Of a stretch of DNA of 64,000 bases, positions 1 through 64,000 are shown one piece after another. The notes under the pieces are model-generated. The model made no database searches and was not told where the DNA came from. It saw nothing but the letters and a program-made list of their open reading frames with translations. This stretch comes from an uncultured Candidatus Binatia bacterium (GTDB lineage Bacteria; Desulfobacterota; Binatia; Bin18), in assembly GCA_965214605.1 (NCBI GenBank), contig OZ243961.1, positions 1,103,008 through 1,167,007 of the forward strand, read 5' to 3'. How positions within the stretch are numbered: position 1 is the stretch's first letter; every line of letters begins with the position of its first letter. The position numbers were made by a program, and so were the translations under genes.

Positions 1-233
1 GCCGGGGCTTCTGTGCCGAATGTGGCTGTCCGGTCTTTATCGATGCCAAACTCGTGCCAGACCTGATGGGTCTGTGGGCCGCCAGCTTAGACGATCCCAA
101 CCGCTTCACTCCCCAGGTCGAGGTGTGGACGGCCAGCGCTCCAACCTGGGCGTACCTGCAACCGGAGCTGGACAAATACGAGCACGCGCCAAATGAAGAG
201 CAGATGCGCTACATTCTGGCGTCTCGGGCCTAG
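1..233 (+). CDS. GFA-family (glutathione-dependent formaldehyde-activating / CENP-V-like) protein, C-terminal fragment. The 5' end lies outside the window.
   Basis: Frame 3 translates without stops to the TAG at 231-233: ...RGFCAECGCPVFIDAKLVPDLMGLWAASLDDPNRFTPQVEVWTASAPTWAYLQPELDKYEHAPNEEQMRYILASRA. The Cys-rich CxxCGC motif is typical of GFA/Mss4-like zinc-binding folds. It is absent from the ORF track because it has no in-window start codon. Confidence 0.4.
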   Translation, partial: RGFCAECGCPVFIDAKLVPDLMGLWAASLDDPNRFTPQVEVWTASAPTWAYLQPELDKYEHAPNEEQMRYILASRA

Positions 234-309
234 GGGAGAAAGAAAAGGCAAAGAGCAAAAAATCTCCCCACATATTTGTAATGGCAGCCCTTTCTGATAT
301 ATCCCTAGG

Positions 310-1098
310 GTGAGCTTTACGGGAGGAGTGCCTATGGGTCGCTTGGATGGAAAAGCGATTATTCTGACGGGGGCCGCGCGCGGACAGGGAGCGGTTGCCG
401 CGGAGACGTTTGCCAAGGAAGGAGCACGGCTCCTGCTGAGCGACGTGTTAAGCGAGAAGGGCGAGCGGGTGGCAGCCAAAATTAATGCGGACGGGGGGCA
501 GGCCGTATTCGAAGTCGGCGATGTCTCGCAGGAAGCCGACCCACCGCGTTTGGCAGAGCGCTGCGCCTCGGCCTTCGGGCGGATCGACGTCTTATACAAC
601 AATGCCGGAGTCATTCTCGGCAAACCCATTCAGGACACCAGTCTTGACGAGTGGAATCAGATTCTGCGGATTGACCTGACCGGCCCGTTTTTAATGAGCA
701 AGGCGGTCATTCCTCACATGATGACTCAAAAGAGCGGCTCCATCATCAATATCTCTTCGGCCGGTGGTATTGTTGGCTATCCCTCTATGGCCGCCTACGG
801 GGCAGCCAAAGGCGGCCTAGTCAATCTGACCCGCTGTATGGCGGTCGATCTAGCCAGCTACAATATCCGGGTCAACGCAATCTGTCCGGGCGCAATCGAT
901 ACCCCCATGCCACGTGCGTATATCAAGAACATGGAAAACAAAGAGGCGGCCTGGCAGCAGATTGCGGATGCCCATCTGTTAAAGCGCTTTGGCAGGCCGA
1001 TCGAGGTCGTTCATCTGGCGCTGTTCCTGGCCGCTGATGAATCAAGCTTTATGACCGGTTCGATCATTCCGGTCGATGGTGGGCAGACGGCGTATTAA
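310..1098 (+). CDS. Short-chain dehydrogenase/reductase (SDR) family oxidoreductase
   Basis: N-terminal TGAARGQG dinucleotide-binding motif, NNAG motif, and the catalytic S...YxxxK (SAGG...YGAAKGG) of classical SDRs. Confidence 0.85.
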   Translation: MSFTGGVPMGRLDGKAIILTGAARGQGAVAAETFAKEGARLLLSDVLSEKGERVAAKINADGGQAVFEVGDVSQEADPPRLAERCASAFGRIDVLYNNAGVILGKPIQDTSLDEWNQILRIDLTGPFLMSKAVIPHMMTQKSGSIINISSAGGIVGYPSMAAYGAAKGGLVNLTRCMAVDLASYNIRVNAICPGAIDTPMPRAYIKNMENKEAAWQQIADAHLLKRFGRPIEVVHLALFLAADESSFMTGSIIPVDGGQTAY

Positions 1099-1099
1099 A

Positions 1100-1795
1100 T
1101 CAGTCTGAACGCACGGTCCATTTCTTCAATTGCAACACCAGGCGTTGCCGCTCGTTGAGGCTCAGATTGCCGCTGCCCTCAAGCAGCGGGAACGTTTCGT
1201 CGCGCTGCACCATCCCAACGCCCGGAGCGTACAGGCTGATCACCGTCACCTTGCCACCTTTACTCCAGTGCATAACCTCGACACAGTCTTCGAAAGTCCC
1301 GGCTGGGAGGGTCACGGCTTGGTCTAGGGCGGTAATCTCATACCGGCCGTCGTTGTTCTCCCACACTGTCCCAGTCCGTAGGGGTCTTTTGAGGAAAAAT
1401 GTAGGTCCGGCATCTGTGCTCGGCTTGTCTTGTAGCTGGGCTCGAAATTTCCTGTGGATCATCGGCTGGGGTTGGAGGTCAACATTTATATCGTTATTGG
1501 TCAGGCGCTCAATACCGTCGGCCGTTGGCCGAAACTCCTCCTCAAAACTGGCGGTCGCCAACGAATCGGTCGTAATTTTGACCACAAACACGTCCTCTTC
1601 CTCACGAACAACTTCCCACTCTTCGGTACTGCTGCCCGCGCTGCCCTCATATAGCCAGCGATTCCCCACCGCCAGCGGGAAATAGGTCACCAGGTCCGGT
1701 TGTGCCCCAGCCACACCCTGTAGCCACAGCACGATAGCGACAACCCCGATGACCACAGAGCCGCGGTGCGCACGTTTCTTCGATCGATTTCCCAT
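1100..1795 (-). CDS. Hypothetical membrane-anchored or secreted protein
   Basis: The likely start is the internal Met (MGNRSKKRAHRG...) preceded by a GAGGAGG ribosome-binding site. A basic n-region is followed by the hydrophobic helix VVIGVVAIVLWLQGVAGA. No recognisable catalytic motif. Confidence 0.5.
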   Translation of the reverse strand: MGNRSKKRAHRGSVVIGVVAIVLWLQGVAGAQPDLVTYFPLAVGNRWLYEGSAGSSTEEWEVVREEEDVFVVKITTDSLATASFEEEFRPTADGIERLTNNDINVDLQPQPMIHRKFRAQLQDKPSTDAGPTFFLKRPLRTGTVWENNDGRYEITALDQAVTLPAGTFEDCVEVMHWSKGGKVTVISLYAPGVGMVQRDETFPLLEGSGNLSLNERQRLVLQLKKWTVRSD

Positions 1796-1857
1796 CGTCC
1801 TCCTCGCCCAGTGTTCATCTTGCACACAGACCGGGCGACCAGATAAAGGATTGTACC

Positions 1858-3996
1858 ATGACCAAACGAGAAAGACACACTGGCTGTGGTGAGCAGATGA
1901 CCCTGCTCACCCGGCGCGCCAGGGACGACCTCGGCACGCTAGTCGGCCAGTTGACAAGCGCCCAAGGAGACCGGCGCCGTGAGCTGCAAGCCCTTCTCCA
2001 ACGCCGGCTGACCGATCCAGGCCAGTTGGCAGACAGTTCGGTCCTGCCGGCTGACCACCCGCTGAGACGCCAGGCAAGGATTGTTCAGCAGCTGTTCAGC
2101 GCCGTCACTACTGCTCCGCTGTCGACGGGCGCCCTGGCCGGCTTAGACACCATCCCGCGCCAATCTCCGCTGGCACCCTGGAAATTACTCATCCGCGCAC
2201 TTGATGCGTTTTATCGCCGCGCAGATGAACTGGCTGAAGCCAATCTGGCCCGGATCCCGGCCGATTCCGGTCCGGGCCGTTTGGTCCCAGTCCTGCGAGC
2301 CCTGCTGAGTAAAACCGATACACTGGCTGAGTCGGAATTTCCCGACCCCAGCGCTCATGTAGCGGCCCTGTTGGAGCAGGTCAGCGCCGGCAATCACGCC
2401 CGACGCAGCCAGCTCAGCCAGGCACTGCTCTCTCATAACGAAAACCCTCCCCGCGCCACCCTACAACCCTTCCTCCCGTGGCTGGCCACTCTTCCGGCTA
2501 GCCATAGACACACGTTTATAAGGACGATGTTACACCACTGGCAACGGAATGGGGGGCTGTCACCCGGCCTCATAGACCTCCTCAGCCATCAAAGCATTGA
2601 CCCCGATATGCAGCGTCTTGCTGCCCTCAGCCTTGAACACCGCCACTGGGACGGGGCACTGCTGCTGTGGGACGCCTACCTCAGCGCGGCTCAGGCCGCA
2701 GGGCGGCTGTCTCCGAGCAGCCCGGAAACCGTTCATATTCTGCTGCATATGAGCGATCTGTTTCCGTCCGCTCCGCAGCAGATACTAGACGATTTAGGCC
2801 TGGCTTCTGAACAAGCACTCCGGCACCTGATCCGCACCGGCCAGTTTCCGGCCGTCTTTGATCGGGCCGCCCTGCTTGACCGGGCACGTCAAGCCGTCGG
2901 GGCTCTCTCGCCTCAACTCGGAGCACGGGTCTTTCGGGCCTCACTCGCCTACCATGAGCGGCGCGATGTCAAACGGGCCGAGGCTGAGGCCGAAGCCTGG
3001 CACAGCGCCTATCCGCACGATCTTGAGCCCCTGCTCTACCTGCTTGAAACCGCAGAAAAGCGTGGCGCAGTCCGAAAAGCGCTCGATTTTGTAGCCAAAG
3101 CAGAAGCCCTGAACCGCCTCCATCCCCAGCTACGGCACAGCCGGTTTCGGCTCCTGTTATCAAGAGCCGAGCGGCGGATTCAAGAGGCCAAATCCACGCT
3201 GGCCTTGGCCGATCTGGAACGCCTAGCCCAAGAACCACGAGCCAACGAGGGCGATACCAAAGCTTATCTGTTGTCTCTCAACTGGGCGCTCGCCCACAAA
3301 ATGGGCGATGCCGCCAGCGCCCAAAATCTGGCGCAGACCTTAGCCAGAACGGTCAACAATCAGGCTCTGCACGCCCTGATCCTCGCCACTGTGAGTGAGA
3401 TTACCAAAGTCTCTCGCCCTCAATGGTCAGCGAAAATTCCGTCCCTCCAGGCGATTGAGGGGCTGGCGCGGGCATGTGCCCTGTTTGGGGCGCTGAACCA
3501 TCGGGTAGCTGTACCGGACAGTTTCGTGAGCCAGGTTGAAAAAAACCTGGACAAGGCCACTGTGGCTCAGTTGCACGCCCTGTGTCACGGCGGCTTAGCC
3601 ATCGGGCAGCCAACCCTGACCTATATCGCTGCCGGTCACGGGCTGCGCTACCCAGAACCCCACCTGCACCGTTTTCTGTTGGCTCGCGGCAAAAGCCTAG
3701 GGGGAATACTCACCCATGCTCACCAAACCCGAGCCCGCAACTGTCTACGGGCGGCCCGTGAGTTGGCCAACCGGACACGGGATAAAGAGGCAACGGACCA
3801 GGCAGCGGCAGCACTCGACACACTGCCGACCTGGGGAGAGATAGAGGCCGTGCTGCTTGCTGCTCCCCACCACCCGCCTAGTCAGGCACAAATAGACCTG
3901 GCTCTTGAGGTCGAACGCCGTCATACTACGCCGCCACGTCTGGCCGGCCACGCGGCCGCTCACAGGCCCACTTTATCACAAGAAGCCTTGCGATAG
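1858..3996 (+). CDS. Large (712 aa) Ala/Leu/Arg-rich alpha-helical protein of unknown function, possibly TPR-like. First gene of the Hsp70 operon.
   Basis: Long uninterrupted ORF with an AAGGA ribosome-binding site. Its stop lies 17 nt before the J-domain gene. Repetitive helical composition (for example ...AEAEAEAWHSAYPHDLEPLLYLLETAEKRG...). No catalytic motif recognised. Confidence 0.55.
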   Translation: MTKRERHTGCGEQMTLLTRRARDDLGTLVGQLTSAQGDRRRELQALLQRRLTDPGQLADSSVLPADHPLRRQARIVQQLFSAVTTAPLSTGALAGLDTIPRQSPLAPWKLLIRALDAFYRRADELAEANLARIPADSGPGRLVPVLRALLSKTDTLAESEFPDPSAHVAALLEQVSAGNHARRSQLSQALLSHNENPPRATLQPFLPWLATLPASHRHTFIRTMLHHWQRNGGLSPGLIDLLSHQSIDPDMQRLAALSLEHRHWDGALLLWDAYLSAAQAAGRLSPSSPETVHILLHMSDLFPSAPQQILDDLGLASEQALRHLIRTGQFPAVFDRAALLDRARQAVGALSPQLGARVFRASLAYHERRDVKRAEAEAEAWHSAYPHDLEPLLYLLETAEKRGAVRKALDFVAKAEALNRLHPQLRHSRFRLLLSRAERRIQEAKSTLALADLERLAQEPRANEGDTKAYLLSLNWALAHKMGDAASAQNLAQTLARTVNNQALHALILATVSEITKVSRPQWSAKIPSLQAIEGLARACALFGALNHRVAVPDSFVSQVEKNLDKATVAQLHALCHGGLAIGQPTLTYIAAGHGLRYPEPHLHRFLLARGKSLGGILTHAHQTRARNCLRAARELANRTRDKEATDQAAAALDTLPTWGEIEAVLLAAPHHPPSQAQIDLALEVERRHTTPPRLAGHAAAHRPTLSQEALR

Positions 3997-4012
3997 GATG
4001 TGGTGCTTAACA

Positions 4013-4321
4013 ATGAAAAACACCGCCATGCTCAACCCTTTTGTCGTTCTCAATGTTAAAGACACCGCCGATGATGAGACCATTCGGGCGGCCTATGTGC
4101 GAGCCCTCAGGCATTCCCCACCAGACCGCGATCCGGAAGGATTTGGCCGGATTCGGGATGCGTATGAAGCGATTCGGGATGCCGAAAAACGTCTCGCCTA
4201 TCGCCTGTTCGGTCCGTTGCCGCTCGCCCGAGTTGAGGACCTATTTGATCTCATACCAGACGAACGGCGGCATCTCGGTCCAGAGCCGTGGTTAAATATC
4301 CTGCGGGGGGCACAACGGTGA
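4013..4321 (+). CDS. J-domain (DnaJ-like) co-chaperone with a non-canonical HPD region
   Basis: MKNTAMLNPFVVLNVKDTADDETIRAAYVRALRHSPPDRDPEGFGRIRDAYEAIRDAEKRLAY matches the J-domain helix II-loop-helix III pattern (AY+.L..k.HPD.n..A...F..i..AYe.L.d..kR). The HPD tripeptide reads H-S-P-P-D instead. The start is chosen at the first ATG after the upstream stop. Confidence 0.6.
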   Translation: MKNTAMLNPFVVLNVKDTADDETIRAAYVRALRHSPPDRDPEGFGRIRDAYEAIRDAEKRLAYRLFGPLPLARVEDLFDLIPDERRHLGPEPWLNILRGAQR

Positions 4322-5016
4322 GCAGGTTCACTGCGGACCAACGTCAACGTCTGCTAGAGACTGTCCAATCCTGGCTTGACGAACTCGATCAGGCAGAGCC
4401 GGCCCCGTCGGGTCTTTCCCCTGACATCATGGCTTCACCTGAGCCAGTTCCCGATCTGTTTTCTGTACTTGGGCAGCTGAGCGCGCTGACTCGTGAGACC
4501 CAGCTGCAAGGCCGGGCCACCAACCGTCTGCACACCGAACTTGGTCAGACCCTAGACGGGCTGGCCGAGCAAGTTGCCCAAAGCGAGACATCCACCTCTG
4601 GCCAAGCCTTAGTCCGCCAACTGAGCCAGGCACGGCGCGAGACGCGCACCGAACTCGTATCCGAGCTGCTTGAGGTCCGCGACCACCTGAGCCGTAATCT
4701 GATCGAGGCCGAGCGGCGGCTCACCAACTTGAGCGGCCTACGTGCCCGTCTTGGCCAACGTCCGGTGCTCGAAGCCCTCGTCAAAGGCACGCATCTGGCC
4801 CAGGAGCGGCTCGACGATCTGCTGCGGCGGCTGGATGTGTACGAGATTGCATGTCTTAACGCGGCATTCGATCCAAATCTGATGCGAGCAACCGCAGTCA
4901 GTCACACCACCACTGCAGTTCCAGGCACGGTAATCGCAGTTATCCGTCCCGGCTACACCTGTAACGGCCAGGTCATACGTTTTGCCGAAGTAAAGGTGGC
5001 CAAGAACAAGGAATGA
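4316..5016 (+). CDS. GrpE-like nucleotide-exchange factor
   Basis: The C-terminal FDPNLMRATAV...GTVIAVIRPGYTCNGQVIRFAEVKVAK matches the GrpE signature (FDP..HeA ... V..V...GY.l.g.viRpA.V.V), preceded by a long helical region. A GTG start overlaps the J-gene stop (GTGA), indicating translational coupling. Confidence 0.6.
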
Positions 5017-5048
5017 GAAACGGCGGAGAAAGACGCTGACCAACGACC

Positions 5049-6917
5049 ATGACACATGACACTATCCTTGGCATTGACCTGGGCACCACCACCTCCGAGG
5101 TTGCGGCCATCGTCGGTGGCGAAGTCCAGGTGTTGGCCGTTGACGGCGAGCGGACGATGCCTTCGGTCGTCGGCCTCACTCCAGACAACCGTATCCTGGT
5201 TGGCACCCCGGCTCGGAATCAATACCCCTTGTATCCAACCCGCACGGTGAAGTCGATCAAACGCCTGATGGGCTCCTCTCAACAGGTCGTGCTGGGCCGG
5301 CACAGCTATTCCCCACCAGAAATCTCAGCCCTGATCCTACGCAGACTGAAAACACGCGCTGAGACTGTCCTGGGCCGCTCACTCCCCCGAGCGGTTATCA
5401 CCGTGCCGGCCTATTTCTCCGACGCCCAACGCCAAGCCACCCGAGACGCCGGCCACATCGCCGGCCTGGAGGTCGTCCGTATTCTCAATGAACCGACCGC
5501 CGCAGCCCTGGCCTATGGCGCCGACCGGCGGGGAGAGCGCACAGTCCTGATTTATGACCTGGGCGGAGGGACGTTCGATGTGTCCCTGGTCCAGGTCCGG
5601 GACGAGATTACCGAGGTCATCGCCAGTCACGGCAACAACCACCTGGGCGGTGATGATTTCGACCAGCGGTTGTTGGACTGGGTCCATGACCAGTTTGTCC
5701 AGTCGGGCGGCCCAGACATTCGAACCGATCCCATAGCTATGAGCCGTCTATTATGTGCGGTTGAGGAGGCCAAAAAGCGCCTGAGCTTTGAGCCCTACAC
5801 CCGTATTCGGGAAGAGCATTTGGCCGAACAAAATGGGGTCCCAGTCCACCTTGATCTGGAAATATCTCGGGCGGACTATGAACTGTTGATCCAGCATCTG
5901 GTGGAAACCACCCTGGACAGCGTGCATCAAGCACTGAACGACGCAGGGAAGCGGCCGGACCAGATTGACGAGGTGCTGCTGGTCGGTGGCGCGAGTCGTA
6001 CGCCGCTGGTATCCCAGCTTCTTGAAGACAAGACCGGCTTAGTCCCCCACCAAGACCTCCAGCCCGAGCTGTGTGTCGCCTTTGGGGCCGGGGTGTTAGC
6101 CGCCCGCCAGGCGGGCCACAATATTGATCGGGTTTTGGTCGATATCTCGCCCTACTCTTTTGGTCCGTCGCACCTTGGTTTTCTGAACGGTAGACCGTAT
6201 GAACACTGTTACCACCCGATTATTCGGCGCAACACGCCCCTGCCAGTCAGCCGCACCGACTCCTACCATACGCTGGTTGACGGGCAAGCCGACTGGCAGG
6301 TATCCGTCTATCAGGGCGACGATCCAGACGCCTTAAACAACATTTTGGTTGGACGCTTCTGCGTGGAAGGACTCTCCCACGTGCCGGCCGGCAATGAGAT
6401 GCTGTGCCGTATGGAACTCGATCTGGATGGAATTCTCAAAGTCACGGCTATTGAGAAGCGCACCGGTTTGGCCCGGCACATTACGATTGAGGGAGCTACT
6501 ACTGCCATGTCAGCCGAGGATCTGGCCCAAGCCCGTCAGCGTACGCACGACTTATTGGCCCAGGACTGCACAGACACGGCCGAAGCGTTTGAGCAGGAGG
6601 AGATACATTCCGGCCGGACCGAACTGACGACATACGAGAACGCTGATGGCCACCAGAGCCGGATGAAACCAGCGTTGACGTTTGTGGAAACCACCCAGGA
6701 CCGCGAAAGCCAAGAGCTGCGCCAACACGTGTTTGCCGCCGGCCGCCTGTTAGAGCGAAGCCGTCGCCTGCTGAAAAAAATGACGCCTGAAGACCAACAA
6801 GAGGCGCTCGAGCTGCACCAACAAATCGAGGAGGCGCTGCGGATACAGAATTGGGACTATCTCCACACGGCAATTACCGAGCTGACCGATCTGCTGTTTT
6901 ATGTCGAAGAAGCCTAG
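5049..6917 (+). CDS. Hsp70-family chaperone (DnaK paralog) with a divergent substrate-binding domain
   Basis: The nucleotide-binding domain carries IDLGTTTS (phosphate 1), DLGGGTFDVSLV (phosphate 2), LLVGGASRTP (adenosine motif) and NEPTAAALAYG. The C-terminal half diverges from canonical DnaK. Confidence 0.85.
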   Translation: MTHDTILGIDLGTTTSEVAAIVGGEVQVLAVDGERTMPSVVGLTPDNRILVGTPARNQYPLYPTRTVKSIKRLMGSSQQVVLGRHSYSPPEISALILRRLKTRAETVLGRSLPRAVITVPAYFSDAQRQATRDAGHIAGLEVVRILNEPTAAALAYGADRRGERTVLIYDLGGGTFDVSLVQVRDEITEVIASHGNNHLGGDDFDQRLLDWVHDQFVQSGGPDIRTDPIAMSRLLCAVEEAKKRLSFEPYTRIREEHLAEQNGVPVHLDLEISRADYELLIQHLVETTLDSVHQALNDAGKRPDQIDEVLLVGGASRTPLVSQLLEDKTGLVPHQDLQPELCVAFGAGVLAARQAGHNIDRVLVDISPYSFGPSHLGFLNGRPYEHCYHPIIRRNTPLPVSRTDSYHTLVDGQADWQVSVYQGDDPDALNNILVGRFCVEGLSHVPAGNEMLCRMELDLDGILKVTAIEKRTGLARHITIEGATTAMSAEDLAQARQRTHDLLAQDCTDTAEAFEQEEIHSGRTELTTYENADGHQSRMKPALTFVETTQDRESQELRQHVFAAGRLLERSRRLLKKMTPEDQQEALELHQQIEEALRIQNWDYLHTAITELTDLLFYVEEA

Positions 6918-6935
6918 CCACGGAGACTCTCCAGC

Positions 6936-7304
6936 GTGTCTGACAGCACTCCTTCTTCCTCCGGCACTCCTCGTTCATCACTGCAAGAGGCACATTGTCC
7001 AACCTGCCGGGCAGCTTGGCGTGGGGCGGCTGTCTGCGCCCGATGTGGGACCGACCTAGACCCGCTCATGCGTCTGGCAACAAAAGCCTGGCAGCTACGT
7101 GAGCGGTCCCGTCAAGCCCTAGGTGCAGAGGACCGCGCTGCCGAAGCCCTGGCCTGGGCCGAGGTTGCCTGTCAGCTCCAGGCAACGACACGCGGCCTGC
7201 GCTTACTAGCCTTGGCCTTGCTTGCCAACGGTGCCGTGGCAGAGGCAGTGGCGATGATTGAGCAAATCTCCAAGGGGGAGGAGGCTCGCTGTACCCGCGT
7301 ATGA
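6936..7304 (+). CDS. Zinc-ribbon protein (CPTC...CARC) with a helical C-terminal region. Last gene of the Hsp70 operon.
   Basis: GTG start 19 nt after the Hsp70 stop, with a GGAG ribosome-binding site. Two CxxC pairs (CPTCRAAWRGAAVCARCG) are followed by an Ala-rich helical tail. Confidence 0.45.
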   Translation: MSDSTPSSSGTPRSSLQEAHCPTCRAAWRGAAVCARCGTDLDPLMRLATKAWQLRERSRQALGAEDRAAEALAWAEVACQLQATTRGLRLLALALLANGAVAEAVAMIEQISKGEEARCTRV

Positions 7305-7958
7305 CACGTCGGCGACATGCCCACGCCTGTCTGCCGGAGACAGGATAAACATCCAGCGCGCTTGCCTGTCTTGGAATGATATCTGCGTTCGCGCCGCCGT
7401 ATTTGCCAACGAGGGCCAGACGCAGAGCTTCTCTAACGCCCCCTTCCATGTCTGCAGCGTCCAGTGCCGCTCGGCGGGCCCACTACGGGACACGTGTCAC
7501 CAAGCTCGACAACAACCGCGGCGATACCGCCTGTGCCTCGTGCTGACGCAGACGTTTTACCACTCTGGCGAGTCCGATTTGGCAGTCCTTGAACCTGCAG
7601 GAGCGCGGTCTGCAGAGTGGAGGGCTGGTATGCGCACGCGCCTTGACGTTGAAGTCATTGAGGTCGCGACGGCCCCAGATGCCCCAGGCCGCGAAGATCA
7701 AGCTGAGGGGCTCATTCGATAGCGGTCTCTGCCTAGTCGTGTGCCGAGAAGAGGGGTCGACATGCGTGACGAACACGGGAGCTCTGCAAACGTCCGGCGT
7801 TGAGACGCGTTTCGGACTCAGCCTCATGGTGGATTGGTCACAGCCGGCGTCCTAATGAGGCGACGGGCCGTATCAGTCGCGCGCTGGACGCAGATTTCGA
7901 ACCCGCTGTCCATCAAGACCGGGCTTAACTGCGTCTTGGACGAGATGGGCAAACAGCC

Positions 7959-9173
7959 CTAATCCTTGAACTCAGGTAAAATCTCGCTGCCGAAAAGTTC
8001 GAGCTGGCGCTTGGCCTCGTCCCAGGGCATCAGGCCCTGGTCGAAAAACCAGCCGAACCATTCTATACTGCTGTTCTTGTGCAAGGCTTCGAGTTCACGT
8101 TTGACATCGTCCACTGTGCCGACCAGGGCGTACTTGGACTCGACCATGCGCTCGAAGGTATTTGGAACCGGGGTGGTTTCACCTGGAAAGCGATACGCCT
8201 CAAAAAAGCCAAATCCGGAGAAATACTCGATAAAGCCGGCGCCCTGACACGTTGCGCCTAAAGAGTAGGCCTGGGGGTAGGAATCGCCGAGGTGAACTGA
8301 CCGAAAGGCGCCCACACTCTGGCCAAGCGTGAGGTGACGGCCAACCTTGGCTGCTTCGTCACGGTAGGCTTCGCACAGCTCACGGAACGACGGTGGATGG
8401 GCAGTCAGAATCCAGGGCACGATATTCTCGGCCGCACACCAACGGATCGTTTTTTCACTGACCGAGAACGGTTGCCAGATCGGCGGATGGGGCTGGGTAT
8501 AGGGTTTGGGCACGACACAGATGCGCTGGACTACCCCGTTCTCGTCTACCTCGCCCTTGGCCCCGTATTTGGCGGTCCAATTTTTGGCTACCGGCCAGCG
8601 CTGAATCCCATGTTCGTAGGGAGTTGGAACCTCATAGTACTTTGTTTTGAAACGAATTGACTCTTGGGTCCAGGCCATCTTCATGATCTTGAAGACCTCT
8701 TCAAAAACCGCCCGGTTGTGGATGTCCACCTCTGAGCCGTCCATTGGTGCACCGGTCACATGATAATGCTGGCCAAGCACGTTCGTCCAGCGATCTTGAT
8801 AGCCCCGGGCAAATCCAGCCACAAAACGGCCCTTGGTCAGGTGATCCAGCACCGCGATCTCTTCCGCCACCCGAATCGGGTCCCAGGTCGGCAGGACCAG
8901 TCCCAGCGAGGCAAACTTAATCCGCTCGGTACGGGCGGCCAGATCGGTATACAGTAATAGCGGCGCAATGGAGGCTTCATAGCCTTCTGAGTGAAAATGA
9001 TGCTCGGTGGTCGACAACGCATCAAAGCCCAGGTCTTCAGCCATGTGGGCGATATCCCGCACCTCTTTTAGGAGGTCCTGATACTTCTCATTATCCCGGC
9101 CGATCGGCCGCAGCTTTTCACGCTCTTCAAATGTGGCTGGGATAGTCGGCAGCAAGAATAGATTAAATTTCAT
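7959..9173 (-). CDS. Luciferase-like monooxygenase (LLM-class flavin/F420-dependent oxidoreductase)
   Basis: MKFNLFLLPTIP... N-terminus, TTEHHF and other TIM-barrel LLM motifs. A strong AGGAGG ribosome-binding site precedes the internal ATG (9173). The first 19 codons of the listed ORF are probably not translated. Confidence 0.8.
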   Translation of the reverse strand: MKFNLFLLPTIPATFEEREKLRPIGRDNEKYQDLLKEVRDIAHMAEDLGFDALSTTEHHFHSEGYEASIAPLLLYTDLAARTERIKFASLGLVLPTWDPIRVAEEIAVLDHLTKGRFVAGFARGYQDRWTNVLGQHYHVTGAPMDGSEVDIHNRAVFEEVFKIMKMAWTQESIRFKTKYYEVPTPYEHGIQRWPVAKNWTAKYGAKGEVDENGVVQRICVVPKPYTQPHPPIWQPFSVSEKTIRWCAAENIVPWILTAHPPSFRELCEAYRDEAAKVGRHLTLGQSVGAFRSVHLGDSYPQAYSLGATCQGAGFIEYFSGFGFFEAYRFPGETTPVPNTFERMVESKYALVGTVDDVKRELEALHKNSSIEWFGWFFDQGLMPWDEAKRQLELFGSEILPEFKD

Positions 9174-9345
9174 ACGCGATCCTCCTGTGAGCCAAATGGT
9201 TAGGCCACCCTCTTTGGCTAGCATATGCACGCCGTTCCGTCATTAGGGGCGGTAGCGTCCAATCCGTCGCGCCCCTCTCCCGCATTGTTCTTCCCGTCCG
9301 GACAGGCTATAAGTCGGGGGGCGCGTCACAAACGGAGGGAATATA

Positions 9346-10347
9346 ATGGCGGATCAGCTACAACATGATTTGCTGCCACGGGCGAGCCACGATGAGCTCG
9401 CACGACAAAACTTTGTGCAAAGTCTGAAATTACACCTGGCAACAAAAATCGCCCCGGGCAATGAGCTTGTTTATGAAAAGCGGGCCAAACCCCGCTTTCA
9501 ACAACAGACAGGACGTCCGCCCAAAGACCGCCACGAAGTTCGCCGGAGCATGCGAGACGAGCCGTATTATCAGGCCTGGGGCTCACTGCAACGGACCAGT
9601 CAGGAGATGATGTGGGAGGCGGTCGACTCAAGCGTTGCGCGCCAGCTGCCTGAGCTTGTTGTGCGTGCCAGTCACAACGCCAAGCCCCTGGGCTCCTTAC
9701 GTCTCGATCCGGATCTTGCCATCCCAACCTATCACACGGCAGTCGATATTCACTGCCAACCCGGCGGCTATCATACTGAGTGCGGTCCGCAGGATGATGT
9801 GGCGGCTGGAGCGCTCTACGATCGCGCCGTCCATATCTACGCCATGAGCCGTCTGGGGACATTGAATGACGAGATGGGACAGTCGGTCGTGGTGTATTTG
9901 CAGCACCGCTATCCGGATTGCCGACCCACCCGAATCCTTGACATGGGCTGCACGGTTGGCCACAGCACGCTCCCCTATGTCGATGCCTATCCAGCGGCCC
10001 AGGTTTTTGCCATTGACGTGGGCGCGCCGGTGCTCCGCTACGCTCATGCCCGGGCTGAAGCGCTGGGCAAATGTGTTCATTTTTCGCAGCAAAACGCTGA
10101 ACGGACCACGTTTGCCGAAGCATCGTTTGACCTCATTGTGTCGCATATTTTGCTACACGAAACGTCGAGCAAGGCGCTCCGTAACATCGTTCGAGAAAGC
10201 TATAGGCTGCTCACTCCGGGCGGTCTGATGATCCACCAGGAGGTCTCCCAGTATCACGGCTTAGACCCCTACCAAGCCTTCATCCTTGATTGGGACACGT
10301 ACAACAATAACGACCGTTCTGGGGGACTCTGCGTGACACAGATCTGA
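9346..10347 (+). CDS. Class I SAM-dependent methyltransferase
   Basis: Motif I ILDMGCTVGHST and downstream acidic-loop and motif IV-like segments (FDLIVSHILLHE, LLTPGGLMI). Confidence 0.75.
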   Translation: MADQLQHDLLPRASHDELARQNFVQSLKLHLATKIAPGNELVYEKRAKPRFQQQTGRPPKDRHEVRRSMRDEPYYQAWGSLQRTSQEMMWEAVDSSVARQLPELVVRASHNAKPLGSLRLDPDLAIPTYHTAVDIHCQPGGYHTECGPQDDVAAGALYDRAVHIYAMSRLGTLNDEMGQSVVVYLQHRYPDCRPTRILDMGCTVGHSTLPYVDAYPAAQVFAIDVGAPVLRYAHARAEALGKCVHFSQQNAERTTFAEASFDLIVSHILLHETSSKALRNIVRESYRLLTPGGLMIHQEVSQYHGLDPYQAFILDWDTYNNNDRSGGLCVTQI

Positions 10348-10523
10348 CCGCGATTGCTGTTGAAGCCGGCTTTGCCAAAGAGCAGGTCGTTGAGACGATG
10401 ATTCCGAGCGCCTTCCAGGTCAAAGGGCGCGCCCGACGTCTCCAGGCCGGCGACTTTGGCGGCAGCGGACAATGGTTCATCTTTGCTGCTACCAAATAGT
10501 ACCAGGCTGCGGGGAAAAGAACG

Positions 10524-10856
10524 ATGACACGGACAGCCAAGGGCCAGCGTCCAGCCTTTTTTGACGACCCGCAGATTGACAAGCTGTTAGCGATAATCAT
10601 GGCTCTGGCCGGAGAAGTGAGCGTACTGCGGGAGCGGCTCGATACGGTCGAAAGACTGCTCGAGGCCGAAGGCCTCGTATCTCGTCGCAATATTGAAACC
10701 TACCGAGCGGACGCCGCCGCGGCTGTGGAACGAGAACGCTGGCGGGGAGAATATCTGGAGCGGATTCTGCGGGTTCTCCACCAAGAGCGGGAGACGATAG
10801 CAGACAGCAAAACGCTCCCATCCCACGAACGGGCGGTTCGCACCGGAACTTTGTAA
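10524..10856 (+). CDS. Hypothetical small helical protein
   Basis: Protein-like ORF of 110 aa with no recognisable domain. Confidence 0.35.
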   Translation: MTRTAKGQRPAFFDDPQIDKLLAIIMALAGEVSVLRERLDTVERLLEAEGLVSRRNIETYRADAAAAVERERWRGEYLERILRVLHQERETIADSKTLPSHERAVRTGTL

Positions 10857-11517
10857 GAGCCAAGAGCGCAGTTTTGGCCTTTAACTTTCAGGATTTTCCC
10901 AATGTCTTTGATTCTCGGTGTTGACCTTGTCGGCACGTCGGCACATACACAAAGGCCATTTTTCGGCATCTCGCCCATCCTGACAGAAGGATGTCATCGA
11001 CCGACATCAGCATCCAGAATCGAGGTAATGCGCTATTTTTCCTTGATTTTCGAATAGCGACGAGGCGTGCATTGTCGTCTCCGATGCGCTTCAACGCGCC
11101 TGAGTTTCAGTCCGGTCGCTTGCGGTATGCTACGGTTCCATCCCCACCTGAAACAGGAACATTTACAGTTGACCAGGCACGGCGTCAGGCGGCGCTCGCC
11201 ATCGCCCGCATCAAGTACGTCGCGGAGCACCTGCCCAACGTCGGGGTAACCTTCGACAAGTTTCCTGTCGTCGCCCACGCATCGGGGCGCTCGACAAAAC
11301 ACAGCGCATCGGGCAGCGCCTCAACCCGAACTCAAGGACATGCGGTGGACCCTGCTGGGGATCCCGGAAGCCTCGGTTCCGAACACAGTATTGCCTTCTG
11401 CAACCTTATCGACTATAGTAGCCGGCGACCCAGCGAACCTACGTTACCAACCCGCCATTCTTCGGGCAGCCAAGTTTCTGTGGCGGCAAGAATATCGTCG
11501 AGCGAGGGCGGCACACC

Positions 11518-12067
11518 CATGCGAATACGCCACTACTCCATAACGAAACGCCTCGTCTTCGTTGGGCCGTTTCTGTATGTGCTCGTGCTGGCGACGGCAT
11601 CCCTCACGGGGCGGGGAGAAATCTACCCCTTCTTTGCCTGGGACTTGTTCGCGGGGGTGCCGGCGGGGTGGGTCATCCAGACGCCCGCCGTGGTGGCGCA
11701 TCCGATGGACGACTCCCGAAATTTAGGGGGGGGGGGGGGACGCTGGGTCATTCCGTCCCCCGACCCCCGGCATTTGAAGGTGCTGCGCGAGGTCCTGCAC
11801 GCGTGTGAGCGCCGCGCGGCCCCCGCGTGCCGGTCCGCCGTGGCCCGCCTGCTGCTCCCCCTCGTCGTTGACGGCGTGGGGAGCGGCGCCGTGGAGTTCA
11901 GTCTCGTCTGGGCGGCCGTCGATCTGCGCGCCCTCCGGGAGGACATCTGGGCGCTCGCCGCCGGCCGCACGCAGCGCATGGACTATGCCCGGGTCGCTAC
12001 GGTGCTCTCGCGGTGGCGCGCGGCCGCGGCCGGCGGCCTGCACCGGGTTGATGGGGGCACCCCGTGA
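11518..12067 (+). CDS. Hypothetical protein, first gene of the high-GC cassette. Contains a poly-Gly stretch encoded by a 14-G run. The start is uncertain, because the ORF is open back to 10991.
   Basis: An abrupt GC jump begins near the ATG at 11518 (MRIRHYSITKRLVFVGPFLYVLVLATA...). An N-terminal transmembrane helix is present. The stop overlaps the GTG start of the downstream gene (GTGA). Confidence 0.35.
11726..11739. repeat. 14-bp poly-G homopolymer
   Basis: Read directly from the sequence: G x14, encoding GGGGG inside the 11518-12067 ORF. Confidence 0.9.
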
Positions 12068-13416
12068 ACGCTGCGCGGCTGCAGGGCCGGCTCCGCAAGA
12101 CCCTCCTCCACGTGGAGACGGGGGAGCGGCGGCGCGCGGCCGACTTCTCGCGGGCCGCGCGCCACATCGCCGTGCTGGTCCGGTTCTATTACATCTTCGT
12201 CGCGTACCTCCTCTTCGGCCGGTTCAAGGTTGCGAATTTGCTCCACGGCATTCCCCCGCCCGCGCCGTTGTGGCCCCTGGACCTGATGGCGACAGTCGCG
12301 GGCTCCGCGTGGCTCGCGTGGGGCGAGCTCCTCACGGCGGCGGGCGTGGGGGTGGCGCTGCTGGCGGCGCTGTGTCCGGGCGTGCTGCTCTTCCGGCTTG
12401 GGGTCTTCGTCTATCTCTTCATCGGCATCGCGCTGGCCAACTCCTATGGCGCCATCAGCCATGGGCGCCATCTCTTCCTCTATGTCTCCTTCGGGTTGTT
12501 GTGGCTGCCGGCGGCCATCGGCCGCCCGGAGCGCATGGCGCGCCGGGAGGCGATGGCGTGCAACGCGGCCTTCTGGCTGACACAGGCACTGCTGCTGCTG
12601 CCCTACAGCCTCAGCGGCTTCTGGACACTCTGGCGCAGCAACCTCCAGTTGGTGTCCCTCGACTCCTTCGTCCGGCTGGTCCTCGCCGGCCTGCTCGAAC
12701 AGGCCGGCGGGCCCCTCCCGCCGCTGGTCCCGTGGCTCGCCCAGTACCCCTCGGTCGGCCAGGGCTTGTATCTGGCGTTTTGCTATGTGGAAGGGCTGCT
12801 GCTCGTCAGTCTGTTCCGCCCCCACTTGCAGCGAGGGTTCGGCCTGGTCGTCATCGGGTTCCATCTCGGGACGCGGTGGCTGCTCGGCTTTGCCGCCGCT
12901 CCCTACCTCGTGCTCTGGTTCCTCTTCCTGGTGGCTTCGCCGTTCGCCGCGGCCCGGTTCTCCCCGGTCGCCACGGCGCGCTCGCTGCCGCTCCTCGGCC
13001 TCCCCTTCCGCGCGTGGGCGCGCTGGAGGCGCCCGGAGAAAGGGGCGGAGAAGGCGTGGCTGGTGTATGATGGCGAGTGCCCGTTCTGTTCGCGTTACTC
13101 ACGCATGGTCGATGTGAGAGATGCCATCGGCGAACTCATACTCGTGAACGCCCGCGATGGGGGGCCGATCGTGGACGAGATCAAGGCCCTGCCTTGGGAT
13201 CTCAACAGGGGCATGGTACTGAAACTGAACGGACGATACCGGTTTGGCGACGAGGCCCTGCACACCTTGGCGCTCCTGTCGCGGAAGAATGGCGCATTCG
13301 GCATCCTGAACCGTCTCGTGCTCGGTTCGCGCGCGGTCGCATGGTTCGCATACCCGCTGTTGAAGCTCTGCAGGAGGCTGGCGCTGATGGCGAAAAGGGT
13401 TCCGGTCCTGAAGTAG
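12064..13416 (+). CDS. Polytopic membrane protein (HTTM-like domain) fused to a C-terminal DCC-family thiol-disulfide oxidoreductase domain (DUF393)
   Basis: Multiple predicted transmembrane helices in the N-terminal 300 aa. The C-terminal WLVYDGECPFCSRYSRMVD carries the DGxCxxC signature of the DCC/DUF393 family. In Pfam architectures this domain commonly co-occurs with the HTTM (vitamin-K-carboxylase-like) domain. Confidence 0.6.
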   Translation: MNAARLQGRLRKTLLHVETGERRRAADFSRAARHIAVLVRFYYIFVAYLLFGRFKVANLLHGIPPPAPLWPLDLMATVAGSAWLAWGELLTAAGVGVALLAALCPGVLLFRLGVFVYLFIGIALANSYGAISHGRHLFLYVSFGLLWLPAAIGRPERMARREAMACNAAFWLTQALLLLPYSLSGFWTLWRSNLQLVSLDSFVRLVLAGLLEQAGGPLPPLVPWLAQYPSVGQGLYLAFCYVEGLLLVSLFRPHLQRGFGLVVIGFHLGTRWLLGFAAAPYLVLWFLFLVASPFAAARFSPVATARSLPLLGLPFRAWARWRRPEKGAEKAWLVYDGECPFCSRYSRMVDVRDAIGELILVNARDGGPIVDEIKALPWDLNRGMVLKLNGRYRFGDEALHTLALLSRKNGAFGILNRLVLGSRAVAWFAYPLLKLCRRLALMAKRVPVLK

Positions 13417-14111
13417 GAAACTCTTCGTAACGTTCACCTTCGCGACGGGGATCACCGACGCTACTGCTTGATGACGAAACCTTCATCAAGCGGGGAGATG
13501 CAGCGAATGCTGGCGGAGGGCATTGCGTCCGAGGACCGGCGGATTGTCGATCTGACGGTGCTGGATCTAAACGTTCAGTCGCCGCAGCACGGTCCCGACC
13601 TTCGGTGGGTGCAGGCTCACCCGTGGAGCTCAACCCGCCCCATCGCCGAGGTCCGTGCCCTACAGCGAGTATTGATTTCATGTCACGCCCAGGTCCGATT
13701 TCGCCCGGAGGACGTTTGGGAATAACCTCGGGGCGGAATGAATGGTTGGTGAAAGCCATGGAGAATTATATTGAGATTGCGCCTTAGGTTCACGGTCGGT
13801 CCCCGTTGATGGCCGTGGGCCGTCACAAGCGGGAAGAGGCGCAGGAATGGTTGGCGGCGTGTTTCCGGTGTCCGGCGTATTCGCTAGGCTGGCGTCGGTC
13901 GGGGCGGGTCTGCAACCGTTCCGGATGATCGATGGGAGGGGGCAAAAGGACCTGACGCCGCCCTCAACCGGCGTCAAGCCGGTGAAAGAATCGTCATCGA
14001 GAACCGCCGTGCGCTCGACGACAACGCATGGCGGCGAGCGTTACCAGCCTCTTGCGGGACCTCAATTCGATTGTGTATGATGACACCGACACGGTCACCC
14101 GTACGGCCCGA

Positions 14112-14147
14112 CCGAACAGTCACCAGAATCGTAACTGTTCGGTGACC
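14112..14147. promoter_or_regulatory. Inverted repeats, candidate operator, upstream of the hydantoinase-like operon
   Basis: A perfect 9-bp inverted repeat CCGAACAGT-N13-ACTGTTCGG is interleaved with GTCACC/GGTGAC, about 140 bp upstream of the 14281 start. An AT-rich stretch with TTGCAA and TAGAAT hexamers follows at 14225-14243. Confidence 0.3.
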
Positions 14148-14280
14148 TGTATGTGGAGAACGCAGACATGCACAGTTACGATGTTGATCGAATCCGCTTG
14201 CGGAATGCTTACGCTAACGGAAGTTTGCAAATGTTACTAGAATTTTTGTTCTTTTAAAAGAATAATGAAAACAATCTGTT

Positions 14281-16341
14281 ATGAGCTTCACAGGATCCGA
14301 TTACCGCATCGGAGTTGACGTAGGCGGCACCTTTACAGACCTGCTACTTTTTGACCAACAAACCGGCCACCAGGTCAGGGCCAAGACCCCCTCGACTCCA
14401 GACGATCCGTCGGTCGGCGTGCTGGCAGGGATTGATAAGATCTGTCGGGCGGCCCAGATCCCTGCGGCCCAGATCACCCACATTATGCATGGCACGACCG
14501 TAGCAACCAACGCAGTCCTGGAAGGCAAGGGTGCCCGGGTCGGCCTGATTACAACCGAGGGGTTCAAGCAGATCCTGCACCTGGCCCGCTCGTGGACGCC
14601 GGGTCCGCTGGCAGGCTGGATTACTATGGAGAAGCCCGATCCGCCTGCCGCAATTGAGTACACCCGAGAGGCTAAGGAGCGGATCGACACCCACGGCAAT
14701 ATTGTCACCCCGCTCGACGAGGATGCGCTGCGAGACGCGCTAGACGACTTGGTCGGTCAAGCTATTGAAGCCCTCACCATCTCCCTGATTAACTCGTATA
14801 CCAATCAGATTCACGAAAAGCGGATTAAAGCCATTGCCCAGGAACTCTATCCCGATCTGCCGGTCACTGCTTCCTCTGAGGTTCTACCCGAGTTCCGTGA
14901 GTATGAGCGCACCCTGACCGCGGTGATGAACTCCTATGTCCGCCCTACCGTTTCGGTCTATTTACGGAATTTCGCCGATCAGTTGATTGATCACGGGCTA
15001 CGCGCAGAGGTGAATATCCTGCGCTCCGACGCGGGTCTGATGACCTTACGCATGGCCCAAGAACGGCCGGTGTACGCCGTCATGTCGGGTCCGGCCGGTG
15101 GGGTTGCAGGAGCGCTGTTTACCGCCACCACAGCCGGCTTTGGTAATATTCTCACCCTGGATATGGGCGGGACCTCAACCGACGTCGCGCTGTGTCAGAA
15201 CGGCACGCAGACTATCGCCCGCGAGACAACACTGGGCTATTTTCCAATCAAAGTTCCCTCGGTTGATGTACGCAGCATTGGGGCTGGGGGTGGCTCGATT
15301 GCCCATGTGCCGGAGATTACGAATGCTCTGCGGGTTGGTCCGCAGAGCGCAGGGGCAGAGCCGGGGCCGGCGTGTTACGGTCGGGGCGGAACCCAACCAA
15401 CGGTGACAGACGCTAATCTTGTGCTCGGCCATCTGCCCCCTCGACTGCTAGGCGGTGAGATGCGTCTGGACGAAGAGGCCGCGCACGCTGCGGTTGAGAG
15501 CGTAGGCCGCAAACTTGGTTTAGACGTCTATCGGGCCGCGCAGGGCATTGTGGATATTGTCAATGAGAACATACATGGCGCGTTACGCCTGGTCTCAGTG
15601 CAACGCGGCTATGACCCGCGCAATTTTGCACTCGTGGCTTTTGGTGGTGCAGGTCCCCTCCACGCCAACGCGGTGGCCAGCCTAATTGGCTCATTCCCTC
15701 TCATCATCCCCCCCGCACCCGGGATACTATGTGCCACCGGCGATGTGTGTTCCGACTACCGTGAAGAGTTCGCTCGGACCGTACTGCGGACCCTGGACCA
15801 GCTGCCGGCGGCTGAGGTTAAACAGTTGCTCCAGGAACTCGGCAGCGAGGCCGCCGGCTGGCTTGAGCGCGAGGGCATTCCCCGCTCCCAGCAGGACATA
15901 TTCTATAACGCCGACATGCGCTATTTCCGCCAAGGCTACGAGCTGCCGATCGTCATTACGCTCGAAGACTTACAGGCACAGGGGATCGGCATCCTAGCCG
16001 ACCGCTTCCACGCTTTGCACGAACAGTTGTACCGCTTTCGGCTCGACGCGGAGTGCGAAATCGTCAACCTGCGGGCCGTGGCTCTGGGTAAAGGGGCGCG
16101 CTTCAGCCTGAACGCAGCGGACCTCGACGGCCCGGACGCGGCCCATGCCCAAACCGACGAGCACCGGACTTATTTTGACGGCAATTTTCTGCCCACACCA
16201 ATCTATGATCGGTTCAAGCTCAGACCCGGTAACCGGCTCACCGGCCCAGCCATCGTTACTGAAATGGACTCGACCACCGTCGTCCTGCCGCACTGTACGG
16301 CTGAGGTCGATCGCTACGCCAATATTTTGGTTCGACCGTAG
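14281..16341 (+). CDS. Hydantoinase/oxoprolinase A-family protein (HyuA / acetone-carboxylase-beta-like)
   Basis: N-terminal YRIGVDVGGTFTDLLL (ASKHA-fold phosphate-1), DMGGTSTDVAL, and a length of about 686 aa, typical of the Hydantoinase_A family. Confidence 0.85.
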   Translation: MSFTGSDYRIGVDVGGTFTDLLLFDQQTGHQVRAKTPSTPDDPSVGVLAGIDKICRAAQIPAAQITHIMHGTTVATNAVLEGKGARVGLITTEGFKQILHLARSWTPGPLAGWITMEKPDPPAAIEYTREAKERIDTHGNIVTPLDEDALRDALDDLVGQAIEALTISLINSYTNQIHEKRIKAIAQELYPDLPVTASSEVLPEFREYERTLTAVMNSYVRPTVSVYLRNFADQLIDHGLRAEVNILRSDAGLMTLRMAQERPVYAVMSGPAGGVAGALFTATTAGFGNILTLDMGGTSTDVALCQNGTQTIARETTLGYFPIKVPSVDVRSIGAGGGSIAHVPEITNALRVGPQSAGAEPGPACYGRGGTQPTVTDANLVLGHLPPRLLGGEMRLDEEAAHAAVESVGRKLGLDVYRAAQGIVDIVNENIHGALRLVSVQRGYDPRNFALVAFGGAGPLHANAVASLIGSFPLIIPPAPGILCATGDVCSDYREEFARTVLRTLDQLPAAEVKQLLQELGSEAAGWLEREGIPRSQQDIFYNADMRYFRQGYELPIVITLEDLQAQGIGILADRFHALHEQLYRFRLDAECEIVNLRAVALGKGARFSLNAADLDGPDAAHAQTDEHRTYFDGNFLPTPIYDRFKLRPGNRLTGPAIVTEMDSTTVVLPHCTAEVDRYANILVRP

Positions 16342-16704
16342 ACGTGGCGGGAGGAAAGCAAGCTAGAGCATGGATGAACAGTCCCTCGACCTTGCTCAAC
16401 GAGCAGTCATCGCCTTGGCAACGGTGCCAAAGCCTGAAAAGCCTGAGATGTCTCCCGGTGACTGAGTAGCCCTGAGAGTCGGCATGTCCCACGGTTTGCT
16501 CATTGTCTGGGGCTTCTGTAAGGTGCATACTAGAGAGTGGAGAATGACTAGACGTTCGCGCAACGCAAGAAAGAAAAGTAGGCACTCTATCCACCCGGTA
16601 TGACCTGCACGTGGTCGAGTTGACAGACAGCGAGTTCCAGAACCTTGACGACAACCTAGTGCAGCCCCTGCTCCTCTTCGGCATCAATTGCACCTGACAC
16701 ATCT

Positions 16705-17400
16705 ATGACAGTAGCCTCCCCCCTTCTCCCCGACCCAATAGCCAAGCTGGTCGCTGGCGCCTTAGCCTTCCGCCAGGACGAATACGGAGCTGGCAGCAGC
16801 CTCATGCCCCGTTTGGCCGCTGGCCAGCAGCCCCACGTCCTGATGATTGGATGCAGCGACTCGCGCGTTGATCCGGCCCTACTCTGCGGTACAAGGCCTG
16901 GCGATCTATTCGTTGTTCGCAATGTCGCTAACCTAGTGCCGGCCTATGACCAGCGCGACAGCCTGGGCCAGGGGGTGCGCGCAGCTCTCGAATATGGCGT
17001 GAAAGCGCTGAAGGTTTCACACATCGTCGTGCTCGGCCACTCCCACTGCGGCGGCATCCGGGTCCTGATTGATACAGCCCGAGGCAGAGCGCCTGCATTT
17101 GAATGTATCGGCCCATGGCTCAGCCTGGCCGGCGATGTCTGCGACCGAGTGTTGAAGCAGCTGGCCGCGGATTCCTCAAAACATGTGACCACAGAGCAGC
17201 TGCCAACCTACGCTCCGCTGGTCGAGCGCCAAGCCGTCCTGCACTCTCTTCACAACCTCCGCACTTATCCCTGGATCAGCACCAGAATCGCCAGCGAGAC
17301 ATTGAGCCTACACGGCTGGTGGTTTGATCTCGATTCCGGGCGGCTATGGACGACCCAAGCGCCGGCTTCGGACAAGCTCACCCTGCTTGAGGCCGAGTGA
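16705..17400 (+). CDS. Beta-class carbonic anhydrase
   Basis: Zinc-ligand motifs CSDSR and HSHCGG(I), typical of beta-carbonic anhydrases. Confidence 0.85.
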   Translation: MTVASPLLPDPIAKLVAGALAFRQDEYGAGSSLMPRLAAGQQPHVLMIGCSDSRVDPALLCGTRPGDLFVVRNVANLVPAYDQRDSLGQGVRAALEYGVKALKVSHIVVLGHSHCGGIRVLIDTARGRAPAFECIGPWLSLAGDVCDRVLKQLAADSSKHVTTEQLPTYAPLVERQAVLHSLHNLRTYPWISTRIASETLSLHGWWFDLDSGRLWTTQAPASDKLTLLEAE

Positions 17401-17480
17401 ATGAGTCCCTGGCCGTCGGCTTTTCTCTAAGCGCCCTATCTGGTAGCTGAAGGGGAGAGTTGGCAGAGAGGAGCACAACT

Positions 17481-19370
17481 ATGCGCGACGTGAACATCGC
17501 TACTATTCCAGACCTTGAGGTTGACCCGGTAACGCTCGACATCATTGAGAGTGCGCTCAAGAACTATCGCTACGAAATGGACGCGGTGCTGTACCGTACC
17601 GCCATGTCGCCCGTTATTCGGGAACAGCACGACGAGTTTCCGATGATTTGCGACCCCAACGGTCGGATGGTCGTCGGCCAGTTCGGCTCGTATATCCGGG
17701 AGATGATGGACGGCTTCGACCGTCCAATCTACCCCGGCGATGTTATCCTGCTCAACGACCCCTATCTGTGCGGCGGAGCGATCTCGCATATCAACGATTT
17801 TTTGGTTTTAGTCCCGATCTTTGACGGCGATGAGCTAATCGGCTGGACGTCGATGTTTGGCCACCAAATGGATGTCGGTGGCCCTCTGCCCGGCTCTTTT
17901 CCGACCAACGCCACCTCCATTTTTGGCGAGGGGCTGCGTATCCCACCGGTCAAGCTGTTTGAGAAGGGCGCCCTGAACGAGGATATCTTGCATTTGATTC
18001 TCAACAATGTGCGCATCCCGATCATGAACCGCTCCGATCTGATGGGCATTGTGGCCGGCTGCAAAACCGCCGAGCAGAGAGTCACAGAGCTGTGTGAGCG
18101 GTTTGGCCGCGACACGTATTTGGCTGCTTGTCAGGCCCTGCTCGACCGCACCCGGCGAGCCATGCAGACGCTCATCAAGCGCAATATTTCGACCGAACCG
18201 CAGTCTTTTGAGGACTATGTTGACGACGACGGGCTAGGCAACGGACCGTTCAAAATGAAACTCACTATTTGGCGTGAAGAGGAGAAAGTCGTCTTCGACT
18301 GGACCGGCACAGACCCGCAGGCGGCCGGGCCGATTAACTTCTACCTGAACGAAGGTATGTTCAAAATGTTCATCGGCGTCTACCTGATCATGGTCTATGA
18401 CCCGCAGATTCTGTTCAACGACGGCTTTTATGATCTGATTGAGGCGCGCTTGCCCGACGGCTCCCTGCTCCACCCCAAGTTTCCAGCGGCCCTCGGCTGC
18501 CGCACCCACGCCCTAGCTCGGCTGTTTGACGTGATGAGCGGTTGCCTCGGCCAGAAGAGCCCCGAGCTGACCACCGCGGCTGGCTACGGCACCAGCCCCC
18601 ACCTGCTGTATAGCGGAACCGACAAAAAGGGGGAGTTTTTCTTTATTATGGAGATCAGCTACGGCGGCATCCCGGGCCGACCGGTCGGCGACGGCATAGA
18701 CGGCCATTCGTGGTGGCCGCTGTTCACCAATATTCCGACTGAGTATTTGGAGAGCTACTGCCCACTGCGGATTGATCGTTACGCCTCGGTGATGGATTCC
18801 GGCGGAGCCGGCCTGCACCGCGGAGGCAATGGCATAGATAAATGGTATACTTTTCTAGAACCCGGTGAGATCGCCATTCATGACGATCGTTGGTTGACCC
18901 CGCCGTGGGGGATCTTGGGCGGCAAGCCGGGCATGCGGTCCAAAAAAATCCTGATTCGTACAGATGGCAGCCAAGAAGTCTTGCCCTCGAAGTGCGATCA
19001 AATCAAAGTTGAGTCAGGTGACCAACTGATCTACCAGACAGCTGGCGCCGGAGGTTGGGGAGACCCGCTGAAGCGAGCGGCAGAGAAAGTGCGCAGCGAT
19101 GTGGTGCGGGATCTGGTGTCTGTTGACAAGGCGCGGCGCGAGTACGGTGTTGTGCTTGATCCAGACACCGCTCAGGTCGATCAAGACGCCACCGGTCAGC
19201 TGCGTGAACAGCTGGCCCAAAAGCGGGACGAGCAGCCCACCTTTGACTTCGGTCCCCCATTGCCCGAGTTGCTTGCTCGTTGCAAACAAGAAACCGGTTT
19301 GGAGCCGCCGACTCCGCCGAGCCTGCCGGACAACTGGGCCGTCAATGGAGCCAAGAAACGGGCGGCCTGA
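17481..19370 (+). CDS. Hydantoinase B / oxoprolinase-family protein (HyuB / acetone-carboxylase-alpha-like)
   Basis: Typical Hydantoinase_B N-terminus (DPVTLDIIESALKNYRYEMDAVLYRTAMSPVIRE). The ATG at 17481 follows a GAGAGGAG ribosome-binding site, so the listed TTG start at 17460 is probably not used. Confidence 0.85.
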   Translation: MRDVNIATIPDLEVDPVTLDIIESALKNYRYEMDAVLYRTAMSPVIREQHDEFPMICDPNGRMVVGQFGSYIREMMDGFDRPIYPGDVILLNDPYLCGGAISHINDFLVLVPIFDGDELIGWTSMFGHQMDVGGPLPGSFPTNATSIFGEGLRIPPVKLFEKGALNEDILHLILNNVRIPIMNRSDLMGIVAGCKTAEQRVTELCERFGRDTYLAACQALLDRTRRAMQTLIKRNISTEPQSFEDYVDDDGLGNGPFKMKLTIWREEEKVVFDWTGTDPQAAGPINFYLNEGMFKMFIGVYLIMVYDPQILFNDGFYDLIEARLPDGSLLHPKFPAALGCRTHALARLFDVMSGCLGQKSPELTTAAGYGTSPHLLYSGTDKKGEFFFIMEISYGGIPGRPVGDGIDGHSWWPLFTNIPTEYLESYCPLRIDRYASVMDSGGAGLHRGGNGIDKWYTFLEPGEIAIHDDRWLTPPWGILGGKPGMRSKKILIRTDGSQEVLPSKCDQIKVESGDQLIYQTAGAGGWGDPLKRAAEKVRSDVVRDLVSVDKARREYGVVLDPDTAQVDQDATGQLREQLAQKRDEQPTFDFGPPLPELLARCKQETGLEPPTPPSLPDNWAVNGAKKRAA

Positions 19371-19421
19371 GAAGGAGAAAAATCGAAGGCCAAGGGTCCA
19401 AAACTCTTTGGGGAAGACACG

Positions 19422-20177
19422 ATGGGGAAACTCGACAATAAGATCGCCCTCGTCACCGGCTCCAGCAGCGGCATCGGAAAGACTGTTGCTCTAGCCTTTG
19501 CCGACCAAGGCGCCGATCTCGTCCTCAACTATCCGAATGATTCCCAGCTGCAAAACGTCACTCGCGTCAAGGAAGACATTGCCGCCTTCGGACGCCGGGT
19601 GATCGCCGTCCGAGCCGATGTCTCCCAGGAAGACCAGGTGCAGAGCTTAATTGACACGACCGTTCAAACCTACGGACGGATTGATATTCTGGTCAATAAT
19701 GCCGGGATCGGCACGGCCAGCCTGGTCGAGAACATGTCGATCACGATGTGGGATGAAATGCTAGCTGTCAACTTACGCAGCGTCTTCCTATGCACCCGTC
19801 TAGTTTTACCGCTCATGTATCAACAAAACTCCGGCAAGATCATTAACACCGCCTCACAGCTTGCCTATAAAGGCGCGCCGGGACTCAGCCATTACTGTGC
19901 GGCCAAAGCCGCCATCATTGGCTTTACTCGCTCCCTGTCACACGAGATCGGCACCCGGAATATTAACGCTAACTGTGTGGCGCCAGGTGCAACCCATACC
20001 CCTCTTGTGGACGGTCTCAACAAAGAAGCGGTTGAGGCGATTCGGGCGGCTATTCCCAAGGGCCGACTGGCGACGGTGGATGAAATTGCTCCAACCTATG
20101 TCTTTTTGGCTTCAGACGAATCGCGGCACTTTGTTGGCCAGTGCCTCAGCCCCAACGGCGGAGACGTCATGCTCTAA
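19422..20177 (+). CDS. SDR-family reductase (3-oxoacyl-ACP reductase-like)
   Basis: TGSSSGIGK, NNAG, and the S...YxxxK (YCAAKAA) catalytic tetrad. Confidence 0.85.
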   Translation: MGKLDNKIALVTGSSSGIGKTVALAFADQGADLVLNYPNDSQLQNVTRVKEDIAAFGRRVIAVRADVSQEDQVQSLIDTTVQTYGRIDILVNNAGIGTASLVENMSITMWDEMLAVNLRSVFLCTRLVLPLMYQQNSGKIINTASQLAYKGAPGLSHYCAAKAAIIGFTRSLSHEIGTRNINANCVAPGATHTPLVDGLNKEAVEAIRAAIPKGRLATVDEIAPTYVFLASDESRHFVGQCLSPNGGDVML

Positions 20178-20265
20178 GACATTCGGCCGACCCTTCTCTT
20201 CCCTTTTCTCCGCCCTCTGCCTCCTGCCTTGTCACACCTGGTCCACCCAGATACACTCGGCCGCC

Positions 20266-21501
20266 ATGCCTCAACCGCCCTCCGCCTCCACGGTGTCATC
20301 CCAGCTGTCCCAGGATCCGACTCCCCAACCAACCCTGTTCACCTCCAATTACGTGCTGCTATGTGTCAGCGCTTTTCTGTTTTCGGGTAGCATGTTCATA
20401 CTGTTTGCGGTTCTACCGCTGTTCGTTGTTCAGGAACTGCATGGAGCAGAATCCCAGGTCGGCCTCATTATGGGTGCGTTTGCCATCTCGGCGGTGTTGA
20501 CTCGACCTTTCTCTGGACTGCTGGTTTCGATCTGGAGCCGAAAAAGCGGGCTAAGCATCGGAACCTTCATCTATTTCCTGGCTCCTGCCCTGTACACCTT
20601 GGCCGGATCAGTGTCGCTCATGCTAGGCCTACGTTTTTTTCACGGCATCGGCATTGCCATCTATACCACCGCGTCGAGCGTATTTGTCGCCGACCTGTCT
20701 CCTCCCTCCCGGCGTGGAGAAGCCATGGGGTATTACGGCATGGCGCTGAACCTGTCGATGACAATCGGCCCAGCCCTAGGCGCCTATCTGGTCGGCAAGA
20801 TCGGCTTTATCAATCTGTTTTGGCTGTCCGCAGCGCTGGCGCTAGCTAGCTTCTTGCTCACCCTGCTCCTGCACGAACCCCACCGTTCTCCACCACCGCC
20901 TCAGACCCCGGCCAAGCGTCCGCCCTTATTCCACCGGTCCGCCCTGTTTCCGGGGCTGATTGCGGTCTGCATGACCATGACCTTTGGCACGGTCGTGTCC
21001 TTTCTGCCGCTGTTTGTGCAGGCTCACCAACTCGGCAACCCAGGTCTGTTCTTTACCGTATACTCCATTGCTGTAGTTGTCTCGCGTCCCTTTGCTGGCC
21101 GGCTGTCAGACCGCTTTGGCCGGCCGGTGGTGATCATCCCCGGTATGCTGCTGCTGACTATGGCGATGACTATCTTGGCGTTCTCAAGTAGCCAGTTCGG
21201 AATGCTCAGCGCGGCTGTCTTTCAAGGCTTCGGCTTTGGTGGTGTCCAGCCATCACTGATGGCCCAGGTGGTCGATCGCTCAACCGACCACGATCGTGGT
21301 CCGGCGCTGGCCACGCTGATGGGGGCATTCGATGTAGGTGTCGGTCTGAGCTCGGTCGGTCTAGGCCTGGTCCTGGGAGCCACAAGCTTTCCCGTTACCT
21401 TTCTATGCGCAGCCGGGATTGGTCTGTTTGGCGCCGCGGCGTCGACCTGGGACGCGTTCTTGCGTCAACCGGCTCAGTCCGTCCCTGGCAAGACCTTGTG
21501 A
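20266..21501 (+). CDS. MFS transporter
   Basis: Twelve predicted transmembrane helices in a 6+6 arrangement, with a G-rich loop (DRFGRP). The start is set at the ATG (MPQPPSAS...) downstream of the SDR stop, because the upstream part of the listed ORF overlaps the SDR gene in another frame. Confidence 0.8.
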   Translation: MPQPPSASTVSSQLSQDPTPQPTLFTSNYVLLCVSAFLFSGSMFILFAVLPLFVVQELHGAESQVGLIMGAFAISAVLTRPFSGLLVSIWSRKSGLSIGTFIYFLAPALYTLAGSVSLMLGLRFFHGIGIAIYTTASSVFVADLSPPSRRGEAMGYYGMALNLSMTIGPALGAYLVGKIGFINLFWLSAALALASFLLTLLLHEPHRSPPPPQTPAKRPPLFHRSALFPGLIAVCMTMTFGTVVSFLPLFVQAHQLGNPGLFFTVYSIAVVVSRPFAGRLSDRFGRPVVIIPGMLLLTMAMTILAFSSSQFGMLSAAVFQGFGFGGVQPSLMAQVVDRSTDHDRGPALATLMGAFDVGVGLSSVGLGLVLGATSFPVTFLCAAGIGLFGAAASTWDAFLRQPAQSVPGKTL

Positions 21502-21797
21502 ACAAGCCACCATGCCCATTCGATAAGTGCAGCGACTTTTGATCCGCCCCCTGTCAGGAAGCTGCGACTGTTGGCATGCCCGAAGGGCAAGTGGAGGGCC
21601 AAGCCCAAGTCAGCGTCGAATTGGTCGCAGACCGATTTGTCCTACAAGCAAACCTCGACTAGAGCCTGAAAGAGCTGGAATCGTGTCTCACGCTCCGCTT
21701 GGGGAAGGGGCCGGTCGTGGCGGTTCGTCTTATCACGGCTCTGGCAAAGCTGTTGCAGAGCGGTAGGGGCAGGGCCCCTTCCCGGCCCGGTTGTAGA

Positions 21798-22625
21798 CTA
21801 CTGCTCGAACTGAATCGAAAAGCCTTCGCGCTCGTTGTTCTCCTTATCAATCAAGATCGTGCTGGCCGAACTGTAAGTACCCATCGGATAGAACAGAAAG
21901 CCGCTCACTCGTTGCCCCGGTTGCAGGGTTTCCACCTGCAGAGCCTTACTCTGGCTGCCCGCCGGTGCCGTAATTGGTGTGACCCGTCCTCCCCCGGCAA
22001 CGCGCAGATAAACCTTGTCGAGCTCAATCCCATACGGTCGTGAAGTATTGTTGTGGATCTCAACTTTGATCGGCAGGATGCCGCTGGCCGGCAAATCGGA
22101 CCCCAGTTCGATCTGAGACTCAAAGCCGTCGAAGGGGGTCAGGGTCATATTCAGCCCGCCCTTGGCTTCTTGTTTGTCATACGCTTCCTGGTTAGCAGCT
22201 AAGATACCAAAGGTCCGGGCAAAATTATTATGAAAACCGCCGGGTCGCTCAGCCGCGCCGATCAGCGATGGGACTGCCACCCCGCCCCGCTCGGGGACTA
22301 CGGTGACCCCGTCAGCGCCACAGGTGATGGTGACTCGGCCACCCTCGCCTTGGCGCGCCTCCGTATTAGTGCCAGCAATGATGTAGCCGGGCGAGCCAGG
22401 GGTGGCGACCTGGACCGACTTCACCGGATGGCCCAGTATCTGGACTGCCCGGTAGGCTAAACGGTTGGCCTGTTCACAGCCCAGCTTTGGAACAGACACC
22501 GTCCGAGTCCGGGGCGGCATAGTTGGGGTACAGCTTGTCAACACTAGCCCGGCTGCACATACCGAGAAAAACAGCACTTGGTGATATAACACAACTCCTC
22601 CCAAGAACTCGCGTTGTTCTAGCAT
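21798..22625 (-). CDS. Hypothetical lipoprotein
   Basis: Hydrophobic N-terminus ending in an L-T-S-C lipobox-like sequence. The remainder is a Gly/Thr-rich secreted-type composition with no catalytic motif. Confidence 0.45.
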   Translation of the reverse strand: MLEQREFLGGVVLYHQVLFFSVCAAGLVLTSCTPTMPPRTRTVSVPKLGCEQANRLAYRAVQILGHPVKSVQVATPGSPGYIIAGTNTEARQGEGGRVTITCGADGVTVVPERGGVAVPSLIGAAERPGGFHNNFARTFGILAANQEAYDKQEAKGGLNMTLTPFDGFESQIELGSDLPASGILPIKVEIHNNTSRPYGIELDKVYLRVAGGGRVTPITAPAGSQSKALQVETLQPGQRVSGFLFYPMGTYSSASTILIDKENNEREGFSIQFEQ

Positions 22626-22668
22626 CTAGTGTATCAAATACTTCTGACCTAGGCGATGACGGGTATTG

Positions 22669-23232
22669 CTAACGCCCATCCTTCAACTCGTCTCGAAGCC
22701 GGCCCAACTCTTGCATCATGGCAATGATATCGGCCAAGGAATAGTGGGCGTTACGCGGGCTGGTCGAAGGCAGAGTAAACACCCGTGCCCCACCAAAGCT
22801 TTCGGTCTGGCGACCGATGCGGATCTGCTTTGTTCCGCAGCAGGCCCGGTAGCCGGTTAAGCCGTTGAAGCACACGATGCGCGGGCGATAGCGCACAATC
22901 TTCTCGTGCAGCTGCCGCGCTCCGTGACGGAACTCCTCAGCCTGCAGTTCATGGATGCCGCGGGTCGGTCGTTTGACCACATCGGTCAGCCCAATCCCCC
23001 AGTCCAACAATCGCTCCTCGTCCCCGGGAGCGACCGGCTCGGGAACCAGACCGGAGGCTGACAGTGCGGTCCAAAACCGATTCTGCTTCCGGGCAAAATA
23101 GCGTCCGATCTGGGCCGAATAGTAGCCCGGATTTATGCCGACCAACACAATATCCAGGTTATTGCGCAGATAATCGGGCAGGTTGCGGAGCGTTTCCGGA
23201 TGCGGTTTGTAGGGACGTGAAGGGCGCGCCAT
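22669..23232 (-). CDS. mug: G/U (G/T) mismatch-specific DNA glycosylase (Mug/TDG family)
   Basis: GINPG...FW active-site region, a size of about 187 aa, and overall similarity to the uracil-DNA glycosylase family 2 pattern. Confidence 0.75.
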   Translation of the reverse strand: MARPSRPYKPHPETLRNLPDYLRNNLDIVLVGINPGYYSAQIGRYFARKQNRFWTALSASGLVPEPVAPGDEERLLDWGIGLTDVVKRPTRGIHELQAEEFRHGARQLHEKIVRYRPRIVCFNGLTGYRACCGTKQIRIGRQTESFGGARVFTLPSTSPRNAHYSLADIIAMMQELGRLRDELKDGR

Positions 23233-23240
23233 GGTGAGCC

Positions 23241-24338
23241 TCAGCTTTGCCTATCACGGAGGCGAGCGTACTGGTATCGCAGGGCACGGTTGGACCATAC
23301 GCCAAGGAGGGAAGGCAGCACGATTCCATACACCTGGGAGCGCGTAATCTTGATCTGGACGTCGGGGTTGAGCAGCTGACACGAACCTCGGATGCGGGTC
23401 AGGGTCGAGACGCCGATGAGCAGGGGCCAGGCGCAGGCCAGACGCAGTCTCCACTCCCGGCGCGGAACCGCTAGGGTGTAGCGCCACCCGGCCTGATAGT
23501 GAGATAGGGTAAGCTCAAGCAACTCATTGAGCAAGGGTCGTATACGGCTGAGATTGGCTGGCTCGAATAATTCCTCGGGTTTCACCCCCAGTCTGTTGAG
23601 GTCTTCGTGGGGCAGATAACATCGCCCCAGACGCAGGTCGCAGGCTAGGTCGCGCAAGATATTGGTCAGTTGCAAGCCTTTGCCAAACCGAACGCCGTAT
23701 TCGGCCATGACTGCAAGATCCCAGTCACGAAGAGCCGGACGGTGGGCGACCGCTGTCTTGGTCCAGAACTCTCCGACACAGCCGGCCACGTAATAGGTGT
23801 ACTGATCGAGATCGTGGCGGGAGCGTAGCGCGACCGCCCTGCTGGCCGCCCCTTCGTCTTCAGGCGGAAAGACCGTGAGATCCATCTGCATCCCTTGGGT
23901 GAGGGTCAGAACCAGCTCACGAATCCGCTGTTGATCGTCTGGTCCAAGCCTGGATAACAGCTCAAAACAGGCGCCAAGCTGCAACAGCAGTTCGCGTTCC
24001 GCAGGGCCGTGCAGTTGCTCGCCCAGCTGCCGCTGGAGATCGGGCAACGGGCTGAGATCCCCCTGAGAAAAAGCCAGACGATAGCGCTCAAGCTGGATCA
24101 GCCGTTGGCTTGGGGACAGCAGCGCAGTATCGGCGATTGTATCTGCAGCACGACAGAACAGGTAGGCTAAGCCCAACGATAGGCGCACGCTAGACGGCAG
24201 GACGCGCAGGCTCAGATAAAAGGAGCGACTAACCCGAGGCAGAATATCAAAGAGGAGCCGGGAAGCTGTTTGGTCGTGCACCATGCGGCTCAAGACATAC
24301 GCGCCTGCACCGTCCAGGTCAACACGGTGCGGATGCAC
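23241..24338 (-). CDS. Squalene/phytoene synthase-family protein (HpnC/HpnD-like)
   Basis: Asp-rich motif YLFCRAADTIAD, a second DxxxD-like region, and the alpha-helical isoprenoid-synthase fold composition. Confidence 0.75.
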   Translation of the reverse strand: MHPHRVDLDGAGAYVLSRMVHDQTASRLLFDILPRVSRSFYLSLRVLPSSVRLSLGLAYLFCRAADTIADTALLSPSQRLIQLERYRLAFSQGDLSPLPDLQRQLGEQLHGPAERELLLQLGACFELLSRLGPDDQQRIRELVLTLTQGMQMDLTVFPPEDEGAASRAVALRSRHDLDQYTYYVAGCVGEFWTKTAVAHRPALRDWDLAVMAEYGVRFGKGLQLTNILRDLACDLRLGRCYLPHEDLNRLGVKPEELFEPANLSRIRPLLNELLELTLSHYQAGWRYTLAVPRREWRLRLACAWPLLIGVSTLTRIRGSCQLLNPDVQIKITRSQVYGIVLPSLLGVWSNRALRYQYARLRDRQS

Positions 24339-24362
24339 GGGGAGGCACCCCCGTGGAGCCCC

Positions 24363-24899
24363 TCACTCCAACATCAGCCCTGAGCGGCACGCCTGCTCCA
24401 GCGCCAGTCGCCGCATCGAAAAGCGGTCTTTTTCCTCGGCGCTCATCTCGGCAAACGTGCGGGAGCTACCGGTAGGCTGAAAGATAGCGTCCCAGCCAAA
24501 GCCATGGCTGCCGCGCGGGGACGCAACAATGCTGCCAGAAACGCTACCGGCAAACACCCAGCAGTCGACTCCATCGTGATAGCCGAACACAGTTGTCGCA
24601 GTTGCCACACGGTCAGTGTCCAGCAGACGGCACAGACCCTCGTTGCCCAGGCTTTGCAAAAACCAGGTGATTAGGGCGCCAGGCAGGCCGTTCCAGGCAT
24701 CAAAGGCCAGGCCGGTGTCCTCAACCAAGACCGGACGTTGGAGAGCGCTGTAAGCGTGGGTGGCTTTATGCCGTACGACCGGCTCTAGCTCGACGGCCTG
24801 TATTTCGTCGAGGTGGAGCGGCTGGTGTGCCACAGCACGGCCGAGCAGGCGCTCCACCTCGGCGGCTTTCGCAGCGTTGGCGGTAACAAAGGTGAACAT
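24363..24899 (-). CDS. rdgB: Non-canonical purine NTP pyrophosphatase (RdgB/HAM1 family)
   Basis: MFTFVTANAAK N-terminus, and the HAM1 pattern (...EDTGL..DALNG.PG...). The start ATG overlaps the def stop (ATGA). Confidence 0.8.
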   Translation of the reverse strand: MFTFVTANAAKAAEVERLLGRAVAHQPLHLDEIQAVELEPVVRHKATHAYSALQRPVLVEDTGLAFDAWNGLPGALITWFLQSLGNEGLCRLLDTDRVATATTVFGYHDGVDCWVFAGSVSGSIVASPRGSHGFGWDAIFQPTGSSRTFAEMSAEEKDRFSMRRLALEQACRSGLMLE

Positions 24900-25444
24900 C
24901 AGTCCGCGGTGTCGGTCGGCAGCCAGTAGCGTTGCCACTCATCGAGGTGAGACAAGGTGTGCAGCGAGTCCATGCGGTCGACATACACCTTACCCTGCAG
25001 GTGATCATACTCGTGCTCGATGACGCGGGCATGAAAATCTTTGGCCACAAAATCAAGCGGCCGCCCGTGGCGGTCCAGCGCTTGGACGCGCACCGCGGTG
25101 TGACGTCTGACCATCCCCCGTAGACCCGGGATACTCAGACAGCCCTCCCACAGTTCGCCTCGCTGCTCAGACAACACGCTCAGCCGAGGGTTGATTAAAA
25201 CCGTCAGCGGAACCGGCGACACGTCGGGATAACGGGGGTGTTTGTCTACTTGTAGGACAGCAAGCTGCCGCGACACATGCACTTGGGGTGCCGCCAAGCC
25301 GACCCCGATATACTCGTGCATGGTTTCGATCATATCGTCAATCAGGCGCTGAAACTCGGCATGTGGAATGTGCTCGGGCAGGACGAGCTGCGCGGTTTTC
25401 CGTAACACCGGATGTCCTAGACGGCAGACTTTTAGAATAGCCAT
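24899..25444 (-). CDS. def: Peptide deformylase
   Basis: The three PDF motifs: GVGLAAPQ, EGCLS, HEYDHL. Confidence 0.9.
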   Translation of the reverse strand: MAILKVCRLGHPVLRKTAQLVLPEHIPHAEFQRLIDDMIETMHEYIGVGLAAPQVHVSRQLAVLQVDKHPRYPDVSPVPLTVLINPRLSVLSEQRGELWEGCLSIPGLRGMVRRHTAVRVQALDRHGRPLDFVAKDFHARVIEHEYDHLQGKVYVDRMDSLHTLSHLDEWQRYWLPTDTAD

Positions 25445-25457
25445 GTTACAGCATCGC

Positions 25458-26114
25458 TCAGGGACGCCTCCGACGCTGGCTACGGCCCTGGTGGGGACGT
25501 TGAAAGGCCAACACCCGATGCCCATGTCGATACTGGGTGACCAGCGTGGCTAGGGTCTCACGATCGATCAGAATACAATCCTCACGTCGAGCTAGCGTCC
25601 GGGCACGGAGACTAAACGGTTGGTTAGCCAGCACCAGCGCGCCGTCACACCCCTGGTCCTGACTAGCGGTCAGTGCCTCAATGACCACGTTTTCCGTCAG
25701 CGGTCTAGTGTGTCGGAACACACGGCCTAGCAGCCGGTCGGCGCCTCGGGTCAACAAAACATCGGCCCCGGGCGAGTTAGACCGGACCAGCGGAGTAACC
25801 TCATAGCCCTGGGCCCGCAACAGGTCGGCCGCATAGCGAGAAAACTCGGTATCCGACATGCTGTCCAGCTCGTGCAGCCGCTCACTCCGCTCACGTTGTC
25901 GCGTATAGCTCTTCCACACAATCCAGATACCGAGCCCACCGCCCATCCACACCAGGGCACTTATCCAGTTGCCCTGGAGGGCGGAGGTGGCAAAGACAAA
26001 AAGCAAGAAGAGCGCGGTGCCTTTGATCAGACGCGTCCGGGTAGTCTTTCCCGGCCGTGCCTTGTGGCTGAGTTCAACAGCGCGGGACGGTTCCTGCATA
26101 GCTTCCTCAGACAA
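25458..26114 (-). CDS. Membrane-anchored protein with a restriction-endonuclease-like (Mrr_cat-type) domain
   Basis: Two N-terminal transmembrane helices. The C-terminal segment (...FSRYAADLLRAQGYEV...GADVLL...) resembles the Mrr catalytic fold. This is weak, motif-level evidence only. Confidence 0.4.
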   Translation of the reverse strand: MSEEAMQEPSRAVELSHKARPGKTTRTRLIKGTALFLLFVFATSALQGNWISALVWMGGGLGIWIVWKSYTRQRERSERLHELDSMSDTEFSRYAADLLRAQGYEVTPLVRSNSPGADVLLTRGADRLLGRVFRHTRPLTENVVIEALTASQDQGCDGALVLANQPFSLRARTLARREDCILIDRETLATLVTQYRHGHRVLAFQRPHQGRSQRRRRP

Positions 26115-26200
26115 GACGGTCAGTTATTACACGACTATTAGCCAGATATCCCAGCAGGAGAAAGAAATCAATCGGGAAAACAGAGACACGTGCTCGCGGG

Positions 26201-27124
26201 TCAGCATTGTGTCGTCAGCACGACCCCACCAATCACTAAGAGTGTTCCAAACACATGGACGGCGGTGATCTGCTCACCAAGAAACACTACTGAAAACACG
26301 AGCACGATGACCGGAATGAGATTCATGAACACGGCCGCCCGATGTGGGCTGATATGCGTCAGGGCTTGATAGTACAACAGATTGGTCAGTGGCGAGAGGA
26401 CACACAAATAGGACACAGCCGCAATCAAAATCGGACTGTACTCAAAGGCGGGCTGGAACGGCTCCTCAAAGAAAAAGACCGGGAGCAAAACTACTGAGCT
26501 CACCAGGTAGGCGCTGGCCGTCGCCGCAGTGGGCGAGCGCTGGCGTAAGGCAATCCGGCTATAGACAGTATACACCGCCCAACTGATCTGGCCGATCAGG
26601 ATCAGTACGTCACCCCAGTTGAACGAGCGCTGGAGCAGATTTTCCACCGACCCCTGACAGATGATGGCCACCAGGCCGATGGAGGACAAGACGACTCCGG
26701 CGACGTTGAGCAGACTGAGTTTCTCCCTCAAAAACAGCCAGGACAGCAAGGTCACCCAGATTGGCGTTGCGGCGGCCAAGATGCCGGCGTTGGACGACGT
26801 CGTCATCTTCAGCCCAACATAGAAAAGCCCGCCCGAAGCCAAGACCCCGCTAAAGGCCATGATCAGACTACTCTTGGGGTCTTTGCGGATTTCACGCCAC
26901 CAGTCCGGGTCTGACTGCCAGCCTAGGAGGTTGAGGACCAGGGCTCCAAATATTGTCCGGACGGCCATCAGAGTGAAAGTTCCGACCAGGGTCAGAGCGA
27001 ATTTTCCGGCCGGGAAATTCCCAGCCCACAGACTGATGACACCGATGAGCAGGAGGTAAGCCACAGGCGAGCCGATGTCCTTTCTGGCGGCGGTGTGGGG
27101 GAAAAGGTATATGCTGGCTGGCAC
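26201..27124 (-). CDS. DMT-superfamily (EamA-like) transporter
   Basis: Ten predicted transmembrane helices arranged as two EamA repeats. Confidence 0.75.
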   Translation of the reverse strand: MPASIYLFPHTAARKDIGSPVAYLLLIGVISLWAGNFPAGKFALTLVGTFTLMAVRTIFGALVLNLLGWQSDPDWWREIRKDPKSSLIMAFSGVLASGGLFYVGLKMTTSSNAGILAAATPIWVTLLSWLFLREKLSLLNVAGVVLSSIGLVAIICQGSVENLLQRSFNWGDVLILIGQISWAVYTVYSRIALRQRSPTAATASAYLVSSVVLLPVFFFEEPFQPAFEYSPILIAAVSYLCVLSPLTNLLYYQALTHISPHRAAVFMNLIPVIVLVFSVVFLGEQITAVHVFGTLLVIGGVVLTTQC

Positions 27125-27162
27125 AGAGACAAGCCAAGGGGCGCACCACGCACCGATCCGCT

Positions 27163-28770
27163 TCAGCCGTCTTCGAGGTCGGCCACAATCTCGGTCAGCC
27201 AGCGCGGATCAAGTTCGGGAACAGAGGCCACGAGCCGCTCGGTATAAGCGTGCTGGGGACGGGTCAGTACCTCGCGGACTGGACCGCGCTCTACAATACG
27301 GCCTTGGTGCAGGACGAGCACCTCGTCGGCCAGAGATTTTACCACGCTTACATCGTGGCTGATGAATAGATAGGCCAGGCCAAGCGCTTTTTGTAACCCC
27401 TGGAGGAGCCGCACAATCCCCTCGGCAACAACAGGATCAAGCGCCGAGGTTACCTCATCACACACGACGACATCGGGTCGGGCCGCCAGGGCACGGGCGA
27501 TGCACAAGCGCTGCTTTTGGCCGCCCGAGAGTTCGGTGGTCCGGCGCCCGGCAAAAGCGGCGGGCAGCTCAATCATGTCTAGCAGTTCGGCAACCCGCTT
27601 TTGCCGGACCCGACCTCTTAGTCCAAAATAGAATTCCACCGGCCGGCCAAGGACGCGGGCGATCGTGTGGCGGGGATTCAGTGCCACATCGGGCATTTGG
27701 GAGATCAGCTGCACCCGGCGCAGGGTGTCACGGCTGCGTTGGGTGTAGGACGTAGGGAGCGGCTGGCCGTCAAAGATCACAAGCCCTGACTGAGTTGGCA
27801 GCAGGCCGCTCACTACCCGGGCCAGCGTACTCTTGCCGCTGCCGGACTCCCCGACCATAGCGACGGTCTTTCCACGTTGGAGACAAAAACTGAGGTTGTC
27901 AAGAACAGGGGTTCCGGGGCGATAGCTCGCCCGCAAGTTCTGGCACTCAAGCACGACCGAGCTTGGGCGTCGAGACTGGCTGACCGTCCGTCGACGCCAG
28001 GTGGCAAGCAAGCGACGAGTATAAGCGCGTTGCGCTCGGTTAAGAATATCTGGAGTGGACCCTTCTTCAACAACACGGCCGTGACGTAACACGGCGATCC
28101 GGTCTGCCAGCTGGGCGACTAGCGCCAGATCGTGACTAATGTACAGCGCGGCGGCACTGCGAGACCTGATGATCTTCTTGATCGTCACCAGGACCGCGAT
28201 TTGAGTCGTCGCATCCAGGGCCGCAGTCGGCTCATCAAAAATGATGAGCTCAGGGCGGCCCGCCATAGCCATCGCTAGCATGGCACGTTGGAGCTGGCCA
28301 CCAGACACTTGATGCGGATAGCGCGTGCCGATTGTCGGTGGCAGGGCCAGCTGGGCGTACAGCCGGGTGACGCATTTGCGTGCCTCACGGGGGGAGAACA
28401 GACCGTGTTCGAGGGACGGCTCAATACACTGGGTCAGCAAGCGATGGGCGGGATTAAAAGACGCCGCCGCGCTTTGTGCAACATAGGCAATCCGGCTCCC
28501 ACGGAGCTCGCGCAACTCAGCCTCGACCAGCGTATGGAGATCTCGTCCATCAAAGACGATGGAGCCCCCTGCAATACGGCAGCCGGTGCGACTATAATAC
28601 ATAGCGGCCAGACCAAGTGTCGACTTGCCAGCTCCAGACTCTCCGATGATACCGAGCACTTCTCCACGATCAATGTGCAGATCAATCCCGTGTAGGATGG
28701 TCTGTCGTTGGCTGGCAACCCCTTCGACCTGTAAGTTGCGGATAGTGAGGAGGCGTTCCGACATCGTCAT
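27163..28770 (-). CDS. ABC transporter ATP-binding protein with two fused ATPase domains (DppD/DppF-like)
   Basis: Two Walker A sites (GESGAGKST, GESGSGKST), two LSGGQ signature motifs, and Walker B. Confidence 0.9.
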   Translation of the reverse strand: MTMSERLLTIRNLQVEGVASQRQTILHGIDLHIDRGEVLGIIGESGAGKSTLGLAAMYYSRTGCRIAGGSIVFDGRDLHTLVEAELRELRGSRIAYVAQSAAASFNPAHRLLTQCIEPSLEHGLFSPREARKCVTRLYAQLALPPTIGTRYPHQVSGGQLQRAMLAMAMAGRPELIIFDEPTAALDATTQIAVLVTIKKIIRSRSAAALYISHDLALVAQLADRIAVLRHGRVVEEGSTPDILNRAQRAYTRRLLATWRRRTVSQSRRPSSVVLECQNLRASYRPGTPVLDNLSFCLQRGKTVAMVGESGSGKSTLARVVSGLLPTQSGLVIFDGQPLPTSYTQRSRDTLRRVQLISQMPDVALNPRHTIARVLGRPVEFYFGLRGRVRQKRVAELLDMIELPAAFAGRRTTELSGGQKQRLCIARALAARPDVVVCDEVTSALDPVVAEGIVRLLQGLQKALGLAYLFISHDVSVVKSLADEVLVLHQGRIVERGPVREVLTRPQHAYTERLVASVPELDPRWLTEIVADLEDG

Positions 28771-28970
28771 TGAGTATCACACTGAAAATTTTGATTGATC
28801 AACACCTACCCACAGCATTGTCACCGGTTCATCCTCGTTTGAGCTCGCAGCCGGGATATCTGAAACTGCTGACCTCCGGAAAATAGACCTATTAGCTGTT
28901 TCCAATTGCCCAGACCGGGATCGTTCGGTCAGCTGCGCAAGCGATTTGAGCTGAACGACCAGTTCGAGGA

Positions 28971-29510
28971 GTGACTGGTGTGGAGCCATCCCCCGAGGTG
29001 TTTCGTCTGACCAGCAGTAAATGCAAGGCCAAATACCTCCGGAAACTCAGCACAGAGCATCTGTCCTGCGAGGTGCTAAAGCTGACAGACATTCGCAATC
29101 CAGATAAAAGTCGAAGATCGCTCAAGCTCCTCCAGATAGAAAACCCAGGCTTGCTCAATGAATTGGCCAGCTCGCTTGAGATGAGCAAGGAGATCGTCAC
29201 ACAAGATCTTGATCTCTTGGAAAAAAGCGGCGAACGCCTCAAGCCCCATGCGTTCGTATTTTTGGCAAACGTATACCGCAAAGCTGATAGCGACGCCGGT
29301 GAGGAGTCACAGGTCAGCTTGTCTGGTTTTGCGCTCAAATTCGCCTGTAAGCAGGTCCGCAAACCTGATACTTTTTCGGAGTACCAAGGCGCGATGTGGG
29401 AAGCTATGAACAGAGAAAATTGGCTTTCTTTCACCCTCGGCGTACAGAAGGCGACCCCTACACCTGGGAAAAGAGGCTCCACACAGGCGTGCAATAGGCG
29501 GCCCGCCTCT
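28971..29510 (+). CDS. Hypothetical protein in the low-GC insert between the ABC genes. This is a tentative call.
   Basis: It is the only protein-like ORF in the 740-bp low-GC gap. It lies on the opposite strand to the operon. The alternative minus-strand ORF is Ser/Arg/Leu-rich, as antisense ORFs typically are. Confidence 0.25.
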
Positions 29511-29511
29511 C

Positions 29512-30339
29512 TCAGTTATGAGTCGAACCGCCCGTTGAGGGCGATAACCAGTCAACAACCAGATTGACGCCGACCGTGAGTAGCGCAATCGCGGCGGCCG
29601 GAAAAAACGGGGCCGCTAGTCCAAACGGAATCGCCCCCGCGTTTTCGCGGACCATAGTGCCCCAATCGGCCGTCGGTGGCTGAATGCCTAGGCCAAGAAA
29701 ACTGAGCGAACTGATAAACAGGAATACAAAGCAAAAGCGCAGACCAAATTCTGCCAGTAGCGGTCCAAACGTATTGGGCAACATCTCGTAGCGGACGATC
29801 CACCACCATCCCTCACCCCGCAACCTGGCCAACTCGACAAACTCCATCACCGCCACGTCCAGGGCCAGGGCTCGCGATAACCGGAAGACACGGGTAGCGC
29901 TCACCAGGACGCTCACCAGGACGACGGTCGCCGTCGAAGGGTTCAAAATCGACAGCAGCACCAAGGCGAGAATGAAGCTGGGAATAGCCATCAATACCTC
30001 AACCACCCAGCTGAACAACGTATCGAGCCAGCCGCCAATAAGGGCGGCCGAGGAGCCGGCGACAACGCCGAGGACGAACGCCAACAGAGTCGTGAGCAGG
30101 GCTACTGAAACAGTATTGCGAGCGCCGTACAATAAACGCGACAACAGGTCTCTGCCAAGCTGATCCGTTCCAAACAACGCCGAGCGGCTTGACGCCTCCC
30201 ACACATCACCGATGACCTCGGTTTCGCCATACGGAGCCAGCACCGGGGCCAGCACCGCCGTCCCGAGGTAGACGACAATCAAGCTCAAGCCAAGTCTAGC
30301 GCTCAGCGGCACGGCTACGAGACTACGCAAAACAGACAT
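29512..30339 (-). CDS. ABC transporter permease (DppC/OppC-like)
   Basis: Six transmembrane helices and the EAA-like loop of binding-protein-dependent permeases. Confidence 0.85.
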   Translation of the reverse strand: MSVLRSLVAVPLSARLGLSLIVVYLGTAVLAPVLAPYGETEVIGDVWEASSRSALFGTDQLGRDLLSRLLYGARNTVSVALLTTLLAFVLGVVAGSSAALIGGWLDTLFSWVVEVLMAIPSFILALVLLSILNPSTATVVLVSVLVSATRVFRLSRALALDVAVMEFVELARLRGEGWWWIVRYEMLPNTFGPLLAEFGLRFCFVFLFISSLSFLGLGIQPPTADWGTMVRENAGAIPFGLAAPFFPAAAIALLTVGVNLVVDWLSPSTGGSTHN

Positions 30340-30341
30340 GG

Positions 30342-31295
30342 CTAGCTGCTCTGACGCAGCCGAGGATTACTCAGCATGACCAACACATCGGCTGTGAGGT
30401 TAAGCACCACGTACACCGAGGCAAAAATTAGGCCGCACGCCCGCACCACCGGTAGGTCACGTTTGGACACCGCGTCGACCAACAGCTGACCGAGTCCGGG
30501 ATAAACGAACACCACCTCGACCACCACCACCCCGACGATCAAGAAGGCCAGGTTTAGGACAATGACGTTCATAATCGGCGACACCGCGTTGGGCAGGGCG
30601 TGGTAGACAATAATCCGGCTCGGAGACAGCCCTTTGAGCTGAGCCATTTCAATATACGAACTCCGCAGCAAGTTCAGAATCGCCGCTCGGGTCAGCCGTA
30701 CCATATGGGCGCTGACGACCAGGCTGAGGGTCAGGACCGGTAGACTGAGGGCGTACAGTTTGTCGGCCAGCGACATACCGGGAGAGATAATCGACACCGC
30801 CGGAAAGACGTGCAGCTGGACCGCAAAGACGGCCGTGACAAGATAGGCGATAAAAAAATCCGGCAGCGAAATCGTGCCCAGGCTAATAATCGACAGGACT
30901 TTATCAATCCACCTCTCGCGGTACACCGCGGCCACAACGCCCAGGCTCAGGGCCAACGGAACCGCAATCAACGCGGTCACCGCCGCCAGCAACAGGGTGT
31001 TGGCCAAACGCCCACCAATCAGTTCGGTCACCGCTCGCTGATTAGCCAGCGAGGTGCCGAGGTCGCCACGGACAAGAGCTGTCAGCCAGTCGAGGTAGCG
31101 GACATGCGGCGGTTGGTCTACACCTAGCTGGCGACGCAGGGCGGCGACCGTGTCGGGCGTTGCCGACTGGCCCAGCACCGCTTCGGCTACATCACCCGGC
31201 AGGACCTCCAGCCCAAGCGATAGGATAAGCGAGATGACAAACAGGGTCAGCAGGCCAAGGGCCAGCCGTTGGGCGATCAAGGCCCGCAGATTCAT
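30342..31295 (-). CDS. ABC transporter permease (DppB/OppB-like)
   Basis: N-terminal signal-anchor, six transmembrane helices, and BPD-transporter composition. The start ATG overlaps the substrate-binding-protein stop (ATGA). Confidence 0.85.
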   Translation of the reverse strand: MNLRALIAQRLALGLLTLFVISLILSLGLEVLPGDVAEAVLGQSATPDTVAALRRQLGVDQPPHVRYLDWLTALVRGDLGTSLANQRAVTELIGGRLANTLLLAAVTALIAVPLALSLGVVAAVYRERWIDKVLSIISLGTISLPDFFIAYLVTAVFAVQLHVFPAVSIISPGMSLADKLYALSLPVLTLSLVVSAHMVRLTRAAILNLLRSSYIEMAQLKGLSPSRIIVYHALPNAVSPIMNVIVLNLAFLIVGVVVVEVVFVYPGLGQLLVDAVSKRDLPVVRACGLIFASVYVVLNLTADVLVMLSNPRLRQSS

Positions 31296-32878
31296 GGCCC
31301 GCCGTTCTCCCGTGCCCACCACCAGCGCTCGGCACACTTGCCGCCGTCAAGCTCCCGATGGCTGGCTAACTGTCCGAAGCGCAGCCGCCGGTCGACGGCA
31401 CACACATCGGCGGCAAACAGCGGAATAATAGCCCCACCCTCATCCCGCACAATAGCCTGCATCTCGGCGTACTGCTCAGCGCGTTTTCGCTCGTCCAATT
31501 CCGCCTGGGCGGATCTCAGCAGCCGATTAAACCGTGGATGGCTAAAATGTGTGTCGTTCCAGGCCGCACCTTGGGCATAAGCGGTTGCAAACATCAGACC
31601 TACGGTCGGCTGGCCGTTCCATGAACACACGCAAAAGGGCTTTTTGAGCCACACGTTTTTCCAATATCCATCGGCCGGCTCGCGGACGATCTCGATAGGA
31701 ATACCCGCCTTTGCGGCGTGTTCCTGATACAGCACAGCTGTATCGACCGCGCCGGGAAAAGCGGCCTCCGAGGTGCTCAGCCGCAGAGCTGAAGAGCCCA
31801 GCCCGGCGCGCCGCATATGAAACCGGGCGCGGTCCGGATCGTAGCGCCGCTGTGCCAGGTGGGCGGCAAAATAGCGCTGCCCGTTCCTGATCGGATGATC
31901 ATTACCAAGGCTGCCATAGCCGCGCAAAATGGTGCGTAACAGGGCCTCTCGATCTATGGCATATTTGAGCGCCAGGCGCGCATCGACATTATCAAACGGC
32001 GCGACATCGGTATGCATGGCCAGAGAGTAGTGTTTCGTCCCACGGGTTTGCAGCACCTGAATGCCGGGCAGGCGTTTCAAGAGATGCAGGGTTTTCAGCT
32101 CGCAGCGGTTGATGACGTTAACCTGACCGGTTTGCAGGGCGGCGGTTCGAGCGTTCACATCGGAAATGGCCAGCATTTCTATTGTCTCAAAGTGAGCACG
32201 GCCGGTCTTCCAGTAGTTGGAATTCCGCCGGGTCAGCGAGCGGACGCCGGGCTCAAACTGAACCAATTGATAGCCACCGGTCCCCAGGCCGGTCGTGACA
32301 TCGCTGCGGTGAGGCTGAATCGTCAGGTGCACGTCGGCCAGCACAAACGGAAAATCGGCCTGACTGTCCTTGAGATCAAAGATCACCCCAGCCTTCCCAT
32401 CCGGACGGATGCGGCGAATGTTGTCCAGCAAACTTTTTACCGGCGAGATCGAACTCTCGCCCCGATGATGGTTGATCGAGGTGACCACATCGACGGCCTC
32501 AAGGGTTTTGCCGTTGTGAAACTCAACACCCCGTCGCAGTCGAAAGTACCATACTCTGGCATCCGAAGAGGCGTCCCAGCTCTCGGCCAACTCGGGTCTG
32601 GGCTCACCCTGTTCGTCTATCTCGACTAGAGTATTACGTAACTGGCCAAAAGACAGCAGGGTCATAAAGGCGTCTGATATACGGGCCGGGTCGAGCGAGT
32701 CGCTAGTGAAGCCACCCGAAATCCCCATCCGTAATTGACCGCCTTTCTGCGGAGTGATGGCACGCGCCTGAGCCAACAGTTCGGGGGCGGCCGAGGCCAG
32801 CCCTAGGGCCGCGACCGAGGCTAAGAACTGCCGACGGGACAGCGGGCTTGGAGCGGACGTGGCGGTCGACATAGGCAT
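31292..32878 (-). CDS. ABC transporter substrate-binding protein, family 5 (peptide/nickel), Tat-secreted
   Basis: Twin-arginine signal SRRQFLASVAALGLASAA. A length of about 528 aa and the SBP_bac_5 pattern. Confidence 0.85.
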   Translation of the reverse strand: MPMSTATSAPSPLSRRQFLASVAALGLASAAPELLAQARAITPQKGGQLRMGISGGFTSDSLDPARISDAFMTLLSFGQLRNTLVEIDEQGEPRPELAESWDASSDARVWYFRLRRGVEFHNGKTLEAVDVVTSINHHRGESSISPVKSLLDNIRRIRPDGKAGVIFDLKDSQADFPFVLADVHLTIQPHRSDVTTGLGTGGYQLVQFEPGVRSLTRRNSNYWKTGRAHFETIEMLAISDVNARTAALQTGQVNVINRCELKTLHLLKRLPGIQVLQTRGTKHYSLAMHTDVAPFDNVDARLALKYAIDREALLRTILRGYGSLGNDHPIRNGQRYFAAHLAQRRYDPDRARFHMRRAGLGSSALRLSTSEAAFPGAVDTAVLYQEHAAKAGIPIEIVREPADGYWKNVWLKKPFCVCSWNGQPTVGLMFATAYAQGAAWNDTHFSHPRFNRLLRSAQAELDERKRAEQYAEMQAIVRDEGGAIIPLFAADVCAVDRRLRFGQLASHRELDGGKCAERWWWARENGGP

Positions 32879-33018
32879 AGCTTGGGTGGCGGACGGGCCT
32901 CAGTCTGAGGCGTCTTTTGTCAGGGGCGTCACCGGGCTATGATAGTCAAAACTCGACAAGGGATATAGGGCCTCGGGCGTGAGGCCAAGAACTCTACCAA
33001 GAGGCGTTTAGGTCATCC

Positions 33019-33966
33019 GTGCCTTCCCCTCCAGATTCACCGCTGACGCCCTTTTTAGCTCGCAATGGCGTCTTGATTGTCGACGGGGGGCTGGCAACCG
33101 AACTCGAAGCGCTCGGCTATCAGCTTCCCGATGGACTGTGGTCAGCCCGCCTGTTAGACACAGCGCCTCAGGCTATTCAACAAGTCCATGCCGACTATCT
33201 GGCGGCCGGCGCCGATTGCATAATCACCGCCAGCTATCAGGCCAGCCTGCCCGGCTTTGTAGACCACGGCTACAGCCAAAGCCGAGCCGTTGAGCTGCTT
33301 CGCACTTCGGTCGAGCTAGCCCTGAACGCGCGCGAGTCGTTTTGGTCCAAGGCCGGCAATCGGCCCAGCCGTCTGCGGCCGCTAGTTGCGGCCAGTATAG
33401 GTCCCTACGGCGCCTATCGTGCCGACGGTTCTGAGTACACTGGCCAGTACGGCCTGAGCGAGGACGAGTTGGTCACTTTTCATCGGCAGCGCTGGCAGCT
33501 CTTCGTCGCCAGCCAGGCCGATCTGCTGGCCTGCGAAACGATTCCCTGCGCGCTGGAGGCTCGGGCCTTGGCCCACCTGCTGAACGAAACGCCGGACAGC
33601 CGGGCCTGGGTCAGCTTCAGCTGTCGGGACGGACAGCACATCAGCGACGGCACGCCGCTGGCAGAAGCCCTGGCCCCGTTTGTTGACCTCCCTCAGGTGG
33701 TCGCGCTGGGCACTAACTGTACGGCCCTCCGCTATGTTTTGCCCCTGCTTGAGACGCTTCACAGCGTCACTGCCAAGCCGCTTATCGTCTACCCCAATTG
33801 TGCTCAGGGCTATGACAGACAGACACGGCGGTGGGGGGCGTCCCTCCTGGCCTGCGACTTTGCGGCCGCTGCTCAGACCTGGCAGCAAGCCGGAGCGGTG
33901 CTGATCGGCGGCTGTTGTCGGACCACGCCAAGCCATATTGCAGCCCTCCGCGCCCGCTTGGTATAA
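33019..33966 (+). CDS. mmuM: Homocysteine S-methyltransferase
   Basis: GGLATELE... N-terminus, zinc-ligand cysteines including the C-terminal GGCCRTTP. Confidence 0.85.
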   Translation: MPSPPDSPLTPFLARNGVLIVDGGLATELEALGYQLPDGLWSARLLDTAPQAIQQVHADYLAAGADCIITASYQASLPGFVDHGYSQSRAVELLRTSVELALNARESFWSKAGNRPSRLRPLVAASIGPYGAYRADGSEYTGQYGLSEDELVTFHRQRWQLFVASQADLLACETIPCALEARALAHLLNETPDSRAWVSFSCRDGQHISDGTPLAEALAPFVDLPQVVALGTNCTALRYVLPLLETLHSVTAKPLIVYPNCAQGYDRQTRRWGASLLACDFAAAAQTWQQAGAVLIGGCCRTTPSHIAALRARLV

Positions 33967-34020
33967 GACCGGACAGCAACCCTATCCGTAGCGTCACGGC
34001 TGGTGTCGAGGGCGAACGGG

Positions 34021-34536
34021 CTAATCAAACTCCAGCAGCGCAAACACGTCATGCGGGGCGAGATGCCGACGGCCATCCAAAGTGGTCAGTTCAATCAGAA
34101 AGGCGACTTCAACCACCTCGCCTCGTAGCTGCTGAATGAGCTGCAGGGCAGCCCGGGCTGTACCACCGGTGGCTAATAGGTCATCAACTAACAAGACTCG
34201 ACTGCCGGGTGCAAACGCATCTTGATGGATTTCTAAACGGTCGGTGCCGTACTCTAGTTCATAGTTGGCCGCGAAAGTTGCCGCCGGCAACTTTTCGGGC
34301 TTGCGCACGATCGCCAGGCCGCAGCCTAAGCTATAGGCAAGCGCTGTGCCGACCAGGAAGCCACGCGCCTCTATTCCCACGATCGTATCAACCCGGTCCC
34401 GATAGCGCTCGGTTAGGCGGTCAATGCACACGCGCCAGGCCGGACCGTTGGCCAGCAGGGGGGTGATGTCACGGAACATAATACCCGGTTTGGGAAAATC
34501 TGGGATGCTTCGGATGTAGGCTTTGAGGTCAAGCAT
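34021..34536 (-). CDS. apt: Adenine phosphoribosyltransferase
   Basis: PRPP-binding motif VLLVDDLLATGGTA and the APRT N-terminal pattern (IPDFPKPGIMFRDITPLL). Confidence 0.9.
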   Translation of the reverse strand: MLDLKAYIRSIPDFPKPGIMFRDITPLLANGPAWRVCIDRLTERYRDRVDTIVGIEARGFLVGTALAYSLGCGLAIVRKPEKLPAATFAANYELEYGTDRLEIHQDAFAPGSRVLLVDDLLATGGTARAALQLIQQLRGEVVEVAFLIELTTLDGRRHLAPHDVFALLEFD

Positions 34537-34552
34537 GACGGTCTCCGACGCG

Positions 34553-35290
34553 TTATTTACTGACTAGCTGACGGTCCGAGGGTAAGAGTTTGAGCGGATT
34601 CTGGGCTTTATTATGACGCCGAATCTCAAAATGCAAATTGGGGCCGGTAGTCCGTCCGGTCTTGCCAACGGCAGCAATCCGCTGGCCCTGTTTGACAGTC
34701 TGGCCCTGTTTGACGTAATGCGCGCTGTTATGGGCATACACCGAGGCATAGCCATTACCGTGCCGAACAATAATAACCTTCCCATAGCCTCGCAACACCC
34801 CGCTGTAGATGACTTCACCTGGAGCGACAGCCACGACCGGGGTGCCGGCCGGAGCGGCAATATCAATCCCATCGTGAAAACTGTTATTGCGCGGCCCATA
34901 TTTCGAGGTTACGGTACCAGTAGCCGGCCAGATAAAACGACCCCGAGCTGGACGATCCAACTCATGTTTCTGCTCCTTAACAGCCGTCCGCCTAGCCGCG
35001 ATACGTTGGCGCGTCGGCCCAGCCCGGGGCTGGGCGGTCTTCAATGAGTCGGTCCCGCCGTGCGGAATACGCAAGCGCTGGCCAACCTGGATTTTATCTG
35101 GATCAACAAGATTGTTCAGCTGGGAAATCTCTCGGAAAGGGATGCCGTAGCGCACCCCGATAGCAGACAGGGTGTCGCCCGGTCGTACAGTATGAACCAG
35201 CTGTCTTGCCCCCCGTGAACACCCCGACATGCCCACGCACCAGAGCAGGATGAGCCCCAAGCCAAGGTATATCCGCCTCCGCACCGCCAC
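34553..35290 (-). CDS. LysM-domain M23-family metallopeptidase
   Basis: Signal peptide. LysM (VRPGDTLSAIGVRYGIPFREISQLNNL...). M23 motifs HDGIDIAAPAGTPV and GYGKVIIVRHGNGYASVYAH. Confidence 0.85.
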   Translation of the reverse strand: MAVRRRIYLGLGLILLWCVGMSGCSRGARQLVHTVRPGDTLSAIGVRYGIPFREISQLNNLVDPDKIQVGQRLRIPHGGTDSLKTAQPRAGPTRQRIAARRTAVKEQKHELDRPARGRFIWPATGTVTSKYGPRNNSFHDGIDIAAPAGTPVVAVAPGEVIYSGVLRGYGKVIIVRHGNGYASVYAHNSAHYVKQGQTVKQGQRIAAVGKTGRTTGPNLHFEIRRHNKAQNPLKLLPSDRQLVSK

Positions 35291-35299
35291 TCCCTCACA

Positions 35300-35884
35300 C
35301 TACCCATACCACCACCCCAGAACAACAAACCCGAGCAGCAGCAGAATGGTAAAGACTATTGTCAGGATGTTGAAGTATTTGTCAATAAAGGTCTTGATGG
35401 TCGGACCGTAATAATAAATCAGGCCGCTGATGAGCAAAAAGCGGGCCGAACGGCTCAGGATCGAAGCAATCACAAATGTCGCCAGCGAGAGCTGGGTCGC
35501 TCCCGCCGCAATGGTAAAAACCTTATACGGAATAGGCGTAAAGCCAGCAATGGCAACGGCCCAGCCCCCGTACTCCACAAACCGCTGCTGGACCTCGGCA
35601 AACGCGTCCTGAGCGTTGTACAGCTCAATGATTGGCCGTCCGACCCCATCCATCAGCAGCCAGCCTATCAGATAGCCGCCCAGACCACCTGCAACAGATC
35701 CGACCGAACAGATCAGAGCAAACCGAAAAGCCGCCCCCGGTTTGCCCAAGGCCAGGGCCATCAGCAGCACGTCGGGGGGAATAGGAAAAAAGGACGACTC
35801 GACAAAAGCGATCAGCAAAAGGGCTAGACCGCCATAGCGATGGTCAGCCCAGCCGAGGACCCAGTCGTATGCCTGTCGAATCAT
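35300..35884 (-). CDS. DedA/YqaA-family (VTT-domain) membrane protein
   Basis: VESSFFPIPPDVLL motif plus four to five transmembrane helices. Confidence 0.65.
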   Translation of the reverse strand: MIRQAYDWVLGWADHRYGGLALLLIAFVESSFFPIPPDVLLMALALGKPGAAFRFALICSVGSVAGGLGGYLIGWLLMDGVGRPIIELYNAQDAFAEVQQRFVEYGGWAVAIAGFTPIPYKVFTIAAGATQLSLATFVIASILSRSARFLLISGLIYYYGPTIKTFIDKYFNILTIVFTILLLLGFVVLGWWYG

Positions 35885-35908
35885 TGAAAGCGGAAAGAAT
35901 CATTCCGT

Positions 35909-37525
35909 TCAGACCCGCAACGGAGCGGGCGCCTCGACTGACGCGGGTTGACCGGTACGTTTTTTATCTTTGTACAGTTTGTACTCGATGCTATCGACAA
36001 GAGCCTGCCAGCTGGCCTCAATCACATTTGGTGAGACTCCAACCGTCCCCCATTTGCTATGTTCGTCCCCGGATTCAATCAACACCCGCACCGTCGCCCC
36101 GGTTCCGGCATCTTCGCCCAGCACCCGGACTTTATAGTCGAGCAGTTCCACGGTCTCGAGTTGGGGATAGAACTGGGTCAGAGCTTTGCGCAGCGCCCGG
36201 TCGAGGGCGTTGATCGGGCCGTTGCCCTGGGCCGCGGTATGCTCAACTGCTCCGTCTGGGCCTTCGACCATGATGGTCGCCTCAGACAGGGACGGCCCGT
36301 CCTCTTCGTGCTTCTCATCAATCACCCGAAAGCCGATCAAGCGGAAGTGGCGCACCTTGCCGTTAAGAGCTTTTTGCATCAACAGCTCAAACGACGCGTC
36401 GGCTCCCTCATACTGAAAGCCGGCGCTCTCAAGCTGTTTGACCTCGTGCAGAATCGTTTTTACCGCCGGATCGGTATTGTCCACGTCAAGCCCAAACTGC
36501 TTGGCTTTATAGATCACATTGCTACGACCCGACAAGTCAGAGACCAAGACACGTTGGTGGTTGCCGATCAGTTCAGGATCAATATGTTCGTAGGTCTCGC
36601 GATTTTTTTGGACCGCGGCCACGTGCAACCCGCCTTTATGGGCAAACGCGCTGGCACCAACGTAAGCTTGGCGCTTCTGGGGTTCGATATTGGCTAGTTC
36701 GTACACCGTGCGGGAAACCGTCGGCAATGTCTTGAGCTGGGCTGGGCTGACACACTGGTAGCCTAGTTTGAGTTGCAGATTCGGTACGACTGAGCACAGG
36801 TTGGCGTTTCCACATCGCTCGCCAAAACCGTTAATCGTGCCCTGCACCTGGCCGGCTCCGCCCTCCACACCGGCCAGCGAGTTGGCAACGGCCAGCTCAC
36901 AGTCGTTGTGACAGTGAATGCCCAGGCGGCTGCCCAGGCGAGCGGCCGCCTGGGTCAGATCCCGAATCTCGTGCGGCATGCTTCCCCCGCGCGTATCACA
37001 TAAGACCAACACATCGGCCCCGGCCTGGGCGGCCACCTTCAGACATTCTAGAGCGTAGTCGGAGTTGGCCTTGTAGCCGTCAAAAAAGTGCTCGGCATCA
37101 AAAAAGACCTCATCCACGCGGGCCTTCAGATAGGCAATCGAGTCACCGATGATTTCGAGGTTCGCCTGTTTTGAGATCCGCAGATCGTCTCGGACATGCA
37201 AATCCCAGGCCTTACCGACGATGGTGACAACCGGGGTCTCGGCTTGGAGCAACAACCTGATATTCAGGTCATCGCCGGCCGTGATATTGGCACGGCGAGT
37301 GGAACCAAAAGCGGCGATTTTGGCCTGTTTGAGAGAGAGTTTTTTGACCGCGCTGAAAAATTCCTCATCCCTCGGGTTAGAGCCCGGCCAACCGCCCTCA
37401 ATGTAGCTCGTGCCAAAATTGTCCAATTGCTGGACAATCAACAGCTTATCTTCCAGGGTAAAAGCCACGTCTTCGGACTGACAGCCGTCACGCAGGGTGG
37501 TATCGTACAAGACTATGCGTTGCAT
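35909..37525 (-). CDS. cimA: (R)-citramalate synthase / 2-isopropylmalate-synthase-family enzyme
   Basis: LYDTTLRDGCQSEDVAF and GGWPGSNPRD are characteristic of the CimA clade of the LeuA/HMGL-like family. A C-terminal regulatory domain is present. Confidence 0.75.
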   Translation of the reverse strand: MQRIVLYDTTLRDGCQSEDVAFTLEDKLLIVQQLDNFGTSYIEGGWPGSNPRDEEFFSAVKKLSLKQAKIAAFGSTRRANITAGDDLNIRLLLQAETPVVTIVGKAWDLHVRDDLRISKQANLEIIGDSIAYLKARVDEVFFDAEHFFDGYKANSDYALECLKVAAQAGADVLVLCDTRGGSMPHEIRDLTQAAARLGSRLGIHCHNDCELAVANSLAGVEGGAGQVQGTINGFGERCGNANLCSVVPNLQLKLGYQCVSPAQLKTLPTVSRTVYELANIEPQKRQAYVGASAFAHKGGLHVAAVQKNRETYEHIDPELIGNHQRVLVSDLSGRSNVIYKAKQFGLDVDNTDPAVKTILHEVKQLESAGFQYEGADASFELLMQKALNGKVRHFRLIGFRVIDEKHEEDGPSLSEATIMVEGPDGAVEHTAAQGNGPINALDRALRKALTQFYPQLETVELLDYKVRVLGEDAGTGATVRVLIESGDEHSKWGTVGVSPNVIEASWQALVDSIEYKLYKDKKRTGQPASVEAPAPLRV

Positions 37526-37572
37526 GGTGGACCTCTGAGAAATAGGATCTCCGTATCGGGACGGGGGCGCTG

Positions 37573-38787
37573 CTACTGAGCAGGGGCGATAAACTCGTCG
37601 TGCAAGACGCGGACGGCAAGTTCACGGTATTTGGCCTCAATGACAATAGAAATTTTAATCTCTGAGGTCGAAATCATCTGAATATTAATCCCCTCACGGG
37701 CTAAGACCTGAAACATGCGAGACGCCACCCCGGCATGGCTACGCATGCCGAGTCCAACGATGGACACTTTGGCGACCTGTGTATCAAACGTCACTCCGCC
37801 GGCCTGAATCTCCTCGGCAATACGTTCAACCCGGCTCAGTGCTCTCTGTACGTCGTCTTGGGGCACGGTGAAGGTCAGATCGGTAGAGCCCTCAGCACTC
37901 GCGTTTTGGATGATCATATCGACCACAATATTGTCATCCGCGATAGGGGTAAACAGCTTGGCCGCCAAACCGGGTCGGTCGGGAACCCGCTGCAGGGTAA
38001 TTTTGACTTGGTTCAGGTCGGACGTCACGCCTGAGACGATCACGTCTTCCATACTCGGTTCCTCTTCGACCAGAAACGTTCCGGTGTCCGGCACAAAGCT
38101 CGACCGGACATGGACCGCTACGTGGTGGCGTTTGGCGAACTCAACCGATCGAATCTGCAAAACTTTTGCCCCCAGGCTGGCCAACTCAAGCATCTCGTCA
38201 TAGGAGACACGCTGCATTTTTCGGGCGTTGGGGCAGATGCGCGGATCGGCAGTATACACGCCGTCCACATCGGTGTAGATCTCACACACCTCGGCTTGGG
38301 TCACGGCCGCAATAGCTACCGCCGAGGTGTCCGATCCGCCCCGGCCCAGAGTGGTAATATTGTCGTCGGCGTCAACTCCCTGAAAGCCGGCCACCACCAC
38401 GATGGCGCCGTTGTTGAGCGCGCCGGTCAAGCGGTCGGTTGCGATACGCTGAATCCGCGCCCGGCCAAAGGTACTATCGGTAGTGATTTCGACCTGGTGG
38501 CCGAGCAGCGGTTGGGTCGGATAGCCCATGTCTTTCAGAGCCATAGACAGTAGGGCCACAGTCACTTGTTCTCCAGTTGAAACCAAGAGATCGCTGGCCT
38601 GGGCGTCGGGGCGATCGGTCACCTGCCCGGCTAGTCCTAACAGCCGGTCCGTCTCACCGCTCATGGCCGACACCACAACCGCGACCCGATGGCCAGCGTT
38701 GCGAGTTTTGGCAATCCGCTGGGCGACCGCCTTGATTCGGTCAGGCGATCCGACCGATGTTCCGCCGTATTTCTGAACAATAAGCAT
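37573..38787 (-). CDS. lysC: Aspartate kinase
   Basis: VQKYGGTSV... N-terminus, the amino-acid-kinase fold, and tandem C-terminal ACT domains. Confidence 0.9.
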
Positions 38788-38798
38788 GGAATCCGTCT

Positions 38799-39293
38799 TC
38801 AGCAGAAAAAACGAGAGGGCTCACCAAGCCGGCGTATCAAGCGTCGGTAGGGCTCACCATACGCCGTCAACGTAATCATTCGGACATCGGCATGAGCGAT
38901 GCGCAAGGACACTAGCAGATACTCCTCAAGCAGGTTGACCGGGAGAAACCGAAACCATTCGACGGCGCTCACCCCCCGGCCAAACAGATACTCCTCAAAC
39001 CCGAGCTCTTCCATATCCTCGGTCTCAAGGCCTTCCAAACGGTACAAGTCGATATGGAATAGAGCAGCCTTCTCCCTATAATGCTCGGCGATGAGAGTAA
39101 AGGTGGGGCTGGCAACCGCATCACCATCAAGCCCTAGGCCGGTGGCTAAGCCCTTCACAAAGCAGGTCTTGCCAGCCCCCAGATCACCCTCAAGGCCGAC
39201 GACGGCTCCGGGCGATAATCTCCGCCCGATCTCTCGGCCGAGTGCCCGAGTCTGTTGGGGACTACCAGTTCGTACGGTCAAGCTAGAATTCAT
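38799..39293 (-). CDS. tsaE: tRNA threonylcarbamoyladenosine biosynthesis protein TsaE
   Basis: Walker [13 protein letters not shown](T)L and H(I)DLYRL motifs of the YjeE family. Confidence 0.85.
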
Positions 39294-39307
39294 GGCTGAA
39301 GCGCCGT

Positions 39308-40894
39308 CTAGCCAGTCGGCTGATGGGCCTGAGTTGACAAGGACTGCAGTGAGCGCGGCAGCCGGTCGATAACGTCTCGGGCCAGTATTCCGACTGGTCC
39401 GAGCTCTTGGGCTGCCAGGTCACCCGCGCTGCCGTGGACGAAAACGCCTAACTGACACGCCTCAGCAGGCCGATAGCCTTGGGCCAGCAGACCGCCGATG
39501 ATACCGGCCAGGACGTCGCCCATCCCTCCGCTGGCCATACCAGGGTTACCAGTCGGATTGATCCAGGCCCAGCCGTCGGGAGCAGCGATCACCGTCCGAG
39601 CGCCTTTGAGGACAACATAACATCCGGAGTGGCTAGCGAAGCTGCGAGCGACGTCAAGGCGATCGACCTGGACCTCGGCCGTGCTGGTGCCGGTCAGCCG
39701 CGCCATCTCACCCGGATGTGGGGTCAGCACGACCGGCTGCGACGCCTCGCCCAGCATGTCGGGCTGGGCTGCTACACAGTTCAGGCCGTCGGCGTCGATT
39801 AGGAGCGGCATCTCGGTATTCTTGAGCAACCAGCGGGTCAGCTTCAGCGTGTCGGCAGAGACGCCAATACCGGGTCCAAACGCGATGGCGGTCCGGTCCT
39901 GGAGCGCCGCCGTATAGGGCGCTCTTGACGCCATCCGCAGACTGCCGTCGGCGCGTTCGGGAAGGCCGAGCGTCATGGCTTCGAGCAGGACCGAAGAAAA
40001 GACCGGAATAAGAGACTCCGGTCCAGCCAGCGTCACCAAACCGGTTCCGATCCGCAGGCTAGCAGAGGCGGCCAACAGCGCGGCGCCGCTCTTGCCGCGG
40101 GCACCAGCCAAGACCACCAGGTGTCCGAAGCGGCCCTTGTGTGATTCGGGCTGACGCGGCTGGACAAAGAGGCCCACTGTTTCAGGACTCAGCAAACCCA
40201 ACGTCGGCTCGACCGCGGCCAACGCCTCAGGCGCAACCCCGATATCGACGACGACCAGACGACCGACATACTTCAGCCCAGGATACAGGCTGAGGCCGAG
40301 CTTAGGATAGCCGAACGTGACGGTCAGCTGAGCTCGAACTGCGGCCTCCAGAGGCTGTCCGTTGTCGGCGTCTAAGCCGGACGGAATATCAACTGCGACC
40401 ACCGGCCGGCCACTGGCATTGACCAGCTTGATCAGTTCGGCAGCCATCCCCCGGACCGGCGCGTTGAGCCCGGTTCCCAGCAGGGCATCGACAACGACAC
40501 AACAGCTACTGAGTTTGTCCTGAACCAGCGTCAGCTGCTCCAGCTGCGTTACTTCGGTAATCCGCCCGCGGCCGCGGGCAAAGGCCAGCATATTGTGGCG
40601 CGCATCGCCTCTCACCGCCGCCCGTTTTGCGGCCAAGACGACCTCACAGGCGAGGCCGTGTTTTTTGAGTAAGCGGGCCATCACAAAGCCGTCGCCACCG
40701 TTGTTGCCCTTGCCGGCCAGCACCAAAACGGTAGCGTTCTTCTTATCGCTCAGGAGCTGCGGAAACGCTGCAAGCAGGTGGGCCGTTGCCCCGGCTCCAG
40801 CCCGTTCCATGAGTACCCGCCCCGGCGTTCCGTAGCGTTCAATGGTGAGCCGATCAATCTCACGCATCTGTTGGCCAGTCACCAGATACATCAC
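39308..40894 (-). CDS. nnr: Bifunctional NAD(P)H-hydrate epimerase/dehydratase
   Basis: YjeF_N (VLAGKGNNGGDG) followed by the carbohydrate-kinase-like YjeF_C domain. Confidence 0.85.
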   Translation of the reverse strand: MMYLVTGQQMREIDRLTIERYGTPGRVLMERAGAGATAHLLAAFPQLLSDKKNATVLVLAGKGNNGGDGFVMARLLKKHGLACEVVLAAKRAAVRGDARHNMLAFARGRGRITEVTQLEQLTLVQDKLSSCCVVVDALLGTGLNAPVRGMAAELIKLVNASGRPVVAVDIPSGLDADNGQPLEAAVRAQLTVTFGYPKLGLSLYPGLKYVGRLVVVDIGVAPEALAAVEPTLGLLSPETVGLFVQPRQPESHKGRFGHLVVLAGARGKSGAALLAASASLRIGTGLVTLAGPESLIPVFSSVLLEAMTLGLPERADGSLRMASRAPYTAALQDRTAIAFGPGIGVSADTLKLTRWLLKNTEMPLLIDADGLNCVAAQPDMLGEASQPVVLTPHPGEMARLTGTSTAEVQVDRLDVARSFASHSGCYVVLKGARTVIAAPDGWAWINPTGNPGMASGGMGDVLAGIIGGLLAQGYRPAEACQLGVFVHGSAGDLAAQELGPVGILARDVIDRLPRSLQSLSTQAHQPTG

Positions 40895-40902
40895 GGTATC
40901 CT

Positions 40903-42300
40903 CTACTCCGGTACGCCCAGGTGTGTACGCACCGCGTCGGCCACCTCCTCACCGTAGCCGTGCACCCGGCTCTCGTCGGTTCCTTCGACCATGACCCTCA
41001 CCAAAGGTTCGGTACCGGAGTAGCGCACCAGTAGACGGCCGGAATTGCCCAGCGCTTTGGTCACCCGTTGCATGGTCAGGGCAATAGGTTCGACGCTGGT
41101 TAGATCACACCGCTCACGGACCCTGATGTTAATCAGGTGTTGCGGATAGCGCGCCATGATGTGCTTGAGTTCGGACAGTGGCCGTTGGCGCTGGAGCATG
41201 ATGGCTAAAAGCGACAGAAAGGTGATCAGACCGTCCCCAGTCGTGTTGGTGTCTAAGAAGACAACATGCCCAGACTGTTCTCCGCCCAGCACATATCCAC
41301 CCCGCCGCATCGCTTCGACCACATAGCGGTCACCGACCGGAGTCCGAACCAACCGCCCGCCCATACGGCGCAGCGCCACCTCAAGGCCGAGATTGCTCAT
41401 CACGGTTGCCACCAAGGTCTTATGTGGAAGTTTGCCGGTGCGCAACTTTTCCTCAGCAGCAATGGCCAAAATGGCGTCACCATCGACAATCTCGGCGGTC
41501 TCGTCAACCAGGATGGCCCGATCTGCGTCGCCATCAAGAGCCAGCCCGATGTCCGCCCCGGTCTCTCGGACCAGCCGTTGGACGTGGTAGGGGTGGAGCG
41601 CTCCACAGTCGGCGTTAATATTCTCCCCGTCTGGCTCAACCCCAATCGCGGTCACCTGTGCGCCCAGTTCGGCCAAGACTTCGGGGGCTACTCTATAGCC
41701 AGCGCCGTTGGCACAGTCGATAACGATTTTGACCCCTTCCAGGGTCAGCTCGCGCGGAAAAGTAGTCTTGGCAAAGACGTTATAGCGTCCCAGGGCATCA
41801 TCGATCCGGGCGGCCTTGCCGATGGCGGTCGCGGTAGGCCGCAAATGGTCAATCTTCCCATCCATAACCAGCGCTTCGATGTTATCTTCGACGCCGTCAG
41901 GCAACTTGAACCCATCCCGCGAAAAAATCTTGACTCCATTATCCTGGAACGGATTATGCGAGGCGGAGATCATGACCCCGGCATTCGCCCGCTGGCTGCG
42001 GGTCAGAAAGGCAACTCCAGGAGTTGGTAGGGGCCCGACCAAGAGCACGTCCGCACCCATCGAACAGATGCCGGACGCCAGAGCGGTCTCAAGCATATAC
42101 CCCGACAAACGGGTATCCTTGCCAATCAGAATTTTATGCCGACCTGGGACATCACGAAAGACATAGGCCAGCGCTCGTCCGAGCCGTAGCGCCGTTTCTG
42201 CCGTTATCGGCTCGATATTGGCAACCCCCCGGATCCCGTCAGTACCAAACAAGCGTCCCCCCGTGTGCCCATCGCCCTGTCCATTTCCACTGTCCGTCAT
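40903..42300 (-). CDS. glmM: Phosphoglucosamine mutase
   Basis: FGTDGIRG N-terminus and the active-site SASHNP motif. The start is set at the internal ATG, because the listed ORF has a 34-codon upstream extension. Confidence 0.9.
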
Positions 42301-42337
42301 AAACCTGTCCCTCTCACTTGTACAGGTGGCAGCGCTG

Positions 42338-43336
42338 TTATTGCCCACCCACCCCGGTGGGTTCCTCTTCGGCGTCTTGATTGTCTTCACCCGGCCGAGC
42401 AACCTGCCCGTTCGTCAGAGTTAAAGACACCTCCATCGGCTCCTGGGAGACAATCTCAACCCCCGGCGGCACCAGAACCGTTATGGTGGCCGGGGCGGTG
42501 CCCGACTTGTGTCCGGCCGCATCAATAAATACCTCTTCCTCACTCAACTGTAACTGTTCCAGCACCCGTTGCGGGCCGTGCACGACAACATCAACCGTGG
42601 TCGGAGAAAGCGCGGCGACTAGGTCCGTATTGCGCACGGTCAACGTGATCTGTGGAAAGGCGCGCGAGATCATCACATCCTGAATCTCAACTCGAACGCG
42701 AACTTGTGGCAGGTTGTAGGCCAGCAGGTCATCCTGCGGCCGTATTAAATCGAGATCAAGCGTCGTCGATTGAGTCAAGCGACTCAGCTGCAGGGGCTCG
42801 GTCAGCACCGACCGGAGACGAGCCACAGCAGGAGCCGGACCGGTGACTTCGACCGTATCAGGCACCAGCTCCATCTCGCCGGCTTGATAGCCCGAGGGTG
42901 GCTCGCCTTGGACGTCGAGATGGATCGGCAAGGTGCGCGTCTCAATCCGGGTAATGTCAAGGTTGATTTGAGACGGACTGATCCGCACCAGCTGTACCCC
43001 ACGCGGCAGACTGAGCCGTTCAGCTCCAATCCGGAAAGACGACTGCCCAGGACGCATTCCGGTCAGGTCCAACACGATCTTTGGTTGGTTGAGTAAGCCT
43101 AAGAGGGTGCGCGGTCCGAGGACTTGGACATCGACCGAAGCAACCTGGACTCCGGTCACGACCAAGTGGGGCGGCAGGTTTCGCCATTCGAGCGGAACGG
43201 TCAGCGACTTTTCAGTATCCCGCTCTCCAGCATTCACCATCAGCCACAGCCCGGCTGCAAAGACCAGAGAAAACACTTTCACAAAAATGTTCCGAAAGAT
43301 GATCCGCCACAGGAGGTGCAATCCGTCCTTAAGCAT
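42338..43336 (-). CDS. cdaR: CdaR (YbbR-like domain) regulator of diadenylate cyclase
   Basis: N-terminal transmembrane anchor followed by repeated YbbR-like beta domains. It sits between cdaA and glmM as in the conserved cdaA-cdaR-glmM operon. The start is approximate and overlaps the cdaA 3' end. Confidence 0.7.
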
Positions 43337-44084
43337 GGACAAAAAACTGTTGGAGCGAGACGCGGAGCGTGGCGACATCTAAGTCATGCTCAATCCGCCC
43401 TTCCCGTACCAAGGACACAGTCCCTTCTTCTTCCGATACTATCACAACAAGCGCGTCGGTTTCCTCGGTCAGTCCGATTGCCGCCCGATGACGAGCGCCC
43501 AGATTTTTATTCACGTTAGGATTAACGGTCAGCGGCAAGAAACACCCCGCTGCGGTAATGCGCCCAGCCTGAATGACAACTGCTCCGTCATGAATCGGCG
43601 AGGCAGTCAGAAAAATACTCCCCAGTAATTCTTTACTCACCCGGGCATCAAGCGGGGTGCCACCCCCGATGTACTCGTTGAGCCCGACGGTTCGTTCCAG
43701 AACGATCAGCGCCCCAATCCGTTTTGAGGCCAACGAAACCGCAGCTCGGCTCACCTCCTCAGCAACCGAGGTATACGTACTCCGGGTGCGTACCCCGAGC
43801 AAGGACCCACGTCCCATCTCGGTCAAGGCCCGACGGATGTCGTTTTGAAACAGCACGACAATAACGAGCAGGATAGAGCCAAGGAAATTATCCAGCATCC
43901 AGTTCAGGGTGTAGAGCTCCAAAACCTGAGAGCCGAGATAGGTCAGAAACAGAAGGACCAAGCCGACCAACATTTGCACCGCTCGAGTCCCCCGGATCAG
44001 ATGGATGATCCAGTACACCCCACAGGCAATGAGGACGACATCAAGGAGGTCTTGCCAGCGCAGCTGAATAAAGAGATCGGACAT
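43329..44084 (-). CDS. cdaA: Diadenylate cyclase CdaA (DisA_N/DAC domain)
   Basis: Three N-terminal transmembrane helices. DAC-domain motifs DGAVVI, RHRAA(IG)LTE. Confidence 0.85.
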   Translation of the reverse strand: MSDLFIQLRWQDLLDVVLIACGVYWIIHLIRGTRAVQMLVGLVLLFLTYLGSQVLELYTLNWMLDNFLGSILLVIVVLFQNDIRRALTEMGRGSLLGVRTRSTYTSVAEEVSRAAVSLASKRIGALIVLERTVGLNEYIGGGTPLDARVSKELLGSIFLTASPIHDGAVVIQAGRITAAGCFLPLTVNPNVNKNLGARHRAAIGLTEETDALVVIVSEEEGTVSLVREGRIEHDLDVATLRVSLQQFFVHA

Positions 44085-44235
44085 GGGGCTCAGGCTGCTG
44101 CCCCCACACGAACCACCCTCCGCTCAGACACAGACGGCGTCTGTAGGCTGGTCCAGGGGCGTCCGCTGAGGACAACGGTCGAGCCCCGGTTGCCAAGACG
44201 GGCGGCGTGCGGCATGGGTAGCCTCAACTTTTGGA

Positions 44236-46077
44236 CTAGGCCTCGGCTGGTGCCGGTGAATCGCTCGCCGCGTTTGGATCTTTGCCAAAGAGTTTAATCA
44301 TCTCGGCAATCTCGGCCCCATCCAGGACTTCTTTCTCCAGGAGATGCTCAGCCATCTTGTGCAAGACCTCGATATTGGTCTGCAACAGCACCTTGGCTCG
44401 CTCGTAGGCGTTCATGATGATCCGACGAACCTCGCTATCAATCTCAATCGCCGTCTGCTCAGAGTATTCTTTCATTTGGGTGAAATCACGGCCCAGAAAA
44501 ATCTGTTCATCTTTCTTACCAAACGTCATTGGGCCGAGCTTTTCGCTCATACCCCACTCACACACCATACGACGGGCCAGTTCGGTCGCTTTCTCGATAT
44601 CGTCGCCCGCGCCGGTCGTGGTATGGCCGAGCACGATCTCTTCCGCCACCCGACCGCCAAACATAATCGCCAAACGCTTGAGCACGTACTCTTTGGAGAA
44701 GGTATGACGGTCGTCGACCGGGACCTGCTGGGTCACGCCGAGTGCCATCCCACGCGGGATAATCGAGACTTTGTGGACCGGATCAGTGCCCGGAGTGAGT
44801 CCAGCGACAAGCGCGTGGCCTGCCTCGTGATAGGCAGTGTTACGTTTCTCTTCAGACGTCAGAATCAGACTGCGCCGCTCGGCTCCCATTAAAACCTTAT
44901 CTTTGGACAGCTCAAAGTCTTCCATACTGACTTTTTCTTTGTTTTGGCGGGCGGCCAGCAGGGCGGCCTCGTTCACGAGGTTCTCGAGGTCGGCCCCGGA
45001 GAACCCCGGCGTTGTGCGGGCCAGGGTTTCGACATCAACGCTCTCGTCGATTGGCACATGGCGACTGTGAACACGCAGAATCTCTTCGCGGCCGCGGACA
45101 TCCGGACGGGGCACCACCACCCGCCGATCAAATCGCCCCGGCCGCAGCAGGGCGGGATCGAGAACATCAGGCCGGTTGGTGGCTGCAATAAGAATGACCC
45201 CCTCATTGGCCTCGAAACCGTCCATTTCGACCAAGAGCTGGTTAAGCGTCTGTTCGCGCTCGTCGTGGCCGCCCCCCAGCCCCGCCCCACGGTGGCGTCC
45301 AACCGCATCAATTTCGTCGATGAAGATCAGACATGGAGCCTGTTTTTTGCCCTGGATAAACAGATCGCGGACGCGGGATGCCCCGACCCCGACAAACATC
45401 TCGACAAAGTCTGAGCCGCTTATTGAGAAGAACGGCACCCCGGCCTCGCCGGCAATGGCACGGGCTAGCAGCGTTTTCCCGGTTCCCGGTGCGCCCACCA
45501 GCAATACGCCCTTGGGAATACGACCGCCTAGGCGGGTAAACTTTTTGGGATCTTTCAGAAAGGCAATGATCTCTTCGAGCTCTTGTTTGGCCTCCTCAAT
45601 ACCCGCAACGTCGCTAAAAGTGACTTTTTGCTGATTTTCGGTCAACACCTTGGCCCGGCTCTTACCAAACGACATAGCCTTGCCCCCACCCATCTGCATC
45701 TGGCGCATAAAGAACACCCAGACACCGATGAGGAGCAACATCGGGAACCATTGGACTAAGACCGCCACATACCACGGATCGCCCTGTTCGGGCTTGGCGG
45801 CAACCCGCACGCCCTGCTCGCGCAGGGTCCGCAGCAATTCAGGATCATCGGGCGAGGGCGCAAAGGTTTTAAAGCGGCTGTCGTCACTAAAGCGGCCATA
45901 AATCGTCTGCCCCTGTATGGTGACTTCGGAGACCTCACCGCGTTTGAGGGCGGAGAAGAAATCGCTAAACACCACCTCAGGTCTTTGAGGCTGCTGGCGG
46001 CTGAATAAATTAAACAGCAGGAGAATCATGAGTCCCAACACCAGCCATAAAGCGAGATTGTGTGAAACTTTGTTCAC
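44236..46077 (-). CDS. ftsH: ATP-dependent zinc metalloprotease FtsH
   Basis: AAA+ Walker A GAPGTGKT, second region of homology, and zinc site HEAGHA. The GTG start at 46077 ([15 protein letters not shown]...) matches the canonical FtsH N-terminus, so the long upstream extension of the listed ORF is unlikely. Confidence 0.9.
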
Positions 46078-46108
46078 TCCTTGCCCCTTTCCATCATACA
46101 CGGCCAAC

Positions 46109-47656
46109 CTAACACAGTTCTGCTTTCTCCGGCAATGGGCTGACCACACACTGACACACCGAACGCGTTGTCGGCGTGACCAGGGCGGTTTTCCCCCGGA
46201 CATAACCGGGCACCCATGCCACTTCAGAATCATCATCTCCCAAAACGACCAAGGGAAAAATCAGACGCAGACGGCGCGGCAGCTTAGCATCACTAAATAC
46301 ATTGTAAACTTTCTTTCGGCCAGCCATGCCTAGAGGAAAAATACGATCTCCGGGCCGCACACTGCGCACCCGAAGGCCTGACGACACCAGCGCGGCGTCA
46401 AAGAACGTCCGCCACGGATCGGCCGTTCGCGCCTGGGCGGGTGTAGCCTGCCACGCGATCGGCTCGCTCAGCCAACACTGCCAGCCGCTGCCGGGTATGT
46501 GGGGGATAGCGGGCAGTCCCAGCCTTTGCCCGCATGAGAGGAGGTAGGTGTAGGATTCAGAGGTAAAACGCTTTGGTTCAGCAATAAGACAGTCCTGTTC
46601 AACCCGGACCTGGAGACTGCCGGGCAGTTCAACAGTGCCCCGAACCCGCCCTTCGGCCAAGGCCCGAACCTGTTCAAGGTGAATAAAGCCAAGGTGGTGG
46701 CCAATGAGTTCGAGCCACTGGCGTAAAATCCGGACGCGCAGGGCGACAGGCTCAGTCGCCCAGGCGCGGACGCGCAGGCCGGGCATGCCGTCCCGCTTAT
46801 ACTGAACGCGCAGTCGGGCCGCCGTTGTCGCGGTTTCGAGCCAAGCCTCTTCTTCGCGTAAGGTATCGGCCAGATGGGCCAAATGACGAGAGATGCGAGG
46901 CGAGAACTCGGTCGCCAGCAGGGGCAACAGGCGGTGTCGAATGCGGTTGCGAGCATAACCGAGATCGGCGTTACTGGGATCGGTCACATAAGACAACCGG
47001 CGGTCGGTCAGATACTCCAAGACTTCCTGCCGGCTGCAGTCCAGCAGCGGACGAATGAGCCGCTTGTCTCCCTGCGTTCCGATCGTGCGACTTGGCGGAA
47101 TACCGCTTAGGCCGCGCCGGGCACTGCCCCGCAGGAGCCGAAACAGCACGGTTTCGGCCTGATCGTCCCGGGTGTGGGCCAGAGCTAGATAGTCCAGCCC
47201 TTCTTGCTCCATCACCGCTTCAAAAAATTGATAGCGCGCGTTGCGCGCCCAGGCTTCAACGCCGTGAGGGGGGGGGGAGAAGTCCAGTTTCTTTATAAAG
47301 CAGGGCAGCTGCCACAGCCGACACAGCCGTTCAACATATCGCTGTTCGTGGTCGGCTTCCGGCCGCAGCCCATGGTTGACGTGGAGTACGCTGAGGTGTG
47401 AGGGGACACTGCTCGGCTGGGCTAGCAGGGCGCTCAACAAGGCGACAGAGTCTGGTCCACCCGAAACCCCGACTCCGAGACGAACGACCTGGTTGCCCGG
47501 CCCAGCCTGTCCTGGGGAAGAAAAAAACCGCCTCAGAGCAGTCTCGACTTTACGTTCGAGCGGCAAAACCCCTCCCTTTTTTCCCCCTGAACGGGGGCTT
47601 TGACCTTCCATACGTCTACCGTACGGCCCCTTGTGACGTTGCGGGAACCTTGGCAT
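46109..47656 (-). CDS. tilS: tRNA(Ile)-lysidine synthetase
   Basis: PP-loop [11 protein letters not shown] and a TilS C-terminal substrate-binding domain. The exact start is uncertain. It contains a 10-bp C run (coding strand) that encodes PPP. Confidence 0.8.
47268..47277. repeat. 10-bp poly-G homopolymer (poly-C on the tilS coding strand)
   Basis: Read directly from the sequence. It encodes the PPP in ...FSPPPHG of TilS. Confidence 0.9.
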
Positions 47657-47667
47657 GGTGTCGGGTT

Positions 47668-48321
47668 GTGCAAAGATACGCCCTACCCCACGTGTTCGCT
47701 CTTCTTCTTGTTTGGAGCCTGTGTGTCCCAGGCGTGGCTTTTTCTGCCGACCCAGCCCCCTGGAGTAAATCGCTCCCGCCAGGCTTAGCAGAATTGCTGC
47801 AGGAATTACATCAAAAATATGGTCCCGATACGATCGCCCTCCTAGGCCGGTTGCTCGACACCTCTCGACGCAGCGGTGGTCTGCTCACCGCGTCTGTGGA
47901 AGTGAGCGGTATTGAGACCCAGCAAGAACAGACGTTCCTAACTTTTCAGGTGAAAACCGGCCTGATCTATAACTCTCTTGTGCTGAGTCAAACCGAGCGA
48001 CTCATTGACCTGTGGACCAAGATTGTAGCGCAATCATTCATGGCTTTTCGAACCTTAGAGTTTCCTGCCGATGGAATCTTGCTGGCCCTCCATTACCACT
48101 CCAGGCCCTACGGCAGCCTTGAGGATCTGAACCAGGATCTCGACGACCCTAGTCAGGCTGGTGAAGCGGGCGAAGCGAGATTCTATTTCTCGGAACAATC
48201 CTTACAAGCCTTTCTGAGTGAGGAACTCTCGGCGCAAGAGCTGCTGACCCGAACAACCATCCTGGCCAACGGCAGGCCGGTTGCGCTTCAGCTCCCACCA
48301 CCGTCCAACAGCGAGACCTAG
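47668..48321 (+). CDS. Hypothetical secreted protein
   Basis: GTG start gives the signal peptide MQRYALPHVFALLLVWSLCVPGVAFSA. The upstream part of the listed ORF overlaps tilS on the other strand. No recognisable domain. Confidence 0.4.
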   Translation: MQRYALPHVFALLLVWSLCVPGVAFSADPAPWSKSLPPGLAELLQELHQKYGPDTIALLGRLLDTSRRSGGLLTASVEVSGIETQQEQTFLTFQVKTGLIYNSLVLSQTERLIDLWTKIVAQSFMAFRTLEFPADGILLALHYHSRPYGSLEDLNQDLDDPSQAGEAGEARFYFSEQSLQAFLSEELSAQELLTRTTILANGRPVALQLPPPSNSET

Positions 48322-48511
48322 CCAAGATTTGGCTGAGGCTTGGTGGTTTACTCTTTATTGCCGCTTACCAGCACGGCTACAGTTGCTATGGCCGCAGAAA
48401 GCACGGCCGCCCCGGCAACAATTTGCATAAAAATAGCAAGGGGGTCCATAGCTGTTCTCCTTGAGAAGGGTTCTGAAATTCGAAATGTTGTATCTACACA
48501 AAAGTGAGGCA

Positions 48512-48585
48512 TAGCGACGGGCAGAATCGAACTGCCGACCTAGGGATTATGAGACCCTCGCTCTAGCCTACTGAGCTACGTCGCC
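48512..48585 (-). tRNA. tRNA with anticodon CAT (elongator tRNA-Met or tRNA-Ile2 lysidine substrate). CCA is not encoded.
   Basis: Cloverleaf readable on the minus strand. Acceptor GGCGACG/CGTCGCT with a G1-U72 wobble. D-arm GCTC-AGTAGGCTA-GAGC. Anticodon loop CTCATAA with U33 and A37. T-arm GGCAG-TTCGATT-CTGCC. Discriminator A. A U-U mismatch closes the anticodon stem. Confidence 0.7.
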
Positions 48586-48669
48586 ACAACGTCCTTAGCA
48601 GGATAACAGCTAGGCATACTAGCCGACAATGGCCCAGCTCGGCAAGCCCGCTGGCCTGCTAGGTGATCA

Positions 48670-49413
48670 TCATCCGACTGCCGACCAGTGTTTGCCGACG
48701 TCGCGTTCCCTCACCTGCCGGCTCCCCTTTGCTACCTGGTACAGGGTCTTGCTGGTCCACTCAAGACAGGTCAAGTACCCACCGTAGACAAGACCCGTAT
48801 CAATCCCGACCTTGTAAGGAAGATGAAAGCGGACCTCAGGTTGGGGCGTGTGGCCGTACACCACCGTGTAAGGAAGGGAGTGACGGTTACTGATAAACTC
48901 CTGACGGATCCACAGCAGATGTTCAGCCTGTTGGTCTGCGAGCGAGCGCGAGGGATCGATACCGGCGTGGACGCACAAAACTTCTTGGCCCGGATCTCGG
49001 CTCGGAGCTAGGCTGGGACCTTGGCCTGGAAAGGAGAGAGCTAAGCCGCGCAGAAACTCGACGTGCGCCTCGGGAATACGCGCGGCCGCTGAGCTCGCGT
49101 CAGGCCAACAGCCGTAGCTGTCCAGGGTCTGGACCCCGCCATTCATCAGAAATGCGTCGCGATAGAGTCCCCCATGATCGAGAAAGTCAAGGAACATATC
49201 CTCATGGTTTCCTCTGAGAAATGTCAATCTGCAGACCTGATCGGCCCGCAGGTCTAATAGCAGGTCGACCACCTCACGGGCTCCGGGTCCACGATCAATA
49301 TAGTCGCCCAAAAAGACGAGGTGATCCTCGACCCGGAGGGTTAAGGCGTCCAGCAGGGCCTCAAGCTCAGCCGGACAGGCATGAATGTCTCCTACGATAA
49401 AGAAACGCGCCAT
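48670..49413 (-). CDS. Metallophosphoesterase (PPP-family Ser/Thr phosphatase / ApaH-like)
   Basis: GDIHA, GDYIDRG, and GNHE motifs in the correct order. Confidence 0.8.
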   Translation of the reverse strand: MARFFIVGDIHACPAELEALLDALTLRVEDHLVFLGDYIDRGPGAREVVDLLLDLRADQVCRLTFLRGNHEDMFLDFLDHGGLYRDAFLMNGGVQTLDSYGCWPDASSAAARIPEAHVEFLRGLALSFPGQGPSLAPSRDPGQEVLCVHAGIDPSRSLADQQAEHLLWIRQEFISNRHSLPYTVVYGHTPQPEVRFHLPYKVGIDTGLVYGGYLTCLEWTSKTLYQVAKGSRQVRERDVGKHWSAVG

Positions 49414-50171
49414 GGTTCTTTTCTCAGATTCCGACCGGCCGCGGCCGGAGCGACAGTTCTTGCTGAACAGCGATTTCATTCTCTACCCAATACGCCTGAC
49501 ATGAGCCTGAGGCAAAGCCTACTCAGTAACGCTATACCTTAAAATACGCGACCCACTCCAGGTTCAGAAGTTTCGCTCCGTTGGTCGGCTCTAGCGGTTC
49601 TTCCGAGATAAGAACCGCCGGGTAGCGTTGGATTACTAGTCCTGGTTGGCGAAACACTCGGGTTCAAGGGAGCGTCACAGTAAAGCTCTCTCTGCATCAA
49701 TAAATAGTCCCCGGCCCAATCCGGTGCGTCGACGATCTCGAACGGGCCTATGATGCGGACATAAACAGTGCCTTCCACAGGGCAGGAGATAACGACAATT
49801 GATCTCATCATCACGCTGGGGAATGAAACTACAGCTCTTGAGAGAACATCTTCCCCGGTAACGCTGCCATTCGTCATCGGGACAAGTCGGGTTAACGAGC
49901 CGCGTTTGGAGCACGCAGGGGTTGTGCTCTTGCCGCAGCAGCGGAGAGCCGATGTATACACGGCTGGCCTGTTCAAAGATCTCAAACGCATCAGCACTCC
50001 GCAGTTTCTGTTGAATCAAGCGATCATCATTTCCTCTTGGTTAGACGGTTTTCCTCTCTCCAAAAAGGCGACTCGTCTTCCTCTCATACAGCGCACAACA
50101 TAGCTGGAGTCTACCGACACGCCTTGACGCCCCCGCTTTTGTACTGCTAGGGCTAGGCGGGGGTCCTTGGT

Positions 50172-50531
50172 ATGACCATAACGCAATTGCTGGCCCGAGA
50201 CCACCTCTTCATCGCCGGTCTAATCCTGCTCGTGCTGGGTTTAGGCAACGCGGTTGTCGCCCTGACAAAAGTGAACGAGTACCTGGCGGTTCTGGCAGCC
50301 ACGACTCCTCAGGTCGAAGCGGCGACCGCGCAGCTCTTTCGTGGCGCTCAGCGCCATATCCCCAGCGAAGCCCGTGAGCGCTGGGACATCGCTCAGGCCA
50401 AGCTGGACTTCTATCATGTCGTACTGAGTAGCGGCTGGCTGATGCTCGGCCTGGGCGTGGTGTGCACGGTGGTGGGCCTTATTCGTTTTCGCCGCCGGCT
50501 GTCCGGGTCGGCAGCAAAACGGCTCTTATAG
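50172..50531 (+). CDS. Small hypothetical membrane protein with two transmembrane helices
   Basis: Hydrophobic helices at both ends (IAGLILLVLGLGNAVVAL and WLMLGLGVVCTVVGLI). Confidence 0.4.
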   Translation: MTITQLLARDHLFIAGLILLVLGLGNAVVALTKVNEYLAVLAATTPQVEAATAQLFRGAQRHIPSEARERWDIAQAKLDFYHVVLSSGWLMLGLGVVCTVVGLIRFRRRLSGSAAKRLL

Positions 50532-50659
50532 ACGGGCTAAGGCGCCCCCAAAGCTGGCCGACAGGGAATATCACATAAAAGTGAGAAAATCGCCATACAA
50601 CGGTTGACATTCCAACCCGTCTTTACTACCTTCTTCTTGCTTTAGTCGATGGGAGTCAC

Positions 50660-51841
50660 ATGGTGCCCGAGCCCGTTCTCGAACAGATTTCTCTGAGCTT
50701 TGATCAACTCCTCGCTCGTGCGGGTGAGGGCGCACAGCTGTCTGCCGCCCAGGGTTATCGCCTAATCCACTGTACGGACGAGGAGTTCCCGGCCTTGTTG
50801 GCGGCTGCGGGCGACCTGCGTGATTGTCACAAAGGGCAGACAGTCACCTACTCACGCAAGCTCTTTCTACCGGTCACCAATCTGTGCCGAGATCGTTGCT
50901 CGTACTGCACCTTTCGTAAGGACCCACGCGATCCCGCCGCCTGGACTATGACGCGCAACGACCTCCACCAGTGGCTCTCCCGAGGTCAAGCCCAGGGTTG
51001 TAAAGAAGCCCTGATGTGCCTGGGCGACAAGCCCGAACTGGTCTCTCGGGCGTACCGCACCACGTTGGCCGATTTAGGCCACCGGACGACAACCGAATAC
51101 ATCTACGAAGCGTGCCAGATTGCGCTGTCATACGGCATTCTGCCCCACACTAACGCGGGCATCCTGAGCTACGACGAGATGCAATGGCTCAAAGATGTGA
51201 ATGTGAGCTTAGGCCTGATGCTGGAAAATATCAGCCCTCGGTTACGCCAACGCGGTATGGCCCATTTTTCAGCTCCGGACAAAGAACCCGCCGTTCGGGT
51301 CAAGATGATCCGCGAAGCTGGTGAGCTGGAAATTCCCTTTACGACCGGAATTCTGATTGGCATTGGAGAGACGCGCGAGGAAGTGGTCGACAGTCTGCTC
51401 GCCATCCGTGACATCCACCAGGAGTACGGCCACATTCAAGAGGTCATCATCCAGAATTTTCGGGCCAAACCTGATACCCGCATGGCCGACGCTCCCGAGC
51501 CGGAGGGCCTGGAAGTGGCCAAAACGGTGGCCGTCGCCAGGCTGTTGCTCGGTGGGCAGATGAACGTCCAAGCTCCGCCCAATCTCAACCCGGTCGATCA
51601 TCGCCTCCTGTTGCGTGCTGGCATTAACGACTGGGGAGGGATCTCGCCGGTCACCAAAGACTACGTCAATCCCGAAGCGGTCTGGCCACATCTAGACACC
51701 CTGGCCCAGACCTGTCGAGAGGAGGGTTTCTGGCTGCGTGAGCGACTGGCCATTTATCAAGAGTATATTGATCGGCCCGGATTTCTCCTGCCGGCCCTGC
51801 GTCCACGGACTGAGGCATTACAGGCCCAGATCAGCGCCTAA
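50660..51841 (+). CDS. cofG: FO synthase subunit 1 (7,8-didemethyl-8-hydroxy-5-deazariboflavin synthase CofG), radical SAM
   Basis: CRDRCSYCTF radical-SAM cysteine triad (CxxxCxYCxF) and CofG family length. Confidence 0.85.
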   Translation: MVPEPVLEQISLSFDQLLARAGEGAQLSAAQGYRLIHCTDEEFPALLAAAGDLRDCHKGQTVTYSRKLFLPVTNLCRDRCSYCTFRKDPRDPAAWTMTRNDLHQWLSRGQAQGCKEALMCLGDKPELVSRAYRTTLADLGHRTTTEYIYEACQIALSYGILPHTNAGILSYDEMQWLKDVNVSLGLMLENISPRLRQRGMAHFSAPDKEPAVRVKMIREAGELEIPFTTGILIGIGETREEVVDSLLAIRDIHQEYGHIQEVIIQNFRAKPDTRMADAPEPEGLEVAKTVAVARLLLGGQMNVQAPPNLNPVDHRLLLRAGINDWGGISPVTKDYVNPEAVWPHLDTLAQTCREEGFWLRERLAIYQEYIDRPGFLLPALRPRTEALQAQISA

Positions 51842-51912
51842 GAAGGCTGTCCTCTCGTCCCTTTTTGGTCTGAAGTATTGACGTTTTTCGCTCCACAATA
51901 AGGAGACCTACT

Positions 51913-53199
51913 GTGGCAACCGACGGTCTTGCGAGTATTCTTGAACATATCGATCCTCAGGTCAGCACGATTCTGCACCGGGCCTTGGAGGGACAAGAAG
52001 TGTCCTGGCAGGAGGCACTGCTTTTGTGCGAGACAAATGGGCTCGATCTCCAGGCCGTGTGTCTAGTCGCGGATGAGATGCGCCGGCGTCAAGTCGGCGA
52101 GGTGGTGACGTATGTGATCAACCGGAATATTAACTTCACCAACGTCTGCATTAAACACTGCACCTTCTGCGCTTTTAGCCGTGAATATCGTGAAGAACAA
52201 GGCTATTTTCTCCCCGAAGAGGAAATTATCCGGCGGGCTCAACAAGCTGTTGATATGGGTGCCACCGAGGTGTGTATGCAGGCCGGCCTGCCGCCCAAGA
52301 TGAAGGGCGAGCTGTATATCGATCTGACCCGAGCAGTGAAAAAGGCCCTCCCGGACCTGCATATTCATGCCTTCTCCCCTGAAGAGGTCTTGTACGGCGC
52401 AACGCGGGCGGCGGTCTCGATTCCCAACTATCTAGCCGCCCTCAAGGACGCGGGCTTGGATACCCTGCCCGGCACGTCGGCCGAAATTCTTGACCAGGAC
52501 ATTCGTGATCGTATTGCCCCGGGGCGCATCACCACAAAACAGTGGATTGAGGTCATCACGTCCGCCCATGGCCTCGGCATTCCAACGACCTCAACGATCA
52601 TGTACGGCCACATCGAGACCCCGATACATTGGGTCAAGCATATGAATCTGCTACGTGATATCCAGAAGGAAACCGGAGGCTTTACCGAGTTCGTTCCCCT
52701 GTCCCTGATTCACCAAGAAGCACCCATGTACCAGCGCAAACTGATCAAAAACATGCGTCAAGGCGCAACTGGCACAGAAGTCATTAAAATGCACGCAGTC
52801 GCCCGCCTCATGCTCGGCCCGACGTTTCGGAATATCCAGTCATCGTGGGTCAAAGAGGGCCCAAAGCTGGCTCAGTATCTGCTGAATATAGGGGCCAACG
52901 ACCTGGGCGGGACCTTGATCAACGAGAGTATTTCCACCTCTGCAGGCGCCCAGTATGGGCAGCTCGTCCCGCCTAAAGAACTCCGTCGTCTGATCCGTGA
53001 TATTGGCCGGACTCCGGCTGAACGTGGCACTACATACACGCTCCGAACAATCTTCAACGGCCAGGACGAAGAGTTAAGCCCGCTCGACATGGTCGAAAAT
53101 CCGGACGAGCAGTTCGGTTCCTATCGGAAGCTGACCGCCTCGGATCAGTTCCGCTACGTACATCCCTTTGAACGCGAGAAGCAAGCGGCTTCTCACTAA
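51913..53199 (+). CDS. cofH: FO synthase subunit 2 (CofH), radical SAM
   Basis: CIKHCTFCAF cysteine motif. GTG start with an AAGGAG ribosome-binding site. It is paired directly with cofG. Confidence 0.85.
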   Translation: MATDGLASILEHIDPQVSTILHRALEGQEVSWQEALLLCETNGLDLQAVCLVADEMRRRQVGEVVTYVINRNINFTNVCIKHCTFCAFSREYREEQGYFLPEEEIIRRAQQAVDMGATEVCMQAGLPPKMKGELYIDLTRAVKKALPDLHIHAFSPEEVLYGATRAAVSIPNYLAALKDAGLDTLPGTSAEILDQDIRDRIAPGRITTKQWIEVITSAHGLGIPTTSTIMYGHIETPIHWVKHMNLLRDIQKETGGFTEFVPLSLIHQEAPMYQRKLIKNMRQGATGTEVIKMHAVARLMLGPTFRNIQSSWVKEGPKLAQYLLNIGANDLGGTLINESISTSAGAQYGQLVPPKELRRLIRDIGRTPAERGTTYTLRTIFNGQDEELSPLDMVENPDEQFGSYRKLTASDQFRYVHPFEREKQAASH

Positions 53200-53235
53200 C
53201 ATCACCGGGCGGCATGCCCTTTCCCCCAGATCAGC

Positions 53236-54189
53236 ATGCCACGCTGTGACGATCTCAGCATTACCGCTCTTGCTGGAGGGGTGGGTGCCGCCCGTTTCTT
53301 ACGTGGCCTAGTACGTGTCATCAATCCGGCCAATCTGAGTGTGGTGGTGAACACTGGCGATGATGACGAATTTTTTGGCCTATACGTGTCTCCAGACCTC
53401 GATACCATCACCTATACGCTCGCCGATGCTGTCGACCATGACAAAGGCTGGGGTCTGCCGGACGAGAGCTTCCACTGTCTTAGCGGGTTGAGACGCTATT
53501 ATCCCGAGACCTGGTTTAGTCTGGGTGACGCCGACCTAGCGACCCACCTGTTTCGGACTCAGCAGCTGAGACAAGGGCACACCCTGAGCCAAGTCACCGC
53601 CGCTATTGTCCAAGCCTGGGACGTGCGCGCCACGGTCTTACCGATGAGCAACGATCCGGTCCGGACGGTGGTCCACACCGAAGCGGGTGCTCTGCCGTTT
53701 CAGGAATATTTTGTCAAAGGTCGGGGTGAAGGTCGGGTCGAACGCATCGAGTTACGAGGGCTGCCGGACGCCCGCCCGGCGCCGGGCGTGTGTGAGGCGA
53801 TCCAGTCTGCACATTTGGTGATTCTCCCGCCCAGCAACCCGTTGGTGAGCATCGGGCCTATTCTCGGCCTACCTGGCGTCCGCGACGCCCTGCGCCAAAC
53901 CCCAGCGTTGGTTGTCGGCATCAGTCCATTGGTAGCCGGTAAGCCGATTAAAGGGCCGGCCGACCGTATGCTCAGTGGCCTCGGCATTGAAGCCTCGGCG
54001 ACTGGAGTGGCCGGCCTGTACGCCGACTTTCTGGACGCTTTCGTGATCGATACGCAAGATGCGGCTCAACGGGCCAGACTTGAAGCCCAGGGGCTGATGG
54101 TTCGGGTAACCGATACAATTATGAGTGATATGGAGAAATCAATTGCCCTGGCCCGGACGGCTGTTGAACATATGAAACGTGAAACATAG
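53236..54189 (+). CDS. cofD: 2-phospho-L-lactate transferase
   Basis: N-terminal ALAGGVGAARFLRGL glycine-rich motif of the CofD/UPF0052 family. Confidence 0.85.
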   Translation: MPRCDDLSITALAGGVGAARFLRGLVRVINPANLSVVVNTGDDDEFFGLYVSPDLDTITYTLADAVDHDKGWGLPDESFHCLSGLRRYYPETWFSLGDADLATHLFRTQQLRQGHTLSQVTAAIVQAWDVRATVLPMSNDPVRTVVHTEAGALPFQEYFVKGRGEGRVERIELRGLPDARPAPGVCEAIQSAHLVILPPSNPLVSIGPILGLPGVRDALRQTPALVVGISPLVAGKPIKGPADRMLSGLGIEASATGVAGLYADFLDAFVIDTQDAAQRARLEAQGLMVRVTDTIMSDMEKSIALARTAVEHMKRET

Positions 54190-54232
54190 GAGGGATATCT
54201 CCTAGGCCGCTGTATCCCCGAAGGATTCTAAT

Positions 54233-54985
54233 ATGAGTACGATCGCACTCATCCCTATCCCCGATATTCCCCAAATTCAACCCGGTGACGATCTGGTCTC
54301 GCTCCTTCTCGACGCGATTGATCGGTCCAAGGTCGGCCTCAAAAACGGCGATATTCTGGTTATGTGCCAAAAAATCGTCTCCAAAGCCGAGGGTGCAGTG
54401 GTTGATTTGAAGACCGTCGAACCTTCGTCTTTTGCCCACCAGATTGCAGACCAGTGGGAAAAAGACCCCCGTATCGTCGAGGTTGTGCTACAGGAGAGCA
54501 AGCGGATCGTGATGATGAAAAATGGAGTAGTGATAACCGAAACAAAACAGGGCTGGGTGTGTGCTAACTCGGGAGTCGATGCGTCAAATACCCTAGCCGA
54601 CGATATCGTCATCGTCTTGCCTAAAGATCCTGACCGGTCGGCCAAAAGCATGCGGGTCGCTATTCAAGAACGCCGCAATATTTCGATCGGGATCGTTATC
54701 ACCGATACCTTTGGCCGTCCGTGGCGTGACGGTCTGGTCGAGTTTGCGCTGGGCGTCTCGGGATTTGAGGGCCTGCTTGACATGCGCGGCAGTGAAGACC
54801 TCCAGGGCCGAGAACTGCACCATACCATCGTCTCGGTTGCTGACGAACTCGCCTGCGCCGCCGGCCTGCTGATGGAAAAGAACGCGGCCGTACCGGCCGT
54901 GATTGTTCGTGGTTACAAGTACACTCCGGCCGAGGGCAGCGGACAGGTCTTGATCCGGCCGGCCGAGGCGGATTTGTTTCGCTAA
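54233..54985 (+). CDS. cofE: Coenzyme F420-0:L-glutamate ligase (CofE domain)
   Basis: About 250 aa in the CofE pattern (…GDILVMCQKIVSKAEG…ANSGVD…). It completes a cofG-cofH-cofD-cofE cluster. Confidence 0.8.
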   Translation: MSTIALIPIPDIPQIQPGDDLVSLLLDAIDRSKVGLKNGDILVMCQKIVSKAEGAVVDLKTVEPSSFAHQIADQWEKDPRIVEVVLQESKRIVMMKNGVVITETKQGWVCANSGVDASNTLADDIVIVLPKDPDRSAKSMRVAIQERRNISIGIVITDTFGRPWRDGLVEFALGVSGFEGLLDMRGSEDLQGRELHHTIVSVADELACAAGLLMEKNAAVPAVIVRGYKYTPAEGSGQVLIRPAEADLFR

Positions 54986-55412
54986 GCTTCGCTTCAGGCC
55001 CTCAACTGATGTGGACTAGCAGCGCCCAACTTCTTTGAGCCTCCTGCCTCAAATCCAATTGTTTAAGTGAACAAGTTGGTCTTTCAGAACTCCGGCAGAG
55101 AGATTACTCAGAATGTTCAGCATGGGAAATCCCCGGTCGATCTTAGCCTGAGGCTCTAGTAGTAGGCGTCATGCATTTCTGCCAAGAGGGAAACTCACGC
55201 AGGATATCTTCAACCGACAGCCCACGACGGTAGTCTAGGACAAGGAAACTCACCGGAAAGCGGCTTCCTATGATGACCGGTCTTCCCCCTGAACATGCGG
55301 ACGGCGTTCAACATAGGGACGACCCATATTTATTGTCGTACTCTAGGCGCTCACCGTTCACTCCTGCTGAGAGGATCTCGCTATCCCAAAGCGTTCTCTG
55401 AACCTGAGCAAG

Positions 55413-56648
55413 TTGCATCCCGGCCAGGCCATGACGACGAGACAAGATAGAAGCTCTCTCACTCTCCAAAGCCTGTTGCTTGCCGTCTGCCTAGTCCTGT
55501 CGACCGTTCCGGGCTTCTCGTCTCCACCCCCCGGTGTCAGCCTCATCGAGGGCAGTCTGACCCCTTTTTTTCACAATCGGCCCCTTTCGGCCTTTCGGGT
55601 CTACGCATTCCACGGCCACACTCCGCACCCGATTCCGTTTCAGATCGACGAACGGGACCAACGAGAGCGCTGGATTGTGAGGCACGGTTCAAAAGCCAAG
55701 CAGGACAGCCCTGCCGCGGTGTTTGACGCCAACGACGCCATTGTGGTGATGAACCGCGACCTGGGGCAGCGTGGCGACCCGTCCGTTCTTCCGGACCAGG
55801 CCAAGCGCTGGGCCGAGATCCGGGTCGGAGAAGAGACGAACCGGCTGGGTTTTGTCTATGTCGGGGTCTTTCCCCCAACACACACCCCACCACGCATCAC
55901 CCAGCCTTACGCCCGCTACGACCCGGCCACCGACCGGATCTATGCCGAGCGCTACGCCCTGGCCTTTGACGCGCCACTGCCAACCCATTTTGCTCCGGTT
56001 GAGCGGCTCGGCCACTTTGGGACCAATACTATAACCGGAGTCAAAGCCGGCGCCGAGGTCCGCTTGCTAGGCGGTTTGCTACGCTTCCAGCGTACCGAGG
56101 TCGATCTACGCAGCAGCTTGCGTGGCTACCAGTCCGGCCCGGTTCGGGTAATCCGCCAGGCGCGCTACTGGGTGCCGCTGCCGTTTGGCCTGCGCACCTC
56201 GGGCAAGGTCAATCTCATTTTCTACCGGGACTTTGTTGAGGGCAGCGCACGGATCAAGCTGAAAATCCCGCCCCGCCTCGTGCTGGCGGAGGGCGAATTC
56301 ACGACCTATTTTGACTTTCTGGACCTGCGCGGGGCGCGTCCGCTGCTGAATGGCCGCCTGAGCCGCTGGGCGGCACTGTGCCTACCGAGCGGCCGGACAC
56401 TTGTTCTTATTCCCCGGCTTGAGGACGGCTTGAGCAGGCTTGAGCAGCGCGTCTATTACGGTGGCGCTCAGCCCCATTTCGGCTTTCAGTTTTCGGAAAT
56501 TGGTCGTCTGGAGAGCGGCTCGCATCGCCTATCGGTTTTCGGCCTGCTGCTCGACACGACCGCCCCGGACACGGTTCAGCGGGCCGCCGATATCTTTCTC
56601 TCCCCCCCCCAAGTGGCCGCGCAGCTACTCAATGCCCAGCTGGACTAG
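55413..56648 (+). CDS. Hypothetical secreted protein
   Basis: Signal peptide LTLQSLLLAVCLVLSTVPGFSS. Beta-rich composition. Contains a 9-C homopolymer encoding SPPQ. No known motif. Confidence 0.45.
   Translation: MHPGQAMTTRQDRSSLTLQSLLLAVCLVLSTVPGFSSPPPGVSLIEGSLTPFFHNRPLSAFRVYAFHGHTPHPIPFQIDERDQRERWIVRHGSKAKQDSPAAVFDANDAIVVMNRDLGQRGDPSVLPDQAKRWAEIRVGEETNRLGFVYVGVFPPTHTPPRITQPYARYDPATDRIYAERYALAFDAPLPTHFAPVERLGHFGTNTITGVKAGAEVRLLGGLLRFQRTEVDLRSSLRGYQSGPVRVIRQARYWVPLPFGLRTSGKVNLIFYRDFVEGSARIKLKIPPRLVLAEGEFTTYFDFLDLRGARPLLNGRLSRWAALCLPSGRTLVLIPRLEDGLSRLEQRVYYGGAQPHFGFQFSEIGRLESGSHRLSVFGLLLDTTAPDTVQRAADIFLSPPQVAAQLLNAQLD
56602..56610. repeat. 9-bp poly-C homopolymer
   Basis: Read directly from the sequence. 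It lies within the 3' end of the 55413-56648 ORF (…FLSPPQ…). Confidence 0.9.
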
Positions 56649-57743
56649 AGACCAGGCGGCAACCGCCATCTGACGACACTGTTCCCTATAGCCCAACGCC
56701 TGAGGCGAGCTGGCGTTGCCGTCAAGTCCGCGCTTGTACACCCCCTGGATAATGGCGCCAATACGGAACAGGGCAAATACAATGTAGAAGGTCCAGTTCG
56801 GAATCTGCTTTCGTCCGGTCAGCTGGCAGTAGCGCGCCACATAGTCGTGCTCAGACGGAATCCCATAGCTGGCGTAATTAAGCCCAGTGATATCGCCCCG
56901 AATATCATCCGGCACATGGTAGGGGAGACAGTTGTGGGCCAAGTCGGCAAATGGAGCACCGAGCGTACTCAACTCCCAATCGACGACCGCCAACACACGC
57001 GGTTCGGTCGGATGAAAGATTATATTCTCTAAACGAAAGTCACCGTGGGAGATTGTGGTTTCGTCATCGACTGGCAGATGCTCGGGCAGCCACGCTATGA
57101 GCCGTTCCATCTCTGGAATATCTTCGGTTCTGCTGGCCGCATACTGTTTTGTCCAACGGTCAACCTGACGCGCCATATAGCCGCCAATCCGTCCATAGCC
57201 CTCTAGGCCAACCGCCCGAAAATCAACCTGGTGCAGGGCGGCGATCGCCTCGACCATTGCCGCATACACCCGTCCCCGCTCGTTCGGCGTCATATCACGC
57301 AGCTCATAGCCGCGTAACACCCGTCCATCAATAAAATCCATCAGATAGAAATCTGTGCCGATCACAGACGGGTCTTGACACAGCACGTAGGGCTTGGCGA
57401 CCGGCACGTCGGTGTTGCACAGCGCTGAAATGATCCGAAACTCCCGGTCAACCGCATGGGCCGAGGGCAGCAGCTTGCCAGGCGGCTTTTTACGCAGCAC
57501 GTAGCGCCGGCCGGCCGTATCCGTCAACACAAAGGTCGGGTTCGACATACCGCCCCGAATCTGTCCAACATGCATGGGTGGGGTGAAGTCGGCTAGGTGT
57601 CGGCACATATAACGCTCAAGGTGAGCCTGGTCGAAGTGGTGTTGCTCAAGCACCGGGGCGGTATCGGTGGTCAGCGAAACCAGCGGTAATGCCTCGGCCT
57701 GAGCGTTGGTCGCCATCGGTATCTCTCCTTGTCCGTCGCTCAT
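56625..57743 (-). CDS. Phosphotransferase of the APH (aminoglycoside/choline-kinase-like) family
   Basis: Brenner motif HGDFRLENIIF (HGD...N) and DWE(L). Typical of the acyl-CoA-dehydrogenase-associated APH clade. Its 5' end overlaps the paralog by 4 nt. Confidence 0.75.
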   Translation of the reverse strand: MSDGQGEIPMATNAQAEALPLVSLTTDTAPVLEQHHFDQAHLERYMCRHLADFTPPMHVGQIRGGMSNPTFVLTDTAGRRYVLRKKPPGKLLPSAHAVDREFRIISALCNTDVPVAKPYVLCQDPSVIGTDFYLMDFIDGRVLRGYELRDMTPNERGRVYAAMVEAIAALHQVDFRAVGLEGYGRIGGYMARQVDRWTKQYAASRTEDIPEMERLIAWLPEHLPVDDETTISHGDFRLENIIFHPTEPRVLAVVDWELSTLGAPFADLAHNCLPYHVPDDIRGDITGLNYASYGIPSEHDYVARYCQLTGRKQIPNWTFYIVFALFRIGAIIQGVYKRGLDGNASSPQALGYREQCRQMAVAAWSLVQLGIE

Positions 57744-58828
57744 ACGCCCCGCTCAACCAAGTCCCAGGCGGCGGTCGCCAACTGCTTGCACTTTTCACCA
57801 CGGGTGATGGCTTCGGGCGAGCTGGCATTGCCATCAAGCGCCCGTTTGTACACCCCCTGGACAATTGCCGCCAGTCGGAAGAGCGAAAACACCACGTAGA
57901 AGTTCCAGTTTTCAATAGCCGAGCGGTCCATCTGTTGGCAGTAGCGAGCCACGCACTCCTGCTCAGATGGAATGCCGTAGGTGGTAACATTGAGGTGGGT
58001 GATGTCCCCCCGGATATCGTCCGGCACCTGATAGGGTAGACAGTTATAGGCCAAATCGGACAGGGGCGCACCGAGCGTACTCAGCTCCCAGTCAACAACG
58101 GCTAACACCTGGGGCTGGGTGGGATGAAACAGCAGGTTCTCTAAGCGAAAATCGCCATGCACAATCGTGGTCTCATCGTCATCCGGCAGATGCTCGGGCA
58201 GCCAGGCTATGAGCCGTTCCATGGCCGGCAGCTCATCCGTTTTGCTCGCCTCGTACTGCTTGGACCAGCGCCTGACCTGGCGGCCCATATAGCCGCCGAT
58301 CCGACCGTAGTCCTCAAGCCCAACCGCCCGGAAATCAACCTGATGGATCTTGGCCATAGTATCAATCATGGTTTCATACACCGCCCGCCGCTCGCTCGGA
58401 GCGAGGTCGGGCAGCTCATACCCACGAAACACGCGACCCTCAACAAAATCCATAATATAAAAATCCACACCCAGCACTAACGGGTCCTGACACAGGACAT
58501 GCGGTTTGGCGACCGGCACATCAGTATCCCACAGAGCCGAGATGATTCGAAATTCTCGGTCAACCGCGTGGGCCGAGGGCAGTAGCTTGCCAGGCGGTTT
58601 TTTGCGCAGCACGTAACGCCGTCCAGCCCCATCCGTCAAGATGAAGGTCGGGTTCGACATCCCGCCCCGCACCTGTCCAACCGATAGCGGCGGACTGAAG
58701 GCCTCGATATGTTCGGCCATGTAGCGCGCCAGCGCGGCCTCATCAAAACGATGCTGGTCAAGCACTGGAGCAGTCTCAGCCGTGAGCGAAGTGAGCGGGC
58801 TGGTCTCTACTGCCTGGATTGTCGCCAT
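57740..58828 (-). CDS. APH-family phosphotransferase, a tandem paralog of the downstream gene
   Basis: Same motifs (HGDFRLENLLF, DWEL). About 70-80% identical to its neighbour over most of its length. Confidence 0.75.
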   Translation of the reverse strand: MATIQAVETSPLTSLTAETAPVLDQHRFDEAALARYMAEHIEAFSPPLSVGQVRGGMSNPTFILTDGAGRRYVLRKKPPGKLLPSAHAVDREFRIISALWDTDVPVAKPHVLCQDPLVLGVDFYIMDFVEGRVFRGYELPDLAPSERRAVYETMIDTMAKIHQVDFRAVGLEDYGRIGGYMGRQVRRWSKQYEASKTDELPAMERLIAWLPEHLPDDDETTIVHGDFRLENLLFHPTQPQVLAVVDWELSTLGAPLSDLAYNCLPYQVPDDIRGDITHLNVTTYGIPSEQECVARYCQQMDRSAIENWNFYVVFSLFRLAAIVQGVYKRALDGNASSPEAITRGEKCKQLATAAWDLVERGV

Positions 58829-58933
58829 CGCACGTCTCTCCTTTTTGGCGCTGACAAGATGCTCAAGTGGCCTCGTCCACGAATTGTTCCCCTAGTTCAA
58901 TCACCCAACAATAGGTATCGTCAAGGCGAGCGT

Positions 58934-59491
58934 TCAGCCAACGCGAGTTTGTCGCTCACGACCAAGGGTCACGATCCGCAACGTCCCGTCAACCTGTTCG
59001 AGCACCGTACAGGAGCAGTGATCCGGTTCAAAACACACCATCCGCTCATCTTTCCTCGCCACCCCCACCGCAGCATTGATGGCCACAAAATGGGTCGTGA
59101 TCAAGCTCGACGTTTGTAGGCTGCACAGAAAAGCGACCAGGTGCTCCTTCCAGTCCTGATAGAACTGCGGCAGGTCACTCCAGCGGCCGCGCAAGGCGCG
59201 GCGAATCCAGGCCGCGCGTTCGGCAAGATCTTGGCCAGGCGAAGGAATTTCGGCCACCACAGGCTCAATCCGCGCCTCACACTTCCACCTCCTCTCAAAC
59301 GGAACGGCGGTATCGCGGGCGCGCTGCAGCGGACTGCTAATCAGAGACAGGCGGCCGAGCGGTTCGAGCCGTTTTGCCAGGGCTGCTGCCTGGCGGTGTC
59401 CAAGCTCATTGAGTCCAGGGTCTGGATCTTCCCCAAATCCGGCTTGAGGCTGGCCGTGGCGGACGAGGTAGAGTTTGGGAGAAGACGGCAT
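58934..59491 (-). CDS. Histidine-phosphatase (phosphoglycerate-mutase-like) family protein
   Basis: LYLVRHGQ catalytic RHG motif. The start is set at the internal Met (MPSSPKLY...). Confidence 0.75.
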   Translation of the reverse strand: MPSSPKLYLVRHGQPQAGFGEDPDPGLNELGHRQAAALAKRLEPLGRLSLISSPLQRARDTAVPFERRWKCEARIEPVVAEIPSPGQDLAERAAWIRRALRGRWSDLPQFYQDWKEHLVAFLCSLQTSSLITTHFVAINAAVGVARKDERMVCFEPDHCSCTVLEQVDGTLRIVTLGRERQTRVG

Positions 59492-60464
59492 CGTGTATTC
59501 CTTTCGTGCCAAAAAATGGGCAGCCATGTTGCTTTTCGGGGGAGGGTGAGAACCTCTTGTTCGGCCTTAGAGTTATCCACTAGGTGGCTCAGCAAGGATA
59601 CTTTTGCCTAAAAAATCAGGGCCAGATGGCCGCTTCAGGGCCCTCCCCAGTGCAGGTACTCCAGTGTGGCACGATACATGCCTTTTCTCTACTGTACGAT
59701 GCCTCCACACTCACCCGGCAGGACAGGGAGAGACCATGTATGACGCATGGGAGGGCTGGCTATGCCCGGGGGGTGACGCAATGTTCCCTCCTGAGGGGAC
59801 ACCGCGGCCAGCTGCAGAATTACTGCCGGAAAAGATTCAAGGTCTGCCCGATGGAGAAATTCTCCGTCTGCAGGAAGCGGCCGAAGGCACTCTGCTGAAT
59901 ATGGGATTCACCTCATAGCAGCTATAGCGACGGGACTGGGATGGAAAAAATCGGGCCGTTTGATCCACTGCCACGGATCATTGACGCACCGGAGCGGGCG
60001 GACATGGGTTGAGCGTGGCCTCAAGCAGCGCCGACAGACCCTAAAACTTTTCATCGACGCTATTTACCACGACTCAAAAATCTTCAAGGACAGCGTTATC
60101 CTCGAAGAGACTGTTCGGCCACCAGGGTTCGCCCCTCGTGTGTCAGCCTTGATCCCTCGTGAGACCTGGGGTGCCATATTACTGTCACCGAATCCGAGAC
60201 CGCGACAGCCAAATCTCCATCTTGGAAGATAACCTTCGCTGCCCATCCGAGGCCTCCTAGGGACTTCACTGACAGCCCATGAAGCGGACCTTCCCTTGGT
60301 CTTTGAAGCCTCTCAGAGCCGCCCGGTTGGGACTTACCCGGACCGCCCCGCTGTCCTTAGCCCCAGGCTCGCCTGAACACGCAAACGGTCGCAGCGGTGC
60401 TCCAACTCAGCCTCTTTTGAGTCTTCGTTTCCAGCTTAGCAAACGGGTGTTGAGTCGGGCGAGA

Positions 60465-60475
60465 GGGGGGGGGGG
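60465..60475. repeat. 11-bp poly-G homopolymer, intergenic
   Basis: Read directly from the sequence. It lies in a region about 600 bp long with no convincing gene. Confidence 0.9.
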
Positions 60476-60812
60476 ACAGCCAACGGATTTGTCCAAACGC
60501 GAACGCCCCTAGGGAGCGAGCGTGTTGTCTTGCCGGATTGATGATGATTTTCTTGATCCAAAGGGCGGGGCTGACTCAATGTCCGGCATCCTGGGCATCA
60601 TGGATGTCTACAAAGCTGGCCCCATCGGTCGACGCCTCCGGCACGGACATTACCGACGAGAAGGTCATCTGCGGCTATGTACAATCTGTCTGTGTCGGGA
60701 AGCCTCTAAATCGCCACTGCGCCTTGGAGCATTTTGAGCAGGATCGAAGAGGGCATAGTTTGCTGTCTAGGCCAATTGGCGGATCTATCCCAGCAGCCGG
60801 GGGATTGGCCGA

Positions 60813-61697
60813 TTAGGCCCGTTTTGCCTCGACCGCCACCTCCAGACTATGCGTCCCACCACCGAAGGCCACCCCTTTTAAGGGCGTCACATCGCTGTAA
60901 TCTCGACCCCAGGCCAGGACGACATGTTGGTCGGTTGGAATCAGGTTATTGGTCGGATCAAAATCCACCCAGCCCTGACCAGGGCTGTAGACCGACACCC
61001 AGGCGTGGGAAGCCGCGGCTCCAATCAAGGACGCCGAGTTAGCCTGGCCAGACGCTGGCACGGTTTCGAGATAGCCGCTGACATAGCGGGCGGCCAGGCC
61101 TAAGGATCGAAGACACGCAATAGCCAGCTGAGCATAATCCTGACACACCCCCCGGCGATGGGACAAGACCTCGTAGACCGAAGTCGCCGCGTTGGTGAAG
61201 TCAGGGTCATAGGTCAGGTCGTGATATATGCGCTCCATCAGCTCGCGGACCGCTTTGAGCAGGCAGCGTCCAGACGAGAACGACGGGGCGGCATATTCGG
61301 CAAAAGCCGAGGCGGCAGCGATCATTGGAGAGTCCAAAACAAATTGACGGGCGGTCAGCTGCTCCGGGGCGAGATTGTGGAGCAGATCCCGGCCGACTTC
61401 CTCCCAGGCCAGCGAAGCCTCCAACGGGGGAGACGCAACAGGACTGAGCAGCACCGTGCTCGACGCGCTTACCTCAAGCACGGTATGAGATTCCTGGATC
61501 GCAAAGTAGACCACCCGGTTGCCAAAAAAATCCTCACGTTCCTGATACACCGTCGGGACCGGATTGATCCGGAGTTGGCTGGTCTGACACTGTTGGCGCT
61601 CAAAAGAGCGCGGCAACAGATAGGCTTCATTCTGACAGTGCGAGACCGGCAGACTATAGCGATAGCGGGTCGTATGGAGGACGGTGTAGGGAATCAT
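60813..61697 (-). CDS. Transglutaminase-like cysteine-protease-fold protein
   Basis: Catalytic Cys region GVCQDYAQLAIACLRSLG. His/Asp region SHAWVSVY...WVDFDPTN. N-terminal Bact_transglu_N-like segment. Confidence 0.8.
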   Translation of the reverse strand: MIPYTVLHTTRYRYSLPVSHCQNEAYLLPRSFERQQCQTSQLRINPVPTVYQEREDFFGNRVVYFAIQESHTVLEVSASSTVLLSPVASPPLEASLAWEEVGRDLLHNLAPEQLTARQFVLDSPMIAAASAFAEYAAPSFSSGRCLLKAVRELMERIYHDLTYDPDFTNAATSVYEVLSHRRGVCQDYAQLAIACLRSLGLAARYVSGYLETVPASGQANSASLIGAAASHAWVSVYSPGQGWVDFDPTNNLIPTDQHVVLAWGRDYSDVTPLKGVAFGGGTHSLEVAVEAKRA

Positions 61698-64000
61698 ATC
61701 CGATGTCCCATCAATTGTTGTTGGGCTTCGATATGGCTGAAGTAGGTCTGACTCAGGGCGTCGGAAAGGGCTAGCAGAAAGGCTCCGAGCTGGGCAAACA
61801 GTTCGTCTAGCTTTTCATACACCGGCTCTTCCCACACCGTCTGCGACAGCCCCTCAATATCCGTTGTGCGCAGCTTGGTCAGGGCTTGCAGCGCGAGGCG
61901 CTGGACCGGGCTGCGGTGCGGCAAGCTGGCCTTGCGAGGCAAGCGCTCGGCATGCTCCTGGAGGCGGACGAGCTGATAGCCGAGCGAGCGGGGGTTGCTC
62001 TCATCGTGCAATAACAGGTCGAGCACAGCCTGGGCGTCTATCTGGCTGTAATAGCGCCGCCGATAGGTCCGTCGGCTGTCGGTCATGGTCAGCACCACCT
62101 CCCACAGGCCACTCTGACCGCCAGTTGTCATCTCGCAGGCGATATGCAGCAGACTGATGGAGTGCAGGGCACGTTCCAGCCGCCGGCCCATCTCCAGAAA
62201 TCGAAAACCTTGGCCCCGGATCATGTTTTCAGCCATCAGCCCGGTAAAGGCGGCCAGCCCGGCGATCACCCGAGACAGGCTTTGCAAGGTCTGCTCCAGG
62301 CTCAGCCCCGAGGAGAGATCCCGGTCAAGCGTGTGCAGCATCCGGACCGTATCGTCGGATAGACGATCACGGACTGTCCGCTCGGCCTGCAACAGGGCGT
62401 CAAGCGTAAAACGCAAACTGCCCGGGCGCGTCGGCTCAAGGATGACCGCCAGCAGCTCGGGCTCGTCAGCCACCAACCGCCGGTTGACGCCATGGCTCAC
62501 CAGGTGCAGATAAGTCACTGCTTGATGGGTCACCGCGGACAACAATCCCGGCAAATAGGTATCATGATGGACGACCTCGGTGTCCAGCAGACGCGACAAC
62601 ATCTCCCGATACACTCGGGCGCTGCTCTCCATGCGCTCGGTATAGCGTCCGAGCCAAAACAGATTATCGGCCACTCGGCTCGGAATCTCTCCGCCACTCC
62701 GTGTCAGGGCAACCGGCCGCTCGGTCGAGGGCAACAGACTCACTGTCTGTTCGGGCTCTGAGGCCAAGACCCAGATATCCTTACTCACCCCGCTATCGTG
62801 ACTCGACACCTGCCAGACATCCGGGTCGGGCGCCACCCGCGCCAGCCCACCTGGCATCACCACATAACCATCGTTCCGCGCCACCAAAAAACTGCGCAAC
62901 ATCAGGGGACGCGGTGCCAGTCTCCCATCCACAAAAGTCGGGGCGGTGGACACCGTAATCGGCTCTTGAGCAACGTAACGGTGCGGCTGAGCTTTGATGC
63001 GGGCCATGAGGGCTTCTCGCTCGGCCGCGGACAGCTGAGCACCAAAGACAGCTTCAGAGCCGGCATGCGGAACGGTCGGTTTAATCACCAGACGCTCCAG
63101 ATGGGCTAGCACATAGCGCCGCTCCTCCTCCCCACCACACCACCAAGTGGCAACAGACGGCAGGTGCAAATCCTGTCCCAGGAGTTCTCTGCAGAGGACC
63201 GGCAAAAAGGCCAGCAGACCAGGATTTTCGAGGATGCCGACGCCCAGCGGATTGGCAACTACGGTCTGATGCGTGCGCGTCACTTGGACCAGCCCAGGGA
63301 TGCCCAGCAGCGAGTCTTTGCACAGCTCCAGCGGATCACAAAACGTATCGTCAACCCGCCGCAATACGGCGTCAACCCGCTGGAGGCCGTCCAGGGTTTT
63401 GAGCCACAGACACCCGTCTCGGACGGTCAAATCGCTCCCCTGGGCCAAGGTGTAGTCGAGGTATTGGGCGACATAAGCGTGTTCAAAATAGGCCGCGTTC
63501 CCCGGCCCCGGCGTCAACAACACAGTCCGGCCCGGCTCCTCTCGGTGGGGGACTAGGGTGGCCAGGGAGCTGCGCAAGGCCCGAAAATACAGGGCCAAGC
63601 GATGGACATGGGCATCACGGTACAAACTCGGAAAGACCCGCGATAGGGTCAGTCGGTTCTCCAGGGCATAGCCGGCACCTGAGGGCGCTTGGGTCCGGTC
63701 GTCAATGATCCGTATACTGCCGTCACGGGAGCGGACAAAATCAGCCGCATAGGAAAACAGAAAACGCCCGGACGGCGGACTGATAGTGACACAGGCGCGT
63801 AAAAATCCGGGATGGCTATAGATCAAATCAAGCGGCAAGAAGCCCTGTCTGACAAGTTTCTGTGGGCCATACAGGTCGGCCAGAATAAGATTATACAGCT
63901 CAGCGCGCTGAATCAGACCGCGTTCAATACCGCTCCACTCCTGGCTAGTCAGCAGGACCGGGATCAGATCAAGCGCCCACGGCCGCTCCCCGCCTCGAGT
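61694..64000 (-). CDS. Circularly permuted ATP-grasp (type 2) fused to an alpha-E domain. The 5' end lies beyond the window.
   Basis: The CP ATP-grasp region carries VATWWCGGEEE and LVIKPT. The C-terminal alpha-E domain carries NLFWLGRYTER. The reading frame stays open upstream of the listed Met (...ADLYGPQKLVRQG-MPLDL) to the window edge. A 4-nt overlap links it to the transglutaminase-like gene. Confidence 0.75.
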   Translation of the reverse strand, partial: TRGGERPWALDLIPVLLTSQEWSGIERGLIQRAELYNLILADLYGPQKLVRQGFLPLDLIYSHPGFLRACVTISPPSGRFLFSYAADFVRSRDGSIRIIDDRTQAPSGAGYALENRLTLSRVFPSLYRDAHVHRLALYFRALRSSLATLVPHREEPGRTVLLTPGPGNAAYFEHAYVAQYLDYTLAQGSDLTVRDGCLWLKTLDGLQRVDAVLRRVDDTFCDPLELCKDSLLGIPGLVQVTRTHQTVVANPLGVGILENPGLLAFLPVLCRELLGQDLHLPSVATWWCGGEEERRYVLAHLERLVIKPTVPHAGSEAVFGAQLSAAEREALMARIKAQPHRYVAQEPITVSTAPTFVDGRLAPRPLMLRSFLVARNDGYVVMPGGLARVAPDPDVWQVSSHDSGVSKDIWVLASEPEQTVSLLPSTERPVALTRSGGEIPSRVADNLFWLGRYTERMESSARVYREMLSRLLDTEVVHHDTYLPGLLSAVTHQAVTYLHLVSHGVNRRLVADEPELLAVILEPTRPGSLRFTLDALLQAERTVRDRLSDDTVRMLHTLDRDLSSGLSLEQTLQSLSRVIAGLAAFTGLMAENMIRGQGFRFLEMGRRLERALHSISLLHIACEMTTGGQSGLWEVVLTMTDSRRTYRRRYYSQIDAQAVLDLLLHDESNPRSLGYQLVRLQEHAERLPRKASLPHRSPVQRLALQALTKLRTTDIEGLSQTVWEEPVYEKLDELFAQLGAFLLALSDALSQTYFSHIEAQQQLMGHRI

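Follow-up and report, generated by a model that had tools for sequence, protein, structure and literature searches.

A conserved five-gene operon encoding a putative specialised Hsp70 system with a candidate split J co-chaperone

Introduction

The Hsp70 systems recognised in bacteria are DnaK, HscA and HscC; HscC is characterised by a 4-8 residue L1,2 insertion, a shortened lid helix B and a preference for positively charged peptides, and DjlB and DjlC have been described as tail-anchored membrane proteins (PMC8215388). GrpS-SglK of Myxococcus xanthus is a non-essential DnaK paralogue co-transcribed with its own GrpE in a bicistronic unit with no neighbouring J-protein (PMC11019930). The GAP1-N2 conflict systems, which are built around a GTPase and proteins with FNIII repeats, occur mainly in Actinobacteria and Firmicutes (Kaur et al. 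2020). A large survey of J-proteins found the TPR-plus-J architecture limited to eukaryotes (PMC10410713); in the case of DNAJC7, action of the J-domain requires contact between the TPR domain and Hsp70 (PMC13254874). Replacing the His of the HPD triad normally abolishes ATPase stimulation, HPE being the sole tolerated variant reported (PMC13254874).

Here we describe a module of five genes in a 64-kb stretch of DNA (the window), encoding a large protein (A), a J-protein (J), a GrpE-like protein, an Hsp70 paralogue and a zinc-ribbon protein (Z). A search of the literature returned no description of such an A-J-GrpE-Hsp70-Z module. Like HscC with DjlC and DjlB (E. coli ybeW, ybeV, ybeS), it joins a specialised Hsp70 paralogue to a private J-protein. 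HscC and the module Hsp70 share a 4-8 aa L1,2 insertion, a PYS[LF]G motif, a shortened lid and the deletion of DnaK residues 76-101 from the nucleotide-binding domain; DjlC and J have in common a short loop between helices II and III and a triad other than HPD (HPE in DjlC, PPD here); and the HscC locus also contains a gene for a TPR-class repeat protein, the Sel1/TPR-like YbeT. However, HscC has lost the GrpE loop and works without an exchange factor, whereas the module Hsp70 keeps the loop and the GrpE gene is invariant in the operon. Furthermore, DjlB and DjlC are about 480 aa long, with a long C-terminal region that is missing from the 102-aa J, and the HscC locus has no counterpart of Z.

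The HscA-HscB-IscU system follows the same logic, as a dedicated Hsp70 works with a small J-protein whose C-terminal part binds an operon-linked partner. It differs in that HscA has no exchange factor, HscB has an HPD triad, and the partner, which bears an LPPVK motif, is a small scaffold for Fe-S clusters rather than a TPR superhelix; no isc genes lie at any module locus. The eukaryotic proteins DNAJC7/TPR2 and DNAJC3/P58IPK have a C-terminal J-domain preceded by a TPR array, the same order as in an 841-aa A-J fusion described below. They show no detectable sequence homology to the module, in which TPR and J parts are usually encoded by separate genes; their triad is HPD instead of PPD, and their Hsp70 ends in a disordered EEVD tail where the module Hsp70 has a probable lid helix (LLF[FY]VE[EG]x). 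Judging from published descriptions, GrpS-SglK (MXAN_6672 and MXAN_6671, the latter being MxDnaK2) is likewise a DnaK paralogue with a private GrpE, with no TPR or zinc-ribbon partner reported, while the GAP1-N2 systems resemble the module in combining Hsp70/GrpE with DnaJ- or TPR-bearing partners.

Results

Organization of the operon

The five co-directional open reading frames of the initial annotation were confirmed, except that the start implied for J was about one base off. The features of the region are as follows.

1820-1848, + strand: putative promoter element TTGCAC-N17-ATAAAG, its end 9 nt upstream of the A start codon (from upstream comparison)
1858-3996, + strand: A, 712 aa, ATG start (ORF call)
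4013-4321, + strand: J, 102 aa, ATG start (ORF call and Pfam DnaJ)
4318-5016, + strand: GrpE-like protein, 232 aa, GTG start (Pfam GrpE)
5049-6917, + strand: Hsp70 paralogue, 622 aa (Pfam HSP70)
6936-7304, + strand: Z, 122 aa, GTG start, with GGAG about 10 nt upstream of the start

Distances along A-J-GrpE-Hsp70-Z are 16, -4, 32 and 18 nt; the GTGA overlap and the 32-nt gap stand as first described, and the two gaps originally given as 17 and 19 nt are 16 and 18 nt. The longest ORF for the GrpE-like protein opens at 4288, and the GTG at 4318 yields a GTGA overlap with the J stop codon (4319-4321). Through this overlap, of the ATGA type, the GrpE-like gene is translationally coupled to J. Each of the five genes is under purifying selection, with dN/dS values of 0.15-0.44 relative to two Binatia relatives.

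Of 36 orthologous upstream regions, 13 carry a TTGC..-N16-18-.TA[AG]A[AG] element that ends 9-11 nt ahead of the ATG (shuffled mean, 0.05); they come from Binatia and from a clade of MAGs labelled 'Deltaproteobacteria'. The exact match to TTGCAC-N17-ATAAAG occurs once in the window. From its sequence and position this element is a putative promoter; as it ends 9 nt before the A start codon, the operon would begin with a near-leaderless transcript. A generic scan for sigma-70 promoters and terminators gave nothing above background and did not flag the element, and Rfam and tRNA scans gave no match near the operon.

Among the 43 related loci with sufficient sequence to be informative, 38 maintain the gene order A-J-GrpE-Hsp70-Z; it extends over at least eight bacterial phyla, the hosts including Binatia, Rokubacteria/Methylomirabilia, Nitrospinota, Acidobacteriota, Planctomycetota, Myxococcota, Hydrogenedentota and others. 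The five deviating loci reflect gene fusion, permutation or assembly defects; in the permuted one (L042), the Hsp70-Z pair and the A-J-GrpE trio are each still adjacent. The arrangement is far beyond chance and constitutes a real operon. One of the points named beforehand as able to refute the initial annotation was whether the genes for the 712-aa and zinc-ribbon proteins are linked to Hsp70 genes elsewhere; such linkage is strongly supported by these 38 loci from many phyla.

A DnaK-like ATPase domain joined to an HscC-like substrate-binding domain

The Hsp70 paralogue matches Pfam HSP70 with 439 bits and scores below the cut-offs of the NCBI equivalog models for DnaK (TIGR02350 or PRK00290; 471.9 against a cut-off of 822.55, and 485.6 against 648) and for HscA (388.7, cut-off 708.55). 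Its best relative of solved structure is Geobacillus DnaK (401 bits), and its nucleotide-binding domain is nearest to that of DnaK (296 bits versus 219 for HscC). Residues D8, K70, R71, P143, R151, R167, E171, D194, T199, D201, D393 and D481 are conserved, with V436 replaced by Trp; at the catalytic and allosteric positions, 15 orthologues from all clades show no difference from the window protein. With the ATPase and allosteric core intact, we expect the protein to alternate between an ATP and an ADP state. The subdomain IIB loop bearing the GrpE signature is retained at full length; it is deleted in HscA and HscC.

The remainder of the protein departs from DnaK: the substrate-binding domain carries an 8-aa L1,2 insertion at the site of that of E. 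coli HscC, a PYSFG motif and an HscC-like shortening of the lid. Overall, the ATPase domain is DnaK-like and the substrate-binding domain HscC-like, the linker is acidic and variable, and the C-terminal part is a conserved helical bundle. The description of an intact ATPase domain with a divergent substrate-binding domain is thus correct, and extends to the lid. The protein ends in ...DLLFYVEEA, and a motif [DE][LF][LV]F[FY][VLI]E[EG]x closes the protein at all loci that could be followed as far as the stop codon. An EEVD-like disordered tail was considered and downgraded, because in the alignment this invariant motif falls on the last lid helix of DnaK; no disordered linker precedes the C-terminus.

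The product of 4288-5016 is recognised by Pfam GrpE with 82 bits (gathering threshold 25.8; E-value 5e-23) over model positions 23-165 of 165, as proposed at the outset. Since it scores below all NCBIfam GrpE equivalog cut-offs, we regard it as a divergent paralogue. It has a conserved N-terminal motif, W.D...E.PP.G...PDL. Together with the J-domain match given below, these profiles and the retained catalytic and allosteric residues bear out the proposal of a complete private Hsp70 cycle.

The large protein A

Protein A is rich in Leu (15.9%) and Ala (15.6%), matches no Pfam family, and is an all-helical TPR-like superhelix. At 712 aa the window protein is a shortened form, members of the family being usually 800-1000 aa long. 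Pfam searches with longer, distant A proteins (8, then 40 sequences) identified no extra domains, and comparison of A with the C-terminal region of DjlC or with YbeU revealed no homology (hhalign probability below 1%). The family comprises 1716 cluster representatives, from soil, sediment and groundwater phyla of which most are uncultured. The role predicted for A is that of a scaffold or targeting subunit.

The initial annotation had left A as client or adaptor. In one Binatia lineage A and J form a single 841-aa ORF, present in Logan, ENA and NCBI assemblies and also at locus L023; the 12 distinct sequences are closely related (at least 90% identical) and represent this one lineage. An apparent A-J fusion in L050 was discounted because the assembly has obvious frameshifts. 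Fusion to J tilts the balance towards an adaptor and disfavours the role of mere client, although enzymes, too, may become fused to their substrates, so that the fusion is still compatible with A as client.

We therefore weighed a reading in which Hsp70, J and GrpE assemble, disassemble or switch an A scaffold through its basic termini, with Z as a second scaffold subunit, in the way that Hsc70 and auxilin act on clathrin or HscA and HscB on IscU. The polybasic N-terminus of A is conserved in all clades, and most orthologues have a disordered, basic-hydrophobic C-terminal tail in which an Arg/Lys run is followed by LPRGLLDEMLSFL, a textbook Hsp70-binding pattern that would suit the positive-charge preference of an HscC-type domain. 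The identity of A across phyla, about 50%, is very strong for a scaffold. However, the window protein lacks both the hydrophobic C-terminal tail and an N-terminal module, so that neither can be essential, and in the clade that lost the tail the operon is still under purifying selection. Moreover, the A-J fusion looks like a J-domain protein with its own targeting domain, and there is no sign that A self-assembles. On this evidence we consider it unlikely that A is the substrate of the machine.

The J-protein and the zinc-ribbon protein

J matches Pfam DnaJ with 34.7 bits (cut-off 27.8) and aligns without gaps to the J-domain of E. coli DjlC (39% identity), scoring 31.0 bits against DjlC and 28.0 against DnaJ. 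The protein, of only 102 aa, consists of the J-domain and a conserved 35-aa tail, FGPxPL...P.ER..GP..WL, and lacks the G/F region, zinc finger and C-terminal domains of class A DnaJ. The first P of its PPD triad lies opposite the H of the HPE of DjlC. PPD takes the place of HPD in 44 of 48 loci, that is, in all those with a readable motif, and L050 reads PPE. With Pro in place of His, the domain is 'J-like' by the HPD rule. The Asp of the triad is kept, as is its partner R167, which we take to be the residue that pairs with the Asp of HPD in DnaK (PDB 5NRO).

Z consists of a zinc ribbon (C21-P-T-C24 and C34-x-R-C37) and two TPR repeats, and P58IPK is among its best structural matches; the partner proteins of the module have the TPR fold of the TPR-clamp co-chaperones of the Hop, CHIP and DNAJC7 type, which bind a C-terminal peptide of Hsp70. 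The zinc ribbon with two CxxC pairs noted originally holds up at the level of the four-cysteine motif, CPxC...CxRCG, which is invariant in relatives; Pfam gives only sub-threshold zinc-ribbon matches. Z is always encoded right after Hsp70.

Changes of the HPD His are normally inactivating (PMC13254874), and the residue is replaced in every locus read, so that the PPD domain may bind Hsp70 without stimulating it. The module could then be a regulatory or holdase device in which the zinc site of Z acts as a redox or metal sensor gating Hsp70 or A, with Hsp33 and the zinc-binding anti-sigma factors as analogues and the invariant cysteines of Z in its favour. We consider this improbable: full conservation of the ATPase and allosteric network, together with a GrpE of its own, speaks for a cycle that is fast and complete, both partners of the Asp-R167 pair are retained, and Z shows no connection with DNA or with any sigma factor.

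Genomic context and distribution

All-against-all clustering of flanking ORFs identified no sixth conserved gene recurring across clades. Recurrences in the flanks correspond to Binatia-clade synteny (SDR, ABC transporter, hydantoinase and a 241-aa ORF) or to widespread paralogues from metabolism, CoA-transferase III and enoyl-CoA hydratase among them. The module has no linked gene for an effector, enzyme or client. The distribution of the module is patchy, and on one contig the exact 5.9-kb unit of the module is duplicated with 98% identity. Two loci, L003 and L001, adjoin mobile elements or toxin-like genes.

Such neighbours, the patchiness and the duplication, together with the described neighbourhoods of Hsp70 and GrpE with DnaJ/TPR partners (Kaur et al. 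2020), would also suit an NTPase-thresholded anti-phage or conflict system, as exemplified by the GAP1-N2 GTPases. This is very improbable given that none of the 43 informative loci has a GTPase, an effector or an EAD domain linked to it, that neither the TRAFAC GTPase of GAP1-N2 systems nor an FNIII-repeat gene occurs in the window or related loci, that PADLOC gave no real match, that the A profile is absent from 2.9 million viral contigs and from plasmids, and that the flanks are mainly ordinary metabolic genes.

That this is simply the housekeeping dnaK-grpE-dnaJ locus of a divergent phylum, as the presence of all three canonical functions, the DnaK-like nucleotide-binding domain and the lack of a second Hsp70 in the remaining 57 kb of the window might suggest, is almost certainly wrong, considering the sub-threshold Hsp70 and GrpE scores, a J without HPD or the further domains of DnaJ, the HscC-like substrate-binding domain and lid, and the same module in Acidobacteriota, Planctomycetota and Myxococcota. 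An ordinary DnaK is present in cultured representatives of these three phyla. No derived Hsp70 paralogue has been reported in any genome lacking a bona fide DnaK (PMC13580251). The separation from the housekeeping locus asserted at the outset is in this way supported indirectly, by the Hsp70 scores, the 102-aa J, the patchy spread and the duplication.

Discussion

The reading that we favour, with modest confidence, is that the five genes form a self-contained, non-housekeeping Hsp70 system, inherited as a single operon and equipped with a split J co-chaperone. A and J would together be one J-domain co-chaperone divided over two genes, A providing a peptide-binding or targeting surface to which J would be tethered by its conserved tail, so that the J-domain might trigger Hsp70 at the A site. 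Z would be an obligatory partner, docking on the C-terminal helical bundle of Hsp70 or capping the A superhelix. An HscC-like substrate-binding domain, combined with the preference of HscC for positive charge, makes basic A termini or clients the candidate peptides for the cleft: the polybasic N-terminus of A, the basic-hydrophobic C-terminal tail of most orthologues, or clients held in the A groove. Such a machine would remodel a specific A-centred complex instead of serving general protein folding.

We put forward more tentatively, as a possibility that we would not expect to hold in full, that the module is a bacterial counterpart of the eukaryotic TPR-organised Hsp70 machinery, in which a TPR superhelix works with a detachable J-domain in the manner of DNAJC7 or P58IPK, Z as a second, mini-TPR protein docks on the conserved C-terminal end of Hsp70 and the PPD domain does stimulate. 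TPR partners would then be part of a bacterial Hsp70 module, the combination of TPR and J having so far been confined to eukaryotes (PMC10410713).

The module would represent a fourth bacterial Hsp70 system, one that has kept a private GrpE, unlike HscA and HscC, which have dispensed with exchange factors; it also brings in A and Z, two protein families absent from Pfam. With a PPD J-protein and its Hsp70 under purifying selection across phyla, it provides a natural test of the HPD rule: if PPD does stimulate its co-evolved Hsp70, the His of HPD is not indispensable. Reconstituted from A, J, Hsp70 and Z, it would offer a tractable system for studying how the targeting subunit of a J-protein and the specificity of its Hsp70 co-evolve. 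It may also illuminate the HscC locus of E. coli, still unexplained, where a gene for a TPR-class protein is present as well.

Organization of the locus

Five plus-strand ORFs occupy positions 1858-7304 of the window. They encode a large TPR-like protein (A), a J-like protein (J), a GrpE-like protein, an Hsp70 and a zinc-ribbon protein (Z).

The five genes and the promoter-like element in the window

1820-1848: promoter-like element
1858-3996, plus strand: A, 712 aa, ATG start
4013-4321, plus strand: J, 102 aa, ATG start
4318-5016, plus strand: GrpE-like protein, 232 aa, GTG start
5049-6917, plus strand: Hsp70, 622 aa, ATG start
6936-7304, plus strand: Z, 122 aa, GTG start

The longest possible ORF for the GrpE-like gene starts at 4288; the GTG start of this gene and the stop of J overlap in the sequence GTGA. 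From the first gene to the fifth, the intergenic spacings are 16, -4, 32 and 18 nt. The initial annotation had the GTGA overlap and the 32-nt interval right, while its values of 17 and 19 nt were each off by one. The sequence GGAG lies about 10 nt 5' of the Z start codon.

Pfam profiles match J (DnaJ domain, 34.7 bits), the GrpE-like protein over nearly the whole GrpE model (82 bits, E 5e-23) and the Hsp70 (HSP70, 439 bits). Z gives only weak zinc-ribbon matches and contains CPTC...CARCG; A matched no Pfam family. The ORFs and these matches bear out the initial description of a five-gene locus with a J-domain protein, a GrpE and an Hsp70. The module has a private GrpE and a private J-like protein.

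Of 36 orthologous upstream regions, 13 contain the sequence TTGCAC-N17-(A/C)TAAA(G/A), ending 9-11 nt before the ATG of A (mean in shuffled controls, 0.05). The element marks A as the gene with which a near-leaderless operon begins. A divergent 241-aa ORF (1100-1825, minus strand; no Pfam family), 32 nt from A, overlaps the promoter-like element and is conserved only in Binatia relatives (loci L001, L002, L009, L011 and L012).

Elsewhere in the window, segments 12001-14000 and 20001-22000 have a strong local negative AT skew (-0.21), with G+C raised in the first (0.66); the ORFs of these segments encode an MFS transporter and a 450-aa protein that has a DCC1-like thiol-disulfide oxidoreductase domain. 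The remainder of the window is ordinary chromosome; its genes (14281-19370, 23241-24338, 44236-47656, 48511-48586 and 61694-63838) are those for hydantoinase/oxoprolinase A and B, squalene/phytoene synthase, FtsH, TilS, tRNA-Met and a circularly permuted ATP-grasp/Alpha-E protein.

The five genes form a conserved module

A has 191 close homologues. All five that were looked up by exact sequence are accompanied by J, GrpE, Hsp70 and a small downstream ORF, with unrelated flanks. Scanning one genome per GTDB species with an A profile yielded 48 loci, from Binatia, Rokubacteria/Methylomirabilia, Nitrospinota, "Deltaproteobacteria" MAGs, Planctomycetota, Myxococcota, Hydrogenedentota, Chloroflexi, Gemmatimonadales and Acidobacteriota (Solibacteraceae, Bryobacteraceae, Thermoanaerobaculia). 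Those closest to the window A are from Binatia (70-73% identity), which places the window in a Binatia genome. When 1.84 billion cluster representatives were searched with a profile, the A family had 1716 members at E<=1e-3, of which 464 reached E<=1e-30; most are 800-1000 aa long.

Gene order was assessed with HMMs for the five proteins against all stop-to-stop ORFs of the loci, and only loci where 3.3 kb or more follow A were counted (43). The order A-J-GrpE-Hsp70-Z is kept in 38 of these, so that the linkage of the 712-aa and zinc-ribbon genes to Hsp70, whose absence elsewhere would have refuted the initial description, is conserved. All five exceptions are explained: an A-J fusion (L023), a permutation (L042), a masked run of N (L026) and two frameshifted long-read assemblies (L033 and L050). 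The permuted locus retains the Hsp70-Z and A-J-GrpE adjacencies despite its rearrangement. No sixth gene recurs across clades among the genes flanking the loci. In comparisons with two Binatia relatives, dN/dS is 0.15-0.44 in all five genes, including the zinc-ribbon part of Z.

Features of related loci

L023:7932-10454: A-J fusion ORF, 841 aa
L024:7534-13450 and L044:7533-13421: apparent duplicate units on one Rokubacteria contig
L042:5228-11624: permuted locus, Planctomycetota, order Hsp70-Z-A-J-GrpE
L057, 677415-683393: E. coli K-12 hscC locus, encoding DjlB, Sel1/TPR-like YbeT, DUF1266 YbeU, DjlC and HscC

On the Rokubacteria contig, a 5.9-kb five-gene unit occurs twice, 25 kb apart and with 98% identity, an apparent duplication that is possibly an assembly artefact. 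Its limits coincide with those of the module, which provides further evidence for an autonomous unit. Altogether, the five genes are a conserved module and not a local accident, and their linkage is obligate.

The Hsp70 combines an intact ATPase with an HscC-type substrate-binding domain

The Hsp70 falls short of the NCBIfam cut-offs for DnaK equivalogs (485.6 where 648 is required, 471.9 where 822.55 is required), and the GrpE-like protein falls under every NCBIfam GrpE cut-off. Curated scores rule out a DnaK or HscA identity for the Hsp70. In an alignment of the window protein with 15 orthologues and E. coli DnaK, HscA and HscC, all catalytic and allosteric residues checked are identical (DnaK numbering: D8, K70, R71, P143, R151, R167, N170, E171, T173, D194, T199, D201, D326, D393 and D481). 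Judged by these residues, the ATPase and allosteric core is intact. The exposed loop of subdomain IIB, which has been tied to GrpE dependence (review PMC8215388), is full length here and deleted in HscA and HscC.

Hallmarks of HscC are found in the substrate-binding domain: loop L1,2 has an insertion of 8 residues, PYS[FL]G replaces PLSLG and the start of the lid is shortened. The nucleotide-binding domain scores higher with DnaK (296 bits) than with HscC (219); the substrate-binding domain scores marginally higher with HscC (51.8 against 42.2 for DnaK). The earlier view of an intact ATPase joined to a divergent substrate-binding domain thus stands. At the V436 position, in the floor of the substrate pocket, the Binatia/Rokubacteria clade has Trp and the Acidobacteriota/Planctomycetota clade Val, a split that suggests a shift in peptide specificity within the family. 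The C-terminal part consists of a short helix, a variable acidic linker and a conserved bundle, some 75 aa long, that ends in the invariant motif [DE][LF][LV]F[FY][VLI]E[EG]x. In the alignment this motif falls on the last lid helix of DnaK and is therefore probably structured rather than a free, EEVD-like tail.

J has a PPD loop and is fused to A in one lineage

The J-domain aligns without gaps to that of E. coli DjlC (39% identity), with PPDRDPEGF at the loop where DjlC has HPETDPQGF, and is followed by a conserved 35-aa tail (FGPxPL...GPxxWL). The His of the HPD triad is Pro in every readable J segment (44 of 48); the loop of one further locus, L050, reads PPE. HPN and QPD are reported to be inactive, and HPE, as in DjlB and DjlC, to be the sole tolerated variant (PMC13254874); it is present in about 1% of J-domains (PMC10410713).

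In L023 (Binatia chromosome OZ241744.1), A continues in frame into J, and the two make one ORF. The 841-aa product corresponds to a protein cluster (P0004) of 12 distinct sequences from NCBI, ENA and Logan assemblies, all of one Binatia lineage; their number and independent assembly indicate a natural TPR-J fusion. Its TPR-then-J architecture matches that of DNAJC7 and DNAJC3. That A and J make up one co-chaperone is best supported by the fusion, together with an A-J adjacency that is invariant even in the permuted locus. The Hsp70-Z adjacency is kept likewise, there as elsewhere. In an Acidobacteriota long-read MAG (L050:10282-12690), GrpE loses its reading frame, passes through an Arg-rich stretch and continues into Hsp70; an apparent A-J fusion in this locus is unreliable, as the locus looks like an assembly frameshift.

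A and Z are two TPR proteins

A is predicted to be an all-helical superhelix (AF2, 49 sequences; pLDDT 81). The form in the window clade is shortened: compared with the common 816-aa form, it is missing an N-terminal module (about 85 aa) as well as the C-terminal tail, which is a basic run followed by LPRGLLDEMLSFL. The sequences RxSPLAPWKLL and RFRLLL mark a conserved groove of A that is a candidate contact for the J tail. The N-terminus is polybasic (M-x-K-[KRH]-[KR]...) in most clades. In distant A proteins (about 900-1000 aa), the C-terminus is extended by a segment in which a CxCPxCRR motif is followed by an acidic and then a basic stretch; no Pfam domain matches this extension (alignment A3).

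Z combines a CPxC...CxRCG ribbon with a helical domain in every locus. Each of the 213 homologues found stands alone as a protein of about 115-130 aa. The predicted fold is a ribbon followed by four helices (AF2, pLDDT 81). A 78-aa form (P0243; NCBI/ENA) starts at an internal Met and is without the ribbon (window 6936-7070); it is carried on a 4.3-Mb contig bearing A and Hsp70.

Relation to known systems

The closest known system is HscC with DjlC. Substrate-binding-domain indels, a DjlC-like J-domain and a non-HPD triad are common to both, and the E. coli hscC locus carries a TPR-class gene, ybeT, as the module carries TPR-class genes. Linkage of TPR proteins to Hsp70 paralogues may therefore predate the module. 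Membership in the HscC/DjlC system fails on GrpE independence, and the J-protein fits that system only in part, with a DjlC-like J-domain but a PPD triad and a length of 102 aa. With Myxococcus GrpS-SglK the private GrpE is the sole shared feature, and the Hsp70/GrpE theme that Kaur et al. describe around a GTPase is not this module. No description of the module was found in the literature searched; reviews name only DnaK, HscA, HscC, YegD and undefined "derivatives" (PMC8215388, PMC13580251).

Proposed function

We envisage that A and J would act as a split J-domain co-chaperone in which A provides the targeting surface, with Z partnering the C-terminal bundle of the Hsp70 or capping A. The HscC-like domain would bind basic peptides, which may be the termini of A itself or belong to clients that A holds; that A itself is the client is unlikely. 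A non-stimulating regulatory or redox device is improbable. No linked enzyme, effector or client gene was found in the loci examined, and a conflict system seems slightly more improbable still. That the module is a housekeeping locus, given scores under the DnaK cut-offs, is hardly credible. The locus is genuine, and the initial interpretation has support. The preferred reading is that of a dedicated Hsp70 system, unusual in its PPD J-domain, its retained private GrpE and its two TPR partners. Such a machine would remodel a specific complex centred on A.

What the first reader, a model, noticed from the sequence alone, without database searches (positions are those of the whole stretch)
10860..14280. 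Compositional island: a very-high-GC, roughly 1.9 kb two-gene cassette (HTTM-like membrane domain fused to a DCC redox domain) flanked by low-GC gene-poor DNA
GC content, estimated by eye, jumps from about 50-55% (10860-11517, no convincing gene) to about 70-75% across 11518-13416. It then drops again over about 860 bp (13417-14280) that has no convincing ORF. The high-GC block encodes two genes with overlapping stop and start (GTGA). The first is a small hypothetical protein with a transmembrane helix. The second is a polytopic membrane domain fused to a C-terminal DGECPFC thiol-disulfide oxidoreductase domain (DCC/DUF393). An HTTM-plus-DCC architecture suggests a membrane-embedded redox or carboxylase-like activity on an unknown substrate. 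The sharp compositional boundaries suggest horizontal acquisition. A perfect 8-9 bp hairpin (GCTTGATGA-CGAAACC-TCATCAAGC, 13465-13489) follows the cassette.
Basis: partly seen in the sequence, partly recalled or inferred. Interest (0 to 1): 0.6.

Follow-up and report, generated by a model that had tools for sequence, protein, structure and literature searches.

The report
Imported GGCX-like membrane redox gene pair
A 3.4 kb stretch inserted into an otherwise conserved operon carries two foreign, very GC-rich genes for an uncharacterised membrane enzyme that distantly resembles the vitamin K-dependent carboxylase and is fused to a thiol-redox domain; the same gene pair occurs in bacteria of at least six phyla, many of them sponge symbionts.

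Summary
Positions 11600-13250 are 69.7% GC, against 58.6±1.8% for the window. GC3 of the two genes is 0.86 and 0.88, against 0.66±0.04 for 50 other ORFs. The flanks are near the window average, not low-GC.

Relatives keep methyltransferase, orf110 and hydantoinase A adjacent, with about 60-190 bp between the last two. The window has 3,424 bp there, so 10857-14280 is an insertion. Two independent short-read contigs confirm both junctions.

Only 11460-13460 matches a foreign cassette: 77.6% DNA identity to a Bryobacterales MAG.

Gene 1 (11519-12067) encodes a single-pass protein with no Pfam family. It lies directly upstream of gene 2's relative in about 60 loci and is fused to it in one protein.

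Gene 2 (12064-13416) has a Pfam DCC1-like domain. Its 320-residue membrane domain has no Pfam HTTM hit. Human GGCX is nevertheless the only meaningful fold match, and a profile alignment (P 0.024) places the family's near-invariant Lys on GGCX's catalytic K218. The window's copy alone has Thr there.

Verdict: a real horizontally acquired island carrying a remote, Pfam-invisible variant of the uncharacterised HTTM+DCC1-like/DUF5819 module. Its biochemical function is inferred, not shown.

The parts
10857..14280 (.). Inserted island, 3,424 bp, lying between orf110 and hydantoinase A.
   Evidence: In relatives L083, L087, L130 and L161, orf110 and hydA are about 60-190 bp apart, and none of 80 related loci has gene 1 or gene 2. 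Both junctions are verified in independent contigs L082 and L165.
11460..13460 (+). Core transferred block, with DNA homology to the cassette of a Bryobacterales MAG.
   Evidence: blastn gives 77.6% identity over 2016 bp to L001/L002, and 86.7% over window 12927-13444 to L051. The flanks have no homolog in any related locus.
11391..11419 (+). Sigma-70-like promoter candidate (TTGCCT-17-TATAGT), about 100 nt upstream of gene 1.
   Evidence: Consensus scan found 1 site against 0.6±0.9 expected, so it is not significant; only the position is suggestive.
11504..11508 (+). Shine-Dalgarno-like GAGGG, 10 nt before the gene 1 ATG.
   Evidence: Read directly from the sequence.
11519..12067 (+). Gene 1: a 182-aa single-pass membrane protein. 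It has a TM helix at residues 5-29, then the motif E-I-Y-P-F-F-x-W-x-L-F, and invariant K87, C96, C104 and W166.
   Evidence: Alignments A4 and A6. AF2 model with pLDDT 83.5. A homolog lies directly upstream of the gene 2 homolog in about 60 loci. No Pfam or NCBIfam hit. No fold match.
11726..11739 (+). G14 homopolymer inside gene 1. It encodes a Gly run in a variable loop.
   Evidence: Independent contig L082 has G10+C here, which frameshifts gene 1 into products of 84 and 97 aa. The closest homolog L002 lacks the tract.
12064..13416 (+). Gene 2: a 450-aa protein with a polytopic membrane domain fused to a DCC1-like domain. GTG start; overlaps the gene 1 stop (GTGA).
   Evidence: AF2 model with pLDDT 89.9.
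12064..13023 (+). Membrane domain, residues 1-320. It belongs to no Pfam family and is a remote GGCX/HTTM-like candidate.
   Evidence: 1,056 clusters at 50% identity match at E<=1e-3. No Pfam hits. Foldseek matches GGCX with TMq 0.36-0.40 and probability 0.91-0.96. hhalign against GGCX gives P 0.024.
12625..12627 (+). Codon 188 (ACA, Thr), at the position of the family's near-invariant Lys. That Lys aligns to GGCX K218.
   Evidence: Lys in 240 of 245 relatives, Arg in 3, and Thr only in the window's own protein. The sequence is the same in contig L082.
13060..13377 (+). DCC1-like thiol-disulfide oxidoreductase domain, residues 333-438. The CPFC motif lies at 13078-13089.
   Evidence: Pfam PF04134, E 2.3e-8, 35.7 bits against a 27.8 cut-off. 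C339 and C342 are invariant in A1.
13464..13493 (+). Hairpin 48 nt after the gene 2 stop, just past the end (13460) of the DNA homology block.
   Evidence: dG -17.4 kcal/mol, z -3.1, 11-bp stem, no U-tract.
13468..13725 (+). Orphan ORF (85 aa from TTG, or 72 aa from the ATG at 13507) with codon-like GC periodicity. Status uncertain.
   Evidence: Periodicity 0.64/0.44/0.75 in this frame. No Pfam hit. The 72-aa version is called as a gene on L165.

Best explanation
Positions 10857-14280 are a horizontally acquired insertion in a conserved methyltransferase-orf110-hydantoinase operon of a genome with about 58% GC.

Its core, 11460-13460, is a two-gene operon from a high-GC donor. The closest known copy is in a Bryobacterales MAG.

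The operon encodes a two-subunit membrane enzyme. Gene 1 gives a single-pass protein; its globular domain is probably extracytoplasmic, given the positive-inside N-terminus and two invariant cysteines. [quoted passage not shown]

Inferred mechanism, by analogy with GGCX. The membrane domain binds a reduced quinone. A conserved Lys, helped by conserved His residues, deprotonates the quinone so that reaction with O2 yields a strong base or oxidant. That species acts on an unknown substrate presented at the membrane surface by the gene 1 subunit. The DCC domain supplies or recycles reducing equivalents.

What is shown: the composition, the insertion, the operon structure, the co-occurrence and fusion of the two families, and the DCC domain. 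What is inferred: the homology to GGCX, quinone use, topology, substrate and the role of DCC.

The window's copy has Thr in place of the putative catalytic Lys, and gene 1 carries a frameshift-prone G14 tract. This copy may therefore be functionally altered or switched off.
For: Island:
- GC 69.7% against 58.6±1.8%.
- GC3 0.86 and 0.88 against 0.66±0.04.
- Synteny is broken only in the window.
- Both junctions appear in independent contigs.
- DNA homology to the Bryobacterales cassette is limited to 11460-13460.
- Homologous cassettes range from 44% to 68% GC and are compositional outliers in many hosts. About 16 of 59 loci lie 10-17 points below their flanks. High GC is therefore not intrinsic to the genes.

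Functional unit:
- A gene 1 homolog sits directly upstream of the gene 2 homolog in about 60 loci from at least six phyla.
- P0190 is a natural fusion of the two.
- No other neighbour is conserved outside the Poriferisodalis clade.

GGCX relation:
- GGCX chains are the only PDB fold hits with a non-trivial TM-score and high probability.
- hhalign of a 114-sequence profile against human GGCX residues 1-319 gives P 0.024 over 154 columns. It aligns H136~H160, Y181/G185/K188~Y211/G215/K218, F266-H267~F286-H287 and S292-P293~S312-P313.
- K218 is the catalytic base of GGCX (PMC13486548).
- The same architecture is known where Pfam does see HTTM: an HTTM+DCC1-like protein next to a single-TM DUF5819 partner, predicted to form a GGCX-like complex (bioRxiv 10.64898/2026.08.19.745780).

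DCC domain: Pfam hit above threshold and an invariant CxxC.
Against: - No Pfam HTTM/VKG_Carbox or DUF5819 hit for any of 35 gene 2 family members or 35 gene 1 family members, even at lenient thresholds.
- Foldseek E-values for GGCX are about 1, and rmsd is about 11 A.
- hhalign probability is only 2%. hmmsearch of the profile against PDB does not find GGCX.
- The GGCX D263 partner of K218 has no conserved counterpart in the alignment.
- The gene 1 model has no fold match to the GGCX lumenal domain or to anything else.
- The DCC domain is dispensable in the family. Many homologs lack it and have no DCC gene within 6 kb.
- No integrase, transposase, tRNA or terminal repeats mark the island.
- The window's own protein lacks the putative catalytic Lys.
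Confidence: 0.55

Rival explanations
1. The cassette is a decaying or inactive passenger. It was acquired recently but is no longer functional here, having lost its catalytic Lys and gained a slippage-prone G14 tract that can frameshift gene 1. It is translationally coupled to gene 2 through the GTGA overlap.
For: K188T is unique among 245 family members. The G14 tract is absent from the closest homolog. An independent contig carries G10, which truncates gene 1. The second copy in the Bryobacterales MAG (L018) is visibly degraded.
Against: Both ORFs are intact in the window. The protein deviates at only 1 of 19 columns that are at least 90% conserved. The low-coverage (4.7x) short-read contig may simply mis-call the homopolymer.
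Confidence: 0.3
2. The membrane domain is not related to HTTM/GGCX. It is an unrelated polytopic protein, such as a transporter, an acyltransferase-like protein or a lipid-modifying scaffold, and the DCC domain acts as a redox sensor or regulator.
For: No HTTM profile hit. Statistical support for GGCX is weak. One relative, P0204, is fused to an MGDG-synthase-like glycosyltransferase, which hints at lipid chemistry.
Against: GGCX is the only PDB fold with TMq above 0.3; all others are about 0.1. The alignment is collinear across five motifs and includes the catalytic Lys. The architecture parallels the Pfam-recognised HTTM+DCC/DUF5819 pairs.
Confidence: 0.25
3. The GC island is not foreign DNA. 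It reflects either an intrinsic compositional constraint of these genes or an assembly chimera.
For: Membrane proteins can have skewed amino-acid use. The window comes from a metagenome-type assembly.
Against: The signal is in GC3, not in amino-acid composition. Homologs elsewhere range from 44% to 68% GC. Relatives lack the insertion. Both junctions are reproduced in independent contigs.
Confidence: 0.03

Closest known systems
HTTM + DCC1-like membrane protein with an adjacent DUF5819 single-pass partner, for example Melghirimyces thermohalophilus A0A1G6IBF2/A0A1G6IAS5 (bioRxiv 10.64898/2026.08.19.745780)
   Same: The gene pair and sizes match: about 180-190 aa with an N-terminal TM helix plus a globular domain, next to about 450 aa with a polytopic domain plus a C-terminal DCC1-like domain. 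The two genes are adjacent. The pair is predicted to be GGCX-like. Neither has been characterised experimentally.
   Different: In the window's family neither the membrane domain nor the partner is recognised by Pfam HTTM or DUF5819. No sequence-level link to that pair was found. The window's family is centred on uncultured, largely sponge-associated lineages.
[quoted passage not shown]
   Same: It is the only meaningful fold match. The family's Y-x3-G-x2-K, NH..H, FH and SP motifs align collinearly with GGCX Y211/G215/K218, H160, F286-H287 and S312-P313.
   Different: There is no lumenal carboxylase or propeptide-binding domain in the same chain. There is no significant sequence-profile hit. 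The D263 counterpart is not conserved. A DCC domain is fused, which GGCX lacks. The window's copy has Thr at the K218-equivalent position.
Truncated GGCX-like 'vitamin K epoxidase' domains of giant viruses, fused or adjacent to sterol desaturase and VKOR (PMC13486548)
   Same: An epoxidase-only domain of about 300 residues retains the catalytic Lys and is paired with a thiol-based redox partner and with lipid-modifying enzymes. Compare relative P0204, which is fused to a glycosyltransferase.
   Different: The redox partner differs (VKOR against DCC1-like). The hosts differ. No homology between the two was tested directly.
Stand-alone DCC1-like/DUF393 proteins (PF04134), for example on Nitratireductor, Sinorhizobium and Novosphingobium plasmids
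   Same: The C-terminal 120 residues are 40-45% identical, and the CxxC motif is shared.
   Different: Those proteins are soluble, have about 150 aa, carry no fused membrane domain and sit in unrelated neighbourhoods.

Membership tests
DCC1-like thiol-disulfide oxidoreductase (Pfam PF04134 / DUF393) | Profile match above Pfam's gathering score. | tested here: met
   35.7 bits against 27.8; residues 333-438 cover profile positions 1-108 of 113. All 25 aligned relatives also match.
DCC1-like thiol-disulfide oxidoreductase (Pfam PF04134 / DUF393) | N-terminal D-x-x-C-x-x-C redox motif. | tested here: met
   YDGECPFC is present; D336, C339 and C342 are invariant in A1.
HTTM / VKG_Carbox (Pfam PF05090; SMART HTTM) | Sequence-profile match to the HTTM domain. 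| tested here: not met
   No hit at E<=0.1-1 for the window protein, 24 close relatives or 10 distant relatives. Precomputed Pfam lists only PF04134.
HTTM / VKG_Carbox (Pfam PF05090; SMART HTTM) | Fold similarity to the GGCX transmembrane (epoxidase) domain. | tested here: inconclusive
HTTM / VKG_Carbox (Pfam PF05090; SMART HTTM) | Catalytic Lys (GGCX K218) and His (H160) equivalents. | tested here: inconclusive
   At family level, K188 (240 of 245) and H136 align to K218 and H160 at hhalign P 0.024. In the window's own protein residue 188 is Thr, so the Lys is not present there.
DUF5819 (single-pass partner of HTTM+DCC proteins) | Profile match to DUF5819. | tested here: not met
   No Pfam hit for gene 1 or 34 homologs at E<=10. 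Precomputed Pfam is '-' for all 55 clusters.
DUF5819 (single-pass partner of HTTM+DCC proteins) | Architecture and context: an N-terminal TM helix plus a domain of about 150 aa, encoded next to the polytopic protein. | tested here: met
   TM helix at residues 5-29 followed by an alpha/beta domain. Adjacent upstream in about 60 loci. Natural fusion P0190.
Horizontally acquired genomic island | Atypical composition relative to the host genome. | tested here: met
   GC z of about 6 and GC3 z of about 5-6.
Horizontally acquired genomic island | Interrupts synteny that is conserved in relatives. | tested here: met
   orf110 and hydA are contiguous in L083, L087, L130 and L161. The cassette is absent from 80 related loci.
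Horizontally acquired genomic island | Mobility hallmarks: integrase or transposase, a tRNA target, flanking repeats. | tested here: not met
   No tRNA near the island. Only chance-level repeats. No family hit for flank ORFs. No plasmid or phage carrier.

The most novel reading that the evidence does not exclude
The cassette encodes a previously unrecognised bacterial branch of the vitamin K-dependent carboxylase/epoxidase superfamily that works as a self-contained quinone redox machine. It would comprise an HTTM-like epoxidase domain, a built-in DCC thiol reductase and a separate extracytoplasmic substrate-presenting subunit. It would be exchanged horizontally among phylogenetically unrelated members of sponge microbiomes as an adaptive module. 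In this lineage it would be under on/off control by a poly-G contingency tract.
Probability: 0.15. Interest if true: 0.75.

Novelty: new variant of a known kind. Interest (0 to 1): 0.5.

Why it matters
Bacterial relatives of the vitamin K-dependent carboxylase are numerous, but almost none has a known substrate. The HTTM+DCC1-like/DUF5819 pairing was noticed only recently, and only by structure prediction.

This cassette extends that module to a large family that current domain libraries do not see: about 1,000 clusters at 50% identity. The family has a strict two-gene core and a natural fusion between the two partners.

Its distribution suggests repeated horizontal exchange. It is found in at least six phyla, many hosts belong to sponge-associated lineages, and the cassette is often compositionally foreign to its host.

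If the quinone-dependent chemistry is real, it would be a new membrane modification system relevant to symbiont biology. The naturally occurring Lys-to-Thr variant and the poly-G tract offer ready-made tests of function and regulation.

As an example of HGT alone, the finding is clean but ordinary.

Tried and rejected
- Searching the large protein database with gene 1 alone found nothing. Its 90% cluster is represented by a 97-aa fragment. Searching with an alignment of locus-derived homologs worked.
- Foldseek of the gene 1 model gave no meaningful hit.
- hmmsearch of the family profiles against PDB sequences did not retrieve GGCX.
- Rfam and tRNA scans found nothing in or near the island.
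- The terminator and promoter scans were at chance level.
- Terminal direct or inverted repeats were sought. Only chance-level pairs appeared, for example a 15-nt 14/15 match at 11117 and 14195, with about 0.3 expected.
- The flanks 10400-11518 and 13417-14280 have no DNA or translated similarity to any related locus and are not repeated in the window. Their ORFs have no Pfam hits.
- Plasmid and phage collections hold no copy of the membrane domain. The neighbourhoods of plasmid-borne stand-alone DCC genes were uninformative.
- Simple hydropathy did not resolve the topology of gene 2.
- A GGCX D263 equivalent could not be identified.
- The source organism of the window could not be named.
Full report
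**1. Observation**

Sliding-window composition shows a plateau of 66-76% GC from about 11600 to 13250, in a window whose 1-kb bins otherwise run 54-63%. Positions 11600-13250 are 69.7% GC. The 1650-bp windows outside the island average 58.6% (sd 1.8, maximum 63.9).

Third-codon-position GC is the proper test. It gives 0.857 for gene 1 and 0.880 for gene 2, with 0.916 in the membrane part and 0.782 in the DCC part. The other 50 ORFs of the window average 0.661±0.037, with a maximum of 0.737. The island is therefore real, and it is not an amino-acid-composition effect.

The flanks are not low-GC. They lie at about the window mean, and only 14201-14300 is AT-rich. The upstream flank has no codon periodicity. 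The stretch 13417-13800 does show periodicity in the frame of gene 2, corresponding to an orphan ORF at 13468-13725 with no family hit.

The two genes overlap by GTGA. Gene 1 runs 11519-12067 and gene 2 runs 12064-13416.

The hairpin is real: stem at 13464-13474/13483-13493, dG -17.4 kcal/mol, z -3.1. It has no U-tract.

**2. It is an insertion, and not an artefact**

A metagenome scan with the upstream methyltransferase (9346-10347) returned 80 loci.

- 71 of them carry a homolog of the 110-aa ORF (10524-10856) next to the methyltransferase.
- In L083, L087, L130 and L161 hydantoinase A follows that ORF after only about 60-190 bp. L083, L087 and L130 are three of the four loci with the most similar methyltransferase; L161 is more distant.
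- L130 also has the next gene, at 86% identity.
- None of the 80 loci has gene 1 or gene 2.

The window has 3,424 bp between these two genes. The whole reader-defined interval is therefore an insertion. The relatives have 55-60% GC, like the window.

Two independent short-read contigs from sample ERZ21849000 reproduce both junctions. L082 matches window 10308-12955 at 99.6% and L165 matches window 12975-15244 at 99.8%. This excludes a chimeric assembly.

DNA similarity to any foreign cassette is confined to 11460-13460. It is 77.6% to a Bryobacterales MAG, whose own cassette is about 67% GC in flanks of about 65% GC. The 3' 518 bp are 86.7% identical to a contig-end fragment of a Rhodospirillaceae MAG.

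The roughly 600-bp and 820-bp arms of the insertion are orphan sequence. No tRNA, integrase, transposase or convincing terminal repeats were found.

**3. The cassette is a conserved two-gene unit**

Gene 2 has about 100 clusters (at 90% identity) of full-length relatives with 40-72% identity. All carry PF04134 as their only Pfam domain.

A scan of one genome per species found 156 relatives. The 80 kept include loci from the following groups:

- Bryobacterales, Vicinamibacterales and Terriglobia
- Pseudomonadales and other Gammaproteobacteria
- Dehalococcoidia and Caldilineaceae
- Acidimicrobiia, including many Ca. Poriferisodalis and Ca. Aldehydirespirator
- Pedosphaera
- Latescibacterota

Poriferisodalaceae and Aldehydirespiratoraceae are sponge-associated families (PMC11706023). 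I could not check sample metadata for the other MAGs.

A gene 1 homolog lies directly upstream in essentially every locus that has the membrane domain. Outside the Poriferisodalis clade, where wider synteny indicates vertical inheritance, no other neighbour is conserved.

One protein, P0190, is a natural fusion of a gene 1-like N-terminus with the membrane domain.

The DCC domain is an accessory. Many homologs of about 330 aa lack it and have no DCC gene within 6 kb, yet they keep gene 1.

The membrane domain family is large: 1,056 clusters at 50% identity at E<=1e-3.

Across 59 loci the cassette's GC ranges from 44% to 68%. It often departs strongly from its flanks, usually downward: about 16 loci lie 10-17 points below. 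A neighbour-joining tree partly follows taxonomy but has cross-phylum placements. The window's copy is sister to the Bryobacterales copy. Together these results indicate repeated horizontal spread, followed by vertical inheritance within lineages.

**4. What the proteins are**

Gene 2

The AF2 model of gene 2 is confident (pLDDT 89.9). Against PDB, all hits have TMq of about 0.1, except human GGCX chains (TMq 0.36-0.40 with the unmatched DCC domain included, probability 0.91-0.96). E-values are about 1 and rmsd about 11 A.

I verified the human GGCX 1-319 sequence against PDB chains and compared it with family profiles.

- With 18 sequences the match was insignificant (E 0.36), but K188 already aligned with K218.
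- With a 114-sequence profile, hhalign gave P/E 0.024 over 154 columns. It aligned H136~H160, Y181/G185/K188~Y211/G215/K218, R257/G260~R276/G279, F266-H267~F286-H287 and S292-P293~S312-P313.

K218 is the base that deprotonates vitamin K hydroquinone (PMC13486548).

Pfam and NCBIfam do not recognise the domain in any of 35 members tested. I therefore treat HTTM-superfamily membership as probable but not demonstrated.

Gene 1

Gene 1 has a TM helix at residues 5-29, then an invariant E-x-x-P-F-x-x-W-x-L motif. It also has an alpha/beta domain with invariant K87, C96, C104 and W166. It has no family or fold match.

Closest published parallel

A 2026 preprint describes exactly this architecture where Pfam does detect the domains. 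A single-TM DUF5819 protein sits next to a 447-aa HTTM+DCC1-like protein. The pair is predicted by AF3 to form a GGCX-like complex and is compared with the fused carboxylase MloH.

**5. Peculiarities of this copy**

- Residue 188 is Thr. Among 245 aligned family members the column is Lys in 240, Arg in 3, and Thr only in the window's own sequence.
- The codon is identical in the independent contig L082.
- The protein deviates at no other of the 19 columns that are at least 90% conserved.
- Gene 1 contains a G14 run (11726-11739). About 0.004 such runs are expected by chance in the window (my estimate from base composition).
- The run encodes a Gly insertion in a variable loop and is absent from the closest homolog.
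- Contig L082 has G10 followed by C. This splits gene 1 into 84-aa and 97-aa products. At 4.7x coverage this could be a homopolymer error or real length variation.

**6. Mechanism**

Best-supported reading: a split GGCX-like membrane oxygenase. The polytopic domain would bind a reduced quinone and use the Lys/His pair with O2. The gene 1 subunit would cap the extracytoplasmic face and present the substrate. The DCC CxxC domain would deliver or recycle reducing power.

The steps actually shown are operon structure, co-occurrence and fusion of the two families, the DCC domain and the conservation pattern. Quinone use, topology, substrate and the role of DCC are inferred.

One relative is fused to an MGDG-synthase-like glycosyltransferase. 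The giant-virus GGCX-like epoxidases are linked to lipid desaturases. Both hint at a lipid or membrane-proximal substrate.

Rivals:

- This copy is inactive or decaying.
- The membrane domain is unrelated to HTTM.
- The island is not foreign DNA. This one is effectively refuted.

**7. Verdict**

The finding is a genuine, cleanly delimited horizontal insertion. Its cargo is a remote, Pfam-invisible variant of an uncharacterised but recently noticed module. Interest is moderate: the HGT itself is ordinary, while the family, its distribution and the Lys-to-Thr and poly-G features are worth follow-up.

Noticed in passing
window 11726-11739; also 47268-47277 (G10), 56602-56610 (C9), 60465-60475 (G11): There are several long G/C homopolymers in a 64-kb window of 58.8% GC. 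The G14 lies inside gene 1 and differs in length (G10) in an independent assembly of the same strain. The contexts of the other three tracts were not examined.
   Followed up: partly
window 12625-12627 (gene 2 codon 188): Thr replaces a Lys that is conserved in 240 of 245 family members (Arg in 3). This is the only deviation of the protein at highly conserved columns.
   Followed up: yes
window 13468-13725 (+): An orphan ORF in the same reading frame as gene 2 shows coding-like GC periodicity. Its start codons sit inside the hairpin. It has no family hit, and a 72-aa version is called as a gene on contig L165.
   Followed up: partly
window 9346-10347, 10524-10856 and 14281-19370; loci L083-L162: A SAM-methyltransferase and a 110-aa protein with no Pfam hit are adjacent in 71 of 80 metagenome loci. 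They are often next to a hydantoinase/oxoprolinase A (and a following gene). This looks like a conserved operon, and the small partner protein has no assigned function.
   Followed up: partly
P0204 (718 aa) and P0190 (502 aa), relatives of gene 2: P0204 fuses the membrane domain to an MGDG-synthase/GT28-like glycosyltransferase. P0190 fuses a gene 1-like N-terminus to the membrane domain.
   Followed up: partly
L003:4522-5952, L004:5018-5944, L006, L008, L011-L013, L017, L050, L060, L061: Some gene 1 homologs carry a C-terminal extension of about 130 aa with a conserved FFLH..P....DLP..R..YGFDNLDF motif. It is duplicated in L003. It belongs to no Pfam family.
   Followed up: no
L018 (Bryobacterales MAG CBDBZZ01, contig_25): A second copy of the cassette in the same MAG as the closest homolog looks degraded. 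Gene 1 is truncated to 127 aa without its TM helix, and gene 2 is broken.
   Followed up: partly
L004, L005, L009, L012, L015, L024, L052 and others: In many high-GC hosts (65-70%) the homologous cassette is a low-GC island (49-53%). This is the opposite direction to the window.
   Followed up: partly
window 13060-13416 versus 12064-13023: GC3 drops from 0.92 in the membrane part to 0.78 in the DCC part. The closest DNA relative of the DCC end (86.7%, L051) is a different MAG from the closest relative of the rest. The gene may be a recombinant mosaic.
   Followed up: no
L062-L081: Stand-alone DCC1-like genes, up to 64% identical to the window's DCC domain, also match the 25-30 residues that precede it (the SLPxxGxPFR linker). 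They have no membrane domain nearby.
   Followed up: no

Follow-up and report, generated by a model that had tools for sequence, protein, structure and literature searches.

The last 3.2 kb of the window (the whole 64,000-nt stretch of Candidatus Binatia DNA that was analysed) encode, on the minus strand, a single polypeptide with an ATP-grasp and an alpha-E half, followed by an overlapping transglutaminase-like gene. We propose, with moderate confidence, that the two genes form a chromosomal module that belongs to the known ATP-grasp/alpha-E/transglutaminase-like amidoligase systems, represents their long-established fused form and works by the mechanism outlined below. The three families (CP_ATPgrasp_2, Alpha-E and transglutaminase-like) stand side by side on one strand, which places the locus in this system, and the match of the fused gene and its partner to the named families is far beyond chance.

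The minus-strand frame that ends at 61694 is free of stops up to base 64000, comprising 768 sense codons and the stop. Both Pfam domains lie in this one frame, confirming the original prediction of a fused polypeptide of at least 760 aa, and the motifs VATWWCGGEEE and NLFWLGRYTER were both found in its translation. The window holds the 3´ 2.3 kb of the fused gene (61694..64000, minus strand), corresponding to residues 80-847 of 847 and the stop. A public protein (P0001), 100% identical to the product of the fused gene, is 847 aa long; therefore, 79 residues (237 nt) of the gene, including the start codon, lie beyond the window edge, where the 5´ end had indeed been expected. The TTG at 63838, listed as the start of the fused gene, is a window-edge effect of ORF calling. 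An independent metagenome contig (L001) matches the window from 64000 to 60479 with 99.9% identity and no gaps, and reaches 209 nt further upstream.

The circularly permuted ATP-grasp half occupies 62528..63961 (minus strand; P0001 residues ~93-570, with the catalytic domain at ~93-491). Residues 14-390 of the partial protein match Pfam CP_ATPgrasp_2 (PF14403; COG2308; formerly DUF404/DUF407) with 499 bits (E 9e-150) over model positions 1-374 of 374, the curated cut-off being 32 bits, and the full-length homologues also match this family above the cut-off. The half is homologous to PDB 3N6X from Methylobacillus flagellatus, deposited as a "putative glutathionylspermidine synthase" and the only solved relative, to which phmmer aligned P0001 over residues 48-491 (E 1.3e-81). 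While the fused protein studied here has 847 aa, the 3N6X protein has 474 aa, is unfused and lacks an alpha-E domain. In an alignment of 36 fused homologues, the invariant columns include TPG242-244, H253, D301-P302, WWCG365-368 and K486-D487. According to the profile, the circularly permuted ATP-grasp domain of the fused polypeptide is thus complete, and ligase activity is predicted for it.

Two motifs, the ER motif FWLGRYTER and GRRLER, lie in the alpha-E half (61697..62689, minus strand). Pfam Alpha-E (PF04168; COG2307; formerly DUF403; cut-off 20.8 bits) matches residues 440-754 of the partial protein with 240 bits (E 4e-71) over model positions 2-294 of 294, so that a predicted complete alpha-E domain lies on the same polypeptide as the ligase domain. 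The N half and the C half are hence assigned by the profile searches to CP_ATPgrasp_2 and Alpha-E, respectively, exactly as the original prediction had placed them and not to other families. The conserved motifs FWLGRYxER (527-535) and GRRLER (684-689) were recovered in the 36-sequence alignment, with F527, W528, L529, G530, R531, Y532, E534, G684, R685, E688 and R689 invariant. The AF2 model of this half (pLDDT 82.8, pTM 0.85) is almost all helical, with sixteen helical segments and one beta-hairpin, in line with the predicted all-alpha fold. No structural relatives of the alpha-E half were found in the PDB. A linker of ~25 residues (...EPEQTVSLLPSTERPVALTRSGGE...; 62690..62764, minus strand) lies between the two Pfam envelopes and has low pLDDT in both models.

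The transglutaminase-like gene (60813..61697, minus strand) encodes 294 aa with the Pfam domains Bact_transglu_N and Transglut_core (PF08379 and PF01841, 86 and 80 bits; COG1305). Its Cys-His-Asp triad (Cys185/His231/Asp247) aligns to that of 3ISR and is kept in the homologues, in an alignment read without rows L009, L018 and L008. The proposed overlap of 4 nt between the two genes was confirmed: the ATGA junction can be read directly in the sequence at 61694-61697, where the fused gene ends in ...CGG ATA TGA and the ATG of its partner stands at 61697-61695.

The fusion is real and old, as judged by comparison of its homologues. A survey of how common the fused form is had been suggested, and all of the 120 best protein clusters proved to be fused, each of ~845 aa, which gives a rough estimate of its frequency. 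A single frame spans both halves in eight genome loci, five from Binatia and three alphaproteobacterial. In the domain trees of both the ATP-grasp and the alpha-E halves (read without the partial unfused ATP-grasp of L049), the fused copies separate from the unfused ones into a clade of their own. The identity between fused copies is 40% for ATP-grasp and 27-32% for alpha-E, compared with 32-38% and 19-25%, respectively, between fused and unfused copies. All parts of the module are under purifying selection, with dN/dS values of 0.11-0.19 overall: 0.15-0.17 in the ATP-grasp half, 0.11-0.14 in the linker and 0.18 in the transglutaminase-like gene, the alpha-E half falling in the same overall range. 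In many genomes, the ATP-grasp and alpha-E genes are adjacent but separate, and a sequencing or assembly frameshift could in principle have merged two such neighbours. This explanation can practically be discarded, having already been refuted by the same fused frame in the independent contig at 99.9% identity, by its presence in the five Binatia and three alphaproteobacterial genomes and the 120 protein clusters, by the PGAP annotation of a single CDS and by the constraint on the linker.

The fused form is a widespread family that is already annotated and is not new. In the cultured Granulicella and Caballeronia, PGAP describes one CDS across both halves as a "circularly permuted type 2 ATP-grasp protein", and JGI uses a composite product name for the fused proteins. 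In Ralstonia, Burkholderia and Azospirillum, the query is matched in one piece over 87-97% of its length, in stretches that carry no listed feature, which implies that the fused form probably occurs there too. The original prediction regarded the fusion as direct evidence that the two halves act together; this is a reasonable view, given the congruent clades and the equal purifying selection, but the evidence is not fresh.

Two known arrangements are close to the module. One is the cluster of a large transglutaminase-DUF2126 gene, a fused ligase and a small transglutaminase, found in Granulicella tundricola (ACIX9_RS19305-19295) and Caballeronia (LDZ26_RS20810-20800), with M. tuberculosis Rv2566-Rv2567 presumably another example. 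The Granulicella fused protein has the same architecture and length (847 aa), with 42% identity over residues 23-845, and in both genera the small transglutaminase-like gene lies directly 3´ of the fused gene, as in Binatia. The other arrangement is the unfused COG2308/COG2307/COG1305 operon, which comprises the same three domain families in the same order. Unlike that operon, the first two families form a single polypeptide here, at the 32-38% and 19-25% identity to unfused copies given above. The unfused operon (Valas & Bourne 2008; Iyer et al. 2009; Piasecka et al. 2018) is often accompanied by the proteasome-like Anbu; here no Anbu or proteasome-family gene is adjacent to the module or was found among the scanned window ORFs of at least 250 aa, and the unfused copy is a pseudogene. 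The same scan of ORFs revealed no other partner genes.

The module here probably consists of two genes. A transglutaminase-like gene is located 3´ of the ATP-grasp/alpha-E genes in all fused loci examined and in most loci overall. In L007-L009, Granulicella and Caballeronia, the gene immediately before the fused one encodes a large transglutaminase-DUF2126 protein (~1,100 aa); neither the window nor, within 10 kb, the Binatia loci L002-L006 contain such a gene. An alpha/beta hydrolase gene is found upstream instead in the closest Binatia relatives (79-84% identity), and it is these relatives that supply the upstream context, since the independent contig adds only 209 nt. In L002, a terminator-like hairpin and an intergenic stretch of ~480 nt lie between the hydrolase gene and the fused gene. 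The hydrolase with its hairpin and the absence of DUF2126 argue for a module of just two genes; upstream partner genes past the window edge, as hinted at in the original prediction, are therefore probably wrong for the Binatia lineage. Likewise, the label of a three-gene system does not fit a locus made up of two genes and the remains of another, unfused ATP-grasp gene, which the original prediction had overlooked. Co-conserved small target peptides had also been suggested, and no conserved small ORF was found beside the module.

A TTGAGT-17/18-TA(C/A)ATA element upstream of the fused gene appears conserved by eye in the alignment; no promoter is claimed for it, as it was not picked up by the consensus scan. 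Searches with NCBIfam and PADLOC gave no match, and Rfam and tRNA scans gave nothing near the locus. The gap 3´ of the transglutaminase-like gene is variable in relatives: L003 has a restriction-endonuclease-like gene there, and L004 encodes an LRR protein. Such inserts could suggest that the module is anti-phage defence or the cargo of a mobile element. This is very improbable in view of the PADLOC result, the housekeeping genes that surround the locus (F420 biosynthesis, FtsH, TilS and cdaA-glmM), the flat base composition across the region and the synteny of the module in five Binatia genomes.

The system would most likely combine an ATP-dependent carboxylate-amine ligase with an amide hydrolase. 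In this mechanism, the ATP-grasp half would convert a carboxylate to an acyl-phosphate and then join it to an amine, creating an amide or isopeptide bond. The alpha-E half would be an obligate partner at 1:1 stoichiometry, most likely recognizing or holding the substrate. The full-length AlphaFold model of the fused protein (pLDDT 65.8, pTM 0.44) is too poor to show contact between the halves, and this role is consequently a guess. The transglutaminase-like thiol enzyme would hydrolyse or transfer the resulting bond, as an eraser or processor, and the Binatia module would work without the giant transglutaminase-DUF2126 protein or the Anbu protease. A similar logic is known from the Pup ligase PafA and the depupylase Dop, in which a carboxylate-amine ligase is matched by an amidase for reversing or preparing the bond. 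The likeness to the PafA/Dop/proteasome system, which in the unfused relatives extends to a proteasome-like protease, is an analogy only: PafA and Dop have glutamine-synthetase-like folds, unrelated to the ATP-grasp and transglutaminase-like enzymes studied here. To our knowledge, there is no known tag protein for the ATP-grasp/alpha-E/transglutaminase system, and no known substrate, product or target for any family member.

The system is little studied biochemically, as the original prediction had stated. A Yersinia ATP-grasp homologue frees phosphate from ATP (PMC6376114), and the literature searched reports no ligase or alpha-E activity beyond this release. Pull-downs in Yersinia with Anbu as bait did not reveal a stable complex of the operon proteins (PMC6376114), and the Anbu structure papers themselves present their ideas on function as hypotheses. 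In passages citing Iyer et al. 2009, the family is described as a predicted peptide ligase whose tag is reversed by the transglutaminase-like protein (PMC3495828, PMC5666114).

By analogy with homologous loci, the physiological setting would most likely be nitrogen limitation. The homologous cluster of Burkholderia cenocepacia (I35_5080-83) needs NtrC and sigma-54 (PMC5491218), and two homologous loci (L049 and L050) have ammonium transporter, P-II and NtrBC-like genes within 5-8 kb. Near the locus in the window, there are no nitrogen-regulatory genes. Upstream in relatives, matches to a sigma-54 promoter occur at chance rate, with none upstream on the correct strand.

The nature of the substrate is where the main alternative lies, with a slight preference for a peptide- or protein-linked substrate over a free metabolite. 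It is a possibility of some weight, though one that we would sooner doubt than accept, that the module acts on small molecules. The ATP-grasp half would then produce an amide metabolite, of the gamma-glutamyl type or another, such as a nitrogen store or a polyamine or amino-acid conjugate, which the transglutaminase-like enzyme would degrade or transfer. The name under which the only solved relative was deposited points in this direction, as do the partner in other phyla, a DUF2126 protein that Pfam calls a "putative amidoligase", and the failure to find a conserved target-peptide gene near the module. The NtrC dependence of the Burkholderia cluster (PMC5491218) and the co-variation of these domains with urea-metabolism genes in marine metagenomes (PMC3597751) are also consistent with it. 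Counting weakly against it, Rv2411c and Rv2567 made no GABA-trehalose, the one metabolite tried (bioRxiv 10.64898/2026.04.15.718621). Protein substrates are instead suggested by the proteasome-like Anbu, with which the unfused system is commonly linked. Moreover, transglutaminase-like enzymes with a Cys-His-Asp triad usually act on peptides or proteins.

It has also been considered that alpha-E is itself the acceptor, with its invariant glutamates modified by the ATP-grasp half in a self-modifying protein and the transglutaminase-like enzyme resetting the switch. Several Glu/Arg residues of alpha-E are invariant (E534, E592, E594, E670 and E688), the fusion guarantees proximity, and there is a precedent in the ATP-grasp enzyme LysX, whose ligation target is a glutamate in the carrier protein LysW. 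We nevertheless regard this as improbable. A substrate in cis would allow one event per molecule, the invariant residues stand in ER pairs, as would rather be expected of a site for binding or catalysis, and the poor full-length model lends no support to the exposure of the glutamates or their reach to the active site. A ligase whose alpha-E half serves as partner, acting together with an amide hydrolase, is preferred.

The ATP-grasp/alpha-E/transglutaminase system is widespread in bacteria and has been linked to Anbu and to nitrogen limitation. To this, the locus is a small addition, which leaves the chemistry of the system where it stood. It contributes a clean two-gene version without a DUF2126 or Anbu partner, evidence of equal constraint on both halves and the linker, and an adjoining unfused paralogue in the middle of its decay. 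Fused two-gene modules are attractive minimal targets for reconstituting the chemistry, for which this uncultured Binatia genome is a less practical source than cultured organisms such as Granulicella or Ralstonia.

A second, unfused ATP-grasp/alpha-E pair has been lost in this lineage. It can be proposed, speculatively and as a rather unlikely scenario, that the Binatia module of fused ligase and small transglutaminase is a self-sufficient minimal form, in which the fused protein made the unfused pair redundant and the replacement has been caught in progress. If true, this would be a natural experiment indicating that the fused and unfused forms are functionally equivalent, and would define the smallest gene set for reconstitution. 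The remnant is a pseudogene of an unfused CP-ATP-grasp paralogue (59736..60741, plus strand), convergent with the transglutaminase-like gene and with its 3´ end deleted. A tblastn search with the intact L002 orthologue matched it in three frames, and its 17 indels include 14 that break the frame. A segment of ~1.4 kb of L002 (~13227-14600) is missing here, corresponding to the 3´ end of the pseudogene and the whole alpha-E partner gene, and the independent contig shows the same deletion junction. An unfused pair adjoins the fused module in L002, L049 and Caballeronia.

The fused gene lies on the minus strand at the 3' end of the window, with its TGA stop at 61694-61696 and a frame open through base 64000 (768 sense codons). 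The TTG start at 63838 in the ORF listing is only an effect of window-edge handling. A Pfam profile search places both predicted families in this single open frame, CP_ATPgrasp_2 at residues 14-390 of the partial protein (499 bits, E 9e-150, whole model) and Alpha-E at residues 440-754 (240 bits, E 4e-71), and the two peptides quoted in the original prediction are found in its translation. The gene does run off the window edge, as had been noted: the public protein P0001, 100% identical across all 768 residues, comprises 847 aa with the N-terminus MLDADLAVPAPAP, so that 79 residues (237 nt) lie outside the window. An independent metagenome contig, L001, matches window positions 64000-60479 without gaps at 99.9% identity. 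The closest genomes are Candidatus Binatia assemblies (79-84% protein identity), syntenic throughout the region.

The ATP-grasp/alpha-E fusion is real. Five Binatia and three alphaproteobacterial genomes likewise encode both halves in one frame, and the fused form is present in 120 of the 120 best-scoring protein clusters (54-100% identity, ~845 aa). Constraint is even along the module, with dN/dS values against two relatives of 0.15-0.17 for the ATP-grasp half, 0.11-0.14 for the linker, 0.17-0.19 for the alpha-E half and 0.18 for the transglutaminase-like gene. Rough neighbour-joining trees, built for each half, place the fused copies together and apart from the unfused ones, which indicates that the fusion is old and that the halves evolved as a unit. 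An annotated plasmid and chromid collection contains matches in one piece, over 87-97% of the query, from Granulicella, Ralstonia, Caballeronia, Burkholderia and Azospirillum; Sinorhizobium meliloti has the split form. A composite product name is already in use at JGI, and NCBI names these proteins 'circularly permuted type 2 ATP-grasp protein'. The original prediction was right in its observation and in its reading of the domains and the fusion, but not in its claim of novelty; the protein adds one more member to a known family that is already annotated. The additions made here are modest: a reduced two-gene context, even constraint on all parts and a decaying unfused paralogue.

The product of the transglutaminase-like gene (60813-61697, minus strand) is 294 aa long and has the Pfam domains Bact_transglu_N and Transglut_core. 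The proposed overlap holds, the ATG of this gene sharing ATGA with the stop of the fused gene. Its residues Cys185, His231 and Asp247, which are kept in relatives, align to the catalytic residues of 3ISR, a solved homologue. Among solved structures, the ATP-grasp half has one match, 3N6X (E 1.3e-81), and alpha-E has no sequence match among solved chains. The alpha-E half alone gives a confident, nearly all-helical AlphaFold model (pLDDT 82.8, pTM 0.85), for which Foldseek finds no PDB relative (top match E 0.3, TM 0.25). The full-length model is poor (pTM 0.44).

The annotated records of Granulicella and Caballeronia show a large transglutaminase family protein first, then the fused ligase and then a small transglutaminase family protein. 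In alphaproteobacterial loci this large partner has 1,139-1,143 aa with Bact_transglu_N, Transglut_core and DUF2126; it was found neither in the window nor in any Binatia locus examined. The three closest relatives carry an alpha/beta hydrolase gene upstream of the fused gene, which in the Binatia locus L002 ends in a terminator-like hairpin followed by ~480 nt of non-coding DNA. In fused homologues further away, at 55-61% identity, the module likewise consists of just the fused gene and then the transglutaminase-like gene, and the flanks vary. Taken together, this sequence context indicates that the unit in the Binatia lineage is probably two genes, and the upstream partner genes expected just past the window edge are, judging from the relatives, probably not there. 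The intergenic region upstream of the fused gene in L002 (9380-9510) contains two strong hairpins, ~500 nt past the equivalent of base 64000 in L002, L003 and L006. It also carries a near-consensus sigma-54 -24/-12 element, TGGCACGATATCTGCA, with one mismatch, on the strand opposite the fused gene and kept in three of five relatives; this could be due to chance or belong to a small antisense or divergent transcript.

Downstream, a histidine-phosphatase gene (58934-59527) and a tandem pair of APH-family phosphotransferase genes (56625-57743 and 57740-58828) lie on the same minus strand and are kept in all Binatia relatives. The APH-family genes overlap by 4 nt, and each has ~74% DNA identity to the other's orthologues. 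Co-transcription of these three genes with the module is possible in some genomes, since in L005 they start only ~47 nt after the transglutaminase-like gene.

The gap between the transglutaminase-like and histidine-phosphatase genes varies among Binatia genomes. In the window it holds an unfused CP-ATP-grasp pseudogene (59736-60741, plus strand), directly downstream of the transglutaminase-like gene and convergent with it, its reading spread over three frames. Against the intact L002 orthologue it shows 17 indels, 14 of them frame-breaking. At the same place (13183-16500), L002 carries an intact unfused pair, an ATP-grasp gene (574-aa open frame) and, after it, a 323-aa alpha-E gene. The window lacks ~1.4 kb of this, comprising the ATP-grasp 3' end and the whole alpha-E gene, and the deletion junction is also seen in L001. 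The gap contains a restriction-endonuclease-like gene and an unknown ORF in L003 (13278-15188), a 1,181-aa LRR protein in L004 (13393-16938) and nothing in L005 (13188-13235). A fused module near an unfused pair is seen again in the more distant locus L049 and in Caballeronia.

It has been predicted for this family that the ligase attaches peptide tags and the transglutaminase-like enzyme takes them off (PMC3495828, PMC5666114). In Yersinia, the ATP-grasp protein releases phosphate from ATP, and the operon proteins form no detectable complex (PMC6376114). Expression of the Burkholderia cenocepacia cluster is NtrC- and sigma-54-dependent (PMC5491218), and the homologous loci L049 and L050 lie near ammonium-transporter, P-II and NtrBC-like genes. 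No such nitrogen-regulatory neighbours occur in the window, where the nearby genes are the APH-family kinases, the histidine phosphatase and F420 biosynthesis. Rv2411c and Rv2567 were negative for GABA-trehalose synthesis (bioRxiv 10.64898/2026.04.15.718621). A peptide or protein seems a slightly likelier substrate than a small nitrogen metabolite. The fused protein would act as an ATP-dependent carboxylate-amine ligase, with the alpha-E half as its putative substrate-recognition part and the transglutaminase-like enzyme as a predicted thiol amidase or transferase paired with it.

The coenzyme F420 cluster (50660-54985, plus strand) comprises two radical-SAM genes, CofD and the F420 gamma-glutamyl ligase CofE; the second radical-SAM gene has a CofH C-terminal region, and the pair is likely CofG/CofH. 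The 411-aa ORF that follows (55413-56648) has no Pfam match, nor do ORFs of 712, 358 and 275 aa at 1858-3996 (plus), 10991-12067 (plus) and 21798-22625 (minus) at E <= 1e-5. The GC-richest stretch of the window, 11800-13420 (0.66, AT skew -0.21), holds several overlapping long ORFs; in the 450-aa ORF at 12064-13416, a DCC1-like thiol-disulfide oxidoreductase match is confined to the last ~110 residues. Finally, a conserved trio at 40903-44084 (minus strand) consists of cdaA (c-di-AMP cyclase), a ybbR-domain gene and a phosphoglucosamine-mutase-like gene, with FtsH (44236-46236) and TilS (46109-47656) upstream.
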